Assembly (NCBI RefSeq): GCF_028641065.1 | Contig: NC_073408.1 | Location: forward strand, 1,674,001 to 1,738,000 | Length of the DNA stretch: 64,000 nt | Reading direction: 5' to 3' | DNA from: Leucoraja erinacea | Taxonomy: Eukaryota | Shown: positions 1 through 64,000 of the stretch, in pieces | Numbering within the stretch: the stretch's first letter is position 1 | Layout: the number at the start of each line of letters is the position of its first letter | Program-made: the position numbers and the translations under genes | Notes under the pieces: generated by a model | What the model saw: the letters and a program-made list of their open reading frames with translations, nothing else | Told to the model about the DNA's origin: nothing | Databases searched by the model: none

Positions 1-1283
1 AACTCTTAAAGGCTACCCTACAGTACGAAATATAAGTGTCTCAGCCGGCTGGTAAGGAAAGCTGCAGAGGCAAAAACACCATTATCTCTTCACTCAAGTG
101 ATTACAGACACATTCAACATCTAATTCTTTAAAAGATTTTGTTTTTAAAAGCCACTGTTGCCAATCTGTCCGTCATGGACCAGACTTCAAAGGTGTATTT
201 GCTTGATTTGGATGCTCTTGAACATCAGCTCAAGAATGACTTAAACTTAAAGTTGAAAGTCAAAATAATTAAACAGGAAGGATATCAGGGTTCTTTGTAA
301 AATGTTCCTTAAGCTAACAATGTACACATCATGGGAGATCATTGCATGCCAAATTCTGTTATATATTGAAACCTATACAACTCATCTCCCAAATATAGAA
401 ATCTGAAGATAAAGCACGCACTGAAAGCAGCAAAGCTCTAACAGTAACTGTCAGTATTCTCACAAACATACCAGAGACACAAAACACACATCCCTCTAAA
501 AATCAAAATGCAAGTCATGTCCAAGAAAGTCAATTAGCTGTAAACCCAGGAAGGGAATAGAAGTTGACTTTGCAGACAAGACTTAATAGTTTTAAACAAA
601 TAAAATAAATGACACTGCTTTGTTCAATAGCAATTACAATATGGTAATAGTAACAACTGTTTTATGTCAAATTCAGGAAGCCAGAACATTGATAAACCTG
701 AAGACATACCGACTTTACTGTATAGCCACTTATGTGCAGTTACAAGGTAGCGTGGTCGAAATGTTCTAACAATTCCTCTCAAAAGTCCAAGTGTCCACCT
801 CACTGGGCCATTTCCATTCCAAATTCTCACTTTGAAATTAACACAATCTAAATTGTCTTCCAAGTCTCCACCATGCAGCTTAATGAAAATGGAACTCCTA
901 TCCTTCGAGACTCCTGTCACTCCAATAGGTTTTTTGAAGCGCAAAACTGAGCAGATTTCTCCAATATTTTGATTTATCTTGGTGCAGCAGATATATTCAA
1001 TATACATTTATTATAAAATCAGTGATCACTATCCTTATCACTGAAACTGAAAAGGGAAATTAATAAAAAGTGCATAATGCATGGCAGAAGTATAGAAGCA
1101 TACACCACTGTCTGGTGGTGTGTCCAACCTCACACAGGACTGATACAAAAAAAACACAAGAATCAGTCACATTCACGCAACAGACTTATGACAGATATTC
1201 TTAAGGTCCAATCAGTTTATTCATGGAAAGATAGTTTCCTGTATTAATTAGACCACATGGAGCACCAGTAAGTGGTCACCCAC

Positions 1284-1489
1284 CTCATCACTGTTGGTGT
1301 CATCTTTGGTTTCTCTGGTTCAATGATGGTGTCTGTTATCATGGAGGCTGCAGAGTTGCTGGAGATTCCTCCACTACCAAAGCCTCCAAACCCAGAGGTC
1401 TTCTTGCCTTGTCTTTCTGCGTCTCTGCGAGCCTGTTGCAATTCCTTGGCCTTTCGGCGCATCTCTGCTTTTGCTTCACGTTCTTGCGT
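1284..1489 (-). CDS. ARCN1: Coatomer subunit delta, exon 4 (gene continues beyond window start)
   Basis: ttttaag|ACG...ATGAG|gtggg, 206 nt; TQEREAKAEMRRKAKELQQARRDAERQGKKTSGFGGFGS... Confidence 0.95.
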
Positions 1490-1859
1490 CTTAAAAGGAA
1501 ATGCAAATAAATTTACATAGCCCAGACTTGAAAGGTTTGCATGTACTACATAGAATATGGATCGTAAATATGGCTTTCATTTTTGAATATTGTGCCCAGC
1601 AGGCAACAAGTGGATTATTTTGGAGTTGAAAAATGTCTTGGTATTTTGGGGATCCATGCAACACTGGCAAGGCCTGCCTTTATTGCCCATTCCTACACCA
1701 ACCCAGGATGATGGCTAATGGCTTCTTGATCTATTTCTTCTGACTAGAGTACAAACACAGAGGCTCGGCAAGAAAATTCCAGCATTTAGACCCAGAGATG
1801 TTAAAGGTTTGTGACACATTTCAGTCAGGATGCGACACGACTTCGGGGCAAGAGACTTT

Positions 1860-2597
1860 GAGATGTAACACCCGTCCCCATACCCTCTCCCTCACCTCCA
1901 ATCAGGGACCCCAGCAGCCCTTCCAGTTGACACATCTGGATTCACGTGCACCTCCTCTAACCTCACCTACTGCAATCAGTGTTCCCGTTGTGGGATCCTG
2001 TACATCGACGAGGCAGAGTATAAACTTGGTGACCGCTTTGCCAAACACTTGCACCTGGCCAGCTGGAACTCTTGGTTGTTAAGCATTTTAATTCCCATTC
2101 CCACACTGACCTTTCTGTCCTGGGCCTCCTCCATACCTAGTGTGAGGCCACATACAAACTGGACCAACAGCACCTCGTATTCTGCTTTGGTAGCTTACAA
2201 CCCAACGGTATGAACATTGAACTTTCTGATTTTAACTAACCCACAATAGTCTTCTTCTTCCTCCCCTTTCTCTCCTTTCTCTCCTCCTCCTCCCCTTCTC
2301 CCCCTTCCCTTGCATCATTTAGAATGGATACCCAGTTTGCAACTCTTTATTTTTTCAGCCTCACACCTCTACATCTCTGGCATTATCCAGCAATCTGCCT
2401 ATCAAATAACCCTCTCGTCTGTGTTCAACTATTACCGGTTGGGATCTGTCCAACCCCTCCTCTCTATTCTTTCTTTCCCACCCCCTCCTACAATCAGCCT
2501 GAAGAAATATTCCAACCCAGAACTTCACCTATCGATGTTCTCCAGGGATGCTGCCTGACCCGCTGAGTTACTCTAGCATTTTATGCCTATCTTTGAT
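1860..2597 (+). mobile_element. Degenerate Penelope-like 3' fragment (GIY-YIG + pLTR) in ARCN1 intron 3
   Basis: Similar to 60985-61415: CTGTACATCG..GAG, CAGCACCTCGTATTC, GGTATGAACATTGA, CT-rich spacer, GATGCTGCCTGACCCGCTGAGTTACT. Confidence 0.8.
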
Positions 2598-2680
2598 TCA
2601 GAAGAGTTTGATATCTAATCTCCTCCTACTTAGTTTTAAAAGTTTGACTGAACCATCAGGATTCTTTTTATCTTGGTTAC

Positions 2681-2860
2681 CTCTCGAACAGCACGGAAAA
2701 CTTTTTCTTCGTGGGAATCCATTTCTGTGAATGTTCTGATCTGGGCAAGATTGACATTTTCACGGTAGCCCAATGCCACAATCTCATCAAAGGCAAAGAT
2801 TAGGTCAAAACAATGTTCTGATATCTCACTCTCTTCCAGCACTCTGCAATACTCTGGAAT
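2681..2860 (-). CDS. ARCN1: Coatomer subunit delta, exon 3
   Basis: tgtag|ATT...CGAGAG|gtaac, 180 nt; IPEYCRVLEESEISEHCFDLIFAFDEIVALGYRENVNLAQIRTFTEMDSHEEKVFRAVRE. Confidence 0.97.
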
Positions 2861-4740
2861 CTACAAAACAAAAAGCAGTTGATCCAAACGCCTTTAAGAC
2901 AGACAAAAATAATCAATTTTAATGGGTTTTAGTCTGTGGTTTGTGAACTTTTTACTAGCTTTCTAGGAATTTAAATCAGTTAGACTTTGGAAATAAATAT
3001 TATAAAGGGAAATAGAAAGCAACTCCTTTGATCGTAGCAAATGTTAACTGAATACAGTATCATAAACTGATACAGATCAGAAGGGGCTCCATTATATGTA
3101 TACCTCCATTCAGGGCTTGTATCCAAAATCACCAACACTACAAAATCAGCAGGGGGTTGCTAAACACAAGGTAAACCATTTCTAAAACTAAATTTGCTTA
3201 GCTCAAGCATTCTTCAATTTTCTAATAAATCAGGCAAAAATAGAGTTGTGCAACACATTCATTCACCTAAACGATATTAACTCAAATAAGCTTTCTAATC
3301 TTAAAGATTATATCTGATAAACTATGCATAATGTTATTTAAAACAGGTCCAAATCCCACTCTCATGTCTTTACCCCCATCACTTTTTAGAACATTTGAGT
3401 AACAATATCTCTTATTCCAGAATCACAGCCTATCTTATACAGGTTCTTCAAATAAAACATTGGCAAATCTTTCTTGAACAGTCATTCCTCAATTATCTTT
3501 CAGAGCTGAAAGTTGGCTCAGACACCTTGAGTTCCAGAACATCGGTTTACAGCTTTACCCTTGGATTCTAAAGATCAGTCACAAGTATTATTTTAACTAA
3601 AGTCCATGGAATTAACTCCTCCTTATACCTCGAGACCGATCTCTAGTAGTTTAGTTTTGGCTACTAAACTACTCTAGAGAAATAACTTGCCTTCAAATGA
3701 CCCAATTTTCAGATCTTTCATTTGAAATTTTAGTTGATTTGACTATTTTTAAATTGCATGCTGACATCACAGACGCAATTCTTCAATCAAGAAAGGAAAT
3801 TAATTGGGAACTAGAGTGAAATGAAATTAGTTCTACAGTGTAATGTAGTGAATACTTCAGTGGGAAATTCACAAGTGAATATTTTATAAGCAATCAGGAA
3901 CTGGGCAAGACATACACATAATAATATTGCATTTTTTAAAAGGTATTGTTTGAGAAATATGCCAAGAGAAAACACTTCCTGATGTTAAATGCCTGCACAA
4001 AATGAGACAGAATAACACCAGATTTTTGATGGTGAAGAAAAAAAAAAGTTGTCATGAAAAATCCTTGTATTGTAACAAAACACTATACATATTTTGTGGC
4101 GCAAAAAATGGATGGATGGCAAGAGAAAGCAAACAGACTACTTTTACTTTTCTTTGCTGCCACTATTAAGGTATAACACCTTCTAAGCTAAGCTAGTTTA
4201 CGATATTACTGGCACAACTATAGCTAGCAATACAGATTGGATATAAAACTTATGATATGGTCAGAATCTCACAATCAGCTGATTCTGAAGTGAGCAAAGT
4301 TAATCTAAATCTCAAAATACACATACACCAACAGGACAGCCATGCTTAAAACTATTAAAAAATTGTTTTTGAATTTTAATCCCCCCCCCAATCATATTTA
4401 TCTTTAAAAAAACACCCGCTTGTCCCCATCTCAAATGGTAGATCCAGCAGCACAAATCTATCTTCCATTTTTCACAAGTTAGAGAGAGTTTTATAACATC
4501 AAATAACTTCCGGATATTTCAGGATCAGTCTATAAAAACATTTGAACCTATCATATGAAGCACAAATACAAAGGTAACAAGGATAATAGAATTGCTGGTG
4601 TACGAGAGGATTTTTTACAAATTAATTTGTATCAATAAACGTTATTTATCCCAGGAGAGAAATTGATAGAGTGCATATTCTAAAATTCAATCCAGTGCAT
4701 TTCACTTTGCGCACACTAATGGCTTGTTTATTGGTCTTAC

Positions 4741-5004
4741 CACTCGAGAGAATAGGCGGAGTGTTTCCAAATCTTCTAGGATGTTGCTATTTTTAGTTGT
4801 GATCAACACCATGTAGAGTTTTTCCAGTGGCTGGTAAACGTACCGCACACTCTCCGTCTCCACAAATGTGTGCTGTTTCCCAGTGTTCATGAGTTTTGGG
4901 AATGCTGCCAGCAAGCCTTCAATACGAGTCCGTGTCATTTCTACAAACTGGCGTGAGACAATTGCCTTCCCGGCCTTGGTGCAGACAGCTGTAGCCAACA
5001 GCAC
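4741..5004 (-). CDS. ARCN1: Coatomer subunit delta, exon 2 (longin domain)
   Basis: ag|GTG...CGAGTG|gtaag, 264 nt; [59 protein letters not shown]...LRLFSRV, near-identical to vertebrate delta-COP. Confidence 0.97.
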
Positions 5005-5161
5005 CTAGAGTGTGGAGGCAAGCAAAAACACAATAGGGGCAAATTTACACCACACAGTAAACTCGGTACAGTAGTTTTTTTTTTAAATTATATTTTTCCT
5101 GCAGCTCAGATATAGGATACAAAATACATAAAGGGAAAAGAGGAAAGCTGGGACATGACTG

Positions 5162-5400
5162 ATAGAAACATAGAAAATAGATGCAGGAGTAGGCCATTCG
5201 GCCCTTCGAGCCTGCACCGCCATTCATATGATCATGGCTGATCATCCAACTCAGTATCCAGTACCTGCCTTCTCTCCATACCCCCTGATCGCTTTAGCCA
5301 CAAGGGCCACATCTAACTCCCTCTTAAATATAGCCAATGAACTGGCCTCAACTACCCTCTGTGGCAGAGAGTTCCAGAGATTCACCACTCTCTGTGTGAA
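5162..5400 (-). mobile_element. CR1 3' tail fragment (young subfamily)
   Basis: Near-identical to 16402-16577, 26898-27241, 54491-54672, 55853-56079 and 63833-64000; older relatives at ~19950-20270, 23700-24290, 25375-25680, 25965-26210, 33975-34335, 34640-35115, 37190-37600, 45325-45600 and 59955-60185. Confidence 0.9.
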
Positions 5401-6689
5401 AAGACTGATGGAAACATTATAACCCAAAATTCCTCGCAACAGATGCGATAAATACTTTTTCCCTTGGAACAAGGAGTTCACTGTGGATTGTCAATTTCAT
5501 TTGTTCTTTAGCACTAATGTGGTGCTGCATTTTTGCAAGAAATCATTGTGCACAATCCTGAGCATAATTATTCTATAATGTTAAAGTATCCAAGTTGCCA
5601 CTACACAAACTTAAAAACATAACTGGTCTCAGTTTCCAGGTTCTATCTATTCAAGAGAAACAGGATAAGATGCTTGTAAAATCCAAATTCTGGATCCAAA
5701 AAAAGAATATTTAGCACTTCTATTCCCAAAGTTGTTTTAATGCCATTTAATATTAATAAGACAATGTTAAATGCATTAATTGGTCAAGAGAAAGAATATA
5801 GAATTTCCAATCCTCAGCAAACTAACAACAAGAGAGACCATCTCCAGCCATGCTGAGCTATTGTAGAAGCACTTTCACTCGCCCAATGGATATTCTGGCA
5901 TATAACCAGCAACTGAAAGTGTACACAAGTAACCAGAAAGTATTAGAACAAAAACATTTATATAGCAGCAGTTTGAAAATGTACAATAAAGCAAATATTC
6001 AAATATATTTGTTGTAAAAAACGTTCCTGATTGAAAATTTCACAGGCAAGGCACTTTTAGAACTGGCTCAAAGAAATTGACATCATAAACAACGAGCTGT
6101 AGTTATAAATAAAATCCCACAAAAAAAGAGAATAATTTCCCAGACCTTGCTGTTTACAGTATCATGATCAAACTAGCTATTCTGCATGAAGGAGTCTGCA
6201 CAATGCCATCATAAACTGGCAAGCCAATTCTAACTCAATACAACTATAATGTAACAATGATTATGAATCCTAGCCAATTTTGATTGCGAGGAGACATTTT
6301 TACCCTGCATATACCTTTCAGCCGTGAAGAATATGCTACCATAAATAAATTTCTCAAACCATGGACCATATCTTCCCATTCCCTTCTCTTGGATTCATCT
6401 ATGACTTTGTAAATCCAGCAATTATCCATTAACAGCAAAACACCTGTGCCCCTAATTGTCGAGTAGGTAAACAGAAAATTTATATTTGAGGCTCAGATCT
6501 GATGAAGCGTATTGGACCTAAAACAAACTCTTTCCTCAGATGCTGCCCGACCCAGCAAGTATTTCCAGCATTTTGTCATTTTCTTTCAGATTTCCAGCAT
6601 CTAATTTTTTTTCCTATCTTCTACCTTTTGTTACTTCTGCATTAGGAATAGATAATACCAAATATTTACACACACATTAATGACTGCCA

Positions 6690-7967
6690 TGTTTAAGAGG
6701 GAACTGCAGATGCTGGAAAATCGAAAGTAGACAAAAATGCTGGAGAAACTCAGCGGTTGAGGCAGCATCTATCCAGCGAAGGAAATAGCCAACATTTCGG
6801 GTTGAGACCCTTCTTCAGACTGATGTGAGGGTGGTGGGGCGGGAAGAAGAAAGGAAGAGGTGGAGACAGTGGGCTGAGGGAGAGCTGGGGAGGAGAAAGC
6901 CGGGACTACCTGAAATTAAAGAAGTCAATGTTCATACTGCTGGGGTGTAAACTGCCCAAGCGAAATACGAGGTGCTGCTCCTCCAATTTGCAGTGGGCCT
7001 CATTCTGGCCATGGAGGAGGCTCAGGACAGAAAGGTCGGATTCGGAATGGGAGGGGGCGTTGAAGTTCTGAGCCACCGGGAGATCAGGTTAGTTATTGCG
7101 AAATGAGCGGAGGTGTTGGGCGAAGCGATCGCCAAGCCTACGCTTGGTCTCACCAATGTAGAGCAGCTGACACCTAGAGCAGCGGATGCAATAGATGAGG
7201 TTGGGGGCGGTGCAGGTGAACCTCTGCCGCACCTGGAAAGACTGCTTGGGTCCTTAAATGGAGTCAAACGAAAAGTTGTTACGGGTAAGGGCCAGCTCCG
7301 CTAGGCGGAGGAGTGTATCAGTAGACGGGGATTGGTTGGTTCAGCGGTCGTGGAAGAAACGGAGAGCTTTAAGACCCTCCTGGTGGGGGATGGATGTGTA
7401 GAGTGACTGGACATCCATGGTGAAGATGAGGGAATGGGGGCCTGGAAAACGGAAGTGATGGAGTAGACGAAGAGCGTGTGAGGTGTCTTGAACATGGGTA
7501 GGGAGGGATTTAACCAGGGGGGGGGGGGGGAGGAGGAGATATGGATGGAGTCGAGGAATGTGGAAATAAGTTTGGTAGGACACGAACAGGCAGAAACAAT
7601 GGGACTGCCAGGTCAGTCTGGTTTGTGGATTTTGGGGAGAAGGTAAAATCGGGCCGTGCGGGGTTGGGGAACGATGAGGTTGGAGGCTTGGGAGGGCAGG
7701 GAGCCGGAAGTGATGAAGTCAGTGATAGTGTTAGAGATAGTGGCCTGGTGCTCGTCTGTGGGGTCATGGTCCATAAGTAGGAGGAGGTGTCTGAGAGTTG
7801 GCGCGTGGCCTCAGCCTTGTAGAGATCAGCGCGCCAGACTACCACGCCACCTCCCTTGTCAGCAGGTTTGATCACCCAGTCTGGGTTGTTGCAGAGTGAG
7901 TGGAGGGCTGTACGTTCAGGGGGGGAGAGGTTAGAGTGAGAAAGGGGAGTGGAGAAGTTGATGCGGT
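6690..7967 (-). mobile_element. Penelope-like element, 5'-truncated and internally deleted
   Basis: Minus-strand remnants VIKPADKGGGVVVW, FYLLPKIHK, IFTMDVQSLYTSIPH (RT) joined to YCIRC...LYIGETKRRLGDRFAQHL (GIY-YIG); ends in CTGAAGAAGGG...CCCGAAA and ...CAGTTCCCCTCTTAAACA; flanked by ATGACTGCCA(TG) at 6680 and 7968. Confidence 0.92.
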
Positions 7968-9434
7968 ATGACTGCCATGCTGCTTTCACCACACTCCACC
8001 CAACAGAATAATGAGGGCAATGTTTAATTGCCAAATTGGCACCATTCAATCACACCGACTATGTTCAATTTTCCTCTCCCCCGATAGACAAGTATAGAAA
8101 AGTCAAATTCCCTCTAGAAAAACAATATCAGGTACCGTTATTCACGTTGGATTACTAGCGATATTGATCGTGATAGTTTCATTTCCACAAATAATTTATC
8201 AAGCATCAGATGTCACATAACTTTAACAGAGTTAACGTCCAACTGTTACAAAACCGTTTGGAGAAAAATTAGTTAACAATGAAAATTTTTCTGTGTTAAA
8301 TATCACGGAAATCATTTTTGAAGATGAAATATCATTGGCTCTTTCAGAATATTTAGGTTCGTGATCAGATCACATGTAGGATTCAACTTCTCCCATGCCT
8401 GGAACGGGGAGTGCTTTGTTTAGGCAGAAGAACAAGTGACGGCACAACCAAACCTTAATTAATTTAAGACTTGCCTAGTCACACACATCACTACTATTAC
8501 ACTTGTTCCGTACACTCAAGCCCACAAGGAACTGGATGTCGCATTCCTAGAAAATGGTCCATGTTGGAAATTTCTAGAATGCAAAACCGAGTCATCTGTG
8601 CCTGTATTAAGACACAAGTTGAAAACATTTGACATTTATTTTTTTCTGTATCTCAATTATTTTGGGTAGTTATTTATGAATTTTGCAATCATTCATTCAG
8701 AGATAATGTCAGAAAAAGCACTTCAACCCGATGGCAAAAAAGCAATACAATTCTGGAACTCTCCCTAGAAAAACACTATTTAGGCTATGGGTCAACTCAA
8801 AATGTAGTTTGAGAAGATTTCTTTATCCTTCACTAAACAAAACAAAAAGATCAAGCAGAGGTACATTTACATCAGCTGTGACCGAATGCGATTATACAAT
8901 AGCTGAGTAATGAATGAGCCTTCATTCATTAAATCAGTTCATTTCCAACTTACAAACAGTTCTCAGGAGTGGAACCTGGAGACTGCCTGTGATATAAAAA
9001 TTAAAGAATTTGTTTCGATATTTAAAGAATATAAACTGCATCATTTCAAAGCACTATCTCCTCGTCTCAGTGACTGCAAACATGAAGCCAAACGTTTAGG
9101 GGATCAAGTCATAGTCCAGGCCTCAAATGAGAAACATCACCATTCATTTAATTTAACAACATTTATCCTTCAACTAATACCCTTATAGATAATTTCTTTC
9201 ATATGGGAACAAGTTTTTGCATACTTTGCTATTTAATCAAAATCTCCGCATTCTAGCCACAGAGCAAATAATACAAAATGTATCACTACTTCCTTACACA
9301 TGTGGACAAGTTCAATCTGTGTCTTTCATATGGCTCATCCAAAAACTATGTACACAGGAGGGTCGCAGCTACTTTGTATCGAGGGGTACAAAGGATACTT
9401 CTAAACCCACCTAAACCAACCTCTTTACTAACTA

Positions 9435-9677
9435 TGTTTAAGAAGGAACTGCAGATGCTGGAGAATCGAAGGTTACACAAAAAAGCTGGAGAAACTCAGC
9501 GGGTGCAGCAGCATCTATGAAGCGAAGGAAATAGGCAACGTTTCGGGCCGAAACCCTTCTTCAGACTGCAGAAATGAATCCGTCTGAAGAAGGGTTTCGG
9601 CCCGAAACGTTGCCTATTTCCTTCGCTCCATAGATGCTGCTGCACCCGCTGAGTTTCTCCAGCTTTTTTGTGTAACC
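9435..9677 (-). mobile_element. Penelope-pLTR-derived fold-back element (most complete copy)
   Basis: ~96-bp inverted arms (~9471-9566 / ~9582-9677) around a 15-nt loop, plus 36-nt tail; TSD CTCTTTACTAA(C/A)TA at 9421-9434 and 9678-9691. Confidence 0.9.
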
Positions 9678-11019
9678 CTCTTTACTAAATAGCCTAGCTT
9701 GGCCTCTAATCCCCCGGAAGAAATGAAAATGGGTTGTCAAAAGATTACTGTATACCATAGCCATAATTTTATCAAGAGATATGCGATTTTAAAAATCTAC
9801 CAGTCATGACAGTTAACAATGAAAGATTTAACAGTGAAATGCACTACAATGTCAATTCCCAATGCAAAACACTATATCCGTCGCCTGGTAGAGTACGAGT
9901 TTCAATTGCAGTCTGCACCTAGGTACAAAATCTTAAATTGGTAAATCCAGAGAATTTAATACGTAAATTGTTTAAGAACAGTGTACTATGGTGTGCCAGA
10001 ATTACCACATTTAATGTCAACAAATCAAAATTATTTGAAGAATTTTCCCTTTTCAGCAGGCCTTCGGTGGGTAGGTGATGGGTATTATATATTTCTGCAT
10101 TGACCTCCAGTTATTTATCCCCCATAAGCGAAGATATTCTCCACGTCTACTCTCATTACATTAAAGACTTGGCAAACCAAAACAACCCCCCCAAAATAAT
10201 CAGATTTCTCTTTATGAAAGAAGGTTTCAACCTATTCAGTCTTTTAAAACTTCTGAAACAATTCAATAGCTCTGATCAGTCAAACACAGCAAGCAAAGCA
10301 CAGGTGACCCCGCATTACAGCAGATCCCATATGGAAACTTTCCATATAGAATTTACAAATTTGAGTAAAAATCTGGGAAACAGAATTAAAATATGTGCTC
10401 TTACAAAATCTGTCAAAAAGTAAACAAATATATATATTTTTTCCCCCCAATTCATTTTTTGACAGATGTGCAGATGATGCAGTTTTGGTTAAGGAAAATG
10501 TGAGAGACCATTTTCTAGGAACACAACCCCCTCATGATGCAGGGGTCACCCGTATTACAGACACTCGTCTGCACAACCGGTGGCTCACTTTGCTACTGTT
10601 TGCTTAAAAATGTAGCTTTGTCAGAGTTAATTAGCACCGCCAGCCAAATTCAGTCATACTGTCATGGTCTTTAAATATGCATTAACTAACATATGCAAAG
10701 CAAAATATGTAAAACCCAGACAGGCTCTTACTTAACAATATTATTTGACATGTCTTCCTGAACTTGTGGCATGAAAATAGAAAAATAATTTGTCAGTCAC
10801 TTTGTCCCTCAAACCTGACCTAAATATTCCACAACAGTCAAGACTGGTCAAAATACAACAGGCTAATCTGTGCCCATATCCAAAACTCCCAATATTCACC
10901 AGAGCTCCATCATAAAGATTAACAACCAAACATTTGCCTAATGACACAAAATAAAGAAAACTGCATTCTTATCATCACCTTTTTCTCTTTTCTGAAATAC
11001 CACAATTCTTGGTTCTGGG

Positions 11020-11830
11020 GTTCTCTAAGTGCCAGGTGTTTAGAAGCGGCAGACTTCTTTGGGAGAATTGCTTAAACAATATGAAGATAATCCAACTCAG
11101 AAAGTGGTCCTATTGGACATTGTACTGGGGAACAAGTGTGATCCAAATTTCAGTGATGGAACATTTTTGGAACGGGGATCATAACGCTGTAAGTTTTAAG
11201 ATAGTTACAGGTAAGGGTGAAAGTGGTCCTAAAGTGAAAGGGCTACATTGGGGAAAGGAACAGGAAAAAGTACATTTGGAATAATTGTTTGGTTGTAAAT
11301 CCACATATGATAAGTGGCAGTTTTTTAAAGGCCTGTTGTTTAGTGACCAAAATGGTCCTGTGAGATGAAAGGTGAGAATAGTATGGTTCGAAAATCTTAA
11401 ATGACAAGAGATATTCCAAGTTTAGTCGAAAAGAAACTTGTGCAAAGTTTAGGAAACTAAAATCGGACAAGGCCCTTAGGATAAAGGAAACAGGAAAGAA
11501 GGAATTGGGAAAGCTTAAAGGGGACATGTCATGTCCTCAGCAAGTAAGATTAAAGAGAATCCCAAGACATTTTGTACATGCATGAGGAGAAAGCTGGTAG
11601 AGGAGGAAATTTATAGATGGGGCCAGAGGAAGTGAACAATACTCGTTACAGTATTTTGTATCTGTATTCACTAAGGAAAAGGATGGATGACAATTAAATC
11701 AGACAAGGGCATGGTGATATTTTAAGGCATGTAAATATTAAGGAAGTGTTGGAGTGTCTTGAAAAATGTTGAAGAGGCCAAGTGGCCAGGGTCTGATTGA
11801 ATTTATCCTAGGATATCGAGGGAGGCAACG
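11020..11830 (+). mobile_element. Old CR1 ORF2 fragment (post-endonuclease region)
   Basis: Decayed LDIVLG...EHF..GDHN.VSF...KENPKTF motifs; related piece at ~29570-29940. Confidence 0.65.
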
Positions 11831-13109
11831 GAAGGGGGCAATGGGACAATTAGAGTTGGATAAATGCCGACCTCAACGTATACTTAATTTACACTTGTTG
11901 TGAAGATGCCATCCAAAATACCCAATATTTACAGCCAATGGCAGGAAACAAAATTAGTGCTAAAAGCATGAAAATGTACATGACCATATGTTTAACACCA
12001 GTTGCAATTTTGAATTCCAAGTCAAACATTTTGTTCCCTTAAATTTAAAGATGAAAATCTTAATCCGCATTTTAACAAATGACAAATGGTGGAATTTCAT
12101 CACCCTGATGCACTTCTCCCCACCGTCAACTTTATACTCAAAAAAACTGACAAAGCCAACATGAAAAATTAAATAATTATACTTTAGGTTATATAGATTG
12201 TCAATACTAACACAAGTGAATTAACAAATAAATGAACCATGACTAGATCTGCTTTTTCGCAATGCACTATATGATGATGTGTCATATCCACACCACACAG
12301 AAAAAAAATGCCAGTCCTCTTGTTACTTACTCGATGCTGAAAGGAGTGTGTTGAGGGGAGACCCAGAAGGCACAAACATCTAATATAAAAACCAAGACTT
12401 AAATACAGCATTTGTTGCAAATATTTCAGAATCCTTAACTTCTGTCAAGTTAAGCAATCACTTTGGATTAAGCAACCTGCTTAAAGAAAAAATATATTTG
12501 TATTGCAATATTTCAGTAATTTCTTCTCAGTAATAGGAGAATGCTAAAGAAATACATGATTAAGAAGTGAATGCCGTATTCAACCTAACCCTTAAAGAGG
12601 ACTGGCTTGAGAAGTGAAGCGTCCAGGTCCACTTAAGGATATGTCAAAGAGTATTTCAAAGCAATTCAGCTAAAGGGGGAGGATGCTGGTTTGCACCGAA
12701 GACACAAAAAGCTGGAGAAACTCAGCCAGACAGGCAGCAGCATCTCTGGAGAAAAGGAATAGGTGACGTTTCGTGGTAGAAACAAAACACAAGGGGCCTC
12801 CACTCCCGAATAAATAAAACCCAGCCGAGGTTCGGTTCCATATTTGACACATACAATTATCTCAGTCCTCTCTCATCCACTATTGGAAACTCCAACGAGT
12901 ATGGTTTAACAAAATAAAGGTGAAGTTGGGCCTTAGATGAAATTAAAGCTGGTGTTGCCGGGCAGCAGGAGCGGCGATGGGGGAAGTGAGAGCAGATTCC
13001 AACTCTTTGTGGAGACCAAATATACTGCGGCCTAGTGACACTGGCTCGGCGCCGGCCCGGGCCCTCCACCCCCTCTCAACACACACACTACACACACCGG
13101 CCCGCTTAC

Positions 13110-13112
13110 CAT
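13110..13112 (-). CDS. ARCN1: ARCN1 coding exon 1 (ATG only)
   Basis: Minus strand reads GCGGAG ATG|GTAAGC in a CpG-rich region; ATG-only first coding exon, in phase 0 with exon 2 (VLLATAVC). Confidence 0.85.
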
Positions 13113-13330
13113 CTCCGCGACGTCTGCGAGCCTCTTCTCGAGATGGCGGAAGGTGGTGCGGCGGTGGGGGAGAGTGGGGGCGGCGGGCAGGCGGGTAATC
13201 ACACACAGGGAGACAGGGAGACAGGGAGACAGGCAGTCAGCGCCCGGAATATGGCAGCGGCGGCGGCGGCGGCGGCCACGTCTCCAAGCGGAAGCGCGCA
13301 CCCCGCCGGGTCAGAGGGCAGCGCCACATT
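13113..13330 (-). promoter_or_regulatory. ARCN1 CpG-rich promoter/5'UTR
   Basis: GC/CpG-rich stretch upstream of the ATG with a YY1-like GAGATGGCGG (13140-13149), GC boxes, a (GCG)n run and an ETS-like CGGAAG (~13289). Confidence 0.6.
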
Positions 13331-14570
13331 CACACACACTGACTACACACACACACAGACTACAGGTATATGTATGTACACACACAGACTACAGGCAGGG
13401 AGGCAGGCTGCAGGTATATGTATGTACACACACACACACTGACTACACACACACTGACTACACACACACACAGACACACACACACTGACTACACACACAC
13501 AGAACACAGGCAGGGAGACAGGCTGCAGGTATATGTATACACACACACACTACACACACACACAGAACACACACACACTGACTACACACACACAGACTAC
13601 ACACACACAGAACACATATAGGGAGACAGGCTGCAGGTATATGTGTACACACACTGACACACACACACACACACAGAACACACACACAGAACACAGGCAG
13701 GGAGACAGGCTGCAGGTATATGTATACACACACACTGACTACACACACACAGAACACAGGCAGGGAGGCAGGCTGCAGGTATATGTATATACACTCACTA
13801 CACACACACACAGGCACACACGTATATATATATATATACATACACACACACTGACTACACACAGAACACAGGCAGGGAGGCAGGCTGCAGGTATATGTAT
13901 ACACACACTGACTACACACACACACACTGACTACACACTCACATACACACCCACTCACTCACTCACACTCACACACACAGAACACAGGCAGGGAGGTAGG
14001 CTGCAGGTATATGTATATATATACACACACACGCAGGTATATAATATAATATACACACACACACACATATATATTTACACACACACACACACCTCCAGTT
14101 TAAATTCCATTTGGAATATTTTGGAGGACCAAGAAATCAAGAAGAACCAAGAACACAGGCAGGGAGGCAGGCTACAGGTATTATGTATATATACACACAC
14201 ATACATATACACATACCCACATATATATTTACACACACACAGGCAGGCAGGTATATACACACACACACACACAGAGGCAGGCAGGAGGCAGAGTCCAGGT
14301 TGCTTCAATCATTGTCATATGGCACAGACAGAACAATAACACAACATGTAAACGTTGTACTCTGTAAACAATATAATCAATGAGAAAAAAAGTTCAGTGT
14401 GTGTGTATATATATATATATGTATACATATACACATACACATACACACGTATATATTTACACACCCATACACACAGGCAGGCAGGAGGCAGAGTCCAGGT
14501 TGCTTCAATCATTGTCATATGGCACAGACAGAACAATGACACAACATGTAAACATTGTACTCTGCAAAAC
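13330..14570. repeat. Compound CA-rich minisatellite plus ~200-bp tandem duplication
   Basis: Repeated unit ACAGAACACAGGCAGGGAG(A/G)CAGGCTGCAGGTATATGTAT(AC)n with ACTGACT(AC)n spacers; block GGCAGGAGGCAGAGTCCAGGTTGCTTCAATC...TTGTACTCTG duplicated at ~14280-14365 and ~14480-14565. Confidence 0.9.
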
Positions 14571-14639
14571 AAATAATCACAGAGAAAAAAAGCTCAGTAA
14601 GTACAATAAGAGAGTGATTGGCACTTAAATGTCATTTGA

Positions 14640-14960
14640 TCCAGGTCAGGGAAGCAGGAATGGATCAAGATCGTTAAGTCCAAGTAACACAAGTTTAACA
14701 TGAAGCAGATGCCGCCATTTCTTTCTTCTCCTTACATCACTGTGGATGGAGAAACCCTCAGGCAGGGGCATGAAGTCTGGTGAGTTCGGGATGAGCCGGA
14801 TCTCCGTGAAACAGAGTAAGCAGCAGTCACTCATGTTTCTCTGACACACAGCCCTGCTCTTAGATCTTCTATCTTGTGCTCCAGTGTTTGTACATTGGTC
14901 AGAATGATGCTTGAGCCGCCGGCCCAAGATTACCCTCAACTCCCTTTGACGCACCAAGTA
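14640..14960 (-). mobile_element. Rex1/Babar-like LINE endonuclease remnant
   Basis: DCCLLCFTEIRL...PEGFSIH resembles the CVLCFTETWL APE motif. Confidence 0.55.
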
Positions 14961-15399
14961 AGAATGTCATCGTTCTATCTGGGACACATGACAATAAAAC
15001 ATTCTTGACTCTTGACAATAAACCAAAAATAAACTGATTTCCCTTTGGACAAGTTTTCCCTCTGAGAATTGTTTGCTAAATCTTTGGAAAATTTAGTTTC
15101 CTCAAGAAACTCACTTTGCAGCCACATGACAGCCGCATTCGGAAAAGTGGTAAGAGAGGAAATCAAAAAATGGAAATACAGGCGACGAGAAAAAAAGAAT
15201 GAAACTTTAAAACTGTTTGCACTTTAAACTGTTTTACTGTTTCACTGTCCTTTTTTATAAATCATGTTTCTCGGGGTATCTAAATTTTATTAGTTGTTTA
15301 AGTTATGACATCGGATGGAAAATGCATACCAAATCTCGTTGCACCTATGTGCAATGACAATAAAATATATTATTAGTATTATTATTAAAACCAAAAGGT

Positions 15400-16577
15400 A
15401 AAGGTCCAGAACTAAGGGTCACAGTTTAAGGATAAGGGGGAAATCTTTTAGGACCGAGATGAGAAAAGCATTTTTCACACACATAGTGTGGTGAATCTCT
15501 GGAATTCTCTGCATATTGGCTATATTTAAGAGGGAGTTAGATGTGGCCCTTGTGGCTAAAGGGATCATAGAAACATAGAAAATAGGTGCAGGAGTAGGCC
15601 ATTCGGCCCTTCGAGCCTGCACCGCCAATCAATATGATCATGGCTGATCATCCAACTCAATATCCCATCCTCTCCATACCCCCTGATCCCTTTAGCCACA
15701 AGGGCCACATCCAACCCTCTTAAATATAGCCAATGAACTGGCCTCAACTACCTTCTGTGGCAGAGAATTCCACAGATTCACCACTCTCTGTGTGAATTTT
15801 TTTTTTCTCATCTCGGTCCTAAAAGATTTCCCCCTTATCCTTAAAAGGGGGGGGGTATGGAGTGAAGGCAGGGATGTGATACTGACTTGGATGTTCAGCC
15901 ATGATCATATTGAATGGCGGTGCAGGCTCGAAGGGCCGAATGGCTTTGACTCTGACATCGGTAGGGGAATGGGGAGTGCAGGGGAGAGATAAGTTTTTGC
16001 CTTCCATTACAGCGAGGAGGAGATGCGCTGTGATGGATGTTTGTGTAAATTGTGTTGTGTCTTGGTTCTTTTTCTTGTGTGTATGACTGCAGAAACAACA
16101 TTTCGTTTGAACCTCAATGAGGTTCAAATGACAAATAAATTGTATTGTATTGTATTGTATTACATTATACTCCTGCACCTATTATCTATGTTTCTATGTT
16201 TAGTATGTAGTAAATGCCTACTATTTTCTGTGTGCTTAAGCGAAGCAAGAATTTCATTGTCCTATACAGGGACACATGACAATAAACTCACTTGAATTTG
16301 CATTTGCATTTGCATCAAATGCATTTCGTTGTCTCTGTACTGTACACTGACAATGACAATTAAAATTGAATCTGAATCTGAATCTGAATCTTGAACTTGA
16401 ACTTTAAGAGGGAGTTAGATGTGGTCCTTGTGGCTAAGGGGATCAGGGGGTATGGAGAGAAGGCAGGTACTGGATACTGAGTTGGATGATCAGCCATGAT
16501 CATATTGAATGGCGGTGCAGGCTCGAAGGGCCGAATGGCCTACTCCTGCACCTATTGTCTATGTTTCTATGTTTCTA
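15400..16577. mobile_element. Cluster of nested CR1 tails in alternating orientation plus other LINE 3' tails
   Basis: CR1 pieces + (15400-15565), - (15566-15845), + (15850-15945, resuming ~16168) and + (16402-16577); intervening tails ending (TTGTA)n, (TGAATC)n, (TTGAAC)n. Confidence 0.8.
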
Positions 16578-16594
16578 ACTTCCAGGTGCTATAA

Positions 16595-16718
16595 ACTACA
16601 AGACCCAGAATCCTCCGCGGCTCAGCGCATGCGCAGGGCCGGGCTCTCCCCCCCGCCCCCCGTGGCCCGACAACTACTTCCGGCGGGGTGACCTTGGTTG
16701 GAGACGCCAACATGGCGG
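16595..16718 (+). promoter_or_regulatory. SDHD promoter (ZNF143/SBS, NRF1, GC box, ETS/GABP, YY1 motifs)
   Basis: ACTACAAGACCCAGAATCC (16595-16613), GCGCATGCGC (16625-16634), CCCGCCCC (~16652), ACTTCCGG (16676-16683) and AACATGGCGG over the ATG; a typical motif set for nuclear-encoded respiratory genes. Confidence 0.75.
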
Positions 16719-16760
16719 CGGTCGTCAGGCTGAGTGCGCTGTGCAGGCGCGGCCTTCAAT
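16712..16760 (+). CDS. SDHD: Succinate dehydrogenase cytochrome b small subunit, exon 1 (transit peptide)
   Basis: CCAACATGG Kozak; MAAVVRLSALCRRGLQ + T|gtaagt, 49 nt, phase 1. Confidence 0.9.
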
Positions 16761-17062
16761 GTAAGTCTTCGTTTCTGCCCATTTGTGGCGGGTGGAGAGT
16801 ACTTCATCGGACCCGCCCGCTGTCGTCTGTCGACAGACCCTCATTCTGCAGAATGGGGACAAACAAATGCCGGAGTAACTCAGCGGGACATTTGTGCCTG
16901 GGGCAGCATCTGTGGAGGATGTTTCTGGTCGAGACCCTTCTTCAGTCTGGCCCGTTCCTTCTCTCCACAGATGCTGCCTGTCCCGCAGAGTTTCTCCGGC
17001 TTTTCTGTGTCTTTAGAGTTGACTAAACGTGATTTATTTTACCTTGTATTTGTACACTGGAC

Positions 17063-17098
17063 CAAAGATCTTATAGCAGATTCGCTATAAGATCTTTG
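17063..17098. mobile_element. 36-bp palindromic micro-MITE with 8-bp TSD
   Basis: CACTGGAC-[CAAAGATCTTATAGC AGATTC GCTATAAGATCTTTG]-CACTGGAC. Confidence 0.85.
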
Positions 17099-17337
17099 CA
17101 CTGGACGGCTCGATTGTCATCATGTAGAAACATAGAAACATAGACAATAGGTGCAGGAGGAGGACATTCGGCCCTTCGAGCCAGCACCGCCCTTCATTGT
17201 GATCATGGCTGATCGTCCCCTATCAATAACCCGTGCCTGCCTTCTCCCCATATCCCTTGACTCCACTAGCCCCTAGAGCTCTATCTAACTCTCTTAAATC
17301 CATCTAGTGATTTGGCCTCCACTGCCCTCTGTGGCAG

Positions 17338-17888
17338 TTTTGGTCTCCAAATCTGAGGAAGGACATTATTGCCATAGAGGGAGTGCAGAGACGGTTCACC
17401 AGACTGATTCCTGGGATGTCAGGACTGTCTTATGAAGAAAGACTGGATAGACTTGGTTTATACTCTCTAGAATTTAGGAGATTGAGAGGGGATCTTATAG
17501 AAACTTACAAAATTCTTAAGGGGTTGGACAGGCTAGATGCAGGAAGATTGTTCCCGATGTTAGGGAAGTCCAGGACAAGGGGTCACAGCTTAAGGATAAG
17601 GGGGAAATCCTTTAAAACCGAGCTGAGAATAACTTTTTTCACACAGAGAGTGGTGAATCTCTGGAACTCTCTGCCACAGAGGGTAGTTGAGACCAGTTTG
17701 TTGGTTATATTTAAGAGGGAGTTAGATGTGGCCCTTGTGACTAAGGGGATCAGGGGATATGGAGAGAAGGCAGGTACGGGATACTGAGTTGGATGATCAG
17801 CCATGATCATATTGAATGGCGGTGCAGGCTTGAAGGGCCGAATGGCCTACTCCTGCACCTAATTTCTATGTGTCTGTGTCTATGTTTC
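17338..17888 (+). mobile_element. CR1-clade LINE 3' fragment (RT C-terminus + 3'UTR)
   Basis: VQRRFTRLIPGMSGLSYEERLDRLGLYSLEFRRLRGDLIETYKIL...TRGHSLRI...FFTQRVVNLWNSLP; (TTTCTATG)n-type tail. Joined to an opposite-strand CR1 tail at 17125-17337. Confidence 0.93.
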
Positions 17889-18959
17889 CTAATATTTTTC
17901 CTGCATCCAGCTTGTCCAGTATAATCTTTGTATAATCTTTCTGCTGACTGGTTAGCACACAACAGACGCTATTCACTGTACCTCGGTACATGTGGCAGTA
18001 AATTGAACTAAGAAGGGTCTGAACGACTCTGAAACGTCACCCATTCTTTTATCCAGAGATGCGGCCTTGACCCACTTACTTGACCCCCTTACTCCAGTTT
18101 TTTGTCAGTGTTCGGTGTAAACCAGCATCTGCAGTTCCTTCCTGCACAGTTAACTACCACCTCCAGTTTAAATTCCATTTGAAATATTTTGGAGGACCAA
18201 GAACCCCGTGTCAGAGAGCAGTGGGAAGGCAACTCAGGCTGTGCCATGGTTGCTGTGGCAACGCCGTCACCCCGACTGGGTGCACCAATATCATCGCTAT
18301 CAGTACAGTGTGCAATTGTTCTTTGTAAAACAAAGGGCTGGAGTAACTCTGTGGGTCAGGCTCCATCTGTGGAGGGGTGTTTTGCAAGTGACCTTTCACA
18401 CTTCCTCAGACTCAGTGTAGCATTTAATCAGTATTAATGAGTTTAAATCTCAGTGTAGAGTATAATCATCTTAAATGGATTTAAGTCTTGACTCAGCTCA
18501 AGCATTTAGCGGTTACTGTGAAGTGGAAGAGATTTAGATGTGATTTTGTAGGAGTGCTCAAAAGCCATGAAGGGTTACTGGAGAGAAATGAAGATGAGAC
18601 TGTCCAATGTCTAAAGTGTTATAAGTTCTGGCTGTGCAATTTCTTGCTGATATTGTTCTTGTATACTGGGGTGTGTCCAGCAAAGGCTTTATTACATAAA
18701 GTTACAGAATTTGATGTTTATTCTGGAAAGTTGTGACATGGCCAAATGAAAGATGGGCAGTTTTTTGTCGAGCTTACATTTGATCCTGTAGCACCTATTC
18801 CAATTTCTACATTGCATGAACAAAGGTTTGCTGAACATCTTTGTAATAGGTTTTATTTATAGACAATCAGTAACAGAGTAAGTCTGTCTTGAGAGTGTCT
18901 TCTGGTTTGCCTCTCAGATTGACAAACAAGTTTAATGCCTTTTTCTTTCTTGTTTCTAG

Positions 18960-19070
18960 CACCATTCTTATGCAAGTCATTGGTGGCTGGGCCTCTTATT
19001 GCTTCAAGAAAGACCCAGGAATCCCATGTGCTACTCTTATCTCGGATTCACACATCTCCTTGCCATTTTG
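18960..19070 (+). CDS. SDHD: SDHD exon 2
   Basis: Polypyrimidine tract + ctag|C...TTTG|gtaagt, 111 nt, phase 1-1; SPFLCKSLVAGPLIASRKTQESHVLLLSRIHTSPCHF (IHxSP as in vertebrate SDHD). Confidence 0.88.
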
Positions 19071-19151
19071 GTAAGTGTTGTAGTGTGGGTTTTTTTTATT
19101 GATGGTAAGGCCAAGATTTGTTTCTGTGGGGTGCTTAGGAGAGAGTTATTT

Positions 19152-19420
19152 TGTTTAGTTTAGAGATACAGCTTTGGCACACTGAGTCCGCACCGATCAG
19201 CGATCCCTGCACATTAACGCTATCCTACACACACTAGGGACAATTCATACCTACACCAAGCCAATTAACCTACAAATCTGTACGTCTTTGGAGTGTGGGA
19301 AGATCTTGGCGAAAACCTACGCAATCACGGGGAGAATGTACAAACTCCGTACAGACAGCACCCAGATCGAACCCAGGCTGCTGGCCCTGGAAGGCAGCAA
19401 CTCTACCGCTGCGCCACCCT
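19152..19420 (-). mobile_element. HE1-like V-SINE
   Basis: Reverse complement of the 35357-35668 family with (CTAAA)n tail. Confidence 0.8.
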
Positions 19421-20895
19421 GCTGGCCTTAGGTTATGTGAAGCATGAGGTGTGTACAAAGTGTTTCCTTCTATTAGTGGATTCCAAATTAGTGATACCAA
19501 CATATCTTAGTATTATTCCTTGCTACCACTGACAATGCAGGTACATCCTTACTGGAAATTAGAAATTTAAAATAAAAGATGGAAAACGACAGAGAAAAAT
19601 ATGAACCAAATATCTGAACCAAATTTGAATTTTGTTCTGTGTTAATCAGTTATCTTGTTTTGCTTTGAAAACTCTTCAATTTATACTATAGAGAAACCAT
19701 CTCCAAGGCATCACAAAGTATGTGCAACAGTCTATTCTACATGAAAATCTAGCTTGTTCGGTGCAGATTTACAGCTTGAGTAATTTCAATAAAATGTGCT
19801 GCAAATAGATTGCAGTAAAGGTTGAACTTGGTATAGTTCTACATTGCTGCAATGTATTCCATACCAAGAATGCAGAAGATCAGGTAATCTAGATACCACG
19901 TGGAAAGCAAAAATAAATAACATTTAAGGACCAGAGGTCATAGCTAAGTTTCCACTAGTGGGAGAGTCTAGGATTAGAGGTCACAGCCTTAGAATTAAAG
20001 GAGGTTCTTTTAGGAAGGAGATGAGGAATTTCATTAGTCAGAGGGAGGTGACTGGAATTCTTTGCTACAGAAGGCTGTGGAGGCCAAGTCAGTGGATATT
20101 TTTAAGGCAGAGACTGATAGATTCTTGATTAGTACGGTGTCAGAGCTTATGGAGTGAAGGCATGAGAATAGGGTTAGGAGGGAGAGAGAGATCAGACACG
20201 ATTGAATGGTGGAATATACTCGATGGGCCGAATGGCCTAATTGTGTTCCTATCACTTATGATCTTATGAAAACAAACCGTCTTTCCACATAACTTAAATG
20301 CTCCAACTTAAACAACATCCTGATGACTTTCCTCTACACTCTCTCTGGTGTAATTATATCCTTCGTATAGAGTGATAACTGGAACCAAACCCAATATTAT
20401 TCCACTTGTGGCTAAACAAATGTAAAGTTTTTCCATAACCTCCCTGGTCTAGCATTCTATGCCTAGGCTAATGAGGGCAAGTATCTCATTTGCCTTTCTC
20501 GACACCTTCTCGGATCCTTGGACTTGTCCATGAAGGCCCCTCTGTTTCTTAATAGTTAGTTTAGTTTAACTTATTGTCACGGTTACAAAGGTACAGTGAA
20601 AAGCTTTATTGCTGCACAGTATCCAGTCGGCGGAAAGACTATACATGATTACAATCAAACCGCCCGCAGTGTACAGATACAGGATAAAGGGAATAACATA
20701 AGAATAACAAGTTGCTGCCTTCCTCTACCTACCTGTGTCATCACTTTCATGGATCATGTACTCCTTCCACGGTCTTGCTGTTTAATCACACTCCCAAGGG
20801 CACTGGCATTCATTGCGATGTTGTGGCCCGGTTTAATTATGTGATGATTGTTATTGAAATTAGAGAACCGTGTTTAGTCTTGTCTTCTCTCTTAG

Positions 20896-21040
20896 CTGGT
20901 TCCAAAGCTGCTTCTGCACACTGGACGAGTGAACGGATAGTGAGTGTCGCCTTACTTGGCCTTTTCCCTGCTGCCTACATCTACCCAGGATCTGTCATGG
21001 ATTACTCACTGGCTGCAGCAATCACTCTCCATGGTCACTG
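20896..21040 (+). CDS. SDHD: SDHD exon 3
   Basis: cttag|CT...CACTG|gtaag, 145 nt; [49 protein letters not shown] (contains the haem-ligand His). Confidence 0.97.
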
Positions 21041-21667
21041 GTAAGGCCTTTTTTTGAACCTTGTCCTTTAATGCACTCTGTGAATTTGTTTTTCTGGCTA
21101 CTCTTCGCAATTTGATCTCCCAATATACACAAAGGTTCAAATCTTCCATAATTATTACACCCCTGATCATCCTTTTAATGTTGTGTTTGTTCTTCCTGGT
21201 CTCTGTTTTATTCAGAACCCAAAATCTTTCCAAACATGTTACTAAACTGTTGCTCTTTTGATTTTTATTTCTGACTTATGGTTTAATCAGTCTTTCCAAA
21301 TATGAAGATTCTCAAAACATTCTCCAATTAACTTACTGGTTGGAAATAATCTGATTCTAACATCACAGTATCTACACCATAACAGACTGGAACTATGACC
21401 CATTATTTCAATATCCTAAAATAAAGTTTGGGAAAACAGGCTGGTTCACATACCACAGAAAAATATCTGCACTCACCATTGATTTGAACACTGTGCAAGC
21501 TCTGAAGAAGAGTCCCGACCCGAAACGTCAACCATTCCTTCTATCCAGAGATGCTGCCTGTCCCGCTGAGTTACTCCAGCTTTTTGTGTCTAGCCTCAAT
21601 GTCTGCTTATTTCCCGTGGTGGTTAACCTATTTTATTTTTTATTTTTATCTGTGTGTTTCCTTTCAG

Positions 21668-21833
21668 GGGCCTTGGGCAAATAGTCACAGATTACGTACA
21701 CGGAGAGGCAAAAGTGAAGCTGGCCAGGATAGGCCTCCAGATATTGTCAGCTGTCACTTTCGCCGGTCTATGCTACTTCAATTATCATGATGTGGGGATT
21801 TGTAAAGCTGTGGCAATGCTTTGGAGCCTCTGA
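21668..21833 (+). CDS. SDHD: SDHD exon 4 (to stop)
   Basis: ttcag|G...TGA, 166 nt; [54 protein letters not shown]. Total CDS 471 nt = 156 aa. AATAAA at ~22386 and ~22504. Confidence 0.97.
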
Positions 21834-24654
21834 TAAATAATGACACTGTCCGTTCCACTAAACAACTTCTGGGGTTGCTCTCATTTAATAAGGAAAATAG
21901 ACAAATCACAACAATGATTTCTTTAAGAAGCTCTGACAAAAGGGACACTTATTTTGGAATGTAATTTTGCAGCCATGTTTACATTGATCATAACTGTTGC
22001 CTTATGCCATCCAGTCATAACGTCAGTCTTTCGAATGACACGTGTGGTTTACTTTTGTTCCCCTTCCCACCATGCATATTTTTATATTAGTCATGACCAG
22101 AGATGGGGCTTGCTTTACGCAGTGGTCAAAATCTGAAACCATGTACAAAACTACAGATAAATTATTATATAGTTTGTGCTTTACATTTTCTACAGCGGAG
22201 TAACGGGCCATTTTATTCAATAGTTTTTGTGTCTGCTCATGCTTGTCCAGAACCTCGTCTTTACCTCACCTGGTTTAGCATATTCATTTATTCCTCCTCA
22301 TTAGTTTCTCTTCTTAAATGGATCAGAACTAATCATCAGAATTGCACAATGCACAATGAAATTTCAGGCTCGTCATTCTCTGAGTAATAAAAGTTATGTA
22401 ATTATTGGGTTTATCTGTGTTTATTTTACTTTCCTGTTTTTTTTTAAACCATGGAGACCTGCCTTTTCTTTTGAACTCTATGTAGTCGGCTCATTAGTGA
22501 AGAATAAAACTCGCAAATTACTTTTGTTATTATTAATTGCAAAACAGTGGAGTCTGACAGTTGTGAAGGCTGTGTGCTGATATTTATTTTAATTTTATTT
22601 ATTTTATTAGTTATTTCGAACAGAATAAAAGAATAAAAAGCAAGTGTGAAACAGCATACAAAAGCAAAACAAGAATATTTATAAAGTGTCATAAACAATA
22701 TCTATAAATAAATGAAGCGTATTTGTCCGAAAAGGAGCAGGAAGAAGTCAAAGCTTATTAATTCCCACCCCTTATTCAACTGCTTGTAATTGTCTTATAC
22801 AAATTTAGCAGCTATATGTACACCAGCAGCTATATGTACACCAAATTATTTACATTTATACACTAATCAAATATTTACAAAGCCATACAAAAAAGAAAAA
22901 AAGAAAAAGAAAAGAAAAACCCCTCATATATTATACAGTATCTTAGTCATATATACAACCCATCACTCTATAATCACTCTTCCCAATACAATCAGTATAA
23001 CAAATATCCCACTCACAATATTGATATTGATCCCTGTCTTGCACTTTCAATTGAAAACTCCTATTTCCCATTATAATCAAAGATGTTCTTTATACGACGG
23101 GGATATGCCAAATCAGCATATGGTCTTTTCCTTTGAGAAATGGGCTCCAAATTAAATTCTGACAGAGAACATCTTCCATGTTCTGCAGTGATCCAATGTG
23201 ATATGATTTTAGATGGAGCTGTATTACAAAGTTGACTGTAACTCAGTACTGTTAAAACAATTAGCAGCTTTATGATTCCTGGATGGCTTAATGAACTATT
23301 AATATATGCCATGGAAATATTCACATTGCACCTAGTGAGAGATAAAAGTGTGCCTTCTGGAATAGGAGGAGGTACTGAGTTAGGGGACAAACTTTGTTGG
23401 ATAATAAAGGGAATCTTAGCCATAACGGGAGCTCATTGCAGTTGTGGGAGTGCTTCACTCTAAGTGGGCTTCAGGAATAGATAGACTTAATGTACTTGAC
23501 ATGATGATTATCCCCATTAAGTACAAAATGTTGCTTTAAGCTATTACATTATGCTGCAGTAGCAGTTGAGAGCAAGTGAAAATAAAATTATATGCACAAT
23601 TTAAAAGACATTTATCCCTCCGGATCAACTACTTAGCTTTAGAGCAGTTCTTTACTCAAATCTCAGTGGAGATTGTGGAGCCAATTACCATACAAGAATG
23701 GTGGTATACAACTTGGGAGTATTGAAATTGGGAGGTTACGTTGCAGTTATAAAATACGTTGGTGAGACTGCATTTAGAGTATTGTATTCAGTTCTGGGCA
23801 CCATGTGAAAGGAAAGATGTTGACAAGCTGGAAATGGTGCAGAGAAGATTTACGAGGATGTTGCCCGGACTCTAGGGCCTCTGCTGTAGGGAGATGTTGA
23901 GCAGGCTAGAACTTTTGTTTCTTGGAGCACAGGATGACGGGGGTGATCTTGGATGTGTACAAAATCATAAGAGGAATAGATTGGGTGGACACACACATGC
24001 TCTTGCCCAGTTTGGGAGAATTTGGAACCTGAGGACATACATTTAAGATGAAGGGGGAATGATTTAATAGGAACCTGAGGGGTAACTTTTTCACAAAGGG
24101 TGGTGAGTATGGAACAAGCTGCTGTTGGGGTAGGTACTATTGCAACGTTTAGACAGGTACATGGATAGGACAGGTTTAGAGTGATATGGGCCAAACGCAG
24201 GAGGTGGGACTAGTCAAGATGGAACATGTTGGTCGGCGTGGGCAAGTTGGGCCAAAGCATCAGTTTCCACAAAGTATGACAATGACTAAGAATAACATTG
24301 TTTAAATATTTTAAGTTTTAACCAGCAGAGTAGGAATTTTTTGATCAAGGACAGGGAATCCAAGCTTCCTCTTATCCTTGGGTGGGATCAGGTTAGTTGT
24401 ATGTAAGTTGTATCATTGTGTTTTGAGCTGGCCAGGACTCTATTCCTTGGTGTGCAGGACTTTATTCCGTGGAGATCTGCGTCTCTGAACTCGGCCTTGT
24501 CCTTCCGTTTAAGGTGTAAGTAATATCATGGACTCATTGATCACTCCAAATAGAGACATACCTATTGGATTCAATATTTGCAGTTTCTCCTTTTTGTACA
24601 ATTGTACAATATTAACAAGACCAGAACTACATGTTTAAAACAAAAAGCAACAAA

Positions 24655-25095
24655 AGTCAAGTCAAGTCACTTTTATTTCTATAGCACATTTAAAAAACAA
24701 CTCTCGTTGGCCAAAGTGCTTTACGTTGGCGGAGGTACTAACGTTACACAACAGTGGTTCATAGATTAAGTACATACATAAATACATACATATAGCCCTC
24801 CCTCAGAGGACGTCAAGAAAGGCTTGAGAGTCAAGATGAAGTTTTAATTTCTATGTTTCTAAAGGCTTGAGAGTCAAGATGAGTTTTAAGTCTCGACTTA
24901 AAGAGTCGATGGAGGGGGCAGTTCTGATGGGAAGAGGGATGCTGTTCCACAGTCTAGGAGCTGCAACTGCAAAGGCGCGGTCGCCCCTGAGCTTATGCCT
25001 AGACCGCGGGATGTTCAGTAACCCCAAGCCGGCCGATCTGAGGGACCTGGAGGTGGTGTGGTGGGCAAGCAGATTCTTGATGTAGGTGGGGGCAT
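24655..25095 (-). mobile_element. L2-clade LINE 3' fragment
   Basis: Minus strand LRSAGLGLLNIPRSRHKLRGDRAFAVAAPRLWNSIP...FKSRLKT; (TTGAC)n tail. Confidence 0.8.
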
Positions 25096-26897
25096 AAAGG
25101 AGGAGCTTGAAATTGATTCGAAAAAGATAAAGCTTTTTTTTTAAAGTGGAAAGCTAAAATAACATGCAATTGAAAATGCATTATTCTTCACCAGGTGTTG
25201 CACCAGTTGCCATCCACAATTCGATTTCAATATATTTGGTAAGTTTTTGCAGCAACTAAAGACCTGGTGTATAGTATCCAATTTTGGGACTTCAGGGAGA
25301 ATGAGGTGAAAGTTTAGCAGAGATTGATTCAATTGGTCCAAAGACCAAACGTCTCGTGAAGATACGTTTATCAGTGATAGGAGCAGAATTAGGCCATTCG
25401 GCCCATCATATTTACTCCACTATTCAATCGTGCCTGGTCTATCTTCCCCTATTAACCCCATAACCCCGAACACCCGTACTAATCAATAATCTATCTCTCT
25501 GCCTTAAAAGTATCCATCGACTTGGCTTTCGCAGCCTTCTGTAGCAATGAATTCAAGAGATTCACCACCCTCTGACTAAAGAAATTCCTCCTCATCTCCT
25601 TCCTGAAGGAACTTAGTTTTATTTTGAGGCTATCACCTCTGATCCTAGACTCTCCCGCTAGTGGAAACATCCTCTCTATCCAGGCCAAGTAATCCTCCTC
25701 AAAGCAGAGAAAGCTAAAGATATTGAATTTAAAATCATGTAGAAATTGGAAAGCGTAGAAATTCTGTCCTCATTAATCAGAGAGTATTGAGATTCAAAGT
25801 GATTTCATGGACTAAGAAGCGAGATAAAAAATGTTGGAGAAACTCAGTGGGTGAGGCAGCATCTATGGAGCGAAGGAAATGGGCAACGTTTCGGGTCGAA
25901 ACCCTTCTTCTGACTGATTTTCCAGCATCTGCAGTACCTTCTTAAACAACTCGTGGTCTAAGAACATGTTTTTTTCACATAAAGGGTGGTGGATGTATGG
26001 AACAAGCTGACAGAGGAGGTTGTTGAGGCAGGGACTATCCCAGCATTTAAGAAGCAGTTAGACAGGTACATGAATAGGACAGGTTTGGAGGGATATGGAC
26101 CAAGCGCAGGCAGGTGGGACGAGTGAAGCAGGGACATGTTGGCCAGTGTAGGCAAGTTGGGCCGAAGGGCCTGTTTCCACCCTGTATCACTTTATGACTG
26201 TGACTCTAACATGGTATTTGTTAAAGAGGAATGCTGTACTCTGGGCACCAGTCAAGTTGATGGGATGAGAAACAAAGCTGACAATCTAACCACAACGGTA
26301 GATGCTCGACTCGGGTGTGGTTAATACTGCTGCCTCTGCATTTCTTGATATGAAATTGAACCTACAGCTTACAGATATCACTCAGTGTAATATTGAACAC
26401 AGAAACCGAGCAGTGAGCAGAAGAGTGCATCTGGACTTTGGAATGTCCCTGACTTTCATGATCCAACCACTGACAGCTTATCTTCAGTCATTCAGACCAC
26501 AAGCCCTGATGTTTCCCGTCAAACCTCCCTGGCTCTATACCGCATCCTCCGTCAGCTGACCGCTACTCTAACCATCGAATGCAGCTCGTTTGATTTTGGT
26601 TGAAAATATTTCTGCGTTCAGTCCAGGAATATTTTACAGCATTACAAATGTTACATGAAGATGAGCTATTGGTAGTTAAGATTGTTGTTTGAGAGAAATT
26701 CTGATAATGCAAAGGTGAACATGGAAAAGATTTATTGAAGAGCAGAATTGGGGCTAGTAATTTTAAGATGGTAGCTAATAAATCCAGAATTTGGGAGAGG
26801 TGAATTAATAAATACAGTCAGGAAAGGAGAATGGTGCGGATAACATAGGCTTGGATGTAAACGGGGCTGCAGAAATTGAATCTGGTGGGTAAAGGGG

Positions 26898-27241
26898 AGC
26901 TAGATGCAGGAAGATTGTTCCCGATGTTGGGGAAGTCCAGGACAAGGGGTCAAAACTTAAGGATAAGGGGGAAATCCTTTAAAACCGAGATGAGAAGAAC
27001 TTTTTTCACACAGAGAGTGGTGAATCTCTGGAACTCTCTGCCGCAGAGGGTAGTTGAGGCCAGTTCATTGGCTATATTTAAGAGGGAGTTAGGTGGCCCT
27101 TGTGGCCAAGGGGATCAGGGGGTATGGAGAGAAGGCAGGTACGGGATACTGAGTTGGATGATCAGCCATGATCATATTGAATGGCGGTGCAGGCTCGAAG
27201 GGCCGAATGGCCTACTCCTGCACCTAATTTCTATGTTTCTA
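26898..27241 (+). mobile_element. CR1 3' fragment
   Basis: LDAGRLFPMLGKSRTRGQNLRIRGKSFKTEMRRTFFTQRVVNLWNSLP + 3'UTR. Confidence 0.9.
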
Positions 27242-28013
27242 GAGGATTAAATAAGGGGGGATGGGGTAAATGGGAACTGCTGTGATGGGAGGATCACATG
27301 GGTGATGGGTAGATTGGGTGGGTGGGGAAGAAGCCCTCTCCAGCAGTTTGTTTCTTAAAGTGTGGTGACCAGAACTACATGCAGGACCTACATCCAACTG
27401 AGCTCTGACCACTGTTTTAAAAAGTCACATCATAACCCTCATGTTCTTGTCCTCACCAACAAAGACCAATATCCCAAATGCCTTCTTAACCATGTTATCT
27501 ACTGCATTGTGACCTTCAACGTTCTTCGGACTTGTATATCAAGTTACCTCTGTTCCTTACCACTAGTTAGGGCCTTACTTTTCACGGTGCCTATCCCAGT
27601 CTCATTAATATCTCCAAATGCATCACCCCACATTAACCAGAATTAAACTCTATTTGTGATTTCACCAGCACATCAATATCATTCTGTAGTCCAAGATATT
27701 CATGCTGTCAATGACTCCACCGATCGTTGTCTCTTGTTTATACTTATAGATGGGTCCATTTCCCACCCCAACAGTATCCCACACAGAACACCTGTTTGAG
27801 AGGGAAATGCACCGCCTGCCCTGTCCTGCCCTGCCTAGTGGTCACCCATTTCCTCACTTTCTGAGCTTGCAATGCACAAAGCTACTCGATGTACTATCAA
27901 CCACATTAACGCATCTCAGACACTTTTTTGTGAGTCCAACTGCACCATCCAGTCTGACAGGAGTTGCAACTGTTCACCTTACCTGCCAATCCAGTCACCA
28001 TGGACATTAGATT

Positions 28014-28359
28014 TGTTTAAGAAGGAACAGCAGATGCTGGAAAAATCTAAGGTAGATAAAATGCTGGAGCAACTCAGCATCTAAGGTGTTTCAGAGGGAA
28101 CTGAAGAAGGGTTTCGGCCCGAAACGTTGCCTATTTCCTTCGCTCCATAGATGCTGCTGCACCCGCTGAGTTTCTCCAGCTTTTTTGTGTAACCTCAGCA
28201 TCTAAGGAATAGGTTACGTTTCTGGTCGAGACCCTTCTTCAATCTGAAGAAGGGCGACGTTTCTGGTCTGAAGAAGGGTCTAGACCCGAAACGTCACCTA
28301 TTCCTTCGCGCCATAGATGCTGCCTCACCCGCTGAGTTTCTCCAGCATTTGTATCTACC
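28014..28359 (-). mobile_element. Fold-back element with a second family member nested inside (28087-28193)
   Basis: Outer TSD ATGGACATTAGATT (28000-28013 / 28360-28373); inner TSD CTCAGCATCTAAGG (28073-28086 / 28194-28207). Confidence 0.88.
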
Positions 28360-28652
28360 ATGGACATTAGATTCATTCCTTATCCCTCTCATCCTGCAGA
28401 GGGAGCATGACACTGCTATAGTTTCCATTGTTGAAACCAATTAGGAAAGAGAAAAAAAAACCTCTTCCCTGATCACTATTTGCTCTTGTCACCAATGCCC
28501 ACGCGGTGACCTGAATAACAGCAGGTTACAATCAGTGCAAGTTCATATCAATCTCGTCCTCCAATTTAAGTTTCTTTACCACAGATGAGTCATTGCACAT
28601 TCTGGCAACTTCAATAATGTTCATGATGCACAAGTGAGATTACTGTTCAAAA

Positions 28653-28823
28653 TGTTTAAGAAGGAACTGCAGATGCTGGAAAAATCGAAGGTTGATAAAA
28701 ATGCTGGCGAACTTCAGCGGGTGAGGCAGCATCTATGGAGCGAAGGACTAGGTGACATCACCGATTCCTTCGCTCCATAGATGCTGCCTCACCCGCTGAG
28801 TTTCTCCAGCATTTTTGTCTACC
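28653..28823 (-). mobile_element. Fold-back element, centre deleted
   Basis: TSD TTACTGTTCAAAA (28640-28652 / 28824-28836); same termini as 9435-9677. Confidence 0.88.
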
Positions 28824-30518
28824 TTACTGTTCAAAATGGTTTATCTTGCATCCAGAACTTTATTGTAATATTAATCTTTGGTACAGATGGTAAACAGATG
28901 CAAATTAAACCATTTCTACCTCGTCTTTCATCTTGATCAGAAACCGCTGAGGTCAGAAAAGGTATCGATTGCAAGGATATTTCCCTCAAAGTCAAGTTTA
29001 TTTTATATAAAGAATCCACTCAAACAAAACTCTTTGAAACCTCGTAAAAAGCGTAAAATGTTATTTCATTTATGTCATTTTCACTCTATTAATTCTATGC
29101 TGCAATTAGGGTTTTTAGGGTGGTTTCTTCACCCATGTTCAAATGCCATTGAGGCAGACACAACTAATCCATCCCAAAGACAGCTCAAGTTACCTTATAC
29201 CTCAAGTGTCCTTCATACTTTGGGCGAATGAGTCATTTTCTGCCTATGCCATCAATCTCCTGAGGGTTGTGGCATAACCAACAAGAACAGATATAGCAAG
29301 CATAGCCTTGTGGTGGAACTACGAACTCCACCTACCTTTGCCATTGCAATAACTACATGGTTGAGACTTGAAAATACTGAGGGTCACTGCAAAGTGAAAT
29401 CTCATAGTGGACCCGACATATAAATACGCTTACTAACGGAGAAGGTACATTGGTTGGGTGCTTATGATGTCTGACACCTATTTCAAAGAGTCACAAGGCA
29501 TGAGTCAGGAGTGCATTGAATACTCTGCCCTTGGCTGGATGAATTCCAGTAAGAAGGAGGGACAAGGATGGCAAAGAAAGGGAACCTTCGAGGACCAAAG
29601 AGGTTTTAAATTTGATCAACAAGGAAAATGAAGTGCGTGCAAGGTTTAAGAGGTTGGAATCAGACAGGGCCATTGATGAATATAATAGAAAATGGAGGAA
29701 AGAACTCGAGCAGGTGATTACAAGGGCCAAAAGGAGCCACAACATGGCTTTGGAGAGTCAATTAAAGAAAATCCCAAAGCTTTTAAATACCTATATCAAA
29801 AACAAGAGAATAACTAGGGAGAATGTAGGACTGCTTGATGATAAAGGAGGGAACTTGTGCCTGGAGTCTGGGGACGGAGACTATATACTAAATTAATACT
29901 TTGCTGTTTTCACCAAGGAGCAAGATATGGAGGACAGATAAATGACTACACATGAATCCAATCAAGCTGTCCACAGTGCACATATAAAGGATAATGGGTA
30001 CACCATTTATTGCAAAGATATAACATTGAAGTTAAATAAATAGTCTGCAGTTCTTCATGCAGGCTGAGACCAAACGTTGGGACCTAGAACACCAAGGAGA
30101 ACAGCTGCTGAATGGGAACACCGTCTGTAACCTGCAGGGGCTGCTCAATTCACATCATCTACTCCCACAACCCTAAAAAACTAAAAGCAAATGCTTTCTT
30201 CAAATGTGTTTCTCTCTCATCATAGCATGAGGGAATGCAAGGCACACTTAAAGCTTAAGTTACAAAAAGCAGGGAAAACTATCCACGCTCTCTCATTGAG
30301 ATACAAAAGACGGCAGATGCTGGAATCCCGAGCCAAAAGTCCAACTGCTGTTGGAACTCAGCAGGGCTGGCAGCATCTTTTGTGGGAAATGAGTCGATGT
30401 TTTTGGTCGAGACTATTCCTCTGGACTGGGATGCGTGTGAGAGGATCTGGTCTTTTGTTCTAGGTTTAGAAATACATTTGTCAATTGCCTTTTGGAAGGG
30501 TTGTCCAAATACCCCAAA

Positions 30519-30746
30519 CTATTTTGACTCACACCCTGACACTTCTATCTGTGCCGTTTCATCGATTTTGGTCTGGACCTCCTTCAACCCTAATTTATAG
30601 AGTCCATTTTCAAATTCTGTGCAGAGGTAGTGATTCTGTGCCAACATAGATTCAAACATTGAATACTGGTCATTGACTCTTCTCTTGTAGAATATGAGGT
30701 TGCATTGCTTTGCATCCACGGTATCTTCCTCCGAAGTTTTCATCTC
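30519..30746 (-). CDS. IL18: IL18 last coding exon
   Basis: attag|GAG; EMKTSEEDTVDAKQCNLIFYKRRVNDQYSMFESMLAQNHYLCTEFENGLYKLGLKE...* carries the IL-1-family FES...YL signature; tail-to-tail with SDHD as in tetrapods. Confidence 0.9.
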   Translation of the reverse strand, partial: EMKTSEEDTVDAKQCNLIFYKRRVNDQYSMFESMLAQNHYLCTEFENGLYKLGLKEVQTKIDETAQIEVSGCESK

Positions 30747-31031
30747 CTAATTAAAAAATATTGCAACAGTTGTCATAAAGCATCCAAGAAAAACTATCCT
30801 GCTTTTTAACAACAAAAAAATGCTTACACAGAGCGAGTGTGTAGGATAGGAAAGCCAAGGAACCAGGTGAACAGAATCCTAAATTAGCAGCACAACAATG
30901 CCAGTCAATAAGGCCATGGAGAGTGCTATGGTAGATTTGAAGGACAGTAAACAGAGATGTAATGTTACATTTTATAGGATGTCATCCCATTGGGGATGTC
31001 AAGTTATGTATTATAGAAAGATATTGAAGCA

Positions 31032-31273
31032 TTTAAGAAGGAACTGCAGATGCTGGAAAATCGAAGGTAGACAAAAGTGCCGGAGAAACTCAGCGAGTGC
31101 AGCAGCATCTATGGAGCGAAGGAAATAGGCAACGTTTCGGGCCGAAACCCGGAAGGGTTTCGGCCCGAAACGTTGCCTATTTCCTTCCGGGTTTCAGGCC
31201 GAAACGTTGCCTATTTCCTTCGCTCCATAGATGCTGCGGCACCCGCTGAGTTTCTCCGGCACTTTTGTCTACC
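31032..31273 (-). mobile_element. Fold-back element in last IL18 intron
   Basis: TSD AAGATATTGAAGCA (31018-31031 / 31275-31288). Confidence 0.88.
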
Positions 31274-32465
31274 TAAGATATTGAAGCACTTGGAAATACC
31301 CAAGTCTCATACTCGACGGATATGTTGGTGAATGGAAATGTTATGCAGTGGTCATGTCCCTAATATATGAATGACTTTGACGTAAATGCAAGAGCCATCA
31401 TTAAGAAAGTTTGCAGATGATAAAGATCAGTACCTGTAGCATGTTTAAGAAGGAACTGCAGATGCTGGAAAATCGAAGGCAGACATAAAATGCTGGAGAG
31501 ACTCAGCGGGTGAGGCAGCATCTATGGAGCGAAGGAAATAGGCAACGTTTCGGGTCAAGCCATTTCTTCAGATCAGTAGCATAGTTGATAGTGAGATTGA
31601 AGTTTGGAAAGTGACAAGCGAAACTGAACGGAGCGAGTGCGAGGGAAAATAACAGCGTATTGCAACAACTTGGCTTTCAAAGTGTAGATTGTAACTCACA
31701 GGATGTTAAATATGGACCCATATCCCCACTCTTTAAATAAGCACAAGTCCATAGACTGGAGAACTTTACATTAGGTCACGTGGGTGAACAATTTGGACGT
31801 AAAAAGATTTGGAAAGTACCGCTGTAATGTATTCATGTGCAAGTGTATAGTACTTTATAAAACTGATTGTACTGATTGTGGTTTGTTGGGAGTATGCCAA
31901 GTTCAATAAAGAATACTTGTTGCCCGCTTCAATGGTTGCCGAGATAAACAATAAAACAAAACAAGCTCTATTACACGCTCTAGGAATTAAGGAGGAACAA
32001 AGGCATCGAACTAAGGCAAAGGTGATGGATGAAGATAACGATGCAGGTAGATAAATAGGTCAAGGTGGCATGTGAGTGAGCTACAACATGCAACATACAA
32101 CAAAGGCAGAGAATGCATACCAGAAATATTTATATAAAACTTTACTAAGTCACAGATGAAGGTCTGAATACAATGTAATTGACGATGCTACAGAGAGGAA
32201 GTCATAGCACTGTAGAGATTACAGAGATGTACACGTTCTTTGTCAACACTGCGATAGTGAATCGGAGACAACCCAGGGTAGATTTTATCAAGATGCACAA
32301 AACCATGGGGGAGTTTCCATGGCAAAGAGATCAACAACTGCAGGACCATAGATAAAGGATAACTGGCAGAATGGTGGGAGTGGGGAGAAGGGGATTTAGT
32401 TTGACAGGATTGTTTTTTAACCAAAATATAAACTTTACCTTCAGTTAAAGCGAGTTTGACCTCGT

Positions 32466-32666
32466 GGAAGACAATAACGCTGGAGAAACTCAGTGGGTGA
32501 GGCAGCATCTATGAGGCGAAGACACAGGCGACGTTTCGATGAAAGGGTCCGAAGAAGGGTCTCGACACGAAAAGTCGCCTATTCCTTCGCTCCATAGATG
32601 CTGCCTCAATCCGCTGAGTTTGTCCAGCATTTCTGTCAACCTTCGATTTTTCCTGCATCTTAAACA
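32466..32666 (+). mobile_element. Fold-back element, diverged
   Basis: Inverted arms, ends CTTAAACA; ACCTCGTGGAAGA repeated on both sides. Confidence 0.75.
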
Positions 32667-33785
32667 TCACCTCGTGGAAGAGATGATCTTCAGCCAAGGG
32701 CAGGAATGGGAAAGGATGTGGAAAGACTGAAGCCCTGGTTAATGTGGCTTCTCGTATTGTCAATTATCAACCTCCATGTGCGCTGAATAAATGTTACACT
32801 AAACATGACTGTGATCAATAAATGATTGTAAGCCTCATCAGACCTTCAGGTGTAGGAAGAAACTGGTTTCCACCATTTACACTGAAGATAGACACAAAAT
32901 GCTGGAGTAACTCAGCGGGTCAGGAAGCATCACTGGAAAAAGGGAATAGGTGACCTTCAGATTCTGAAGTCTTCAGTCCCTGAAGAAGAGTCTCGACCTG
33001 AAACATCAACTAGTCCTTTTTTCCAGAGACGCCTCCTGACCCGCTGAGGTACTCCAGCATTGTCTAGTCAAGTCAAGTCAAGTTTATTTGTCACATACAC
33101 ATACGAGATGTGCAGTGAAATGAAAGTGGCAATGCTCGCGGACTTTTGTGCAAAAGACAAACAACAAAACAACCAAACAAATTATAAACACAATCATAAC
33201 ACACATATTCTTTTGCATCTTTTATAATATATTCTATAGTGTGTTGAGTCCTGTTTATTTTTATTGTATGGCTGTATGGGAATTCATTTCACTGTGCCAT
33301 CTGGCACACGTGACAATTACATTTATCTTGTATCTTGTATCTTGTTTACATTGTGTGTCTATCTTCAAGTCTTAAGGTGCAAGATTTCCCCTCTACCTAT
33401 TAGTGCGTCTTGGTTTGCCACCATTGTCTGGACTCTGATACGGAGCGCAGATATGTTGGATATTCTATGTTGGAAAGCATGGTTCAATTTGAAGCTCGTG
33501 GGACAATGCAGTCGCATGCTGCAGATGTGAAAAATGTGATCACCACTACGCAAGTCAATCAGACTGGTCCATACTTGAACACTTGACATTGTTGTCACAG
33601 TCTCCACACAGCCTAACCTGAAGCCATTGAGTGTATTGTATTCCTGCCTTGTAACCCAAAGCTGGTGTTGAAGCAGACCGAGATTTTACAGTGCCTTTGC
33701 AATCTATATCAATGAGAGGATATCGTTTGAGCGATTCTGTTTGCTGTAGAGGAATATGAAGCCACTATATTGGGAGTGCACCTAC

Positions 33786-33937
33786 CAGAAACTCGATAGT
33801 CTTTGCCTTGCTGCATGACATCTGATACTTCATCGAATTGCTTTGGAGAACAAAACTAACTGGACTCAGACAATCGTTGTATATACAATCAGTTTCACAG
33901 TCAGTTGGCTGATAAGAAATGAGGTCGAATACAACAC
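33786..33937 (-). CDS. IL18: IL18 penultimate exon
   Basis: ttctcttttgtag|GT...TTTCTG|gtaggt, 152 nt, phase 1-0; GVVFDLISYQPTDCETDCIYNDCLSPVSFVLQSNSMKYQMSCSKAKTIEFL vs human IFIISMYK...AVTISVK...LSCENKIISFK. Confidence 0.85.
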
Positions 33938-35356
33938 CTACAAAAGAGAATTGAAATGTGTGGCATTAATTAGTCATAGAGTGATACAGTGTGGAAACAG
34001 GCCCCTCGTCCCAACTTGCCCACACTGGCCAACATGTCCCAGCTACCCTTGTCCACCTGCCCGTGTCAGGCCCATATCCCTCCAAACCTGTCCTATCCAT
34101 GTACCTAACTGTTTCATAAACATTGGGATAGTCCCAGTCTCAACAACCTCCTCTAGCAGCTCGTTCCAAACACCCACCGCACTTTGTGTGAAAAAGTTTC
34201 CCCTCAGATTCCTATTAAATCTTTTCCCCTTCACCATAAACTTATGTCCTGTCGCCCTTGATTCACCTACTCTGGGCAAGAGACTCTGTGCATCTACTCT
34301 ATCTATCCCTCCAATGATTTTATACACCGCTATAAGTTGGTGTGTTGAAAATTCTTTAAACACGCCAACTATTTGGTGATTTAACACAAGTGAGTGATGT
34401 TTCAGCTACTGTGTGTAATTTAGATTCTAATTACATGGCACGGACTTATTGGGGTATTGCTATGGGTGAGGGAAGTGTATATAATTAAATTGTTGAAGCT
34501 GTTGGAACAAGTAATATTGTTTATAAAACTAGCATGCATGATCCTTCACTTTGTAAATAAGGGAAGGAAATTGTGCCCATCACTGCCATCCACGAGGGTG
34601 CAAACTGGTCTGTGTGGCAACCTTGTAAATACTCACAGAGAAACACAGAAACATAGACAATAGGTACAGGAGTAGGCCATTCAGCCCTTTGAGACAGCAC
34701 CGCCATTCAGTATGATCATGGCTGATCACCCAAAATCAGTACCCCGTTCCTACTTTTTCTTTATCCCTTGATTCCGTTAGCCCTAAGAGCTAATTCTAAC
34801 ACTTGAAAACATCTAATCAATTGGCCTCCACTGCCTTCTGTGGCAGAGAATTCCACAGATTCACAACTCTCTGTTGAAAACGTTTTCCCTCATCTCAGTC
34901 CTAAATGGCCTACACCTTATTCTTAAACTGTGACCCCCTGGTTCTGGACTCCCCCAACATGGGGTACATTTTTCCAGCATCTAGCCTGTCCAATCCTTTA
35001 AGAATGTTATATGTTTCTATAAGATCCCCTTTCATCCTTCTAAATTCCAGTGATAACAAGCCCAGTCGACCCATTATTTCCTTATACATCTGTCCCGCCA
35101 CCCTGAGAATTAACCAGATGACATTTTGGAGACAGCAATGGCATGTGCACAAGAATCATCTGTCAGAACATCACATTTGAGGCAGATGATGCTATCACAT
35201 AATGTTAGTGTCACTCTAGGATCCCACTCAAGTCAGCCAGCTGGTCACCTGCAAACAAGCGCGAGGGATTTCCCCAACCACTAAAGGGAGCTAAAGGGTT
35301 GTTAAAGCTCACTGAAAGGTTATTTTCTGGGTTTATTCCTTCTGGTTTTTATTAGT

Positions 35357-35668
35357 GGGAGCGGCACGGTGGCGCAGCAGGTAGAGCTGCTGCCTTACAG
35401 TGCCAGAGACCCAGATACCGATCCTGACCACAGGTACCATCTGTACGGAGTTTGTACCATCTCCCTGTGACCCTGTGGGTTTTCTCCGGGTGCTCCGGAT
35501 ACCTCCCACATTCCAAAGACGTCTGTAGGTCGATTGGCTTCGGTAAAAATAAAAAATAAAAATTGTCTCTAGTGTGTAGGATAGTGTTAATGGCCAGGGT
35601 AATGGCTGGTCGGCATGGACTCGGTGGGCCTTAGGGCCTGTTCCCACGCTGTATCTCTAAAGTCTAAA
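35357..35668 (+). mobile_element. tRNA-derived V-SINE (HE1-like)
   Basis: Head GCGGCACGGTGGCGCAGCAGGTAGAG (A box), central GGGTTTTCTCCGGGTGCTCCGG..CCTCCCACA.TCCAAAGACG domain, tail GGGCCTGTT..CGCTGTATCTCTAAA. Confidence 0.85.
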
Positions 35669-36968
35669 AGTAAACATGGTCACAGTCATTTTAATAGTTA
35701 CGTCAATTCTCAAAAGTTTACAGGATGTGGTGTGATGGGCATTGAAGTAGACGTCACCGTTGGCAGAAGCCTAACGTGCCCAAGCTGAGTAGCCCGGTAA
35801 CCTTTATTAACTGTGCTGTAATCAACCAGCAGCATTTAGAAAGAGAAACATTCAGTGTTTGAAATATATGCAATTTCATCTGAAGGCCTCAAGCTGATAC
35901 ATTAGTTCTGTGTCCCCTGCTGGCTGAATATATTCAAATTTCATTTCAGATTTTAAAAATCTGCATTTTTAATTTTTTGCTTCCAGACATTGGTTCACTG
36001 GTATAATTCCCCTCGCCAAACATACATAACTATCAATATTTTGTCATGTCCCCGTTTCGCTAAAAAGGTTGTTATAGGAATCCTACAACTCCTGCAATCC
36101 AAAACTCCAATTTCGGAATAAAAGATCTTTGAAGCAGCAGGTGACAAGAAACCATTGCCACTGCTTAATAAGGTCAGGACAAAGTATTGTAGTTGATAGA
36201 CTTGTTGGTGTGGAGTTAGAAGCCACTTCTACAGGTAGGCAGTACATTTGGAAACTGATGCAAGGTCAAACTTCATATATCGGAGGATGAATTTGATTAA
36301 CCTGTGGTGTTAAAGATCATGGAGTGTATGGACTTGTATCCCTGACCATCCACAATATCTATGAATGTAAATGAAATAGCTTTGGCCTGCTTCCATGTTT
36401 CTTTGTGGTTCCCACTGTCTACAAAGGTGACCATTGCTTTGAACCAATGTTCATTAGAGATACAGCGCGGAAACAGGCCCTTCGGCCCAACGGGTCCGTG
36501 CCAACCAGCGATCCCCGTAAAATAAATTTTAGTAAAGGAACTTAATAAAGTTCCTTTTGATAGGCTGATCCACAAGATTCATATGCATTATTATGCGATA
36601 GTTTGACTTCAGAACTGGTTTACCCTCAGATGACAGAGGGGAGTAGTGGAACGCTACCATCTTGACTAGAAGCCTATGACTAGACGTGTTCCACAGGGAT
36701 CTGTGCTGGGACCTCTGCTGTGTGCACTATATATGAATGAATTAGATATAAATGTGGGTGGGTTGGTTAGTTGCAGATGAGACCAAAATTTGTGAAATTG
36801 TGGAGGGTGAGGAAGATTGTCAAAATAATTAGTTACAGATTTAAACAGATCGGTTACCCAGTTAAAAGGAACATCTTAAATGTTAGAAGAAAGCTCTTCA
36901 TCACTGGAGATCCAGCACAGATTGTACAATTGTAACTTGTATATAGATACAAACAGTTCAAATCTTAC

Positions 36969-36995
36969 CGCTCTTTGAGTTGTCAATCCTCTTTG
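36969..36995 (-). CDS. IL18: Candidate additional IL18 27-nt microexon (AKRIDNSKS)
   Basis: Strong acceptor ttttttttattttcttcctgtccag and donor G|gtaaga; 27 nt, phase 1-1, stop-free in the IL18 frame. Confidence 0.6.
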
Positions 36996-38422
36996 CTGGA
37001 CAGGAAGAAAATAAAAAAAACACATTCAGTGCATAATTAAGAATCACAAAAGAATATGTTTTACCAAAAATAAATTGTAAAAATGCGTATTTGTGCCGTA
37101 ATATTTAGAAGGAAATTTGATGAAGAAATTAGCCCAACTTTGTCTATGAGTAAACACAATCAAACACAGATTACAATAAAGTATCAATGCATTTTAGAAG
37201 GATGAGGGGCAACCTCATTGAAACTTACTGAATAGTGAAAGGCCTGCATAGAGTGGATGTGGAGAGGATGTTTCCACAAGTGTGGGAGAGTCTAGAATTA
37301 GATACCTTGGCCTCAGAATAAAAGGACTTTCCTTTAGGAAGAAGATGAGGAGGAATTTCTTTAGACAGAGGGTGGTGAACCTGGAACTCATTGCCACAGA
37401 CGGCTGTGGAGGCCAAGTCAATGGATATTTTTAAGGTGGAGATTGAGAGATTCTTGAGGGAGAAGGTTAACAGATTCTTGATTAGTGCGGGTGGCAGGGG
37501 TTGTGGGGAGAAGGCAGGTGATTGGAGTTGACAGGGAAAGATAGATCAGCTGCGATTGAATGGCGGAGTAGACTCGAAGGGCCAAATGGCCTAATTCATC
37601 TATCACTGATGAAAATGATGATGATTGGAAAATTAGCAAAGAAACTCATACACTCACAGGCACAGATCTGGAAATTCTTGCTCTGCTTAAAGCTTAGTTA
37701 ATATGAACAGAGGTTCTGATCATGTTTTGCAGTTAAATATTAATTTGCAAGGAAACAGCCTGGTTGGACAAAATAGAAAGAAAGACTGGGAATTGGAGCT
37801 GTTTTTAATACAGTAGACATAATGAAGGGATGAATTGAATATGTGTAATATGATGTTGAAAGCATTTTGTTTCTCATGACTGAGATCAGCATGAGGGTAA
37901 ATTAAAATATAGTTAGACTACCCCGATATTTAAAGTGGAGGATTGCGGCATAGACCATATCCTAAGGGTTAGGATGACATAGAATGGTAACACAAGTTAT
38001 CTGAGGAAACTGAATACAACATCACATGTTGAGCCTCAGGATAAATCCCTGCATACTTTGTCATAGGTTCATAGTGTGGAAACACACTCTTCAACCCAAC
38101 TCATCCATGCTGACCCATCAAAGCTGCTCACATTTGCCCATATTTGGCCCGTATCCCTCTAAACCTTTCCTATCCATGCACCTGTTCAAATATATTTTAA
38201 ATGCTGCTGTAGTATCTGCCTCAACTACCTCCTCGGTCAGCTCATTCCATATTCCCACCACCCTCTCAAATTTTGTTTTCACTAAGCCAGAGATTTTTCA
38301 GTTATCCATTCCTATATTTGTGTTGCTTTAAGAATGAAAAATCACATTTTAAGCAGACCCATGAGTGCAATGCTCAGAGTAGTCCAACCTTTTATTTTTT
38401 AATAATAAATAAGAAGCAATAC

Positions 38423-38566
38423 CTTCTTTTAATTGTTTTTTGTTCATGTCTTTGAAGCAGCCTACTTTAGTTTTTCCTTCATTCAGGACGATCAAAACGT
38501 ATTGCTGCCTGTCCCGCAAAATCACCGTGTCCTTGTGGGAAAACTCCAAACAGTCTTCTGCGTAAT
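38423..38566 (-). CDS. IL18: IL18 exon with caspase cleavage site and first beta strands
   Basis: tttag|AT...GAAG|gtattg, 144 nt; DYAEDCLEFSHKDTVILRDRQQYVLIVLNEGKTKVGCFKDMNKKQLKE aligns by eye with LESD/YF...VIRNLNDQVLFI...FEDM of human IL-18. Confidence 0.85.
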
Positions 38567-39000
38567 CTAAACCAAAATAAACTGCATCAAAACAGTTTCA
38601 CGGACAGCAATTTGCCAAACCACCTCTCTTGTAACCTTCAACAGAAATTCACCCAAACTTGCGAGCTCCATCCCATAGGATTCAAGTAGACAGAACAACA
38701 CTCTCTCATCCAAGTCATGTACTACGCTGATCAGGAGATTCATCTGCCGTTGCCTCATGAGATTTTCTTCACCACATGAACTACAGCAGATCAGGAGCCT
38801 GGTAGTGAGCCATCTTCACAAGTGCCGCTACACATAGACAATAAACAGAATCTTCATGCAAAAATGGCCAGATAAGGAAATAATATTTTTGGCTAAGAGA
38901 TAGCCAAGGCTTGCCGTTCATAGGCCAGGGGTTGGACTTCTCGTCTACTCGATAGAGTTTGAACATTTTTACAACAGACAAAGAGTCATTTCAGTCATAC

Positions 39001-39300
39001 TTTAGTTTAGTTTAGAGATCCAGTGGGAAGCAGGCCATTCGGCCCACGAGTCTGTGCCGACCAGCGTTCCCTGTACACTAGCACTATCCTACACACACAC
39101 ACACACAATTTGCATTTATTCCGAGCCAATTAACCGACAAAGCTATACCTCTTTGGAATGTGGGAGGAAACTGGAGATCCAGGAGAAAACCCAAGCAGGC
39201 CATGGGGAGAACGTACAAACTCTGCACAGACAGCACCCGTAGTCAGGATCGAACCCGTATCTGTGGCGCTGTGAGGCAGCAACTCTACCGCTGCACCACT
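39001..39300 (-). mobile_element. HE1-like V-SINE
   Basis: Reverse complement of the 35357-35668 family; B box GGTTCGATCC intact. Confidence 0.8.
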
Positions 39301-39936
39301 CAGGCAACACATTTAATTTCTTGATTGCACTGGCATCTCTAGGTGGTAAACATTAATCAATAGGACTTCTCTGCAGTGACACCCAGGACAGCGGGAAAAC
39401 AAGGAGCATTAAACAGAACTGAATTGTTTTGTTTTTAAGTAATTGAAGGATTTGGTTGTTAGTAATAGAAATAAATGTCTGCCAGCTGACAATTATCAGG
39501 TCAGGTGTGAAGAACTATCGGCTGATAATAGGCCCAAAGAGCAATGATGGGATCAAGAGGAGAGGACAGGAGGGCACATCATGAAACCCCCATTTTATCA
39601 AAGAATATCTGGCCATTGATACCACAACGTTGTCTGCGGGAGCTCTCAGAGGTCCATCTGGCTGCTGTGCCTCCTCCATGTTAACCATAATTTTGCTTCA
39701 GGTTCAATGTGAAGAGATTTGAGACATCTCAAGGTAGGTAAAACCCAATGTAAAAATTGAATTTATTTCCCAAACAATTTAGAATAAATTTAAAGGCGCA
39801 GCAACGACAGTGAAAAAGTACTAAAAGGAAACTTTAAATAGGGATGAGGAAATTATATTTCTGAGCAATGTTATGGGATGGATTAATGAATAGATTCTCA
39901 TTAAGATTTGAATATCTGAAATATTTCATATCTTAC

Positions 39937-39948
39937 CTTCTAGTACTT
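39937..39948 (-). CDS. IL18: IL18 12-nt microexon (E-V-L-E-D)
   Basis: Long polypyrimidine tract, ctag|AAGTACTAGAAG|gtaaga; 12 nt, phase 1-1; same size and position as the acidic microexon of mammalian IL18. Confidence 0.8.
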
Positions 39949-40631
39949 CTAGATGTTTGATGTAAGGGAAAGAGAGAGAAAGAATTAACAAAACATTAAC
40001 CAATCGATTAAAAATTAGTTATGAGCACACGGTTCAAGTCGGAACACAAAAATTGTTGTTTCCTAATATCTAGTAATCAAAAGCACTACACAGAATATAT
40101 TAGTTTTAATATTTACTTAATATGAATAAGCTTATAAAAAGAGTCGATTTCAGTTTTGTTTATTTTTGTCATGAGTACCGAGGTACAGTGAAAAGCTTTC
40201 AATAGCTTTAGAGATTCAGTGGGAAGCAGGCCATTCGGCCCACAAGCTTACAGCCCAACAGCTTAAAGTGAAAAGTGAAAAGCTTTCAATAGCTCTCCAG
40301 TGAAAAAGACTATTCCAGAATACAATCCTGAATACACCTACAGATAAAGGGTATAACATTTAGTGCTAGATAAAATATTGACCATAAAGTTGAATCAAAG
40401 AAAGTTCAAAGGTCTCCAATGAGGTAGATGGGAGGTCAGGACCACTCTCTAGCTAATTAGATTCTCTGGGTTGTGAATCTTAGCCAATTTCACCTCACTT
40501 AGATAACGATAGGATAGAACATTATTTATCGCAGGAGGGAAATGAGTCTGTCAACAGTCATAAAACACAGCAAGATATGGGAAATTAAAGGGACGAGTGG
40601 ATAGTCCAGGACTGGGGATGTGCAAAGAGGT

Positions 40632-40672
<41 letters not shown>

Positions 40673-41699
40673 GATCAGTCTACCCCACAACAGAAGGGGG
40701 AGCAGTTGTACAGTTTGATAGCCACAAGGAAAAAGAATCCCCTGTGGTGTTCAGGTTTTTACAGTATATTGGTAAATTATAAAACAGGTATAAAAGAAAG
40801 CTACCTATACATTGCCAACGGCTCCTCCTCTCTGTAGCTCTCTACTTCATGAAACAGTTTGTATCTGTGTGTGGCAGTACTATGTGCACGTCTGACATCA
40901 ACCTATTTGGAGTCAGTGTATTCCATAGAAAATTTGAATTGTTCCCTGTTGTCGAGCCAGTTAAGCTCACATCCGGAGTAAATTAAAAAAGGCAATCAAA
41001 ATCCTTCCCTTCAATAAACAAACATTGCATGGAGATAACGCTCAGTTAAATTGCTCAGACCAAATTTCTTGCTTGACTTAGCAAATATTTCAACTTGGCT
41101 TTCGAACCACGATCTTGTGCTCCAAGTCAGAAAGTTCACAGTTCATGCCGAGGATATGTGGAAATACTGCAACTCTGAAAACGTCCATGCATGTTGTGCA
41201 TTTAGATTTTCGAAAGGCCTGTGATTAGGTATTGCGTGGGGGTGGGAAGATTGCAACAAATGCAATCAACCTGGCGTGCACAATCAAATAAGATCAAATA
41301 GAACAAGTTGACCTACAACTTTAGGCTGTGCACGCCATACACAAGAAGGAGAAGGTACCGTGTGAAATGGGTGGACAGGAGGATGGGGACTGAACTTTGT
41401 GCCTTCCCCCACAGTGGGAATCACTGTGGGGGGATGTTTTATGTTTGTTGTTGAATTTCTTCATGAATACTTTGTTGTATTTTTATTAGTGTGCTGCAAG
41501 GACATCTGAATTTCCCCTGAATAAGGGGATTAATAAAGTCTAATCTAATCTAATCGAAATGCTTGATCATTAAATTAATTGGTAATAATAAGCATGATAA
41601 TAATGGGAAGTGCACTTCAATAGGACATGGGTAGGTCTGACTAACACATTAAGATATGGTACAAAAACAGGCTACTCCACATGGTTATGCTGGTGTTTA

Positions 41700-41970
41700 T
41701 TAGTTTAGTTTAGTGAAACAACGGGGAAACAGGCCCTTCGGCCCATCGAGTCCATGCCGACCAGCAATCATCCCGTACATTAGCACTATCCTACACAATA
41801 GGGATATTTTACAATTCATTACCAAAGCCAATTAACCTACAAACCTGTACGTCTTTGGAATGTGGGGGGAAACCGGAACTCCCAGAGAAAACCTATGTGG
41901 TCACGAGGAGAACGTGCAAACTCCATAAAGACAGCACCCGAGGTCAGGATGGAACCGGAGTTCTACCTCT
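41700..41970 (-). mobile_element. HE1-like V-SINE (5' truncated)
   Basis: Same family, (CTAAA)n tail. Confidence 0.78.
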
Positions 41971-42309
41971 GCTGTTGTGATTCCACCAAAAGAAAAATAA
42001 CCATGCTTCAAAAGTATTCAGTGCTTTGGAATATGCTCCATTTGCCAAAATCTCCCAGAAATGATATCATGACTCGAATCCTCGGCTGAATCTTTGCTCT
42101 CATTTCATTTCAAGAATTTCATTGTCCTATCTGGGACATATGACAATAAAACAAGCTTGACTCTTCACTTCCTACTGCAGCCGAGAGTGCCTTTGATGTA
42201 CATGGGCATTCCAGGCTGGATCAGATCGAGTGTGACCTTCCCACACATTCACCCACAAACCTGTTCCCAGGCTCCAGTAACTAATTGTGACTGACTAAAT
42301 CGAGCTTAC

Positions 42310-42361
42310 CTTCAAACCACAAGACACCATCCATGAACTCAACTAGCCTCATTTTCTGCAT
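42310..42361 (-). CDS. IL18: Interleukin-18, first coding exon (pro-domain)
   Basis: Acceptor at 42372, ACAATG; MQKMRLVEFMDGVLWFE + G|gtaagc, 52 nt; resembles the IL-18 pro-peptide motif FIDNTLYF. Confidence 0.8.
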
Positions 42362-43643
42362 TGTTGCTGATTCTTGCAAGATAAAAGACAGAAGAATACT
42401 ACATGGTTATGAAAGGAAAAGTTTAAGCATGGCTTAATTTTATTTACCCAATTTAAAACAGAAAATACTCAATAAATGCTGGCTCACGACTGATGCCAGA
42501 TCCCAAACTTTCAAAAAAACATCTCTTGAAGAAAGTTAAATTGTATGTGCGACTTGTTTTTTGCATTCTGATGAACTAATGTTTTGACCTTTTAAAAAGG
42601 TGAGATTTTGGTTTTTTTTGTCACTTTTTTTTTAACCTTTCTGCCTCATTGATTGTTATCTCTCGATCAATGGATTCCCCCCCCCCCCCCTTCTCTTTAA
42701 GTACTTGATTGACTCAGATTTAATTCCTAGACCTCGCCAACCTTTGAGTGATATTTCAATCCTCTAATCTCAATACTTAAGGAGGGTATTATTAAAACAT
42801 ATGAAGTGAGTAGACCAAGTTACATTGGAAGACCACACAAACACTCAGGAATAGTTGCTTTCCGAGAATTATATCTACCATAAATTCAAATTCACACATG
42901 CACTGACTACACCGCCCAACACGGACTTCCATCTGTATATATGTATATATGATATATGTATATATGTCCCCCCCCCATCTCCCTTCTGTTTTTTGTTTTT
43001 TTTCTGTTTCTTGTTTTTTTTTTTGTGCTAAATTGTATGTATGCACTGAGTACGAGCAGCTTTCAGTTTCACTGTACATGTATAGTGACAATAAATGGCA
43101 TATATATATCTATGCATATATATAATAGACAATTGGTTTCTTGGTCCTCCAAAATATTCCAAATGGAATTTGAACTGGAGGTGCCATCAACAAATTGAAC
43201 AAACATCCCTTTTGTGCCTGTGGTCAAGACATTGACATACACTGTGGTCACAACAACATGCCCTGCGGTCCGCTATGACCTCTATCTCGCCAACTAGAAA
43301 AAATACCCATTTATACCTGTTGTTAATTTCCTGTTGATCAAATCTTCCCAGGGTTACACCTTACCACTGATCAGACATGATTTCCTTCTCAAAAAAACCC
43401 AATGGCCTGGAATTTTTTCTTCACGCTCTGCTCCAACGTCATCAATAATAGCCCCTAACTTGTGTGGTCCTAAGTGGTTAGCAGATGCATCCTTCCTCTC
43501 TCCCTCCATGTTCGAACGAAGGAAGGACATTTGCTATTTACCAATCTAGTGGAACCTTTTAAATCCAGGGAACCTTGGGAAATTAAACCCTTCAGTTATC
43601 ACACTCGCCACTTCTTTTTATGAGGTTTATCAGGTCCCTGAGA

Positions 43644-43955
43644 CTGAAGAGTGGTCTCGACCCGAAACGTCACCTATTCCTTCGCTCCATAGATGCTGCC
43701 TCACCCACTGAGTTTCTCCAGCATCTGTGGAGCGAAGGAATAGGTAACGTTTCGGGTCGACCCTTCCGGGACCCTTCAGTCAGAAGAAGGGTCTCGACCC
43801 GAAACGTCACCTATTCCTTCATCAGTCAGAAGAAGGGTCTCGACCCGAAACGTCACCTATTCCTTCGCTCCATAGATGCTGCCTCATCCGCTGAGTTTCT
43901 CCAGCAATTTTATCTACCTTCGATTTTTCCAGCATCTGCAGTTCCTTCTTAAACA
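43644..43955 (+). mobile_element. pLTR-derived element with three direct hammerhead-like cores
   Basis: C(T/A)GAAGA..GGTCTCGACCCGAAACGTCACC at ~43644, ~43781 and ~43828; flanked by GGTCCC(T/A)GAGA. Confidence 0.8.
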
Positions 43956-44464
43956 GGTCCCAGAGACTGTTCAGCAGTGATTACGAAGACAAACTTCTTG
44001 TCAGAGCTTATCTGGGAACAGTCAGGCACATTGCACTTTGTCCCAATAAATTAGGGTTCCATTTAATGAAAGTTGTGATTCAGGCTCTAACCCTCTAATA
44101 ACTTGTTGCACGTGCCCCAAGGTCATATTTGCATGATTCATGATGCCAATCGAACTGATCTGTGGTATGAAGAAGGATCCCGACCCAAAACACCAGCCAC
44201 TCTTTTCCTCCAGAGATGCTGCCTGAGCCGCTGAGTTACTCCAGCACTTTGTGATTAGCATGATGCCAAGATGTATATCAGCTAGGTGTGACTGTACATA
44301 TAATGGCCTTCAGGTGTATTATTGCATAACATGGAGGATGCAAAACAGGAAGTTGCACAGACCCGCCCAATACTATCTGTGATTACTTTCTGCTAGCTGC
44401 AATTATGATGCAAATGAAGGTGGAATTTCTAGCCTTAGGTTTTGATCTCGAGCTGAAAATAAAA

Positions 44465-44790
44465 AAAACAGAAATGCTGGAAGAACTCAACCAGTTAACC
44501 AACATCTGCGGAACGAGAACCCAGTCAATGTTTCTGGTCACTGACCAATCCGCAGGACACAAAGAAAAGACACAAAAGTGCTGGAGTAACTTAGCGTTTC
44601 AGGCGGAGTCCGTCAATAACCTGGGTCAGTAGAGGAACGGATAAAAGGCGGTTAAAATTACTAGCAATTGGGAGATCCAGTTGGCCTTGGTGGACTGAGC
44701 GCAAGTGTTTAGTAAAACTGTCGCCGAGTCTACACTGGGTCTCACCGATGTAAAGGAGGCCACATCGGATGCAATAGAACCCTTCCTCAC
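44465..44790 (-). mobile_element. Degenerate Penelope-like fragments (GIY-YIG)
   Basis: Minus strand FYCIRCGLLYIGETQCRLGDSFTKHLRSV plus pLTR-like pieces. Confidence 0.75.
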
Positions 44791-46649
44791 ATCTGGATGG
44801 GCAGGTGGAGGGCTTTGCAGTTTTCAAAGCAGAGCTGTGGGCAGTAAGGTACAAGAAAGCACAGTAGATCAGGTGACCAGAGGACAAGGAGCATAAGTAC
44901 TGACCATCAGCAAGCCAGAGAAAGGGACACTAGCATGAGAGAACAGTTTACCTGCAGTTGGAGACTTAGGGTTAGGGCGAGGATTACCCTAATCGTAATG
45001 CATGATGTTTTTCCTTTTCCCCTGACTCTCAGTCTGAAGAAGGGACTTGACCCAAAATGTCACTTATTCCATTTCTCCAGAGATGCTGCCTGTCCCACTG
45101 AGTTACTCTAGCGCTTTGTGTCTATTTTAAATGTTATAATGATCTCAGAAGATGCTGGAGAGCTGAATCAATGTTAAAGTGGACAGTCGATGCAATAACA
45201 ATGAATGTCATTCGTTATTTAGATATCTTGCAAACATCCCAGTGTAGTCGTGAAATGTGCGCGGCGATACTAGTTGCTCCTGTACACAGGTGTTCCACAA
45301 CTGTTACCACATGTTGAAGTTTGTTTAAGAATAAGGGGTAAGCCATTTAGAACTGAGACGAGGAAACATTTTTTCTCACAGAGAGTGGTGAGTCTCTGGA
45401 ATTCTCTGCCTCAGAGGGCGGTGGAGGCAGGTTCTCTGGATGCTTTCAAGTGAGAGCTAGATAGGGCTCTTAAAAATAGCGGAGCCAGGGAATATGGGGA
45501 GAAGGCAGGAACGGGGTACTGATTGGGGATGATCAGCCATGATCGCATTGAATGGTGGTGCTGGCTCGAAGGGCCAAATGGCCTACTCCTGCACCTATTG
45601 CCGATTGTTTCCAAAAATCATTCACCCAATTCATCAGTCTACTGCGTCAGAGGGAACTGCAGATGTTGGTTTAAACCAAAGATAGACACAAAAGACGAAC
45701 TGAGGGAGGTTCTCTACCCAAAACGACACCTATTCCGTTTCTCCAGAAATGTTGCCTGACCCACTGAGCTACTCCAGCACTCTGTGTCTGTTCTTCAGTA
45801 AAGAGTCATAACCTCCACCAGCCATTGAGGATTGAGAACCCGCGCCGATACAAGTCTCAGCGTGTTCTGAGTAAATCACAACACATTCAAGGTGGCTATT
45901 CTTGCAACTTTTGCTATGCTTAGCTCGCTCTGTATTCATGCTGTAATCCATGTCGCAATACAATAAGCAACGCTCCGTTCCTACCTCAAATAACCAGGCA
46001 TCGCCTCCGACAGAGTTCTCACCCGGCAGAAGATGCCCACAGTCCAGCCAGCCGCTCTCTCTAAGCCGCCTCCATCTATACGGGACTGCTCGCAACCCGG
46101 AGCGGACCTGTCCACTGTATAGAAACGTGTCTGCAATCCACGTGTGGGCTAACTCATGACTGTCACAAAGATAGACACCAAATGCTGGAGTAACTCAGCG
46201 GGTCAGCCAGGCAGCATCTCTGGAGAGAAGGAATGGACTGTTTCACACCGAAGAAGGGTCTCGACCCGAAACGTCACCTATTCATTTTCCCCTAGAGATG
46301 CTGTCTAACCCGCTGGGCTACTCCAGCATTTTGTGTCTATCACAAGTTTAACACGTCACTGCTTTCCAATTCATTCCCTTCAGCAGCAAGGAAACAACCA
46401 CATACTGTTCTTTAGAAGAATTTTAAAAACCGCTCCTATTTGGAAGTCAAAATGATCGCCGTCAGGTTAAAGTTACCTACCTCTGAGGGTCTAACAGTTG
46501 CGTGTCCTCTCGCCACTGAGCGCACCCCGTCTTAGAGCAATCTATTTATTCCAAGAATCTGCCCATTGTAAACAAGATTCCACCCCCGCACCGCTTCAGT
46601 GGTCACCTCTGCCAACAAGCGTCACTGCCATCTGCTGGACGTGCAGGAC

Positions 46650-46687
46650 CAAAGATCTTATAGCAGAGCTCTGCTATAGGATCTTTG
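46650..46687. mobile_element. 38-bp palindromic micro-MITE with 8-bp TSD
   Basis: TGCAGGAC-[CAAAGATCTTATAGCAGAGCTCTGCTATAGGATCTTTG]-TGCAGGAC. Confidence 0.85.
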
Positions 46688-47135
46688 TGCAGGACCACAT
46701 GTCTCACCTTTCATTGCAGACCGGGGAACATTACGCTGGAAATCAGAATCAGAATCCTACTTTATTCGCCAAGTATGTTTTGCAACATTCAGTCATACCA
46801 ATAAAAAGCAACGGAACACACACAAAATACATTTTAACATTCACTACAGCGACTTCTCCACATTCCTCACTGTGATGGAAGGCGAAATAAATGTCCCACC
46901 CTTCTTGGAAATCCAAAAATAACATAGAATTCGCCGGAGATTGGGCAAGAATCTACAGATTAGGTCAGATACATACATATATACATTGACAATAGGTGCA
47001 GAAGTAGGCCATTCGGTCCTTTGAGCCATTCAATGTGATCATGGCTGATCATCCACATTCCTGCCTCCTCCCCATATCCCTTGATTTTACTTCGGAGTCA
47101 CGTGAGTTGGACAAGGTGAAGAGAAAACGGACCTG

Positions 47136-47425
47136 GACCGCAGGCTGCCGCGGGGAACCAGGTAGGTCCCGGCAGCCGGCAACTCTAAACGTCCAGCGGT
47201 TCCAGGAACGCAGGCTGTCAGGAACCGGGTAGGTCCCGACAGCCGACAGCCACCAGCAAAGATCTTATATGCTATAGGATCTTTGGCCACCAGCGGATCC
47301 AGGAACCGCAAGGCTGCGGGGAACTAGGAAGGTCCCGGCAGCCGACAGCCACCAGCCCCGAGTTACCAGCTGTTCCAGGAACGCAGGCTGCGGAGAGCCA
47401 GGTAGGTCCCGGCAGCCGATAGCCG
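47136..47425 (+). repeat. ~60-70-bp tandem repeat in the DIRS 5'/gag region
   Basis: About four copies of CGCAGGCTG..GGAACCAGGTAGGTCCCGGCAGCCG. Confidence 0.8.
47257..47285. mobile_element. 29-bp palindromic micro-MITE with 8-bp TSD, nested in DIRS
   Basis: GCCACCAG-[CAAAGATCTTATATGCTATAGGATCTTTG]-GCCACCAG. Confidence 0.85.
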
Positions 47426-50400
47426 GGTACCACCGGCGCAGGCTGAGCCAGCTGTATACCTGGAAACAACGCAGCGGTCTGCAGGCAGGCAGGCAGGAGT
47501 CGGTCCGGCCAGAAGGGGTTACTAAGGTCCACTTACCGACTCCAAGCTGAATCCAGCGCCATGAGTCGTACAGCTCAAAGCAGCGCAGCAGGCTGGAGGC
47601 AAAGCCCAGCAGGATTCAGCCCGGCCGATCATACTCATCTGAGTCCGGCCGAAGGGGCGCGCTGCCCGAGTGCAGCAGAGGTCCGCCCGTGACTTGCCCT
47701 GGGAGATGGAGCAAGCTCACTATGGGAGTCTTCTCACTCCCACAACAGCACCTTATCGAGGGCTGTAAAACAATGCATCTCCCTCGATAGAGGAATGCGT
47801 TGTGGACCAGGGCTGGGCTGGTCCGGAAGAAGGGGACGTGGCTGAAGAAAACGACAGTGTGCAGGGGGTGCAGAATCCTAAGGAGCTACTGGGAGTGATC
47901 ACCAAAATTACAGATCAACGAAAAGTACCATTACAGACCAAGCTGGCGGCCAGCATCGACTACCTGTACTTCCATCTTCTGCAGGAGCAGGCAACAAAAT
48001 TACGCAGAAGTATAGGCCTCCTGTGAAATTTACTTCGTTTTAAAAATGCCTGCAGCAAACAATGCGATCTGGGTTGTACAGTGGGACTGGCACAAAAACC
48101 CAGGAGGTCAAACTACAGAAGATTTCAAAACTTCTGACAGCGGGCATATGATTGGTTGCTCGCCCAGACGATGGTACAGAGAAAAGCTCGACAAAGAGAT
48201 TAAAGCCGTCGGGCTCATAACAGCGTCATCAGCAACGACAGCACCCCTATGCAACCACCAGCAGGTGAAAGCATGAGGGCCGCGCAGCACCATGAAGGTC
48301 CTTTCAGGCCAAGGCCCAGAGCGACCCTCATGGAAAATGTGCCAACCCCGCACTCCGGCGCCTCTTCCGCAGAAGAGGCAGAAATTGAAGAAAGGGACGT
48401 ACCACCGGCAACCAGGTAAGTAGGTGGATCTGGTTCCTTCCAGAACATAAAGGTGTATGACCTGTACTAACAGGGGGAATATTACACTTGTTTTGGGAGA
48501 CATGGAGGGATCGTTGTCGACACCCAAAATTTATCTGGATGGGGCAACTATGGCAGGGCATAGCGCTGCCTAATGGTCTAACTTCAGCCCCAAGACTTTT
48601 CACCAAGATATTAAAACGGGCCTTGGCAATATTAGAAACAAAAACATATTGTCATGGCATATCTTGATGATATATCAATTGTGGGGAAAAAACCCTGATC
48701 TTGCTAAATCAGCAGTTTTAGCTACCAAACATAGGGTGAAACTCTGGGGTCATCTCCATCCAGATAAATCTAAGTCGACGGCATCCACAACTGGAATTTC
48801 TGGGATTTACAATTAACGTTATCCATATGTCTGTAACATTGCCAAAGAGTAAAGCAGACTTGGATAAACCTACAAAATAATTAATTACTAAAAACACTGG
48901 TGTTGGGTGCGTTTTATGGTCTAAAAGCCTACTGCTAACAATGCACCATCTGCATGTCCGCCTACAAATTGATAATATCACAGTGGTGGCATATATTAAT
49001 CATATGGGAGAAAAGATCGATACCATGTGTCAATCTGGCCAATATATTTGGCTATGGTGTGTTAACATACATAGTTGACTATTAGCAAACTTACCTACCA
49101 GGTAAGTAATACTGAGGCACACACCAGGTCATGAAAATTCAATGACAACATCGAATGGCTGTTGGGCCACAAAAAAGTTGCTGATATTACCAAAAGAGGG
49201 ACACCAGATATCGATCCATTTGCATCTAGACCCAATCACCAGTTACCAACATATGCCGCTTGTGAACCACACTTGGGGCAGCAGCAATGGACGTTACTCA
49301 CTTAATGCGGAATAATTGTTTACAATGTTTTTCCCTCCTGCTTCATCAGTCGGATCCGAAGCAAAAACACATATGGACTCAACATCAAGTGTCTTGAAAG
49401 TACCTGATTGGCCTACACAGCCATGGATCCCTGTGGTCTCGGACATAGTTTCTGAACCATAGTCCACCATGCTAGATCCGGGCTGGCGGACAGGACCATG
49501 AGCGTGATCACGGCGGCCTATCAAGAATCAACAAGGGCTGGTGTAGCGTATAATACAGCGACAATCACCAACGTCCTGGGAATTCCTATCCAGCCTTCAT
49601 GTAGATGAAGGACTGAGCTGCAGTACTATAATTATACAAGAGTGCCCTGTCAGCTTGTTGGTGGCAGGCGCCACGACAACTCTCCATGGGATCTCACCCT
49701 CTAGTTGTCAAACTTATGAGGATTATTTCAACACCAACCCTCCTAGAGGGAAGTACTCCCAGATATGGGACGTCAGTGTTGTACTAACATTGCTAGGGGC
49801 ACCAGCAATGTCCCTGTCCCTGGGGGGGGGGACTGACATTTAAAAACAGTATGCTGATAGTACTGGTCTCATCTCTAGGGGTCCAGTTTCTACATAAACT
49901 GAGACTGGGATAAATGATGGCATCTCCATAAAAGATAACTTCACATATTAGAGCTTGTTAAACAAGATAGACGATGATCATCAGGACAACATTTGGAATT
50001 CCAGATATACCCAACTGACACCCGACTATGTGTAATGACACACCTTTTATTATACCTTAAAACTACTAAAACTTAAGAGGAAGTAAATTAGCACTATGGG
50101 CAGCCATAAACAGCCTAATGGCCGGGTATCAGCACTACCATCGCTAGATGGCTCAGACAGGCTTGGGAGCTGCTGGGGTGGATACTGACATCTTAAGTTT
50201 CTATCCACAAGGGCAACAGCAACACCGGCAGCTAGAGACAAGGAAGTGCCTATGGACCATATCCTGGAAACAGCAGGATGGTCTAGAGAAAAACCTTCCA
50301 ATTCTTTATAATAAGCCAATAACCAAACCTGCGGTATTGCAGAATCAAGTTGGAATTCTGCAATATATTTAGCCCTGGGGAGGATTATTTTGTTAAAATA

Positions 50401-62050: not shown

Positions 62051-64000
62051 CTGCACAAACCCCAAACACCCTCCATCCATTTTACATTGAAAAAGGGAAT
62101 CTCAGAGCTGCACGAGTGAGACTAATGGCAACACCTTTTAAAGTGGACACGGTCTCCAAAGTCTCTGTGCAGGAAGGAACTGCAGATGCTGGTTTTCGCC
62201 GAAGATGAGATGCAAAAAGCTGGAGTAACTCGGCGCGTCAGACAAGATCTCTGGAGAGAAGGAATGGGTGACGTTTCGGGTTGAGACGCTTCTATCTGAA
62301 ACGTCACCCATTCCTTCTCTCCAGAGATGCTGCCTGACCCGCTGAGTAACAACAGCGTGTTGGGTTTATCTCAAGTCTGCTCTGTAAAGTTGTACAGAAA
62401 TAAATGTATTTTTATTATGCGGTTCATGCAGCTACAGTTACTGATACATGTGTTTACATTTTGTCCATGTTTACTATTTGTCAAGTTAAANNNNNNNNNN
62501 NNNNNNNNNNNNNNNNNNNNNNNNNNNNNNNNNNNNNNNNNNNNNNNNNNNNNNNNNNNNNNNNNNNNNNNNNNNNNNNNNNNNNNNNNNNNNNNNNNNN
62601 NNNNNNNNNNNNNNNNNNNNNNNNNNNNNNACGTACACGTACACACACGTACACACACGTACACGTACACACACGTACACGTACACACACGTACACGTAC
62701 NNNNNNNNNNNNNNNNNNNNNNNNNNNNNNNNNNNNNNNNNNNNNNNNNNNNNNNNNNNNNNNNNNNNNNNNNNNNNNNNNNNNNNNNNNNNNNNNNNNN
62801 NNNNNNNNNNNNNNNNNNNNNNNNNNNNNNNNNNNNNNNNNNNNNNNNNNNNNNNNNNNNNNNNNNNNNNNNNNNNNNNNNNNNNNNNNNNNNNNNNNNN
62901 NNNNNNNNNNNNNNNNNNNNNNNNNNNNNNNNNNNTATCACAGTGCCCAACCTTGCATCTTCGCAACTTGCGATTTCATTTCAATGGTCAGTGTGATGGG
63001 AATTGTGTGTTGCCTGATGTTAATGTGTCTGACCTTCAGGATTTGCAATTTATCACCAGAGAATGATCTTGCTCTTTTGCATTGTTTACACGCCGTTACT
63101 GAGTGCATTCCAAAACGGTCTGGAATATTCTGAAACGTTGGCAGAATTGGCTGCTTTGTGGTTCAGCAGAGTTTGCATGGCTGTTGCGTTTCACACCAGG
63201 GGCGTGCCCCCTGATTGCTGGCAGAGATTTTCCTGACGTGTGTTTAGGTCGAATTTAATTCGCCCATCCCCACCTCTGCTCCGTGCCGTCCCGTCCCGGT
63301 TCATGAAGGCTGAGGTGTCGTCTCTGACAACGAGTGGGGAATAAATTCATAAGTGACATGAGCAGAATTAGGCCATTCGGCCCATCAAGTCTACTCCACC
63401 ATTCAGTCATGGCTGATCTATCTCTCCCATTCTCCTGCCCTCTCCCCCATAACCCGTTGGCATGTGGCACACTGCGATGAAGTGGGTGGTAAACGAAGTT
63501 GGTTCAAGTCTCACTCCAGGCTAAACTGACCCACCCACAGAGTGCCGATCTGCCCTTATCACCAGCTCTCAGGTGTGATTTTAATCTGCCCATATTTGTT
63601 TATCAAATAACTTCACTAAGCCAGTTGAGATGATTATCACGGAGGTGACCATGGGACATCGGTGTGTGAACATTGATATCCTCCACCTGCAACCGGCTTT
63701 CTGAACAGTTTCGCTGGCAAATGTGCTTTGGGTCCCGAGGTTGTGAGATGCATGGTTTAACTGCAAGTGGTTTATTCTACTGTTTGAGAGGGAGGGGTAT
63801 TTTGTGCTATCATTTGGCTCAATGGCTCTGTTACATAGAAACATAGAAAAGAGGTGCAGCAGTAGGCCCTTCGGCCCTTCGAGCCTGCACCGCCATTCAA
63901 TATGATCATGGCTGATCATCCAACTCAGTATCCTGTACCTGCCTTCTCTCCATACCCCCTGATCCCTTTAGCCACAAGGGCCACATCTAACTCCCTCTTA

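Follow-up and report, generated by a model that had tools for sequence, protein, structure and literature searches.

One-tailed hairpin insertions in a 64-kb window of Leucoraja erinacea are probably short products of a Neptune-type Penelope-like element

Hairpin-forming insertions are a real feature of the 64-kb stretch of Leucoraja erinacea DNA that we analysed (the window, to which all of our counts apply), and as a whole they are probably best explained as the shortest insertions made by a Penelope-like element (PLE) of the Neptune type, dead on arrival and newly formed each time. Our alignments support the derivation of their sequences from the pLTR and tail of such an element, and in the window the insertions are a spectrum of outcomes, not one unit. 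We number positions from the 3′ end of the element, such that position 1 is the last base of the tail, the tail occupies positions 1–36, and the pLTR runs from position 37 to approximately position 137. Twenty-five loci were jump-aligned against two copies from the window and were also inspected by eye (Table 1).

Table 1 Coordinates of the copy at 9421–9688, of the other pLTR-derived insertions, and of the coding copies in the window.
Feature	Coordinates	Strand	Structure	TSD
Copy 9435, left TSD	9421–9431		followed by 3 extra bases (9432–9434)	11 bp, exact
Copy 9435, tail (36 nt)	9435–9470	-	positions 1–36; both tail ends are fixed ends of insertions	
Copy 9435, tail-side pLTR arm	9471–9568	-	positions 37–134 (jump alignment)	
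Copy 9435, minimal-hammerhead-like core in tail arm	9537–9564	-		
Copy 9435, repeat of core in inverted arm	9584–9611	+		
Copy 9435, spacer (13 nt)	9569–9581		absent from every other copy	
Copy 9435, inverted pLTR arm	9582–9677	+	positions 132–37, without tail (alignment)	
Copy 9435, right TSD	9678–9688			11 bp
6690	6690–7967	-	coding PLE copy, 5′-truncated, with internal deletion: RT pieces, GIY-YIG, 3′ UTR, pLTR, tail; no inverted arm	10–12 bp
25819	25819–25948	+	two-ended, unable to fold back: inverted arm 37–134 and 30 nt of tail	14 bp, 2 mismatches
28014	28014–28359	-	hairpin, multi-switch centre; host of nested copy 28087	14 bp
28087	28087–28194	-	young, nested in 28014: ~17 nt of tail and inverted arm 130–37; unable to fold back	13 bp
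28653	28653–28823	-	hairpin; arm ends 105, 104	13 bp
31032	31032–31273	-	hairpin; composite centre 122 / 125–90 / 122	14 bp
31442	31442–31572	-	solo pLTR and tail (1–131), no inverted arm	none clear
32466	32466–32667	+	hairpin; arm ends 111, 132; tail deletion	13 bp
43641	43641–43955	+	tail-ended; four template switches and tandem core duplication; no position-37 end	12 bp, 1 mismatch
55015	55015–55236	+	hairpin; composite centre in common with 31032; arms differ at variant positions	12 bp
55800	55800–56220	-	hairpin; arm ends 112, 132; another repeat (226 bp) inserted at 55854–56079	11 bp
56414	56414–56480	-	solo arm without tail (37–105)	possible, 9 bp, 1 mismatch
60993	60993–61418	+	second coding fragment: end of EN, 3′ UTR, pLTR; no tail	
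61631	61631–61780	-	asymmetric hairpin; arm ends 64, 121	16 bp, 2 mismatches

Ten two-armed insertions are bounded by target-site duplications (TSDs), and in each one end of the insertion is the end of the 36–37-nt tail whereas the other is the tail/pLTR boundary of an inverted arm. The tail is present at one end in all ten, with 17–30 nt of it in two. Hairpin copies have no ORF, and the two-armed copies measure 108–346 nt (421 nt counting the insert in 55800). In the copy at 9435 the two arms are 98% complementary across 99 nt and the predicted fold has an energy of −199 kcal/mol (z −28.9). The TSDs of the ten are 11–16 bp long, exact in eight copies and with two mismatches in the other two. 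The same loose search returned a score of at least 11 for 8 of 394 random boundary pairs, as compared to a score of at least 12 for 10 of the 25 tested pLTR loci, and the loci missing such a score are mostly old, diverged copies. Among older copies with no clear TSD, which were left out of the ten (32850, 62173, and 46167), those at 32850 and 62173 look tail/tail-less, and none is tail/tail. An earlier note on this DNA had described at least eight insertions with these two ends, each with its own target duplication and at a density of more than one copy per 10 kb. All eight loci that it listed are real, we add two (25819–25948 and 28087–28194), seven of the eight have exact duplications of 11–14 bp (the duplication at 61631 being the exception), and the density of two-armed copies is 1.6 per 10 kb (10 in 64 kb). 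The tail sequence given there has five matches at up to 3 mismatches in the window, where 0.00 are expected, and the tails of the remaining copies carry 1-nt indels or deletions. The measured lengths go beyond the ~150–250 nt that had been proposed. In addition, 28014 holds the nested insertion 28087–28194, 55800 is interrupted by 226 bp, and the centres are not common to the copies.

As had been claimed, this tail also terminates the coding copy at 6690–7967, which is likewise flanked by a TSD. Its reading frame is disrupted by stops, by frameshifts, and by an internal deletion that joins RT pieces to the GIY-YIG domain. The latter is found by Pfam above the cutoff (E 2e-5), RVT_1 is matched only weakly (E 0.17, on a 49-aa piece), and the translation contains a DKG motif; a first Pfam scan of eight raw ORFs gave nothing useful. 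By tblastn, PLE proteins from cartilaginous fish match both the RT and the endonuclease (EN) pieces. The best match of the EN piece is a Leucoraja erinacea protein (85%), followed by proteins of other rays and of sharks. A CX2-5CxxC motif upstream of GIY-YIG marks Neptune and also Nematis elements (PMC8557442). The stretch that would hold this motif is deleted in the 6690 copy, and the motif is carried by the close relatives P0001, P0004, and P0006, which are 70–85% identical to the EN piece; on the motif of these relatives, rather than on an RT tree, we call the putative donor Neptune-type.

Three features of PLEs that encode an endonuclease (EN+ PLEs) were found here: a donor with an RT and with GIY-YIG as its C-terminal domain, a pLTR with a tail at one end, and an adjacent inverted 5′-truncated copy within one TSD. 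An inverted, 5′-truncated copy with the tail at one end is the standard insertion form of PLEs (PMC8557442, PMC3846280, PMC8969392). The likeness to EN+ PLEs of the Neptune type extends to head-to-head arms, to solo pLTRs, to TSDs of ~10 bp or more, and to tail length, which is 30–40 bp in the published descriptions and 36–37 nt here (PMC8557442, PMC3846280). The skate copies differ in that products with two arms and no ORF outnumber all others (10 in 64 kb versus 3–4 coding fragments) and in that their TSDs are 11–16 bp long versus 8–10 bp in the rotifer examples. The hairpin copies were almost certainly made by the RT/EN of a PLE, in agreement with the earlier note.

The earlier note had gone further and proposed a defined, ORF-less family of hairpin RNAs, variable fold-back points genome-wide being set beforehand as the outcome that would speak against it. 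Within the window the fold-back points do vary. The tail-arm/inverted-arm ends of the ten copies are 134/132, 30/134, 128/131, 17/130, 105/104, 122/125, 132/111, 120/122, 112/132, and 64/121, such that 10 of 10 arm-end pairs are distinct. When 43641 is added to the ten, 52 of the 55 pairs of insertions have no junction 11-mer in common, and sharing is confined to 31032/55015, to a related junction in 43641, and to a weaker one in 28014/55800. Two copies (25819 and 28087) have no stem. In the two young copies at 9435 and 28087 the inverted arms do not differ at all (0 of 93 positions), yet the centres are unrelated and the tail arms measure 134 versus 17 nt. With neither one unit length nor one centre in the window, a defined non-autonomous family is not supported there, and the hairpins were very probably made de novo at each insertion. 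Thus the PLE pLTR/tail origin, the lack of an ORF, the TSDs, and the manufacture by RT/EN stand, whereas the defined hairpin-RNA family does not.

Deletion of unstable hairpins after insertion could also vary the centres, and long perfect hairpins are prone to deletion. One or a few ORF-less hairpin units might on this account have been transcribed and re-inserted by the PLE protein, with centres that were diversified later by deletion. Fixed outer ends, TSDs, and high density would follow, the composite centre of 31032 and 55015 could be a relic of such a unit, and non-autonomous PLE derivatives do exist in the form of MRC1 (PMC8557442) and of retrozymes. However, no remnant of a common loop is left, even where an arm is full-length, and two of the copies have no stem. 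Moreover, it is with the partner in its own copy that an arm groups, and this holds over three pLTR variants (there are at least three among the copies): arm distance is 0.086 within a copy and 0.12–0.14 between copies, a fit equalled by no more than 6 of 40,320 re-pairings (8 copies, with 25819, 28087, and 43641 left out). A hairpin RNA would furthermore set no end at position 37, as an RT start site does, and the sequence 3′ of the tail, required in vitro (PMC11167929), is missing. We consider re-insertion of such units quite unlikely.

Variable centres might instead arise in the assembly, through assembly or polishing errors that altered the centres, and part of the other variation, of real and more uniform hairpins. 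There are 640 N inside the window, the locus at 51322–51560 is a mosaic that suggests garbling, and structures of this kind are said to trouble assemblies (PMC8557442). Yet the TSDs are exact, the nested insertion is clean and has a TSD of its own, and old, diverged copies are equally varied in centre, all of which makes artefact a very unlikely explanation.

The arms of a copy might also come from a single tail-primed cDNA that folds back or changes template at short palindromes and then serves as its own template, with cutting or joining at position 37. Arms match within copies and short palindromes or microhomologies often lie at the centres (28653, 55015, and 43641), self-priming has been argued for PLEs (PMC3846280), and resolution of the tail by the EN has been discussed (PMC8557442). 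Self-priming probably does explain 43641, which is inverted in the absence of a position-37 end. In 7 of the 10 two-armed copies, however, the inverted arm outreaches the tail arm, by 20–113 nt in four of them, and thus contains sequence that is absent from the tail arm, indicating that it did not arise simply by copying of the latter (the length distributions of the two arms do not differ significantly, p 0.16). Under self-copying, each of these copies would have had to lose sequence from one side afterwards, even 28087, which is young and has an exact TSD. A solo tail-less arm that starts at position 37 also exists (56414). As a general explanation we find snap-back of one cDNA unlikely.

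Use of two fixed start sites would account for the ends in another way. In 10 of 10 two-armed, TSD-bounded copies one end lies at position 1 and one at position 37 (at most 0.001 under independent choice), and each arm is antisense if followed from the target primer that started it. At the position-37 end, 6 of the 10 copies overlap with the target by 1–6 nt (p about 0.02). Among 51 pLTR segments, 19 stop at positions 128–137, none at 138–175, and only three, all coding copies, continue further. The same ends are used by other products that co-occur with the hairpins: a solo copy with tail (31442), a solo copy without tail (56414), a long copy lacking inversion (6690), and one with multiple switches (43641). 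We take the stop at ~128–137 to be most likely the 5′ end of the RNA, since it falls on a sequence resembling an initiator, although these bases could equally pass for a splice acceptor.

The green-anole element Poseidon_Ac, the sole PLE tested in vitro according to PMC11167929, provides a biochemical parallel. Its protein cuts and extends both target strands, RT starts at two internal sites with the tail as the interval between them, the template is uncleaved RNA, and the RNA has to extend as far as +172 of the ORF, past the start site at +111–118 (PMC11167929). By analogy, positions 1 and 37 fit these two start sites. The skate copies resemble those of Poseidon_Ac in having two fixed ends one tail-length apart, in the apparent use of both target strands, and in an uncleaved hammerhead core within copies. 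They differ from them in belonging to another clade and in pairing the two sites in 10 of 10 cases, whereas the main text of PMC11167929 does not deal with inverted arms and finds no strand bias of start sites.

On this basis we slightly favour a twin-priming scheme in the following detail. The GIY-YIG/RT protein would nick the two target strands 11–16 nt apart, a spacing taken from the observed TSDs, with two-strand cutting taken from Poseidon. Both 3′ ends would then prime cDNA inside the element RNA, one at position 1 (the far end of the tail) and one at position 37 (its near end); here the ends are observed, the two start sites come from the literature, and their joint use on opposite strands is our proposal. 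The cDNAs would reach at most ~130–137, at the 5′ pLTR/ORF junction, or would stall sooner, the stop being observed and its cause conjectured. Finally, they would be linked head to head, whether by short homology, by extra bases, or by a jump between templates, a process that we suggest from the observed junctions and that would leave a one-tailed hairpin with a different centre each time. For a full hairpin, either the leading cDNA would have to be displaced by the trailing one or a second RNA would be needed, so that the template may be one RNA or two RNAs held together by the dimer predicted in PMC11167929. The copies at 25819 and 28087 would represent the non-overlapping products expected from classical twin priming, and a minor share of the centres may have come down from a source copy in which an inverted 5′ pLTR was already present. 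If the in vitro findings hold across clades, such insertions should not move again, since they end at the tail and RNA beyond the start sites is needed. There is about an even chance that RT has to start at both sites, one on each target strand; such obligate pairing would explain why, across PLEs, an inverted pLTR goes with a single tail, a structure whose origin is described as open (PMC11167929, PMC8557442, PMC3846280). Against strict pairing, the copy at 46167–46339, outside the ten, seems tail-less at both ends.

Several other observations sit poorly with twin priming: no strand difference in start site is reported in the main text of PMC11167929, which moreover concerns another clade, and the youngest pLTR variant has no coding copy within the window (8–11 differences per ~90 nt). 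The arms of 55015 and of 55800 are mismatched at a position that looks diagnostic of subfamilies, with both states found elsewhere, so that two templates or later conversion are needed and one RNA template is insufficient. In addition, 31032 and 55015 have a composite centre in common. The copy at 55015 equals that at 31032 minus a 23-nt deletion between direct repeats, one variant base of the inverted arm is found in both, and 43641, with its related junction, belongs to another pLTR variant. This common centre could have been passed on by a source whose 5′ pLTR was inverted, or it could reflect a jump that recurs or an effect of assembly. It is improbable, though conceivable, that these copies form a sub-lineage inherited as a unit (echoed in 43641), in which an inverted-pLTR source was transcribed and primed at both tail ends and so propagated the fold-back; if true, an ORF-less, head-to-head PLE parasite distinct from the tandem retrozymes would be hidden among the de novo products.

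The pLTR contains a minimal-hammerhead-like core, with conserved boxes around stem II, an extra base after position 9, and a G-C closing pair. Stem II is full in 7 of 16 core-pattern matches in the window. For stems I and II, 76.5% of cells are paired as compared to 8–44% when the pattern is slid, with no two-sided changes and no excess over shuffles among 18 mostly decayed copies. Rfam gave no hammerhead match to E 5; its miRNA matches fall below the gathering score and reflect the hairpins only. Hammerhead cleavage as the source of the arm ends was rejected: cleavage is expected at ~103, yet most arms continue to 128–137. The putative core resembles the minimal hammerheads of metazoan PLEs in its boxes, in the extra base before stem II, in the G-C closing pair, in the palindromic bases that replace helix III, and in its occurrence as opposite-strand pairs, and differs from them in a helix I of only ~2 bp (PMC4209133). 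Opposite-strand pairs of hammerheads 100–700 bp apart were interpreted in that work as truncated PLEs.

Other identities were tried and rejected. The claim that the copies have no Pol III head held, and we rejected a SINE: ARAGORN found no tRNA gene, and Rfam no more than the sub-threshold hairpin matches. A link to Eulor or UCON13 repeats finds no support in passages of PMC5753468. As for copies elsewhere, a 21-nt motif has no match in bacterial and archaeal genome contigs. The 70-aa frame across the 31032 centre, which served as a probe for translated copies, has no match near its length, none among 7 longer candidates, and none in the representative library, and a sigma-70 scan, which addresses a bacterial feature irrelevant to eukaryotic DNA, gave no match.

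In L1 twin priming both target strands prime on the element RNA, producing a 5′ inversion inside one TSD as in the scheme proposed here; in L1, however, the position of the second site varies and there is no overlap between the arms, whereas the skate copies have two fixed sites and arms that in most cases overlap and so form a hairpin. MITEs and palindromic non-autonomous DNA transposons are short, abundant, ORF-less, and able to fold back, like the skate hairpins. We nevertheless rejected a MITE: the tail is at one end only, such that the termini are not inverted copies of each other, TSD length varies from 11 to 16 bp, and it is from an RT element, namely its 3′ end, that the sequence comes. 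Non-LTR retrozymes share with the skate copies the lack of an ORF, the relation to the pLTR, a type I hammerhead-like core, and dependence on PLEs (PMC7229834; bioRxiv 10.64898/2026.07.22.740005). According to the same two sources, retrozymes are head-to-tail tandems that contain two or more complete hammerheads and have circular RNAs, whereas the skate copies are head-to-head single insertions, and the sole tandem in the window (43776–43955) has a core base changed in both units. The hairpins are thus a PLE product that probably works like a twin-primed insertion and stands outside retrozymes, SINEs, and MITEs. A search of non-subscription papers by title and abstract opening listed no published hairpin family or PLE twin-priming model, which is a weak sign that none is in print.

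A new family of parasites would matter considerably, and the window argues against one. What the window indicates for the skate genome is more than one clean, short, TSD-bounded PLE product per 10 kb, and the one-of-each ends, the stop at 128–137, and the stemless copies together offer a direct genomic test of two-site twin priming. Such copies could be mislabelled as MITEs or, as the sub-threshold Rfam matches illustrate, as miRNA precursors. The window also contains exons resembling what we take to be the coatomer delta gene and SDHD, and the first intron of the coatomer-delta-like gene appears to hold the copies at 6690 and 9435. Perfect stems of ~95 bp in introns could give rise to double-stranded RNA.

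An identical 9-nt junction occurs four times across three of the short insertions built from the pLTR of a Penelope-like element (window 31148-31191, 55097-55105 and 43762-43770), and it is carried by two of the pLTR variants. This recurrence may reflect inheritance, a cap-templated base or an artefact. In the neighbouring hairpin copies at 55015-55236 and 55800-56220, one variant base is common to the two tail arms, and the other to the two inverted arms. We considered an inversion between the two copies as a source of this arrangement, a possibility that is ruled out because the target-site duplications (TSDs) of both are intact. The repeat lying within the second of these copies is abundant, with 14 further matches within the window (73-100%).

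Upstream of the pLTR 5′ boundary in the coding fragments are a pyrimidine tract and an AG (6822-6860 (-) and 61290-61320 (+)), a sequence that reads as fitting both an initiator and a splice acceptor. An older sister pLTR differs in tail sequence and displays arm-and-tail structures of the same kind. We note that an arm of an older copy hosts a young copy at 28087-28194, which is flanked by an exact 13-bp TSD of its own; this is possibly a case of the element targeting its own pLTR. The inverted repeat unrelated to the pLTR copies is perhaps a MITE-like element, and the long tandem arrays give rise to spurious open frames.

Locations of host exons, the sister pLTR and other repeats in the window.
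Feature	Position	Strand	Remarks
Coatomer delta-like host exons	1244-13090	-	weak Pfam match
SDHD-like host exons	16595-21044	+	CybS, E 6e-9
Older sister pLTR	12682-12783
Older sister pLTR	32850-33061
Older sister pLTR	46167-46339
Older sister pLTR	56726-56829
Older sister pLTR	62166-62347
LINE-like repeat, 3′ end	55854-56079		226 bp; inserted into copy 55800
Inverted repeat	50551-50860		84-nt arms, 96%; 142 nt between
Long simple tandem array	13458-14380		adjoins N gap
Long simple tandem array	56890-58780		adjoins N gap

At 51322-51560, pieces of the pLTR and of a different repeat form a mosaic that may carry a degenerate TSD; it is either an artefact of assembly or an insertion made from two templates. 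At 43776-43955 the hammerhead-like core is duplicated head-to-tail. The tandem includes a jump to element position about 90-92, a point used likewise in the copies starting at 31032, 55015 and 28014, and the duplication could be the seed of a retrozyme-like tandem.

Follow-up and report, generated by a model that had tools for sequence, protein, structure and literature searches.

Micro-palindromes in skate DNA as probable end-joined excision scars of a P-type transposon

Three micro-palindromes in a window of skate DNA, the window being the whole stretch of 64,000 nucleotides that was analysed, are probably the donor-site excision footprints of a DNA transposon of the P superfamily (THAP9-like), their putative parent. 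The DNA of the window is of animal type, rich in repeats and interrupted by N gaps. An earlier note had placed three ultra-short elements at 17063-17098, 46650-46687 and 47257-47285, each flanked by an exact and different 8-bp repeat, and all three were confirmed, with lengths of 36 bp (site 1), 38 bp (site 2) and 29 bp (site 3). The duplications (TSDs) and the elements that they enclose, together with the host of site 3, are given here with the evidence for each.

17055..17062, plus strand: site 1 left TSD, CACTGGAC; a direct repeat found in the window scan
17063..17098, no strand: scar 1, 36 bp, an 18-nt arm, a 3-nt filler and a 15-nt arm, with T at position 9 of both arms; from the window sequence alone
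17099..17106, plus strand: site 1 right TSD; a direct repeat found in the window scan
46642..46649, plus strand: site 2 left TSD, TGCAGGAC, in single-copy DNA; flank depth single-copy in 4/4 runs
46650..46687, no strand: scar 2, 38 bp, arms of 19+19 nt, or of 20+20 nt over a 2-nt GC microhomology, with T/C at arm position 9; vacant in organisms B and D but occupied in A and C
46688..46695, plus strand: site 2 right TSD; a direct repeat, and the comparison of runs
47249..47256, plus strand: site 3 left TSD, GCCACCAG; the sister unit carries one copy, at 47348
47257..47285, no strand: scar 3, 29 bp, a 13-nt arm blunt-joined to a 16-nt arm; length identical in a contig of organism C
47286..47293, plus strand: site 3 right TSD; a direct repeat found in the window scan
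47084..50558, plus strand: host of site 3, a decayed DIRS-type retrotransposon with 5' tandem repeats and RT/RNase H remnants; inverted termini and homolog domains

A scan of the whole window for 8-bp direct repeats that immediately flank inverted arms of 10 bp (20-60 bp, one mismatch at most) recovered only these three palindromes, and 100 simulated windows gave one in total. The 14-nt arm pattern, searched for with up to two mismatches, was matched seven times in the window, six times within the elements and once as a stray at 36118; the mean expected by chance was 0.94 and none of 100 shuffles got to seven. All three elements fold into strong hairpins (z -6.6 to -7.7). Of the arm motif that had been given, the left arm of site 3 retains just 13 letters. 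An asymmetry between the arms had been seen in two copies and was found again (T/C at sites 2 and 3, absent from site 1), and the idea that the parent element had distinct left and right ends is supported.

Sites 2 and 3 are only ~570 bp apart, three copies being too few for a test of clustering, and local hopping is known for P elements (PMC7776569). Other short hairpins in the window (9550-9598, 31136-31169 and 43751-43803) belong to an abundant dispersed repeat, are without 8-bp duplications and are unrelated to the scars. A long G-rich tandem repeat at 57300-58750 adjoins an N gap and yields spurious long ORFs.

The reality of the insertions was investigated in contigs from four of 24 sequencing runs, one per organism label (A-D), which were compared with the window over 46450-47450, a region that contains sites 2 and 3. 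The organisms lie 1-5% from the window (C ~1%, B ~2.4%, D ~5%). In both B and D, 46 bases of site 2 are missing from a single-copy contig, equal to the 38-mer and one copy of the TSD, and the joint at this empty site has an ambiguity of 11 letters, as predicted from the sequence. Site 2 is a true insertion because the orthologous site is empty, with one TSD copy, in these two organisms. A contig of organism A with 0 differences enters scar 2 by 26 nt, which is beyond its centre; run X1 is possibly the window's own source. The organism C contig at 46450-46787 covers site 2 and both flanks with no long insert and with 14 unplaced gap letters, and these must fall in the high-depth zone, that is in scar 2 or in the repeat near 46745-46787. 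Should they sit in the scar, site 2 of organism C (run X16) would be a 24-bp scar, against 38 bp in the window. Another contig of organism C (47231-47304) spans site 3 with one substitution and 0 gaps, and the identical length of scar 3 in the window and in organism C fits inheritance and is not evidence of independent repair. The earlier note had asked whether the short elements were an assembly collapse, and when this was put to the test for sites 2 and 3 the short form held in the organism C contigs; since these contigs cross both sites, the short forms occur outside this assembly.

Summed depth over scar 2 was 1,689, 2,493, 1,411 and 2,063 times that of the single-copy flank in the four runs, values that are read as hundreds to low thousands because overlapping contigs are counted repeatedly, so that depth is an overcount and not a copy number. 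A form of 33 bp, 5 nt shorter than scar 2, was present in all four runs (6, 6, 3 and 4 contigs; 4-6% of depth), as was a 28-bp form at site 3, and insertions at site 3 yielding 31 and 33 bp were among those listed in two of the four. Insertions at the centre of scar 2 stayed below 5% in each of the four runs, and a slightly longer class is therefore not common. The query was the 38-mer, and the commonest length therefore cannot be told from the run data. Recurrence and abundance are in this way matters of observation, together with the insertion, the TSD and the anatomy of the junctions.

The description of site 3 as an interruption of a DIRS tandem-repeat unit was borne out: the scar lies within the 5' tandem repeats of a DIRS-type element, the sister unit of which shows the 8-mer once, at 47348, whereas site 2 lies outside it in single-copy DNA. 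The host is bounded by perfect 24-nt inverted termini at 47084 and 50558, and its homologs contain RVT_1, Dam and integrase domains. It is on these termini and homolog domains that the DIRS identity is based and not on Pfam, which gave nothing above cut-off in 11 fragments or three read-through frames of the remnants. The homolog of highest identity, one of 56 matches, was a little-skate protein (57% over 28% of the query); this match and the LINE tails of the window point to a skate or ray. The termini of the element (47084-50558) are perfect despite heavily broken reading frames, and an inverted repeat pair at 50551-50860 (84 nt, 96%, 142 nt apart) overlaps its right end.

With the arms of scar 2 as the measure, the copies are made up of 18 nt, a filler of 3 and 15 nt at site 1, 20+20-2 at site 2 and 13+16 at site 3. 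All of the centres thus differ, while the outer 13-15 nt of both arms and both copies of the 8-bp TSD are intact at 3/3 sites. What remains at each site is what characterises an excision footprint, namely the TIR tips only, with intact ends and a variable centre showing microhomology, a blunt join or filler. In Drosophila, P transposase cleaves one strand at a position 17 nt into each inverted repeat (PMC7776569), and 17 nt stay on each donor end as a 3' tail (PMC2895639). The arms described here exceed this limit of 17 nt, reaching 18 nt at site 1 and 19-20 nt at site 2, which implies either a longer stagger or extra synthesis. Microhomology joins were computed for tails of different lengths: with tails of 20 nt the only products of at least 28 bp were 28, 33 and 38 bp, and with tails of 17-19 nt there was no product above 28 bp. 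A stagger of ~20 nt is suggested because tails of 20 nt bring in just the 33- and 38-bp products, which match the recurrent lengths. A caveat that must be applied to the 20-nt tail is that it was read from the scar itself and letters 18-20 could stem from fold-back or from synthesis during repair. The 33- and 28-bp forms can equally be produced if a 38-mer slips between its GC repeats.

What sets P transposition apart is its long staggered cut, and the reports of such a cut that were found in the literature concern the Drosophila enzyme only. In the mechanism proposed here a longer element with the ends CAAAG...CTTTG would have inserted and given rise to the 8-bp duplication; the insertion was seen directly at site 2, and the greater length of the element is deduced. 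A P-type staggered cut would then have left the outer inverted repeats on the chromosome as 3' single-stranded tails, of perhaps ~20 nt here and of 17 nt as shown for Drosophila P. Judging from the junctions, both tails would have been trimmed to a variable extent and then joined end to end, either by pairing of the self-complementary GC found at positions 14-15 and 19-20 of the arm or by way of a few filler bases, and each scar would then be an independent and immobile product. We infer the longer parent, the enzyme, the position of the cut and the repair pathway. Much of the earlier interpretation survives in this scheme, including an origin from a transposon, the 8-bp TSD, the DIRS host and derivation from a longer element, but end-joined P-type excision had not been named; the 'abortive gap repair' that had been suggested is a close cousin of an end-joined excision footprint.

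Comparison with the footprints left by Drosophila P (PMC2895639) reveals a close likeness, with an 8-bp TSD on either side of a pair of trimmed TIR tips that face each other head to head, joins that are blunt, short-filler or over a 2-nt palindromic microhomology, CA...TG ends and a GC-rich TSD. A hand count from Table 1 of that paper showed that both TSD copies were kept in 63/66 isolates, that 19/66 were joins of 30-32 bp over a 2-nt palindromic tip and that 18/66 contained filler. However, the TIR sequence is a different one, the arms reach 18-20 nt as against at most 17, and the Drosophila footprints were induced in laboratory flies whereas the scars described here are natural, shared between species, high-copy and in a vertebrate, with a transposase that is putative. 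The zebrafish Pdre2/THAP9 system (PMC10983969) is also vertebrate, with an 8-bp TSD, CA...TG ends and some copies that have lost internal sequence, but its TIRs are 13 bp long and of other sequence, and the available text of that paper reports neither a stagger length nor TIR-tip scars. Zebrafish THAP9 excisions in cells are described there as larger flanking deletions and not as TIR remnants (PMC10983969), which counts against reading the micro-palindromes as P scars. The P-MITEs of Anopheles gambiae and BuT5 (PMC1562414, PMC3698922) are likewise non-coding with TIRs and an 8-bp TSD, but as there described they keep subterminal and internal sequence and form mobile families, whereas the micro-palindromes are without internal sequence. 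Non-autonomous hAT elements share the 8-bp TSD and the YARNG termini; unlike the micro-palindromes, the shortest tabulated in the available text is 135 bp (PMC3014272), and hAT excision proceeds via flank hairpins with no TIR tips (PMC5499845).

The assignment of the inferred parent to the P superfamily is likely on the present analysis. The CAAAG ends with an 8-bp TSD had been taken to fit either hAT (YARNG) or P (CANRG); the hAT fit was upheld, but CANRG was not found as a P motif in the literature search. The CA...TG ends are those of Drosophila P and Pdre2 but are common to hAT too. When the TSDs were compared with the P target core GTCCGGAC (PMC2577343) they matched at 5, 5 and 3 of 8 positions (background 0.018, 0.018 and 0.28), which is weak evidence, and the target motif of hobo is described as similar to the P core (PMC3276498). 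In run X4 the loose ends that follow 46687 have a consensus (71 contigs, agreement 0.37) that starts with GTCTAAAC and is equally close to P and to the Charlie-type hAT motif NTCTAGAN, which like the YARNG termini is taken from PMC3014272. Elements of the hAT, Transib and MULE groups are described as being cleaved where the element ends, a hairpin being formed on the flank (PMC5499845), and because the hairpin forms on the flank they would leave no TIR tips. A hAT footprint has flank-derived bases and no TIR remnants, whereas the structures found here are TIR tips with intact TSDs; this lowers the case for a hAT footprint, not for a hAT derivative.

A hAT derivative is one form of the view that a longer TIR or foldback element, of hAT or another family with an 8-bp TSD, lost its centre by extreme internal deletion, through aborted gap repair or hairpin or cruciform deletion and with no staggered cut. 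The fit of CAAAG and the 8-bp TSD to YARNG, the Charlie-like flank consensus of run X4, the strong folding of all three elements and the 14 unplaced gap letters over site 2 in organism C are in its favour. It predicts broad lengths, however, whereas 3/3 copies are at most 38 bp with no longer copy or solo end in 64 kb, and the runs held no central insertion class of at least 5%. Excision of hAT elements leaves no element DNA to prime joins, and both letters of NTNNNNAN are present in 0/3 TSDs, so that an origin by internal deletion is considered unlikely. Collapse of long hairpin elements to their tips during assembly or library preparation has even less to recommend it. Run X1 could come from the very source of the window, the comparison of runs covered sites 2 and 3, and the platforms used for the compared runs are unrecorded, but organism C contigs span both sites with no long insert and the organism A contig runs past the centre of scar 2 without a difference; an artefact of this kind is very improbable indeed.

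A mobile ultra-short MITE of 38 bp could instead have been amplified by a transposase acting in trans, the forms of 36, 33, 29 and 28 bp being later deletion variants. The micro-palindromes do share with MITEs a high copy number with TIR and TSD, the depth over the 38-mer being 1,400-2,500 times single copy in 4/4 runs (an overcount); discrete lengths recur, the orthologous empty sites are clean and no parent has been seen. A MITE family nevertheless has uniform length and conserved internal sequence, whereas here there are lengths of 36, 38 and 29 bp and three centres, one of them with filler, though the compared organisms are only 1-5% apart. Two transposon ends 38 bp apart are also too close for synapsis. 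P ends need transposase binding sites inside the TIRs (PMC7776569). Because all three centres differ and P ends need such internal sites, the ultra-short MITE family that had been entertained is the less likely reading, and it is given a distinctly small chance of being correct. End-joined P-type excision remains the preferred explanation of the three sites.

Attempts to find the parent were made both in the window and in sequence collections. Relaxed searches for the arms in the 64-kb window gave the six known arms and four weak strays with no partner or TSD; the window contained no longer copy or solo end, nor any shorter scars of 20-22 bp. A metagenome scan with the 19-nt arm gave 14 loci, about the number expected by chance apart from L007, and 0/14 had a TSD-flanked pair. 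Viral scans gave nine single-arm loci without a partner and none that were paired, and three hairpins that matched the paired pattern in GTDB were rejected as unrelated, 0/3 having a TSD. Neither a transposase nor a parent element was found in the window or in the metagenome, viral and GTDB collections. Longer skate repeats beginning with the same terminal motif may exist.

Two of the loci deserve description. L007 (2962-2994), on an animal-looking non-coding metagenome contig, is a palindrome of 33 bp that shares the 19-nt arm pattern and has the GC junction of the recurrent 33-bp form, and has no flanking 8-bp direct repeat; it could belong to a related family from another animal or be a hairpin that arose by chance. 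L024 (2001-2054) is a bacterial hairpin with similar arms, lies just upstream of an ORF and has no TSD, and is probably unrelated. From its motifs we take this ORF to resemble an IS1595-family transposase.

A literature search found no publication on this palindrome family or on natural genome-wide P footprints, although subscription papers and Repbase lay largely outside it and the absence is weak evidence. The arm sequences were encountered only in two unrelated bacterial papers, and the available text of the skate genome paper mentions only TcMar (PMC12361510).

Excision scars as such have long been known from laboratory flies. It is put forward tentatively, at a little less than even odds, that a native vertebrate (skate-lineage) P-like transposase with a stagger of ~20 nt remained active through recent speciation events and produced germline end-joining scars in their hundreds to thousands, so that the cleavage geometry of a vertebrate P/THAP9 enzyme and germline repair choices are readable from the genome sequence alone. 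If this is true, natural scars in a vertebrate would show a cut geometry common to vertebrate P-like elements and possibly varying in length, and would amount to thousands of independent germline end-joining products from one defined substrate. Such scars would also serve as presence/absence markers between close species, and would constitute a class of repeat too short for the usual annotation.
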